Shown in pieces: positions 1-25,887 of a stretch of 25,887 nucleotides of DNA. The stretch's first letter is position 1. Each line of letters begins with the position of its first letter. The notes under the pieces are model-generated. The model did no database searches, was not told the origin of the DNA, and was given only the letters and a program-made list of their open reading frames with translations. The position numbers and the translations under genes are program-made. Origin of the DNA: a virus (taxonomy: Duplodnaviria > Caudoviricetes); IMG/VR virus record IMGVR_UViG_3300011013_000074, positions 1-25,887 of that record. One strand, given 5' to 3'.

Positions 1-1
1 A

Positions 2-352
2 ACTACATGGCGTGCTTTAGGTTTACGAGAAAAGCCTCAAATTAGCAAGAGCACCGCATATACATTGGTAATGACAGATTCAGGCAAGCACATATTACAT
101 CCATCTGCTGACACCACCGCAAGGACATATACAATTCCAGCCAATATTTCCGTTGCCTATCCTATTGGCACAGAGCTTACATTCGTAAATCAAGATAGCG
201 CCGGAACATTAACAATTGCAATAACCACCGACACAATGAGGCTTGCGGGAGCCGGGACAACGGGATCCAGAACTTTAGCAGCAAACGGAATCGCTAAAGC
301 TTTGAAAATATCTGCTACAGAGTGGATTATTGATGGCACAGGACTCACATAA
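2..352 (+). CDS. C-terminal part of a tail-fibre-like or virion structural protein (5'-truncated)
   Basis: Frame 2 is open from the window edge (TTWRALGLREKPQISKSTAYTLVMTDSGKHILHPSADTTARTYTIPAN...EWIIDGTGLT), so the TTG at 65 is probably not the start. The Thr/Ala-rich beta-type C-terminal module is of a kind seen in phage tail proteins. Confidence 0.6.
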   Translation, partial: TTWRALGLREKPQISKSTAYTLVMTDSGKHILHPSADTTARTYTIPANISVAYPIGTELTFVNQDSAGTLTIAITTDTMRLAGAGTTGSRTLAANGIAKALKISATEWIIDGTGLT

Positions 353-364
353 AAAAAGGCAAAC

Positions 365-721
365 ATGACTATCTATGTTGATGTTGATGCTACCAAAACG
401 ATGCAAGACGTGCTGGACGAAGCACGCCTATCGCTTAACGATGACGACAAGCAAAGGAACGCTGATTCAGCGACCATCGTTTATGCCAATGAAGCTATCG
501 CGATAACGTACAAATTGCGCCCTGATCTTAGATTCGGCGCTTACACATCTGAGTATGCCCCACTAACTGCTGATGATTTTTTCCCGCTCCCTTTTCAGTA
601 CACATCAGTCATAGAGGATTACATTCGGTTCCGCTGTGAAATGCGTGACGACGAGGCGGTATCTGAAGGTTTGGCCAGTGGTTATAACCAGTTATTTGAA
701 CAACGGGTAATGGCGATATGA
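365..721 (+). CDS. Phage head-tail adaptor-like protein (DUF6682-like)
   Basis: 118 aa with an ARxxLND...R..D.....Y.NEA......RPD pattern typical of podovirus adaptor proteins. ATGA-coupled to the next gene. Confidence 0.6.
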   Translation: MTIYVDVDATKTMQDVLDEARLSLNDDDKQRNADSATIVYANEAIAITYKLRPDLRFGAYTSEYAPLTADDFFPLPFQYTSVIEDYIRFRCEMRDDEAVSEGLASGYNQLFEQRVMAI

Positions 722-1362
722 CAACCACCCTTTTTACTTCCGATACTTTACTTAATGAAGTCATGCCGGATGTGCCGGGTTGCTCATTGCCGATTGCAAA
801 GACTGCGATACGCAACGCGGTGATCGAGTTGTGCAATAAAAGCAAGGTGTGGGTGACTGATCACGCGCCGATTGATTCTGTTGCGTTACAGGCAGCTTAT
901 CCATTTGCTCCGGCAACCGAGACGTTGGTGTGTGCGGTGATAACCGCATACTATGACGGCAGGAAGATGGAGCCAGCGATACAGACAGACATCGCCAGCC
1001 GATACGATAACTGGACTGAGAAAACCGGCACCCCTACGGATTATCTGCAAGAGAGCGAATCCGAGATCATATTGTTCAAGAAGCCTGATGCGGCTATCGC
1101 AGGTGCATTGACCATGAAGGTGGCACTCAAACCCACACGAGCAGCTAATGGCGTGGAAAGCTGGATCGTCGAGAAGTATCTGGAAGAAATCGCGCACGGG
1201 GCAAAGGCCAAGCTATTCGCCATGCAGAAGAAGCCGTGGACGGACTCTGGTTTATCAGCATTCCATTTGGGTGAGTTTAGTACCGGCATTGCAAGAGCAA
1301 AGATTCATGCGGCCAAAAGCCTTGGTAGAGGTCGGCTGCGTACCACACCTAGATTTTTGTAA
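718..1362 (+). CDS. Phage head-tail adaptor / tail tubular protein A-like
   Basis: 214 aa with an EVMPDVPGC...AIRNAVIELC..S.VW N-terminus and a LKPTR...I.HGAKAKLF.M..KPWTD C-terminus, a recognisable podovirus connector pattern. It lies upstream of the tail genes. Confidence 0.65.
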   Translation: MTTTLFTSDTLLNEVMPDVPGCSLPIAKTAIRNAVIELCNKSKVWVTDHAPIDSVALQAAYPFAPATETLVCAVITAYYDGRKMEPAIQTDIASRYDNWTEKTGTPTDYLQESESEIILFKKPDAAIAGALTMKVALKPTRAANGVESWIVEKYLEEIAHGAKAKLFAMQKKPWTDSGLSAFHLGEFSTGIARAKIHAAKSLGRGRLRTTPRFL

Positions 1363-1371
1363 GGATCAGCA

Positions 1372-2715
1372 ATGGAAATTTTCAGAAATAATTTATGGGC
1401 GACGCTGGCATCTGGTATTGACAATACGCAGGTGACATTGCCGCTTACGACTGGACATGGTTTACGCTTCGGAACGATCAACGCTGATGAGAAGTTGCGT
1501 ATCGTCCTGTTGAACTCATCGGACAATGTTTCTGAAATCATGTATGCGACAGGTGTTACCGGCGATACGTTGGATATAGTGCGCGGTCAAGATGGCACAA
1601 GTGGCGTGGCTCACCTTGCCGGTGCAAGAATCGAGGCGCGGAATGGTAAAAGCACGATGGAGTCATTGATGCAATCAACCGACTTGCAGAGTGCTGCCGA
1701 GACTTACCTCGGCTCGGTGGTTGGTGTGGATGCCATCACTGCCAGCGCAACCCCGGCCTTGACTGCGCAAGCTGTGGTGGGATCGTTGTGGAAGTTGCCT
1801 GCGGCGGGAGCGAATACGGGCGCGGCGACGTTGAATATCGACGGGCAAGGCGCAGTAGCTATTGTTCGTCCAGATGGTGCGGCACTCAAGGCAAAGGATA
1901 TTCCTTCAGCGAATTATCCTTGCTTGCTTGAAAAGCGTGCGTCTGATTTTGTTTTGGTGAATCCTGCTAACTTTATCAAGCAAGATGTTGATGCGCTGGT
2001 GTCACAAACTCACACAGGTTTTACAACTACCGGTACAGAACCGGCTTATGTACTTACTCCAACCATGCCATTGACTGCTTATGCCGCTGGGCAGCGATAC
2101 AGAATCAAGGCACATGCTACCAGCACCTCTGCGCCGACTTTGAATGTAAGCGGCTTGGGCGCGAAGAGTGTTAAGCGTTATGACGTTGTGGGTGCGAAGG
2201 TTGCGGGTTCCATGCTGATAAATCAGTTAATGGATGTTGAATATGACGGCACTGATTTTGTGGTGCTGACACAACTTCCAGACCCATCAGGGAGGTTGAT
2301 TCGGTACACGGAGATTCTTGCGTCTGATCCAGCTTGGGCTACACACGCAGAAACAAAGCGATTGGTTGTTTGCGTTGTTGCTAGTGGCGGTGGCGGTGCG
2401 CCACTTGTGCAGTATAAAGAGGCACTTGGAGGACAGGCTGGCGAAGTTGCTTGGGGGGAAACGACAACTATTGCTGCTACATACAACGCGGTAATAGGAG
2501 CGGCTGTTGGCGCAGGAGTTGATGGTCAGGCATCATCCTTTGGTGTTGTTGCTTCTGCGGTAGGCGGCAAGAAAGGATTATCTATTGGCGGTCCTTCTAT
2601 CGTTATGGATGGCTTAAATCACCCAGGACAGACAGGGGTTAATGGGCGCGGCGGCGGCGGAGATGGCGCGGCATATGGACAGGCTGGCGTTATTCTTGTT
2701 TGGGAATACTCCTAA
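1372..2715 (+). CDS. Short tail fibre protein
   Basis: The N-terminal F.NN..ATLASGI....T anchor-type domain is followed by two similar modules (A.T.A.TLN(I/V).G.GA) and a Gly-rich C-terminal domain ending in GVILVWEYS. AAGGA RBS upstream. Confidence 0.7.
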   Translation: MEIFRNNLWATLASGIDNTQVTLPLTTGHGLRFGTINADEKLRIVLLNSSDNVSEIMYATGVTGDTLDIVRGQDGTSGVAHLAGARIEARNGKSTMESLMQSTDLQSAAETYLGSVVGVDAITASATPALTAQAVVGSLWKLPAAGANTGAATLNIDGQGAVAIVRPDGAALKAKDIPSANYPCLLEKRASDFVLVNPANFIKQDVDALVSQTHTGFTTTGTEPAYVLTPTMPLTAYAAGQRYRIKAHATSTSAPTLNVSGLGAKSVKRYDVVGAKVAGSMLINQLMDVEYDGTDFVVLTQLPDPSGRLIRYTEILASDPAWATHAETKRLVVCVVASGGGGAPLVQYKEALGGQAGEVAWGETTTIAATYNAVIGAAVGAGVDGQASSFGVVASAVGGKKGLSIGGPSIVMDGLNHPGQTGVNGRGGGGDGAAYGQAGVILVWEYS

Positions 2716-4722
2716 ATGCCTAGAATCACTGCCTTCACTGGAATAGCTCCCAAACTATCGAGCAGATTGTTATCAACCGGTATGGCCGCTGTTGCGGATA
2801 ATTGCCGGTTTTTTTCCGGTGCGCTTCGTTCCTATCTGGATAAGATAGATATTACTCATAACGCACTTATCTCCGGGGATGTTAAAACCATTTTCCGCAT
2901 GAGCGACGGGGTAAGTGACTACTGGTTAAGCTGGCTCACCGACGTAAATTGTGTTCGCAGCCAGATAGCCGGAGATACGGACAACAGAATCTATTGGACC
3001 GGCGACAATGAGCCGAGAACCACTAATCTGACCAAAGCGATCACGGGTGGCGGGGTGATGCCGGATTCCTGCTTTGTGTTGGGGGTATCTGCTCCACTGG
3101 ATGCGCCGACTGTCACACCATCAGGCGGTGTCGGGGCGGCAACTAGCCGTGCGTATGTGGAAACCTTTGTTACCCCGTGGGGGGAGGAGAGTGCGCCAAG
3201 CCCGGTGTCAGCCGTAACAAGCGGTAAGGTTGACGATACATGGGCGTTGAGCGCATTAAATGCGGCACCGATCAACACGGCGACGATCACGGCGGCAAGC
3301 CATGCCAGCGGTATCGTTACTTTAACCACGACCTCTACAAAACACCTGCGCGCAGGCGAAGAGATTACCCATGCCAGCATTCTCGGTATGACGGACTTGA
3401 ACGGCAATTTTCCGGTCAAAGAAGTGATCGATGCGACGCATTACACGATATTGCTGAATACAGCGCAGACTTACACTTCTGGCGGTACTTGGTCAAGGGT
3501 TGCGCCACATAATACTTCTGGTATGACCAGACGCATATACCGCACACTGGATGGCGAGTATTTCTTCGTCGCAGAATTGCCAGTCGGCACGACAACCTAT
3601 AACGATACGATTGCTGATGCTGATCTAGGAGAACCCATCCCTTCTGTCGGATGGGTGATGCCACCTGCTGATATGAAGGGCATGATCGTATTGCCGAATG
3701 GCTATAACGCGGCAATCAGCGGCAATGAAATCGTTTTTTCAGTGCCGTGGCAGCCACACGCTTGGCCGATAGGCTACCGCCTTCCTTGTGAGTTCGAGCC
3801 GGTGGCGATTGGCTCTTATGGTTCCAGCATTGTGGTGGGGAGCAAAGGACTGCCGTATGTCATCACCGGTACAGACCCATCCGGCCTGAGCATGGAAGAA
3901 ACCGAATTAACTGAGCCTTGCTTGTCTGCGCTGGGGATGGTCGATGTGGGCGTAGGCGTGATTTATCCATCACCGAACGGATTGGCGTTCGTGGGTGCGG
4001 GTGGCGCAAAGGTGGTAACCGAAGGAATATTTTCGCGCGATGAATGGCTGCCTCTAAAGCCTGATACATTGCGCTGCGACTATCACAATGGCCTTGTGCT
4101 GGGCTGGCATGACCTGAATGCTGATGCGCGACTAGGCTTTATTTTCGACCCCACCACAAAAGCCTTCACAACAACATCGGTGCCTATCTCGACGAGCTAT
4201 GTAGATGAGGAAACCAATAATCTATATGTGGTAGAGGGTGCGGTTATCTATCAGTGGGATGCGCATCCTTATAACTCCTTGCCGTTTGACTGGAAAAGCG
4301 GCATTGATGTGTCGAAACCAGTCAATTACTCGATTGCCAAGATAGACGGAGATTTTGATGGTGTGAGCCTACTTAACGATGCTGTGGCAGCGGATACCGC
4401 CTATAACGATGTTGTGCTGACTTCCGGTGTTACCGATGGTGAATTGAACGGCTCTATGCTCAATGAGTATGCGCTTAACGGAAGTTTGTTACGTGGCGGT
4501 TCGATTGCTGAATACACTTCGAAGTCTTTACGACTCACTCTTTATGCAGACGGTGAGGAAAAATACAGCCGTGCGATTGAGAACGATACATCATTTTCTC
4601 TACCGGCTGGATTCAAGTCCGGGGTGTTGGAGTTCAGGTTGAGCGGTAACATTCCTGTGCATGGTCTGTATGTTGCACAAAGCGCACGCGAACTGAGGAC
4701 GTTGCTGGGAGATCAGTTGTGA
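2716..4722 (+). CDS. Tail nozzle / tail tubular protein B-like virion protein with an inserted E1-FCCH-like beta module
   Basis: 668 aa, beta-rich, with motifs I.AF.GIAPK.S.RLL, RAYV.TFVT.WGEES.PS, RIYRT, FS.P..PHAWP..Y, F.WKS and F.LPAGF. It sits between the tail fibre and the ejection genes. Confidence 0.65.
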   Translation: MPRITAFTGIAPKLSSRLLSTGMAAVADNCRFFSGALRSYLDKIDITHNALISGDVKTIFRMSDGVSDYWLSWLTDVNCVRSQIAGDTDNRIYWTGDNEPRTTNLTKAITGGGVMPDSCFVLGVSAPLDAPTVTPSGGVGAATSRAYVETFVTPWGEESAPSPVSAVTSGKVDDTWALSALNAAPINTATITAASHASGIVTLTTTSTKHLRAGEEITHASILGMTDLNGNFPVKEVIDATHYTILLNTAQTYTSGGTWSRVAPHNTSGMTRRIYRTLDGEYFFVAELPVGTTTYNDTIADADLGEPIPSVGWVMPPADMKGMIVLPNGYNAAISGNEIVFSVPWQPHAWPIGYRLPCEFEPVAIGSYGSSIVVGSKGLPYVITGTDPSGLSMEETELTEPCLSALGMVDVGVGVIYPSPNGLAFVGAGGAKVVTEGIFSRDEWLPLKPDTLRCDYHNGLVLGWHDLNADARLGFIFDPTTKAFTTTSVPISTSYVDEETNNLYVVEGAVIYQWDAHPYNSLPFDWKSGIDVSKPVNYSIAKIDGDFDGVSLLNDAVAADTAYNDVVLTSGVTDGELNGSMLNEYALNGSLLRGGSIAEYTSKSLRLTLYADGEEKYSRAIENDTSFSLPAGFKSGVLEFRLSGNIPVHGLYVAQSARELRTLLGDQL

Positions 4723-4907
4723 AGCAGATCGGGGCAATTGGTAGCGCGGTACCTAAAGGTGTTCATTCGATTTTGTCTGCCATAAAGCAAAATATTGAAG
4801 AGTTGCGCGGTACTCGAGGGGTAAAAATAAAGCCACTACCCGACAACGCAACGCTGCCGGATGTGATCAAAAAAGTAAACGAAATAATAACGCTAATGCA
4901 GGGTTGA
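4719..4907 (+). CDS. Small tail-associated protein
   Basis: 62 aa, GTGA-coupled to the preceding gene. It has a K.NIE.L.G.RG motif and an ATL.DVI.KVNEII helix, typical of the small gene after this tail protein type. Confidence 0.6.
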   Translation: MKQIGAIGSAVPKGVHSILSAIKQNIEELRGTRGVKIKPLPDNATLPDVIKKVNEIITLMQG

Positions 4908-4957
4908 TTATTTTCAGAATTCAGGTAGAAGTTTTTGATAGCGATTAGGAGATAAGT

Positions 4958-5623
4958 ATGAGCGGCGGAATATTCGGAGGCGTTCAAGATTTATTGTTCG
5001 GCGGCAGCGGTGCGCCGGGTGTACCTGCCAATATCGCTACACAAGCAGGAAATATAGCGGGCTTGGGCGATATTGCAAAAGGGTGGGCAACGGATGATCG
5101 GCAGCGATTTCAAGACATCTACCAGCCGGTAGAAAATAAGTTCGTTGATGATGCCCTGAACTTTGACTCCGCCGATAATCAAGAACGTGCTGCAGGCGCG
5201 GCAGGTGGACTGGTTCGCAAAAGCTACAGGAAAGTTCGCGATGAGAGTAATCGCAACCTGGCACGGTTTGGCATCAACCCGAATTCAGGCCGTGCCCTTG
5301 ATTTGAACAAGCAGATTGATATGGATCAAGCCGCGAACGAGGCGAGTCAAATGAACTTGGCAAGGCAAGGCATCCGGGACAGAGGTATCGCGCTACGTGC
5401 AGGCGTGGTAAATCAAGGCAATGTGGTGGGGAATCAAGCCAGTCGTGGGCTGACTACTGCCATGAGTGGATACGGCGCATCCGGCAATCTTTCTCTAGGT
5501 GAATCTTCGGCATTAACGAACAAGTTTAATGCTGAGACGGCAAGAGAAGGTCTGAATTGGAATAAGTTTGGTGATGTGGTTGGCGCTGGTGCTGGGCTGC
5601 TAAAACCCACAAAGCCAAATTAA
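4958..5623 (+). CDS. Internal virion / DNA ejection protein (small)
   Basis: Strong AGGAG RBS at 4947-4951. Gly/Ala/Asn/Gln-rich helical protein with an R.LAR.GINPNSG motif and Gly-rich termini, typical of podovirus pilot proteins. Confidence 0.65.
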   Translation: MSGGIFGGVQDLLFGGSGAPGVPANIATQAGNIAGLGDIAKGWATDDRQRFQDIYQPVENKFVDDALNFDSADNQERAAGAAGGLVRKSYRKVRDESNRNLARFGINPNSGRALDLNKQIDMDQAANEASQMNLARQGIRDRGIALRAGVVNQGNVVGNQASRGLTTAMSGYGASGNLSLGESSALTNKFNAETAREGLNWNKFGDVVGAGAGLLKPTKPN

Positions 5624-5633
5624 TGGGGGGGTC

Positions 5634-6698
5634 ATGAGCGCATACGGTACTGCCAAGGATTTCAAGCAGGGTTTTGTCAATAAAGGGTATCAGGACGAGC
5701 TAAACGCTATCCCAACCCCTGAGCAGGCCGCTGCAAAGCGTGCAGAGGCAGATATTGCCAAACGAACAGCCGCAACCACAGAGCGTCAGTCGAAAACAGG
5801 CGGTTCATTCCCACAAGTCAGTTTGGTTGGGGATATGAACGCGAAGCCAAGCACGAAACCGGGTCCCGCTGGCGGCATTACGAAGTCTGCCGGTGCATCC
5901 AACATCCCAACCCAGACCAACAACATACCAAGTCAGCCCAATATCGCCGATACCATTGAGTATCTGAAAAGACGCGCAGAGGTCGATCTGCGTCACGGCA
6001 AGATGGATACTGCCGGGCTGGTGAATCTTCAGAATACCTTGTCAAATATGAAGGCGGAAGGATTGCATAGCGCCGTTGCCTTGATGAACAAGGGTGATGC
6101 GCTGGGCGGGGTGAATGCTTACAACAGTATGGGTAATCATCGCTTGAAGTTGGTGGAGCAGAAGGATGGCCAGTTTGAAGTGGGCGGCGTGAAGATTCCT
6201 ACCAAGCTGGTCACGCTGGAAGATGAAAAAGGTAATCGAGAAACCATCAATACCGCACACTTCCTGAATTCGGCAGTCGGGCTGGAAAAGCTGATCGAGC
6301 AGGCGCAGGCCGGGTTTGAGAATAAAACTGATCGTATCGGAGCGGATGCGGATGCGGTAAAGGCGGATGCTTCCATGATTAAAGCAAATGCGGACAAGAA
6401 AAAATCTGAGTCTGATGCCTCTAAAAAGCCAGAATATAAAGTTGAGGGTGGCGAGGTGGCGACAGTTCTTGGCGACCCTGTATTGCGTAAAGATGGTACG
6501 CCGAAACTTGACCCAATTACTGGCAGGCAGTTGGTGAATCGAAATACGGCAAAAGAGAAGGCGTTTTATCGTTGGATGTCCGAGCAAGGCATCACCGATA
6601 CCAATGAGGGGCTTGCTATATATATGGCGCAGAATCCTGAGCCGCTAGAGCGCACTCCAACAAGAAAGCCCGGCGTTAAAGCGTCGGATTTTGACTAA
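5634..6698 (+). CDS. Internal virion / ejection protein (medium)
   Basis: 354 aa, helical, with a low-complexity Pro/Thr linker and a G-rich RBS. It is the second gene in the small-medium-large ejection gene series. Confidence 0.5.
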   Translation: MSAYGTAKDFKQGFVNKGYQDELNAIPTPEQAAAKRAEADIAKRTAATTERQSKTGGSFPQVSLVGDMNAKPSTKPGPAGGITKSAGASNIPTQTNNIPSQPNIADTIEYLKRRAEVDLRHGKMDTAGLVNLQNTLSNMKAEGLHSAVALMNKGDALGGVNAYNSMGNHRLKLVEQKDGQFEVGGVKIPTKLVTLEDEKGNRETINTAHFLNSAVGLEKLIEQAQAGFENKTDRIGADADAVKADASMIKANADKKKSESDASKKPEYKVEGGEVATVLGDPVLRKDGTPKLDPITGRQLVNRNTAKEKAFYRWMSEQGITDTNEGLAIYMAQNPEPLERTPTRKPGVKASDFD

Positions 6699-6712
6699 CT
6701 CCGGAGGGTTGA

Positions 6713-6860
6713 GTGGCATATAACCTAAAGGCAGCGAGGGATGCGGGTGTACCTGATTCGGAAATAGCAGATCATCTTGCAAACCTGCATGGCTATCAAA
6801 TCAGCAAAGCCAGAGAAGCTGGGGTGACTGATACGGAGATTGCCGACCATCTATCCAAAA
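6713..6860 (+). repeat. Tandem duplicated 26-aa N-terminal motif
   Basis: YNLKAARDAGVPDSEIADHLA versus YQISKAREAGVTDTEIADHLS. The DNA has diverged at synonymous sites. Confidence 0.85.
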
Positions 6861-9800
6861 AAAGTACGACAATCGCCAAGGTAAAGAACGCTATCACGTC
6901 TGAAACCATTGCGGAGCGTGCCGAGAAATTACCTGCTTCATCCAAAGAACCATCGCCAAGGGATGTGCTTCAAGTGGATGATGGCCGTGTGACCACCACC
7001 ACCGACCGCGCTACTGATATTTCAGTTGATAAGCTGATTGCCCCGAAGGGAGGAGAGCGCGACATCATGGCGGAAACGTCACGCTTTCTGCAAAGCAATG
7101 ATGACATCCTGCCAGAACAAACTAGATCAGAAGCCGTAAAGGACATATCGCTACCCACGGTAGACCCAGCGGAAGAAGAAGCAAAAGCACGGCGTGATGC
7201 ATTGATCGTGCTAGCCAAGACGAATACGCCGGAAGGTGTGAATGCGCGTCGTATCCTTGATGAGCAGTGGGGGGAGTATGCCAGACAAAATGCGCGGCAG
7301 AACCGCGCCAATGCCAACCCCATAACAAGTGATGCCGCCACTGACTTCATGATAGGTGTGGCGCAGATACCTGGTGCGGCAATCGGTTTATTGGATATTG
7401 CACCTGCGCTGGTTTTCGGTGGACGGCCGGCCGATTATTTGTTTGACGAGATCGGCAAGGTTACCGGCTTTCATCCATCCGAATACGCGAAGCGATTGGA
7501 GCAAGACTATTCCGACATCCGCAAGCAGGGACAGGAGGATATTGCAGCGGTTTGGGATGATGAAACGAAGGGCTGGTGGGATGTCACCAAGGAGTATGCC
7601 GCCAACCCCGGCGTAACGGCTGGTAATGTAGTCAAGTCATTGCCTATCATCGCAGCAGGCGGCGTAGTCGGCAGAATCGCCATGCTGAAAAAAGCAGGCT
7701 TGGCACCCGTAACGGCTGGTGCGATTGGCGAAGGCTCAATGATGGCTGGTTCGCAGATGCAGGACTTTGATGAGTCGGTAGACGCACGTAAGGCGGCACT
7801 GGCAAGCCTTGCGACCGGTGTGCTTGGCGCAGCTATCGGTAAATACGGTGGCGCACTGGCAAGCAAGCTCGGCATTCGTGATGTGGATACATTAGTCGCC
7901 GGTGGTGCGGTCGGTGGTGTCACTTCACCATTCTACAAGCGAATACCGGCTGCAATGGTCCAAGAAGGCATCATTGAGGAAGCAACTCAATCATCTATGG
8001 AGCAGATGCTTAAAAACATCGCTGAGGATAAGCCAGTGATGGAGGGCGTGGATCGTGCAACTGTTGAGGGCACGCTAGCCGGTTCTGCTATGGGTGGCAT
8101 GGCTTCAGCACCAGGAATATACAAGAAACCGGGAATGCTTACCCGTGCCGTCAATAAGGCGCAACAGGGTGATATTCCCGATGGCGCAATCAGTGCCGAT
8201 GAGGTGCTGGGAGCGGCTGACAGTTTGGCGCAGCCCACCGGAAAAGAAGCTGCCACTTCGACGGTGGAACAAGCTGCGCCTCCTATTAACGGGGGTCAGG
8301 ATGGCACAACTTCTACACCTTTGGATGCCGGACTGGATACAGGAACCGTTGAGAGCGGGAATCCTGACGGAGAAGGAAGCGCAAGAAATGACGTTCTTCA
8401 ACATGATATTGATTCAGGAACCGGACGCGATGGAGTGCCCGGAGCACCTTTGGAATCTGATGGAAAGATTGTCACTGCACAGAGCGGAGACAGAACAAAG
8501 GCCGTCATAGACGCGAAGAGTGAAATTGACGAAGCAGCGCGCGAAGCAGCAACATCGCCAGAAAATAATCTACCAGAGCCAACTCAAGGGCAGAAAGAAG
8601 CGGGCAACTACAAGAAGGGACACACCACCATTCACGGTATGGATGTCGCTATAGAGAACCCTCAAGGCTCTGAGCGCAAGGGTGTAGACCCAGACGGCAA
8701 GGCATGGAAGGTAAATCTTCCTGCCCACTATGGCTACATCAAGCGCACCGAAGGCGCTGACGGTGATCATGTCGATGTTTACATCGGCCCCAACCCTGAA
8801 AGCGCGGAGGTCTTTGTAGTTGATCAAGTGGATGCTAAAACCACTAAGTTCGACGAGCACAAGGTCATGATTGGCTTTAAAAGTGAAGCCGAGGCAACGA
8901 CTACTTACAAGGCTGGTTTCAGCGACGGCAAGGGTGCTGATCGCATTGGCTCCATCACGCCATTGTCAATGGATGAATTTAAAGGCTGGCTGAAAGATGG
9001 CGATACTAAGAATCCGTTAGCGAAGCAAGTATCCAGCAACGTCCTGCGCAAACACATCGAAACCCTAATCAAGTTTAAACGCAACGCCGGACAAGTAAAG
9101 CTTGCGCCGCAACTGGAAAATGCCATCAACAAAGCGAAGAATGCGCTCAAGACCGGCAAAGGCAAAGCTTCAGACTTTAAGAAGTTGGCGAAAGTGTTTA
9201 AGGGTAAGGATGATGCTATTTCTACCGAGTTATTGAGCATAGCTGACATGCTTGAGTCATCTAGGCCCGCACAGAAAAAACCACAAAAAGCATCCAGCGA
9301 CCTATTGCAGCGCATCAAGCAGCTTGGGGGCGTGGATATTGGTAGCGTGCTGGACATTACCGGAGAACCTAAGGCCCCAGGCGCGTGGAAGTTTGCATTC
9401 CGTAAGGCAGGGCGCGGATTGGATGATCTGGCAACCGTGCTGGCCGCTGAAGGCTTTGCTATCGACACTAACGATGTAGACGGTGGTGTTCAGCAATTGA
9501 AGGATATGATTCGCGCCCACATTAATGGTGAACGCAACTTCCGGCATATCGACATCGAAGAGCAGGCGGAGCGCAATAAAAACGATGAATACCTGAATAG
9601 CTTGTATGAAGAGGCTGACAAACTTGGAATAAAAGTTGACGGCATGAGCCAGCAACAAATTGAAGATGCTGTTTACGCAGAGGAAGATGCGCGTATCATG
9701 GCATCAGCAGATGCTCAAGGGCTGAATGATGGCGAAGCAGAAGTGTCGGATGCCATCTTTGATGGCGTTGTTGAGAATGATGATCTCGATCTCGATAACC

Positions 9801-10372
9801 TCACGCCAAGCACACCTGAGCAAATAGCCGCATGGTTAGGAGAAGATAATGGGCAAGAAGGGAATTCAAGCGAAACTCAAGACGCTACCACCGAACAGCC
9901 AGAAGAAGGTACTCGACCTGACGGCGAAGCGACTAAAAACACGGGAGGAACTAAAAACGCGACTCTCGAAAGCTACACAGAAGCGGACCTAGCCGCACAA
10001 ACTAAGGCTAAAGACAAACAAGCTAAGGCGGATCAGGACGCAGACGAAACTGCCAAAGCCGAGGCTGAAAAAAGAAATGTGCGTGATCGTAGTGTGGGTG
10101 CCGCGTCCGAATTCCAATTGGGGCAATCCGCAGAAGATAACCTAGCAGGCCAGAAGGATATATTCTCAGCACCCGAACCCAAGAAAACAGAACCTAAGCC
10201 TGAGCCTACCAACATTATTGCTTTGGCCGATATACCAAGAACCCTCAAAATAACGATTGAGAAAGATGTTCGCGGCAAAACCAAGACAAAGTTGGTAAAC
10301 GCACGCAAGGCAATGACACTTGCCACACAACGGGTTGAAAAGCTGCAAGCCTTGAAAAGGTGTCTAGGATGA
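6713..10372 (+). CDS. Large internal virion (ejection) polyvalent protein with an inorganic pyrophosphatase-like (InPase) domain
   Basis: GGAGG RBS with a GTG start. Gly/Ala hydrophobic segments and an E...EE..Q motif at about 7340-8110 suggest membrane penetration. PT..QKEAGNYKKGH...IENP.GS.R.G...HYGYI..TEGADGDHVDV...FDEHKVM.GF at about 8575-9020 matches the InPase domain of polyvalent proteins. Confidence 0.8.
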   Translation: MAYNLKAARDAGVPDSEIADHLANLHGYQISKAREAGVTDTEIADHLSKKSTTIAKVKNAITSETIAERAEKLPASSKEPSPRDVLQVDDGRVTTTTDRATDISVDKLIAPKGGERDIMAETSRFLQSNDDILPEQTRSEAVKDISLPTVDPAEEEAKARRDALIVLAKTNTPEGVNARRILDEQWGEYARQNARQNRANANPITSDAATDFMIGVAQIPGAAIGLLDIAPALVFGGRPADYLFDEIGKVTGFHPSEYAKRLEQDYSDIRKQGQEDIAAVWDDETKGWWDVTKEYAANPGVTAGNVVKSLPIIAAGGVVGRIAMLKKAGLAPVTAGAIGEGSMMAGSQMQDFDESVDARKAALASLATGVLGAAIGKYGGALASKLGIRDVDTLVAGGAVGGVTSPFYKRIPAAMVQEGIIEEATQSSMEQMLKNIAEDKPVMEGVDRATVEGTLAGSAMGGMASAPGIYKKPGMLTRAVNKAQQGDIPDGAISADEVLGAADSLAQPTGKEAATSTVEQAAPPINGGQDGTTSTPLDAGLDTGTVESGNPDGEGSARNDVLQHDIDSGTGRDGVPGAPLESDGKIVTAQSGDRTKAVIDAKSEIDEAAREAATSPENNLPEPTQGQKEAGNYKKGHTTIHGMDVAIENPQGSERKGVDPDGKAWKVNLPAHYGYIKRTEGADGDHVDVYIGPNPESAEVFVVDQVDAKTTKFDEHKVMIGFKSEAEATTTYKAGFSDGKGADRIGSITPLSMDEFKGWLKDGDTKNPLAKQVSSNVLRKHIETLIKFKRNAGQVKLAPQLENAINKAKNALKTGKGKASDFKKLAKVFKGKDDAISTELLSIADMLESSRPAQKKPQKASSDLLQRIKQLGGVDIGSVLDITGEPKAPGAWKFAFRKAGRGLDDLATVLAAEGFAIDTNDVDGGVQQLKDMIRAHINGERNFRHIDIEEQAERNKNDEYLNSLYEEADKLGIKVDGMSQQQIEDAVYAEEDARIMASADAQGLNDGEAEVSDAIFDGVVENDDLDLDNLTPSTPEQIAAWLGEDNGQEGNSSETQDATTEQPEEGTRPDGEATKNTGGTKNATLESYTEADLAAQTKAKDKQAKADQDADETAKAEAEKRNVRDRSVGAASEFQLGQSAEDNLAGQKDIFSAPEPKKTEPKPEPTNIIALADIPRTLKITIEKDVRGKTKTKLVNARKAMTLATQRVEKLQALKRCLG
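8291..8296 (+). promoter_or_regulatory. Candidate RBS for the nested ORF at 8301
   Basis: GGGGGT-CAGG-ATG resembles the G-rich GGGGGGTC-ATG context of the gene starting at 5634. Confidence 0.4.
8301..8510 (+). CDS. Candidate nested (overprinted) 69-aa protein in the +1 frame of the 1219-aa gene
   Basis: MAQLLHLWMPDWIQEPLRAGILTEKEAQEMTFFNMILIQEPDAMECPEHLWNLMERLSLHRAETEQRPS. It has an RBS-like sequence, amphipathic helical patterning, and coincides with a disordered host-frame linker. Confidence 0.55.
   Translation: MAQLLHLWMPDWIQEPLRAGILTEKEAQEMTFFNMILIQEPDAMECPEHLWNLMERLSLHRAETEQRPS
9838..9842 (+). promoter_or_regulatory. Candidate RBS for the nested ORF at 9849
   Basis: TTAGGAGAAGATAATG has AGGAG 6 nt before the ATG, nearly the same as TTAGGAGATAAGTATG before the gene at 4958. 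Confidence 0.5.
9849..9992 (+). CDS. Candidate nested 47-aa basic protein in the +1 frame of the 1219-aa gene
   Basis: MGKKGIQAKLKTLPPNSQKKVLDLTAKRLKTREELKTRLSKATQKRT. It has a well-spaced AGGAG RBS and overlaps an acidic disordered linker. It is not listed in the ORF track, whose shortest entries are 60 aa. Confidence 0.45.
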   Translation: MGKKGIQAKLKTLPPNSQKKVLDLTAKRLKTREELKTRLSKATQKRT

Positions 10373-10659
10373 GCGGGCTGTTTGATGATGATGATCTGGA
10401 AGATTTAACCCCGCCTACTCAGCCCTCAATTGGCGAAGAGATAAATTCTGCACTTGTACCAGCAGTCAAGGATATGCAGCAATCAAACAAGGATCTTGCA
10501 ACTGATTTAGCGCGGAGCATGAAAGAGGCGATTGAAAATATGCCGAAATCACATGAACCGCACAAGCAGATTCTTGAGTGGGATTTTGAAGTAAACTATA
10601 CAAAATTAGACGGTATTTATAGGCCAACTAATTTCAAGGCAAAAGCGGTGGTTAAGTAA
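10369..10659 (+). CDS. Hypothetical phage protein
   Basis: The ATG at 10369 overlaps the upstream TGA (ATGA) and is preferred over the start at 10360. Acidic N-terminus and a WDFEV...KAK C-terminal hairpin. Confidence 0.65.
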   Translation: MSGLFDDDDLEDLTPPTQPSIGEEINSALVPAVKDMQQSNKDLATDLARSMKEAIENMPKSHEPHKQILEWDFEVNYTKLDGIYRPTNFKAKAVVK

Positions 10660-13652
10660 TGGCCATCTCCATCGTTGGCGGCAAAATAAACATCGCTGGC
10701 TCGTATGCTAGCGGTACTGCCACATCCGGCACATCTACATCAATTACTGACACGGGAGCAGCATGGACAGCCTCACCCGCTACAGCTTCACTTGAGCGTC
10801 GCATTGTTTGGATTACTGGCGGGACTGGTGCTGGCCAGAGTAGGGCTATTGAAAGTAACACTGGAACAACAGCAAACATCTACCCAACCCACCCTTTCTT
10901 TCCTGCACCAGATAACACATCTACCTATGCATTCGGCTATGACTTAACTGATATTCAGGCTGCTGGTTACGGCTCTTGGTTGATCGGCGTGACAGAGCGT
11001 ATTCTGAACGTGCCAACATACGACATCAACATTTCTGCAACAGGTTTCTTCGGGCAAGTAGGCGGCGCGCTCAACTTTACAACTCTTGACAAAACATTCT
11101 ACGGCGCAGTTGGCGGCTATTTCCAATTAGGACAATTGGTGAACGGTCGCGGTGTGGACGGTATGGCAATATCTTTCGCAAAGAATACAGCGACAGGTTG
11201 GTTATATCCTGCTTTCCTATGCCGCAGGAATATGTATGGCGTGCAGCTCACCTGCCAGAAGGAGATTGCAGAATCCCACATGGTAGCTTGGTATGCAGGC
11301 ACTACGCATGATGCTGTTGAATATATTGATTGCGTAACTCGCAATGTCCCGCTCTACATCGAAAATGGTGACACCGCTAAATATGTGGCTCAAAACGGAT
11401 TGGGTTCAATTACGGTTGAAAGCGATGCGGCGGCGGCTGATTTCTTGACTGTGCTTAATACTTCTTTTGTGCCAAGTGAAACAGTGGCTTATGACGGACA
11501 AGACATTTTTGACCTATCAGTAAATGGTATCCCGGGCGGGGTAAGGCCATTCCAGATTATAACGTCTGGATATGCCAATACCTACGGAGCGGCCTATTTC
11601 TGGAATTTAACCACTGATGAAATAAGCTATCTGCATAACGTATTCATGTGGATGCGCTTTACCAATGGAAAAGACGGATACACAGACAATTATCTAGGCA
11701 ACACGGTTGACATAACGGTCGTTGATGGTGCGTCCGTTGGCATACAAGGTGTGCAAATCAGGGTTGCTGATACAAACGGTAATGATGTAATTGTCACAGG
11801 TAAAGCAGGCACACCAGATTACGAGCCTACTTTTGGCACGATAGTTACAGATTCAAATGGAACATACACAGGGCCATTCGGTTCTAACGAGGGTATGTTC
11901 ATCATTCACAACAAAATTGAATGTGCGAACCCAACACACACTTGCCAAAATGCATTAACGATAAGCTCTGCTAATCCAGCTATCGTCACTTATACAGGTT
12001 CAGATGTTTACACAAGTGGAGGAGAGCTTGTTATTCATACTACTGGCGCACTTCCTACGGCTATCCCGAACGATCAGGTTATTTACGTTAAAACAGGGAC
12101 GCTAAACACCACAACCAACACATTCCAAGTCGCGCTGACTCCTACCGGGACTGCTTTAGATGGTGCTGGCACTCAATCTGGTACGCATTTAGGACAAACG
12201 TACAACGCAAGTTTCAATAGAACTTGCTACCGGACAGCAATAACCAATACAGATTATTCACCTTACTCAATGACGATGGTGAAGTATGGATATGTGGCTC
12301 AGACAGTAGCAAGGAATTGGAACTCCCGATCTGTAGAAACAAATGGTATGGCTGTTAATAACTTCGTGGTCGCCAGCAAAGCGACCGCAGCAGCTTATAC
12401 TGGAGTTTCTATAACAGGGAGCGCAAAGACAATCGTGCTTTCTGTCGCAAGAACTTTGCAAGAACTATATGACTACTCGCAAGCGTGGAGAGATACATCA
12501 GGTGGTGCAAACCTGCAATATACAGAACCTTTAATAACGCCGGACGGAATCAACTTCACATTAAGCACAGGATGGTCATTGACACCAGAGAGTTATCTTG
12601 ATTATGAGTCAAAGCGGGTGGCTGGCGGTACGATTATATACCCAACAGCAGGAGTATATGCGCCGACACTAGGAACTTGCACTATATCTTTCGGAGCGGT
12701 ATCAGGCTCTTATACATTAAGCTCTGCCGATATATCCGGTACGGTCACTTTGGTTAATACGGGCGGCGGAAGCCTCACTGTTTATCTACCTGTTGGGACA
12801 TCCTACGTAAACACGGGGCCAAACATCACGGTAGTCACTGGGACAGTGGCAATATCAGCGCCGAACCTAGCAGACGGCACAAAAGTACGCTTGTACAACG
12901 TAACAGATGATGTTGAGATTGAAACGGCAATTGTCTCTGGCGGGGCTGGGTATATAAATAACTACACTTTTGTTTCCGACTTCACAGTCAGACTTGATGC
13001 GACATACCAAAATGGAACGAGCGCCTATGAACCTATCGTAAATTCCACAGGGCTTGTCACCTCTGCGGGATACACCTTTACAGATACTCAATCTGCGTGG
13101 GCTGCGTATGATGCGTGGGGGCTAGATGGCTCAACGATGACAGAGTTTACCGCTGATGCGTTAGGGCATATTGAAGTTGACATTGACGACCCAGATGGTG
13201 TAACGCAGAAAACAAGGCTTGGTGCTTGGTATGCCTATCTTCTTACAACAGATATTGGAATCCGTAATTACATGGGGGTTATATCACTTGTATCTGCGGC
13301 TGAGATAGTTATTCACTCTGCTGTTGTGGACTTGCTTCTGGATAATGTCAGCACCACAAAAGATGCGCGTTTTGACGATTTGACAGTCAATATGTATAGC
13401 GACCAAGGCACAAGCCTAGTAGCGTCAACCAGCAAGACTATCGTTCTTGAATACAATGGACAGCCAAGTGTGGTAAACCTGGCAACTATGCAAACAAAAA
13501 TAGATGAGATTCATGGGCTTGACGGACTTGATGCAGCCAGACCGCTGAAAGTTCTAAAGGATAATACCTCTCGATCAGCGGGTGTCGGCGCAGGGTCTAT
13601 AAATCAAACCATTGAGGATGATGGAACAACCGTGACGGTAACGAGAGTATGA
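10659..13652 (+). CDS. Large beta-rich virion appendage (fibre or spike-like) protein
   Basis: 997 aa, Thr/Gly/Ser/Tyr-rich. N-terminal SGTATSGT...ITGGTGAGQ.R.I.SNT module, internal TISSANPAIVT...TTGALPT...NTFQVA module, and C-terminal GLD...PL.V....RSAG...I.QTI....TVTR module, all of types seen in phage structural proteins. Confidence 0.6.
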   Translation: MAISIVGGKINIAGSYASGTATSGTSTSITDTGAAWTASPATASLERRIVWITGGTGAGQSRAIESNTGTTANIYPTHPFFPAPDNTSTYAFGYDLTDIQAAGYGSWLIGVTERILNVPTYDINISATGFFGQVGGALNFTTLDKTFYGAVGGYFQLGQLVNGRGVDGMAISFAKNTATGWLYPAFLCRRNMYGVQLTCQKEIAESHMVAWYAGTTHDAVEYIDCVTRNVPLYIENGDTAKYVAQNGLGSITVESDAAAADFLTVLNTSFVPSETVAYDGQDIFDLSVNGIPGGVRPFQIITSGYANTYGAAYFWNLTTDEISYLHNVFMWMRFTNGKDGYTDNYLGNTVDITVVDGASVGIQGVQIRVADTNGNDVIVTGKAGTPDYEPTFGTIVTDSNGTYTGPFGSNEGMFIIHNKIECANPTHTCQNALTISSANPAIVTYTGSDVYTSGGELVIHTTGALPTAIPNDQVIYVKTGTLNTTTNTFQVALTPTGTALDGAGTQSGTHLGQTYNASFNRTCYRTAITNTDYSPYSMTMVKYGYVAQTVARNWNSRSVETNGMAVNNFVVASKATAAAYTGVSITGSAKTIVLSVARTLQELYDYSQAWRDTSGGANLQYTEPLITPDGINFTLSTGWSLTPESYLDYESKRVAGGTIIYPTAGVYAPTLGTCTISFGAVSGSYTLSSADISGTVTLVNTGGGSLTVYLPVGTSYVNTGPNITVVTGTVAISAPNLADGTKVRLYNVTDDVEIETAIVSGGAGYINNYTFVSDFTVRLDATYQNGTSAYEPIVNSTGLVTSAGYTFTDTQSAWAAYDAWGLDGSTMTEFTADALGHIEVDIDDPDGVTQKTRLGAWYAYLLTTDIGIRNYMGVISLVSAAEIVIHSAVVDLLLDNVSTTKDARFDDLTVNMYSDQGTSLVASTSKTIVLEYNGQPSVVNLATMQTKIDEIHGLDGLDAARPLKVLKDNTSRSAGVGAGSINQTIEDDGTTVTVTRV

Positions 13653-14092
13653 AAAAAATAATTTTACTGCTTATAGCCTTGGCATTTATTATTGTCCCAG
13701 CTCAGATTGTTTATGCTGACAGTGATCCGAGGTATTGCGGAACCCCAAAACGTTATGCAAATGGAAAAATAAAACGTAGCACAAAAGAGCTTGCCCGTTT
13801 TGCACGTTGGCATAAATGTCCATCGAACGGGAAATATAGTTATAGAGGCTGCAAAGATTGGCAGATTAACCACATAATACCTTTAGCGTGCGGAGGGTGT
13901 GATAATGCTGAAAATATGGAGTGGGCACACAAATCAATTAAAACGTGTGCAAAAAACTCTGTTGCATATTCTCCGTCCAGCGGTAAGTCGTGGAAGGTAC
14001 ATTGCATCGATAGGTACGAACGGAAGATATATGCGCACGATCCCCCGTTTGCCGGTACTGAAAATTGTGTTAGCGAGATTGTGAATAAATAA
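13649..14092 (+). CDS. Signal-peptide-bearing Cys-rich HNH endonuclease-like protein
   Basis: MKK, a hydrophobic core and a VYA|D cleavage-like site, followed by RS......F...H.CPS.G.....C..W.INHIIPLACGGCD..ENMEW, a beta-beta-alpha-metal motif. Confidence 0.7.
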   Translation: MKKIILLLIALAFIIVPAQIVYADSDPRYCGTPKRYANGKIKRSTKELARFARWHKCPSNGKYSYRGCKDWQINHIIPLACGGCDNAENMEWAHKSIKTCAKNSVAYSPSSGKSWKVHCIDRYERKIYAHDPPFAGTENCVSEIVNK

Positions 14093-14361
14093 TGGCTCTA
14101 TCCGCACTCAGCATTGTAACCAAAGGAATCGGCTTCGGGGCGGTCGCGGTCGCTCTATCTGGTTTTGCCGATGTCTCAGTTACGCCGCCTGCATCACCAC
14201 CTCAACAGCAATACACTATGGGGGCTGGCGGGAGTAGTTTTGCCAAAGCGACAATTGTAGATCGTCCATCGCCTAACACGCTTGCATTAAAAATGCTAAG
14301 GCAGGATGATGAAATGGTACTGGAAATTATAATGGCTGCAGTTACAGGGAACCTGTTATGA
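14092..14361 (+). CDS. Hypothetical phage protein
   Basis: 89 aa, coupled on both sides (TAATG, ATGA). Hydrophobic Gly-rich N-terminus and a DDE..LEIIMAAV C-terminus. Confidence 0.65.
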   Translation: MALSALSIVTKGIGFGAVAVALSGFADVSVTPPASPPQQQYTMGAGGSSFAKATIVDRPSPNTLALKMLRQDDEMVLEIIMAAVTGNLL

Positions 14362-17300
14362 CTATCGCATCATGCGTTGAATCCATAAATAAAGGCAAAG
14401 TAGTATTCCGCGAAAAAGACGTAAAGGAGATTCTTGCGGCAAAGAACCGCATCATATTGTCCGGTGAAAAGGTTTTAGCGTCGGCAGAGCGTAAAGCCGT
14501 TCAAGAGTTGCTTGATGATGCGCTGGCCGATCAAGCGATGGTGGATGAGTTGGTGCGGGAAGAGTTGGGATTGCCAGTTGAAAAACCTGTCGCCGCTATC
14601 GACACCTCAAAGAAACCAGTCGATGAAACGGGGGAAAATAAACGGGTTGCCGAACCCGCGAAGCCAAGCAAGCCGACCGCAAGCTGGATTGTAAAAAATA
14701 AAAAGACAGGAGAAGTTCTGTTTGAGACATTCGACAAAAAGAAGGTCGATGCACTGAATACGGAAAAATATGAGGCCGTTCCAATTCAAGATCATCTTGT
14801 CGAGATAAATAAGAAAATAAAAGCAGAGAAGCCCGATGATGGCGTTGCGCTGTTTAGCAAGAGCGATCAGGCTAAACCTGCTCCAGAAGCAAATTCATAC
14901 TCAGAAGTTGTGAATATAGTAAAGAAATATGCGAAGGAGTTTGGTTATATAGTATTAGTCCAGGATAGCAGTGCTGTTTCAAAAAGCGAATACTTATACG
15001 TTAAGAATAAGGATGGCAAAGTAATTAAAATAAGAATCTCTGACCATGCTGATGTATCTATGCAGGCTGGCGGAGCCAGTCAATCAATCAAGCATGATGC
15101 AAGCATTGATTTTGTAGGAGGCGATTTTGAAAATTTAATTGACGATATTGTTATCTATTTGGCGGAAGATGCGGGAAAAAAAGTGCCAAGTGAGATTGCC
15201 AGCAGAATGCACGAATACAGCAAGCGGATGGATGAATACGCGAAGCGGAAGCGTCAAGAGAAGGTAGAGTACGAAAAGAAATACCTATCTAATCAAGCAC
15301 TGAAAGACATTGAAGCATGGAGGAAAGAAAAAAAAGACTATGATGAACTTGCCGAGCGTCTACCTGAGAACGCAAAGAAAAGGAATGCAATATATAAATC
15401 CAACGAAATAAACGACCGCATCCTGCATCTTGAAAAACGAATAGCTAATTTCCAAGCCGACCCCAACATAGGAGAAAGATTCCAAAACAGGGAATGGGAC
15501 TCTTTTAATGTTGGTGAGCAAAGCACTCTATCATCAGCGCTTAAAAAGGCCGGCGACAAGAAAGTGGCAGCACCTAAGGAAGTTAAAGCGTCAAGCGTAG
15601 TGATTGCCAATACCCTAGCTGGCCAACAGGATGTATTCGACCGCGTAAGAAATGGCGATATTACCTCAGAAGAGTTTAAGTCGGCATTTGCTTCCGTGTT
15701 GAGCAACAAGGATGCGTTGGTAGCTGAATTGTCGAGAATGACTAAGCCGCAGATTTTCGAGAAGTACCCAGGCTTATCGGTGCGATACAAGAATGAGCGA
15801 AAGGCGGATGTTGTGGATGCAGCATACGACGATATGATCCTACGTTTTACGTTGGGGAAAACGCTCCATTACCAATTAGGAAGTTACGGATCATCGGGAA
15901 TCCAAGAATCTACATACGACAAAGCAATTCGGGATATAGTTGAAGCTACCACCGATGAAACCCTTGCCGAATACGCGGCCTCAATAAAGCAAGATGAAGA
16001 AGATCGTGCCGCCCAGCGCAAGGAAGCCGAATCTGGGATGGAGAATCCGCAAACCATAACGGACTTCAAACGCATCCTCATTGCGAAAAGTAAGGAAACC
16101 GGCATAACTCTGGTTGATGACCTGCGTATGATGCTGCCACTTGAGCAGCGTATCCAATATGATGAATTGGAGGCTGATGCCTCACGATCCGAAAGGGATG
16201 GACGCAAGGAATCACAGAAAGACTCATTTATCCGCGCCCCCGGTGAGGCTGTCGCCACCACTGAGATTATCCATACCAAACACACCAAGCAAGGCCATGA
16301 CTTGTGGCAGTTCAACTTTGAAGATAAAGTATCAAAAGAAGAGTTCCGCGCACTAGCGGCGCAGGCACGTACATTGGGTGGAAACTACTCAAGCTATCGC
16401 GGCAGTGGTGCGATACCTGGCTGGCAGTTCCGTACTGAGGAATCCGCCAAGGCATTCAAAAAACTGGTGGCTGGTGATGCTACCGAAGCGAAGGATATTG
16501 CGCAGGAGCGACGCAACGCCTTTGCCGATGATAAATCTCAGACCGCCGTTGAGCGTTTAACCGAAATGGCTGACGCGCTGGAAGAAAAGGCCGACACAGC
16601 ATTAAATCAAGACCGCAAGGAAAATACACATAGGCGTGCAGAAATAGCCGCCAGAGCCGAGGCCGCAGCCAACAGCGATAAGGCGCTGGCCAAGACAATG
16701 CGCAATATTGCAGAAGCAATCGATAGCGGTAAAGCCAATCTCCTCGACCGCATTCGCCAGAAGATTCAGGTTGAAACCTTGCGCGGTTATGTAAATACCG
16801 CTAAGTCAGATATGCAACGCAAGCAATATGACACCTATGCGGAGCGCGAAAAACACAAGGATGATCCAACAACGGTCGAGGTTGCCGATCACGTAACATT
16901 CCCGACTTATACTGTTTATCGTTCGGATTTGGCGAACGTGGGCCGTACTTTATTAGTAAACCCCGGAACTAAAATGCTTGGCCAGCGAATCATGAAGGTG
17001 GCCGATGATGTCAGTAATGTTTATCTGAAGTTTGCCAAAGAAAATCTGAATAAGGTGGCGACTTTCGGAACCAAAGATTTGAAGATTGCGACCTTTTCTT
17101 CAAAGGCTGATGCTAATGCCGCAATAGCACGATCAAATTTCAGGGGGATGGCAATACCTCTGGCCGTTAAACGCAACGAGGTAATGATTATTCTCAGCCC
17201 GTCAGAGGCTATAAAGCGCGGCGTATGGGAAGGAGACAACGACAAACGCATAACCCTTAATCCTAGGGCCGGTGCAGATATTGTTGAGAAGCTAGGCAAA

Positions 17301-20300
17301 GCGGCGAGGAGGGAAAATAGAGCGACTCCGGTGCCGTGGCAGTTTGAAAACGCCTACGAAAACCGTAAGCGATTGGCGGGTATGGGTATCGAAACCCCTG
17401 CTGAATTGCGTACAGCCCTGAGAGAGTTTATTAGCTTGCAAGAAGCTCCGAAGGTGGCCGACAAAATCAAGAAGCTGGAGCGCGCCATGATCGGGCGCAA
17501 GAATGATGGGCTTGATTTCTTCCCGACATCTGCGGTGGTAGCTGATGAAATGATTGAGTCTGCGAATATCGAAGAGGGTATGAGTGTACTTGAGCCATCG
17601 GCAGGTATGGGGCATATTGCTGATCGCATCCGTGAGGCTGGCGTTGAACCTGATGTAGTGGAAATGGCTGGTGATCGACGCGAGTTATTGGAAGCTAAGG
17701 GATATAACCTAGCTGACCGTGATTTCATGGATGTGTCCGAAAGTTACGACCGTATCATAATGAACCCGCCATTCAGCGACCGGCGCGATGCAGAGCATGT
17801 ACAGCACGCCTACGAATTGCTCAAGCCCGGAGGCCGATTGGTTGCCTTGATGGGGGAGGGCGTGTTCTTTGGTAGCGACAAGAAAGCGTCCGGCTTCCGC
17901 GACTGGCTTGATTCAGTCGGAGGCACAGAAGAAAAGATTGATGATGGTGCATTCATGGATCCATCGCTACCGGTAAATACCAGCGTAGCCGCTCGTATGG
18001 TGGTGATCGATAAGTATGACGACGCGCCGCAACTTATGCAAAGCCGCAGCGGTGACTACGCCCTTGAAAACCCCTTCTACTCACAACTCAGCAAGGCAAT
18101 AGAGAAAACGCCGGAACGCCTATTCGTTACTGGCAAGCAGTTTGCTTTGTGGCTCAAGTCGAACGCAGCGAAGCTAGGTGTAAAGAAAGCTGAGATCGAG
18201 GCGGTAGGCATCACTGATTGGCTGGAAACTCAGAAGAAGGTTAGCAAGTCTGACGTACAAGCATTCCTTGATGCGAACGGTGTGCAGGTCGAGGATGTGG
18301 TGCTGGGCGATGAGCCGGTACAGCTACAGAAAGCATTTTCTGATAAAGGGATCAAGGTAGAGTGGAACCAGCACAACGAAGAATATGATTACTTCGATAA
18401 AGACGGAGACATACTGGACTTTGATGAATTGCCTAAGTCATTGCAATCAGCCGTCGATACGGCATCTGATGATGGTTCTGGCGACCCTACCAAGTTCGCT
18501 AAATGGCAACTCCCCGGTGGAGAAAATTACCGAGAGTTGCTGCTGACGTTGCCTGAAAGGGGAGCATTACAACTCAAGGGTGGGATGGATGTGCGCCAGC
18601 AAGAAGATGGATTGTGGAATGTATGGGATAAAAACGATTGGGTGTTTCATCAAGAAGGTGCTACAAAGACTCGTCAGGAAATGGAAGCAAAGGCCGCTAC
18701 TGACGATATGATTGCAACACGCAGCCAAGATGACTTCCGATCATCCCACTTCACCCAACCCAACATCCTAGCCCACATTCGATTTAATGAAAGGGTTGAT
18801 GCTGACGGCTTTAAGGTGCTGTTTATAGAAGAGATTCAGTCTGATTGGGGGCAGAAGGGTAGGGGTGATGGGTTTAAGCAAAACTTTACCGCTTCTAAAA
18901 ATGAAGATGGTTCGTGGCTTGTGAGAAATGGTAGTGGTGAAAAGCAAGGCTCTGTTCACGCCGATAGCGAAGCAGGTGCTATTAGACTTTATGGTGGCGA
19001 CAATGGAGTTCCCCTCGCCCCCTTCGTAACCGACACTAAATCATGGACGGCCCTAGCCCTCAAGCGAATGATTGCCTACGCCGCAGAGAACGGCTTTGAC
19101 AAGGTGGCGTGGACAACAGGGGGGCAGCAGGCAGAGCGGTATGATTTAAGTAAGCAGATAAAACAAATCACTGTCAAAAAGAATATATCCGATAACGGAA
19201 CGTGGGATGTCAAAGCCTACGATCTAAACGACCATAAAAAAATTACAGAAACGATCAGCAACCTTAGTGAGCTTGAAGATTATATCGGCAAAGAGGCTGC
19301 AAATGCCGCAATTAAGCAAGTGGAGGAAACTGGCTCTGCTGACCTGCGCGACCAAGACCTCAAAGTGGGTGGCGAAGGCATGAAAGGCTATTACGACCAA
19401 ATAGTGCCCCAAGTAGCGAATGACATCATGAAGAAGTTAGGCGGGGGCAAGGTTGGGAGTGTTGACCTAAAGCCTTATGGTGATAAGAATTTAATTTCTA
19501 TTGATGAGTCTGATGCTGCCGAAAGCATTGAAAAAGGCGATGTTGTTTATGGAAAAAGCGAGGGCGGCGAGTACATAGTTTTAGATGAGGCTTACGAGCT
19601 AGATGAATACGATGTTTTTTATAATGAATCTGGGATGGCGTTGTCCCAGCCCTCCATCACCATCACCCCAGCCCTGCGCGACACCTTAACCACAAAAGGA
19701 TTGCCGTTATTCAGCACACAACCTAACCGCACCCCGACGCTATCTGTCTCTGACGTAGAGAGGGCAACCAAAGCATTGCGAAATCGCTGGATCGGATTTC
19801 AAAAAATTAAGATCGTCAACTCAGTTGCGGATGTTGACCCTGAAACTATGGACGCGATCAATAGCTCTAAGGGTGGAGTGATCGATGAAGATACTGAGGG
19901 CATATATGACGCTGCAAGCAAAACAGTTTACTTGTTTGCCGACAATATATCTGATGCTGACCGTGCTGCGTGGGTGGCAATCCATGAGGTCGTGGGTCAC
20001 GGTGGAATCAGAATGCTTGGTGCGCCAGTATCGAAAGTGCTTGATAGGGCTGCAACCAATGGATTTGTTAAGCAATTGGGTAAGGCAATAGCTAAAGAGC
20101 GGAAGGAGAAATACAATAATAGAGCTCATACTGATGAGGCTATTGCGGAACTTGCCGCAGCAACGATAACAGGAAACCATAATGAGATATTAAACCGTTA
20201 TGGTGTCAAAGTGCCTACAACAATGATGGGTAACTTAAGGGCGGTCATACAGCGTGTTATTGATGCGGTCAGAAAATTCCTGTCTGCCGCTGGGGATGCC

Positions 20301-23300
20301 ACTGATGAACAGATAATGTCTTTGCTGGCGACCATGAAGAAAGCTGTCGAAGGTGATGCGGTTGGTGATCCGCTATACAACCGTGCCTTATACGTTACCC
20401 GGGAGAGCACCAGGGCATCCGCTTCAATGCTGATGCGCAATCTCAATATTGATAAATCGCGTGCCGAACGCCTGATTACGACAATGCAGGAAGATGGCTA
20501 TATCACCTTCGGGGAAAACGGCCAGTACGATGTCACGGACAAGATCAATACGGAAGATATTTTGTATTCAAAGGGTGATAGGAGGGGTATAAATAGTTCG
20601 TTAGAGATTTCTCAAAATCAAACCGACACCCCGGCCTTCAAGAAGTGGTTTGGAGATAGCAAAGTGGTGGACGAGAACGGGAAGCCGTTGGTTGTTTATC
20701 ATGGGACCGGCAGATTTGTTGGTAATGAGTTTGTTAAAACCAAAAAAACAAACCGTGCTGGGAATTACGAAGGATTCTATTTTTCACCAGAAAAAGATGA
20801 TGCAAATCATTATATGGAAGATTGGCGCAATGACTATCAGATACCAGAGGGTGCGCAAATACTACCTGTGTATCTTGCAATAAAGAATCCATATATTGCC
20901 GATAAGTCTAAAATTACGCCAGATATGGTTGAGAAGTACAATGAAGAGTTGCGTAAAAACAATCTTCACTTAGATGGCGAAAATGTTTGGTTTAATGAGA
21001 AGGTTGCTAATTTTAGGGATTCTGGTCGGCTATCAACAGATGCGCTGAACGGAAACGGCGAGTCAATGACGGAAGTTCTAAAGGCTGGTGGGTATGATGG
21101 GGCAAAAGATGGGAGGCACTGGATAGCTTTTTCCCCAACCCAAATAAAATCAGCCATCGGCAACCGTGGCACGTTCGACGAAAACGACGCGAATATCCTG
21201 CACAGCACCGCACCTAGTCCCAAGAAACGCTCTCGCCTGTTACGCATGGCAAAAGCAGCGAGTCTGGAAAAAGATACCAGTCTGACCGATAAGGTAGTAT
21301 CCGCACCGTTCAAGCTGATTGGCTGGAATAAAATCATCGAGCCCCAAATTGATAGGCTCTTAGAGCGTGTTGGTGAATTCGTGCCTGAAAAGATCAAAGC
21401 AGGGATGATTGCTGACTATGGGCTGGGCGAAGAGTATGTGGATCGTAAGTCTGAAATGAAGGCTGCTGAAGCGGCGATGAACCGTAAATCTGCTGGCATG
21501 GTGGAAATGCTGGCGGGGCTGACCCGTGCCGAAAGTCGCGTGGCTTACCAGTGGATGCAGGTCAAGCCGAGCGAGAAAATAGAGAAGGCATTGCTTGAGC
21601 AACTACCGGAAGAAAGCCGCAAGACTCTGGATGCCTTGAAGAAGCTCATATCATCGCTGGGCGAAGAGGCGGTAAGGCTTGGCCAGATGTCGAACGAGGC
21701 ATTCCAGCGCAACAACATGGCTTATCTGCACCGCACCTATGCCAAGCACGTTCTGGACAATCAGGGGGTAATCTCGAGGATGATGCGTGCCCGCGCATTG
21801 AAGATCAAAGGCAATCAGTACAAGGGCAGGGGAATCTTCGATGAAGTGAATATGAGTGACGTTGGCGGCGACCCGATGTTCTGGCGCAAAACTCAAGAAG
21901 GTAAGGCTGACAAGTCGCTGGTTGGCAAGAAGGTAATCCGCTTTGAGCGACGCGATGCCAGCACCGAGGCTATGGATTCATTACCGGGCATGGAAAGCAA
22001 GCCACTAGGTAGATTGCGTGAGGTGGTTTTTTGGCCGTCCGGACAAGCCATCCCTGATAAATTCGGGGATTGGGTACATGCCGGTGCTTTTGAAGTGAGG
22101 TCAACTAAAGGCGATAAACTGGTGGTATGGCGCGACTTTACGCCCGGCGAACGTCAACGCATGGGCGAGCTGGACGAAGTACGCTATGCGGTTGCTCAGA
22201 CGCTTCAAATGATGGTGCATGACGTTGAGGTAGGTAGGTTCTTCGAGTGGACTGCAAAGAAGTACGGCAAGGTTAATCCTGACGGCAAGGAGGTGGTTGC
22301 CAGTGAATCAATGCTGCGTAGCTTCGGGAAAGACGAGTGGGTTCAGGTTCCGAGCTCAAATGTGCCAAATACCAAAGCCAAGAAATATGGCACGCTGGCC
22401 GGGCTGTATATTCCCGCAACGGTATGGAATGATATTCGCCAGACTGCGGGTGTTCGCATTGAGCCTTTTGGCCGGACGCATGAGAAGATGCTGCAATTCT
22501 GGAAGAAGAGTAAAACCGCATGGTCCCCTGCGGTACACATGAACAATGTAATGGCAAACTTCGTAATAGCTGACTGGCACGACCTGCGCGCGGTGGATCT
22601 GACCGAGGCATTGAAAGTGTGGTCATACAACAACCGGGACGGATACCGCGAGCTATATCAACGATTCGAGGATTCTGGTGCGCTGGGCGGTATGTTCCTG
22701 TCGAATGAGGCGATGCGTGATGAAATAAAGAAGGGGTTGGATGCGCTTAAGTCAGAGCTTATCGGGGAGCATGAAGCCAATAAGGAAATGAATACTCTGT
22801 CCCATGTGATGCACCTGATCACGATGGTCAGCACGGTTCCGGTCAAAGGTGCGAAGAAATACGCCGAAAAAATGGAGGACTTATATCACTTCGAGGATTC
22901 TATATTCCGGCTAGCCGCCTTTGTGAAAGCGGTTCGATACGGTAAGTCAGACATCGAGGCCGGTAGAATAGCACGTCATTCCTTCTTGAACTATGACATC
23001 AATGCTCCATGGATACAGGCGGCACGACATACCTTCCTGCCGTTTATCTCGTTCTTCTACAGAGCACTTCCTATGGCACTTAAAACCTTGAAGTCGAAGC
23101 CTTGGAAGGTGCTTAAATTGCTGGCCTTCTATCATGGAGTCAGCACGATAGGCGCGATGCTTGCGGGTGGCGATGACGAGGAAGAGCGGAAGCTGCTGCC
23201 TGAGAATAAGGGCGGTAACGTCTGGGGTGTGGTGCCGAAAATGATCAGAATGCCATGGAACCATGACGGTGATGAGCCTATCTATCTGGATATTCGTCGC

Positions 23301-23897
23301 TGGGTGCCGGTAGGTGACTTGGCCGACATGGGTAATAGCACCACGATATTGCCACCATGGGCGACACCGGGCGGGTTGGTTCCGTTGCTGGGCGAAATGA
23401 TCTCTGGCTATTCACTGTTCACCGGTAAGAAGTTTGTCCAGGAGACAGATACATTCACCGAGGATATGGAGAAGCGCTTGGATTACCTTTTCAAAGGGAT
23501 GCTGCCGAACGTCCCGTTACCGAATCCGTTAAACGTACAACTGCCTTCAGGTGAGTTCAATCCGCTTGGGCTTGAGCAGGGCAGTATGCAGTCTTACGCA
23601 TGGTCAGGTATTGAGAAGTCGATTTCCAGGGAAGAGAATAGGATTGGCGAGGTCCGCACGCCGGTAATGGCTGGACTCAACGCGATTGGCGTTAAAGTGG
23701 GGGCGTATCCAAAAGAGAATATGAGGGCGAATCGAGGGTTTGATGTAAAAAGTCAAGCAAGTGAAATAAAAGCCAATATGCGTAGGGCGGCACGCAACTA
23801 CGATAAGCTGACCAGCCCGACCAAGTTGCAAACTGAACGATATGAGCGCACTTTGGAAAGGCAGCGGGAGAAACTACGGCAGTTGGCGGATCAGTAA
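14358..23897 (+). CDS. Giant polyvalent internal virion protein (DarB-analogous): N6-adenine MTase, EEIQSDW domain, zincin metallopeptidase, FtsK-gamma-like wHTH, ADP-ribosyltransferase-like domain and helical C-terminal region
   Basis: 3179 aa. DFFPT / VLEPSAG.G / IIMNPPF at about 17514-18015; FIEEIQSDW at about 18822-18848; HEVVGH...DEAIAE at about 19983-20150; DPLY..A......AS.S.L.R.L.I...RA.RLI..M...G.I at about 20367-20510; FKKWFG.SKVVD.NG.PLVVYHGT...GFYFS...GYDG...F.P.QIKS at about 20619-21206. Confidence 0.85.
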   Translation: MTIASCVESINKGKVVFREKDVKEILAAKNRIILSGEKVLASAERKAVQELLDDALADQAMVDELVREELGLPVEKPVAAIDTSKKPVDETGENKRVAEPAKPSKPTASWIVKNKKTGEVLFETFDKKKVDALNTEKYEAVPIQDHLVEINKKIKAEKPDDGVALFSKSDQAKPAPEANSYSEVVNIVKKYAKEFGYIVLVQDSSAVSKSEYLYVKNKDGKVIKIRISDHADVSMQAGGASQSIKHDASIDFVGGDFENLIDDIVIYLAEDAGKKVPSEIASRMHEYSKRMDEYAKRKRQEKVEYEKKYLSNQALKDIEAWRKEKKDYDELAERLPENAKKRNAIYKSNEINDRILHLEKRIANFQADPNIGERFQNREWDSFNVGEQSTLSSALKKAGDKKVAAPKEVKASSVVIANTLAGQQDVFDRVRNGDITSEEFKSAFASVLSNKDALVAELSRMTKPQIFEKYPGLSVRYKNERKADVVDAAYDDMILRFTLGKTLHYQLGSYGSSGIQESTYDKAIRDIVEATTDETLAEYAASIKQDEEDRAAQRKEAESGMENPQTITDFKRILIAKSKETGITLVDDLRMMLPLEQRIQYDELEADASRSERDGRKESQKDSFIRAPGEAVATTEIIHTKHTKQGHDLWQFNFEDKVSKEEFRALAAQARTLGGNYSSYRGSGAIPGWQFRTEESAKAFKKLVAGDATEAKDIAQERRNAFADDKSQTAVERLTEMADALEEKADTALNQDRKENTHRRAEIAARAEAAANSDKALAKTMRNIAEAIDSGKANLLDRIRQKIQVETLRGYVNTAKSDMQRKQYDTYAEREKHKDDPTTVEVADHVTFPTYTVYRSDLANVGRTLLVNPGTKMLGQRIMKVADDVSNVYLKFAKENLNKVATFGTKDLKIATFSSKADANAAIARSNFRGMAIPLAVKRNEVMIILSPSEAIKRGVWEGDNDKRITLNPRAGADIVEKLGKAARRENRATPVPWQFENAYENRKRLAGMGIETPAELRTALREFISLQEAPKVADKIKKLERAMIGRKNDGLDFFPTSAVVADEMIESANIEEGMSVLEPSAGMGHIADRIREAGVEPDVVEMAGDRRELLEAKGYNLADRDFMDVSESYDRIIMNPPFSDRRDAEHVQHAYELLKPGGRLVALMGEGVFFGSDKKASGFRDWLDSVGGTEEKIDDGAFMDPSLPVNTSVAARMVVIDKYDDAPQLMQSRSGDYALENPFYSQLSKAIEKTPERLFVTGKQFALWLKSNAAKLGVKKAEIEAVGITDWLETQKKVSKSDVQAFLDANGVQVEDVVLGDEPVQLQKAFSDKGIKVEWNQHNEEYDYFDKDGDILDFDELPKSLQSAVDTASDDGSGDPTKFAKWQLPGGENYRELLLTLPERGALQLKGGMDVRQQEDGLWNVWDKNDWVFHQEGATKTRQEMEAKAATDDMIATRSQDDFRSSHFTQPNILAHIRFNERVDADGFKVLFIEEIQSDWGQKGRGDGFKQNFTASKNEDGSWLVRNGSGEKQGSVHADSEAGAIRLYGGDNGVPLAPFVTDTKSWTALALKRMIAYAAENGFDKVAWTTGGQQAERYDLSKQIKQITVKKNISDNGTWDVKAYDLNDHKKITETISNLSELEDYIGKEAANAAIKQVEETGSADLRDQDLKVGGEGMKGYYDQIVPQVANDIMKKLGGGKVGSVDLKPYGDKNLISIDESDAAESIEKGDVVYGKSEGGEYIVLDEAYELDEYDVFYNESGMALSQPSITITPALRDTLTTKGLPLFSTQPNRTPTLSVSDVERATKALRNRWIGFQKIKIVNSVADVDPETMDAINSSKGGVIDEDTEGIYDAASKTVYLFADNISDADRAAWVAIHEVVGHGGIRMLGAPVSKVLDRAATNGFVKQLGKAIAKERKEKYNNRAHTDEAIAELAAATITGNHNEILNRYGVKVPTTMMGNLRAVIQRVIDAVRKFLSAAGDATDEQIMSLLATMKKAVEGDAVGDPLYNRALYVTRESTRASASMLMRNLNIDKSRAERLITTMQEDGYITFGENGQYDVTDKINTEDILYSKGDRRGINSSLEISQNQTDTPAFKKWFGDSKVVDENGKPLVVYHGTGRFVGNEFVKTKKTNRAGNYEGFYFSPEKDDANHYMEDWRNDYQIPEGAQILPVYLAIKNPYIADKSKITPDMVEKYNEELRKNNLHLDGENVWFNEKVANFRDSGRLSTDALNGNGESMTEVLKAGGYDGAKDGRHWIAFSPTQIKSAIGNRGTFDENDANILHSTAPSPKKRSRLLRMAKAASLEKDTSLTDKVVSAPFKLIGWNKIIEPQIDRLLERVGEFVPEKIKAGMIADYGLGEEYVDRKSEMKAAEAAMNRKSAGMVEMLAGLTRAESRVAYQWMQVKPSEKIEKALLEQLPEESRKTLDALKKLISSLGEEAVRLGQMSNEAFQRNNMAYLHRTYAKHVLDNQGVISRMMRARALKIKGNQYKGRGIFDEVNMSDVGGDPMFWRKTQEGKADKSLVGKKVIRFERRDASTEAMDSLPGMESKPLGRLREVVFWPSGQAIPDKFGDWVHAGAFEVRSTKGDKLVVWRDFTPGERQRMGELDEVRYAVAQTLQMMVHDVEVGRFFEWTAKKYGKVNPDGKEVVASESMLRSFGKDEWVQVPSSNVPNTKAKKYGTLAGLYIPATVWNDIRQTAGVRIEPFGRTHEKMLQFWKKSKTAWSPAVHMNNVMANFVIADWHDLRAVDLTEALKVWSYNNRDGYRELYQRFEDSGALGGMFLSNEAMRDEIKKGLDALKSELIGEHEANKEMNTLSHVMHLITMVSTVPVKGAKKYAEKMEDLYHFEDSIFRLAAFVKAVRYGKSDIEAGRIARHSFLNYDINAPWIQAARHTFLPFISFFYRALPMALKTLKSKPWKVLKLLAFYHGVSTIGAMLAGGDDEEERKLLPENKGGNVWGVVPKMIRMPWNHDGDEPIYLDIRRWVPVGDLADMGNSTTILPPWATPGGLVPLLGEMISGYSLFTGKKFVQETDTFTEDMEKRLDYLFKGMLPNVPLPNPLNVQLPSGEFNPLGLEQGSMQSYAWSGIEKSISREENRIGEVRTPVMAGLNAIGVKVGAYPKENMRANRGFDVKSQASEIKANMRRAARNYDKLTSPTKLQTERYERTLERQREKLRQLADQ

Positions 23898-24112
23898 TCT
23901 ACAAATATCGTCAATAAACTAACGCAGATAGCAGCGATCACCGTCAATGCAATGGCAATCTGATATTGCTCTATCTTGGGGTGTCTCTCGGCGATTCTGA
24001 CAGAAAGTGAATTGATCCAGAACAGGTTGCCGGTAAACGCAAATACCAGCATCGGCGGTGTCAAAATTGCCGTAAATAATATTACTGCACCGATGGACTG
24101 TAGCGTACTCAC
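23891..24112 (-). CDS. Small predicted membrane protein (two hydrophobic segments)
   Basis: 73 aa with two transmembrane-like stretches. The GTG start has a poor RBS, so the start is uncertain. Confidence 0.45.
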   Translation of the reverse strand: MSTLQSIGAVILFTAILTPPMLVFAFTGNLFWINSLSVRIAERHPKIEQYQIAIALTVIAAICVSLLTIFVDY

Positions 24113-24208
24113 CCGAAGGATATTACGCTCAATAAATCGATTGCGCTACTCAATCACCCTTCCCAATACTCACACTCCACCCGCAATCATTGACATCATT
24201 AGCCACAC

Positions 24209-24409
24209 TCATACACTAAGCCCCAGCAGGGGTACGAGTTCCACTTCTTCGCAGCCAATAAGAAGCTCAGGGAATAATTTTTGGATATGGGTAGCGATGA
24301 TCGTGCACGCATCCTCTGTATGGTAGGCAATTTTTGATTCAGGGCTGAGAACGGTCCCATTCCCGCTTACCGCTATTAGCAGCCACACACCTATAGTTGC
24401 GTCCATCAC
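24209..24409 (-). CDS. Small hypothetical phage protein
   Basis: GGAGG RBS upstream. W-L-L-I hydrophobic N-terminus and two Cys (Y.T.DAC ... C), a common small phage protein pattern. Confidence 0.6.
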   Translation of the reverse strand: MMDATIGVWLLIAVSGNGTVLSPESKIAYHTEDACTIIATHIQKLFPELLIGCEEVELVPLLGLSV

Positions 24410-24479
24410 TCACTTACCTCCATAAATAGAGAACTCACTATGAACCTACTACCCAATTATCAACAAAGTGAAACGCTAA

Positions 24480-24608
24480 TCAACCTTCTGCATTTGCATA
24501 ATATCCAGCCCATGACAGCATCCACATATATACCGGATTGCCTGACAATGGGGTTATCATAACTATATGGTAGCAAGCCCAACCAAAGGACATCTTAATA
24601 AGCTCCAT
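24480..24608 (-). CDS. Small 42-aa hypothetical protein (not in the ORF track)
   Basis: MELIKMSFGWACYHIVMITPLSGNPVYMWMLSWAGYYANAEG. It starts just after the stop of 24612-25244, with AAGGGGTG upstream, and fills the intergenic gap. Confidence 0.5.
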   Translation of the reverse strand: MELIKMSFGWACYHIVMITPLSGNPVYMWMLSWAGYYANAEG

Positions 24609-24611
24609 CAC

Positions 24612-25244
24612 TCACCCCTTACCCTGATGATCTGTTTCGACAGATAGTGGTTTGGCTGCAGATGCCTCAACAATACTCCAGTCAATAGCCTCATTGCGCT
24701 TAAAGGCGTTCATGGCTAATCTGCAAGCATCTTGCGCAGCATTTAACCTTAACTGTAACGAAACCGACCTCTCGCATTCAGCATCTAGCATGGCTTGTAT
24801 GTCTGGTGGTGATGTGTATAGTTCGCGTGTTTCCCAACTCTCTGGCTCAAGTGCTGACAAATCATCCTTAGCTATCTCAATCCACGCAGAATATCTGCCA
24901 CTTCCATGCACAACCCTAGCTTGTAAAAGAGTTGGCTCTTGCTTCTGTATCTCTGCAAGCTGTGCGCTTAAGTTATCGCGCAAAGAGACACCCATTTGAA
25001 TCAGCTTGACCAATTCAGTGCACGTGTCTGGCGTAACGGTTTCAGTAAGTTCATCTACAGGCATCCCATAACTAAACGTAGGCATTTCGTCCCCTGTAAA
25101 CATAACAATGTTAGATTTCTCAATCTCTGCCCGTAGGGTGGTTAACTCTGAGCAAGCCGCCCTTAACAGCGTAGCGGACTCACGATTAGCTGCGTGAGGA
25201 GCAAGTTGCCTTAGATACTTAGTAATTCTCTCGGTTATGTTCAT
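24612..25244 (-). CDS. Hypothetical phage accessory protein (Ead/Ea22-like mosaic type)
   Basis: AAGGAG RBS and ATGA coupling. Coiled-coil stretches and a QEP...W......RELYTSPP motif typical of mosaic early phage proteins. Confidence 0.6.
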   Translation of the reverse strand: MNITERITKYLRQLAPHAANRESATLLRAACSELTTLRAEIEKSNIVMFTGDEMPTFSYGMPVDELTETVTPDTCTELVKLIQMGVSLRDNLSAQLAEIQKQEPTLLQARVVHGSGRYSAWIEIAKDDLSALEPESWETRELYTSPPDIQAMLDAECERSVSLQLRLNAAQDACRLAMNAFKRNEAIDWSIVEASAAKPLSVETDHQGKG

Positions 25245-25456
25245 TCTGTAGTCTCCTTATAGGTCAACGGTATGCCGTTACTATCCAAAGAGTAAGCCAG
25301 TGCATAGGCAGTATGCAGACTGGTTAGGCAGTACGCCATGAAAGGTTCGTCCATTTCCGCTACGGCTTCCCACATCGCAGATACTAATTTTGCAGCGGCT
25401 TTTGGATTTCTATACTGGAACTTAGTAAATTCCTCTGCCCATGTATTAGCCATCAT
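25241..25456 (-). CDS. Hypothetical phage protein (about 71 aa)
   Basis: The likely start is ATGATG at 25456/25453 after AAGGAG (MMANTWAEEFTKFQYRNPKAA...), not 25618, which would overlap the upstream gene extensively. Confidence 0.6.
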   Translation of the reverse strand: MMANTWAEEFTKFQYRNPKAAAKLVSAMWEAVAEMDEPFMAYCLTSLHTAYALAYSLDSNGIPLTYKETTE

Positions 25457-25886
25457 TGTTCTCCTTGCTTGCGGATAATGGAATGCACCCTTCTTCTGGA
25501 TATTCTGCAAGGTGGCAATACCAGCCGATCGGCAAGATGTCTCCATCAGTTGAGGTTGTGGTCTCCTTGCGATACCAGATAACAACTTCTGTCTCCTGTT
25601 GATCGGGATCGTCCGCATCTGGATTTACAAACTCAACGGCTTCACGAAGCTCTTTCGCGGTAATGGTGATGCTGTTTGTTGTGCTATCCCGCCCCTCCTG
25701 CCTAGCTTTGGCTAGCTCGTTGTTGAGTTCGGCAGGCTCTCCACCTAAGATTGTCTTGAGTAATTTACGAATGCCCCCCATTATTTCCAAATGAATCTCG
25801 CCTTTCTTACCTATTTCGCAAGATTCTTTCATGGCTGCTATAATTCCGCCCTGTAGATTAGCCAACTTCAACTCAAGCGGCTTTCT
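25446..25886 (-). CDS. Hypothetical phage protein (probably 5'-truncated)
   Basis: The frame stays open to the window edge. C-terminal acidic module FVNPD..DPDQ.ETEV...GWY...AEYPEEG..PL. Confidence 0.6.
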   Translation of the reverse strand, partial: RKPLELKLANLQGGIIAAMKESCEIGKKGEIHLEIMGGIRKLLKTILGGEPAELNNELAKARQEGRDSTTNSITITAKELREAVEFVNPDADDPDQQETEVVIWYRKETTTSTDGDILPIGWYCHLAEYPEEGCIPLSASKENNDG

Positions 25887-25887
25887 A

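Follow-up and report, generated by a model that had tools for sequence, protein, structure and literature searches.

Among the two-component spanin genes, lambda Rz1 has approximately 60 codons and lies wholly within Rz in the +1 frame; it is initiated separately, and the phage makes both proteins. Rz1 acts in lysis as a lipoprotein of the outer membrane and carries a signal sequence and a lipobox. In phage P1, loading of DarB, a giant antirestriction protein, into heads requires the small accessory proteins Hdf, DarA, DdrA and Ulx. Giant polyvalent proteins are regarded as anti-defence cargo that is injected, and to our knowledge it is not understood how they fold, remain harmless and are loaded into capsids. 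Iyer et al. (2017, PMC5512222), writing on polyvalent proteins in phages and conjugative elements, list InPase and DdrB-ParB as phage-type polyvalent domains; the text of that article contains neither 'overlapping' nor 'frameshift', uses 'nested' twice and both times of something other than genes, and describes no second gene inside linkers. The literature searched, whose coverage excluded subscription journals, held no description of nested genes in polyvalent proteins. A hidden gene in another setting is described in the ShiLan study, in which an in-frame insertion in actinophage DNA methylase genes hides an HNH endonuclease encoded out of frame (PMC11855218).

To evaluate a candidate overprinted gene put forward in a preliminary description, we analysed a window of 25,887 nucleotides comprising positions 1 to 25,887 of the IMG/VR virus record IMGVR_UViG_3300011013_000074 (Duplodnaviria; Caudoviricetes). 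The +1 open reading frame at 8301-8510 very likely represents a genuine gene with its own initiation, embedded in the linker region of a polyvalent InPase gene, and its small, acidic, putatively helical product is a predicted partner of the giant virion protein in assembly, packaging or inhibition. The partner role is a guess prompted by the genetic linkage to the giant gene.

The candidate nested gene and its host

All features described for the window lie on the + strand. The host gene (6713..10372) encodes a 1219-aa polyvalent protein of the virion, DarB-like class, with PHROG matches to DarB-like and virion-protein families. Pfam and PHROG matches place the gene in a structural module, and the adjacent 3179-aa ORF carries ART-PolyVal. 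The host protein has the attributes of phage polyvalent proteins, being giant, multidomain and virion-associated with InPase as a conflict domain. This InPase domain occupies 8588..8995 (aa 626-761; Pfam PF18823, E 9.6e-56), and PHROG-level homology around it begins at about host aa 596-603.

The nested gene (8301..8510) comprises 69 codons in the +1 frame of the host gene, from an ATG at 8301-8303 to a TAG at 8508-8510, with a Shine-Dalgarno-like GGGGGT (8291..8296) 4 nt 5' of the ATG. It underlies host aa 530-600, a low-complexity linker that is G/D/S/T-rich in the host frame. The ATG, the frame, the RBS-like motif, the length of 69 aa and the composition of the linker had all been proposed in the preliminary description and were confirmed in the sequence. 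Two of its details required correction: the peptide string quoted there begins at the second Met (8325), whereas translation from the true start, the Met at 8301, gives a product beginning MAQLLHLWMPDW..., and the gap from the nested stop to InPase, put at approximately 65 nt, measures 78 nt to the start of the Pfam domain. The Shine-Dalgarno-like motif of the window is G-rich with a spacing of just 4 nt, and a similar G-run also stands 5' of the window's gene at 5634; the nested starts of relatives have AGAGGT, AAGGAG or GGAG with a spacing of 5-7 nt.

Judged from the window alone, the ORF is of unremarkable length. The +1 frame is without a stop across 8079-8507, and none of the 12 large genes of the window has a longer same-strand alternative-frame run than these 143 codons. 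Among 500 synonymous-codon shuffles, a run of at least 143 codons nevertheless arose in 15.8% for the whole window and in 12.4% for the host gene, so that p values of 0.12-0.16 are not compelling, and the 69 codons remained open in 4.8% of 2000 rounds of host-codon resampling. The nested ORF is judged to stand above chance because of its conservation in other phages.

Homologues of the nested protein

A homologue search with the peptide had been suggested as a check, and it recovered proteins of 65-91 aa with a matching start and E values to 1e-11. Four matches at E<=1e-3 (E 9.7e-12 to 3.4e-4) were obtained by phmmer against 1.84 billion representatives, three of which align their own Met with the window Met at 8301, and a profile search returned 6 proteins. 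The homologues P0005-P0007 are represented as protein only and come from a library of called ORFs, a biased sample since such a library can contain open frames only. P0005 is encoded in a Gallionellales MAG. As queries against viral contigs, P0005 and P0007 gave nothing, and the locus found with P0006 (L089) was discarded as a chance 22-residue match in an ordinary ATPase-like ORF. In tblastn searches of 50,697 phage records, the 69-aa peptide gave nothing below E=2 and the L002 and L042 peptides had no match.

At the DNA level, the window clade is represented by two independent lineages only, the window and the pair L084/L085; L085 is an IMG/VR contig. In both L084 and L085, a giant ORF (>1885 and >2182 aa, respectively) harbours a 69-codon ATG..TAG ORF in its +1 frame. 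The contig of L084 is probably rearranged or chimeric, because its junction cuts a RecE-like gene, and L084 was rejected as a near-standalone arrangement on this ground. L081, from the metagenome scan, was set aside as a relative, since with 100% identity across 6495 nt it is the contig of the window itself. Among sequencing runs, two matching the sequence were listed, both of DNA and both possibly the source sample, and none of RNA.

The host-frame linker as a query found only its own protein in an index of 5.8 billion proteins, no match in the scan of viral contigs, and just two weak, unrelated matches in the scan of genome contigs. The closest relative of the host gene (L001) is homologous over host aa 76-471 and aa 847-1096 and lacks aa 472-846 entirely, a missing segment of 375 aa that exceeds the nested island.

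A profile search of six-frame translations of the fetched loci identified 34 nested ORFs, all 34 of them in the +1 frame and within giant open frames; 33 start with ATG and one with GTG, and each has a Shine-Dalgarno-like motif and a stop. Another 28 giant genes contain, in their +1 frame, members of a related 64-aa family, each time with a Shine-Dalgarno motif and ATG. The sequence-level tie between the window family and the 64-aa family is weak (hhalign probability 52%, E 1.4e-4, over 23 N-terminal columns). The copy of the 64-aa family in the isolated Aeromonas phage phiARM81mr (50936-51130 of its record) lies unannotated inside the CDS ARM81mr_p69, as anticipated by the suggestion that standard annotation would miss such a gene; annotation pipelines skip it because gene callers forbid same-strand nesting.

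The position just before InPase, which had implied a tie to this domain, proved not to be specific. In L085 the nested gene is followed by a ddrB-ParB domain and InPase comes another 450 aa later, in L037 it is positioned after InPase, and in 48 of 79 InPase loci no nested copy is present within the fetched 3 kb. Stops in the +1 frame of homologous linkers had been named as an observation that would speak against the gene. Such stops do occur in all 13 loci in which at least 38 codons before InPase align weakly to the window linker, but the conflict is only apparent, since these are low-complexity alignments and not the homologous stretch, and the real nested ORFs of these loci are intact slightly upstream.

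The open +1 stretch upstream of the ATG in the window (8079..8300; 74 codons, with a GTG at 8094) probably lies outside the nested gene, because L084 and L085 have a +1-frame stop two codons 5' of the conserved ATG and homology begins at the ATG. This open stretch might instead be read as part of a programmed +1 frameshift, in which ribosomes slip after the N-terminal domain and terminate at 8510, so that the product would be a truncated giant protein with the peptide as its C-terminus and not a free small protein. SD-like motifs are able to stimulate frameshifting, as in prfB and dnaX, and one database protein of 255 aa (P0014) fuses a host-frame domain with the 64-aa peptide. However, the stops of L084 and L085 are matched by +1-frame stops one or two codons 5' of the conserved ATG in many 64-aa-family loci, and the onset of homology at the ATG likewise argues against slippage. 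P0014, the only such case, is one sequence from one contig and resembles a frameshift error; it was rejected as a longer form of the nested protein because it looks like frameshifted read-through. We regard frameshifting as very improbable.

Selection on the nested frame

DNA similarity between the window and L085 runs from the ATG to the stop, and the 60-nt flanks look random. In ungapped comparison, the nested frame has 50% identity and a BLOSUM62 score of 174, the host frame 35% identity and a score of 117, and the remaining four frames scores of 80-98, with all six frames 35-50% identical. In control windows of the InPase domain, the +1 frame shows just 26-36% identity and scores of 11-55. 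Mismatches at host codon positions 1/2/3 number 34/31/23 of 70 in the overlap and 57/44/103 of 160 in the InPase domain; by this comparison, the overlap shows excess conservation at host third positions (Fisher p 1.3e-5) and reduced conservation at host positions 1+2 (p 0.003). Both here and in the 64-aa family, variability is greatest at host first positions.

The 64-aa family permitted a larger test. Its mean pairwise mismatch at nested positions 1/2/3 is 0.185/0.188/0.280, with 0.52-0.58 in ungapped flanks. Along a minimum spanning tree of 23 unique sequences with 414 differences, those silent in the nested frame and changing the host number 194 (expected 104) and those of the reverse class 96 (expected 121; binomial p 1.2e-12). 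Rough omega estimates across settings are about 0.19-0.47 for the nested frame and about 0.59-1.04 for the host frame. The comparison of dN/dS in both frames that had been proposed as a check thus finds, in the 64-aa family, the nested frame more constrained and the host linker drifting. The related claim that the linker is a by-product of the nested gene holds to the extent that the host linker of this family looks largely unconstrained, with omega of about 0.6-1.0 vs 0.2-0.5 for the nested frame; in the window and L085, the host-frame score of 117 exceeds the by-product level, so that host-frame or compositional constraint may coexist.

Conserved alternative-frame ORFs in the same host genes served as controls, and in 23 of 26 clusters identity is higher in the host frame than in the alternative frame, with mismatches at the host third position. 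The other three clusters comprise the two nested families and an additional candidate, which turned up in the course of the control comparison.

Together these data weigh on the proposal that the open +1 frame is an accident of some other conservation, either of the host linker peptide (for instance a processing site) or of the nucleotide sequence as RNA structure or recombination site. All six frames are 35-50% identical between the window and L085, the host-frame score is somewhat raised, and open +1 runs as long as this one appear in 12-16% of codon shuffles, all of which would suit such a by-product. The proposal is disfavoured, and we consider it distinctly unlikely, since the nested frame has the top score, host third positions are over-conserved with first positions most variable, and substitutions are skewed to nested-silent sites (p 1e-12). 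The 23 true by-product clusters all show the opposite behaviour, start, Shine-Dalgarno motif and stop are kept in 34 of 34 ORFs, and the island RNA has a fold z-score of -0.95 and no Rfam match. The comparative sequence evidence therefore supports a nested protein-coding gene with its own Shine-Dalgarno motif and ATG that appears to be under purifying selection.

A real gene could still serve its own propagation. The nested ORF might be a mobile island of approximately 200 nt that enters the linkers of giant genes as a selfish in-frame cassette without breaking them, its protein serving the spread or retention of the cassette in the manner of ShiLan. The restriction of window-L085 homology to ATG..stop between unrelated flanks would fit this proposal, as would the differing neighbours (InPase in the window, ddrB-ParB in L085, and a position after InPase in L037), the absence of detectable N-terminal similarity among the three host proteins compared, and the just moderate correlation of nested-protein and InPase distances (Spearman 0.37); PMC11855218 provides a precedent. 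Sharp island edges, however, are equally expected if the nested ORF alone is constrained while the linker drifts. The 64-69-aa product has no nuclease or other Pfam/PHROG match, and in the material compared no presence/absence polymorphism was seen among otherwise close host alleles, with no allele pair differing by the island alone. We consider the cassette unlikely.

Predicted product

The 69-aa product is predicted to be a small acidic four-helix protein with a pI of 4.7. AlphaFold2 (AF2) gave helical folds for both the window family (pLDDT 82.3; alignment of 9 rows) and the 64-aa family (pLDDT 84.4; alignment of 23 rows), whose layout resembles that of the window family. The nested peptides match neither Pfam nor PHROG families at E<=0.01 to 1 and have no PDB sequence match, and the ESM Atlas gave no usable match. 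Foldseek against the PDB returned nothing at E<=0.001, its top rows being ParB/Noc HTH domains at a non-significant E of about 4. When the nested protein (alignment A2) and the InPase domain (alignment A4) were co-folded, the score was 0.01 (mark 0.32), which speaks neither for nor against binding.

Implications and comparison with known systems

In the preferred reading, that of a separately initiated nested gene, ribosomes on the giant gene's late mRNA would start internally at the nested Shine-Dalgarno motif and ATG, and most of the host-frame linker would be a passenger translation of the nested gene. However rampant the domain shuffling, nesting would ensure that the small gene cannot be separated genetically from the giant one. 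Given the age and modularity of the nested family, a pre-existing small gene captured through gene fusion is as possible an origin as de novo overprinting. A more far-reaching proposal, conceivable although we doubt it, is that the +1 frame of polyvalent (DarB-like) linkers holds, unannotated, an ancient and widespread family of small helical proteins that serve the giant protein as obligate partners, such as a chaperone for its loading or a latch silencing cargo domains until injection, with nesting making them inseparable from the giant gene during shuffling. If this obligate-partner reading is true, the 'disordered linkers' of polyvalent proteins are partly the shadow of hidden genes.

The conserved hidden gene provides a candidate partner of giant polyvalent proteins that annotation pipelines have passed over. 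A low-complexity linker need not be a free spacer and may instead arise as passenger translation from a second gene, and linker engineering or 'synonymous' recoding could therefore destroy a second protein. The comparative test used here, which combines codon-position bias with accidental alternative-frame clusters as controls, is reusable for further cases.

The accessory proteins of P1 DarB offer a working model only, in that small proteins encoded beside a giant injected protein are needed for its incorporation. Hdf, DarA, DdrA and Ulx are separate genes, whereas the gene described here is nested, and the likeness is one of model and not of sequence or fold. The host gene itself belongs to the polyvalent class as set out by Iyer et al., as a giant multidomain protein with InPase beside the ART-PolyVal protein. 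The likeness to ShiLan is that the stop-free host read-through forms a tolerated loop or linker and the other frame holds a complete hidden gene that ends near the island ends. Unlike in ShiLan, the nested product here is neither an HNH protein nor a recognisable nuclease, the material compared gave no sign of homing, and a ShiLan-like homing endonuclease was rejected on the lack of a Pfam/PHROG family or PDB sequence match and a best Foldseek E of about 4.

The 69-aa product has no N-terminal hydrophobic signal, its single Cys is residue 46, and the fold expected for it is that of an acidic, soluble helical bundle. With no lipobox signal, this position of the Cys, a helical model and a host that is not a lysis gene, an embedded spanin of the Rz1 type (o-spanin), which would be a short, Pro-rich periplasmic protein from a lysis cassette, was ruled out. 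Unlike Rz, the host is part of a structural module and encodes a virion polyvalent protein, and the sequences are not similar, but the locus shares with lambda Rz1/Rz its arrangement of a small gene inside a larger phage gene, in the +1 frame and with its own start.

The nested open reading frame and its host gene

The window is a phage genome fragment with a structural module that includes an SU10-type adaptor, tail-fibre-like and internal-virion proteins and two giant "polyvalent" ORFs; two further ORFs of this module, at 5634-6698 (354 aa) and 10659-13652 (997 aa), have no match in Pfam or PHROGs. The first giant ORF, the host gene considered here, occupies 6713-10372 on the plus strand and encodes a 1219-aa protein whose InPase domain spans aa 626-761; the product of the second (14358-23897) has 3179 aa and matches to methyltransferase, FtsK-gamma and ART-PolyVal. 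Both share a match to phrog_11358 (aa 242-470 of the 1219-aa protein, aa 254-1240 of the larger one), and several +1 open runs of 60-102 codons occur inside the 3179-aa ORF.

The elements named in the preliminary description are all present on the plus strand: a Shine-Dalgarno-like GGGGGT at 8291-8296, an ATG at 8301 and an ORF of 69 codons in the +1 frame of the host gene that ends with TAG at 8508-8510. The host-frame translation across it is, as had been proposed, a low-complexity, G/D/S/T-rich linker. The product begins MAQLLHLWMPDW; the peptide string first quoted for it began at the second Met and not the first.

Judged from the window alone, the nested ORF exceeds chance weakly. The +1 frame is stop-free over 8079-8507 (143 codons), the longest same-strand alternative-frame run among 12 large genes; when synonymous codons were shuffled within genes (500 shuffles), runs of at least this length arose in 15.8% of cases across the whole window and in 12.4% when only the host gene was considered. 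The nested 69 codons stayed open in 4.8% of 2000 resamplings with host amino-acid sequence and codon usage fixed. Upstream of the nested ATG, the frame is open for a further 74 codons (8079-8300). As the excess within the window is weak, the case for a nested gene depends on comparison with other sequences.

Homologues of the peptide and relatives of the host gene

The homologue search suggested for the peptide was productive: when the 138-aa +1 translation was compared by phmmer with 1.84 billion representative proteins, four matches reached E<=1e-3, namely P0004 (69 aa, E 9.7e-12, 51% identity), P0005 (91 aa, E 6.0e-10, 41%), P0006 (65 aa, E 2.9e-4, 42%) and P0007 (67 aa, E 3.4e-4, 36%), a set with ascertainment bias because the source library consists of called ORFs and hence of open frames only. 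A profile search added close variants, for a total of six proteins. The first Met of P0004 and of P0007 pairs with the window's Met at 8301, the start of P0006 matches it in the multiple alignment, and in P0005 the equivalent residue is an internal Met.

The host-frame linker as query retrieved nothing beyond the window's own contig. Among relatives of the host gene the nearest is L001, which is 61% identical over aa 76-471 and also matches aa 847-1096. It lacks host aa 472-846, that is linker, nested gene and InPase together, and has about 66 codons in their place; this difference, at window 8126-9250, represents gain or loss of a domain cassette in polyvalent genes. The linker aligned weakly to the pre-InPase stretch in 24 loci, and +1-frame stops were present in all 13 of these with at least 38 codons aligned. 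Such stops had been named beforehand as evidence against the gene, but we rejected this reading because the alignments reflect low-complexity misalignment.

A probable second coding frame in two lineages

The P0004-type peptide is encoded on two IMG/VR contigs, L084 and L085, which are mutually 91-95% identical. In L085 it is a 69-codon ATG-to-TAG ORF (5001-5210), placed +1 relative to a giant ORF at 3656-10201 (>2182 aa); in the protein of the latter, ddrB-ParB follows immediately on the nested ORF and InPase lies 450 aa beyond. Similarity between the window and L085 is bounded by the ATG and the stop codon, with 60-nt flanks on each side that look random, and both contigs have a stop in the +1 frame two codons ahead of the nested ATG. 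Such stops just before the ATG in relatives make a programmed frameshift a very improbable explanation. In L084, homology to L085 begins 78 nt upstream of the nested ORF (L084:4714-4720), directly preceded by a minus-strand ORF whose match to a RecE-like exonuclease profile is confined to the profile's C-terminal half, and the contig seems to carry a rearrangement or chimeric junction here. P0005 has an N-terminal extension similar to the +1 translation of window 8079-8300, which suggests that the contig of P0005 is closer to the window's host gene than L085 is.

In an ungapped comparison of roughly 70 codons, the window and L085 are 50% identical in the nested frame (BLOSUM62 score 174), against 35% (score 117) in the host frame and 36-44% (scores 80-98) in the other four frames; 70-codon control segments from the InPase domain gave at most 26-36% identity in the +1 frame, with scores of 11-55. 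Mismatches at host codon positions 1/2/3 numbered 34/31/23 of 70 in the overlap and 57/44/103 of 160 in the InPase domain of this pair, so that in the overlap host third positions show a large excess of conservation (Fisher p 1.3e-5) while positions 1 and 2 vary more than they should (p 0.003). Such a pattern marks a second coding frame, on the basis of two independent lineages.

A wider family and its selection

When six-frame translations of the loci fetched were searched with a window-family profile, the first round gave about 26 weak matches, nearly all +1 relative to InPase, and one iteration brought the set to 34 nested ORFs: those of the window, L084, L085, L002, L037 and L042, and 28 copies of a 64-aa family (one of 63 aa). 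All 34 lie inside giant open frames of 743-2183 codons within the loci's reach; the start codon is ATG in 33 and GTG in one, and AGAGGT, AAGGAG or GGAG stands upstream of the relatives' starts at a spacing of 5-7 nt. By hhalign the two families match over 23 N-terminal columns (probability 52%, E 1.4e-4), and their relationship at the sequence level is only probable; it is backed by common frame, size and signals, by bridging members such as L002 (N-terminus MAQLL) and by similar predicted helix layouts. AlphaFold2 predicted four helices for the window product (residues 2-7, 11-18, 24-39 and 48-65; 9 rows, pLDDT 82.3, pTM 0.64) and a similar helix-turn-helix, Pro-rich loop and long helix for the 64-aa family (23 rows, pLDDT 84.4). 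One database protein, P0014 (255 aa, one metagenome contig), joins a host-frame-like domain and a junk-like stretch to a complete 64-aa nested peptide, and is probably a contig frameshift error or gene-caller artefact.

Within the 64-aa family the 195-nt ORF forms a conservation island, with mean pairwise mismatch of 0.185/0.188/0.280 at nested positions 1/2/3 and 0.52-0.58 in ungapped 150-nt flanks. The comparison of selection in both frames, which had been proposed as a check, was run on this family. A minimum spanning tree of 23 unique sequences, an approximation that ignores multiple hits, held 414 differences (101/117/196 at nested positions 1/2/3). Nested-silent, host-changing substitutions were observed 194 times (104 expected), host-silent, nested-changing ones 96 times (121 expected) and those changing both frames 124 times (187 expected); the excess of nested-silent over host-silent changes has a binomial p of 1.2e-12. 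Rough omega under a multiplicative model was 0.19-0.47 for the nested and 0.59-1.04 for the host frame, ranges that hold across three divergence cut-offs and three transition weights. These frame tests, a fold z-score of -0.95 and the lack of an Rfam match speak against the island being a by-product of other conservation or an RNA element, a reading that we regard as quite improbable.

As a control, 701 same-strand alternative-frame ORFs of at least 45 codons in these host genes were clustered. Of 26 clusters with at least three informative pairs, 23 had the character of by-products: host identity exceeded alternative-frame identity and mismatches were concentrated at the host third position. 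Three clusters departed from this pattern: the window family (alternative-frame identity 0.66, host 0.56), the 64-aa family (0.74 and 0.61) and a small additional group. The last comprises +1-frame ORFs of 68-74 aa in the same giant genes (L046:5093-5299, L060:5093-5299, L049:4808-5032 and L062:5279-5503) with a conserved C-terminal 38 residues beginning MLTK; its alternative-frame identity is 0.91 vs 0.85 for the host, most mismatches fall at its own third codon position, and it may be a second nested gene.

Interpretation and comparison with known systems

These comparisons demonstrate, at the level of sequence, an ORF that is conserved, has boundaries and ribosome-binding signals of its own and evolves under purifying selection, and we consider it very likely that the nested gene is real. 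Translation would begin at an internal ribosome start on the giant gene's late mRNA, the host linker would accept whatever the small gene dictates, and nesting would preserve linkage to the giant gene through domain shuffling, which is evident here from the missing segment in L001, the differing neighbouring domains and the unrelated N-termini. Origin by overprinting and by fusion across a pre-existing small gene are equally possible. The supposed tie to InPase did not hold: in L085 the domain after the nested gene is ddrB-ParB, and in L037 the nested gene lies downstream of InPase. It is present in 31 of 80 InPase-selected loci, and 48 of 79 loci with InPase have no nested copy within 3 kb. 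The window product is acidic (pI 4.7, net charge about -7), and the nested peptides have no significant match in Pfam, PHROGs, PDB sequences, the ESM Atlas or Foldseek against PDB. Our guess is that the product is a partner of the giant protein, such as a chaperone, loading factor or inhibitor.

A hidden out-of-frame gene within an in-frame insertion was described in 2025 for ShiLan (PMC11855218). A selfish cassette in this style would fit the sharp island and varied contexts, but the nested product carries no recognisable nuclease and this explanation is unlikely. The text of the polyvalent-protein paper (PMC5512222) does not mention overlapping genes, and the literature searched holds no description of nested genes in polyvalent proteins. 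The view that annotation misses such genes is borne out by Aeromonas phage phiARM81mr, the sole isolated phage found with the 64-aa family, in which the ORF lies unannotated within the CDS ARM81mr_p69. Nested +1 genes as such are classical in phages, as with Rz1 in Rz.
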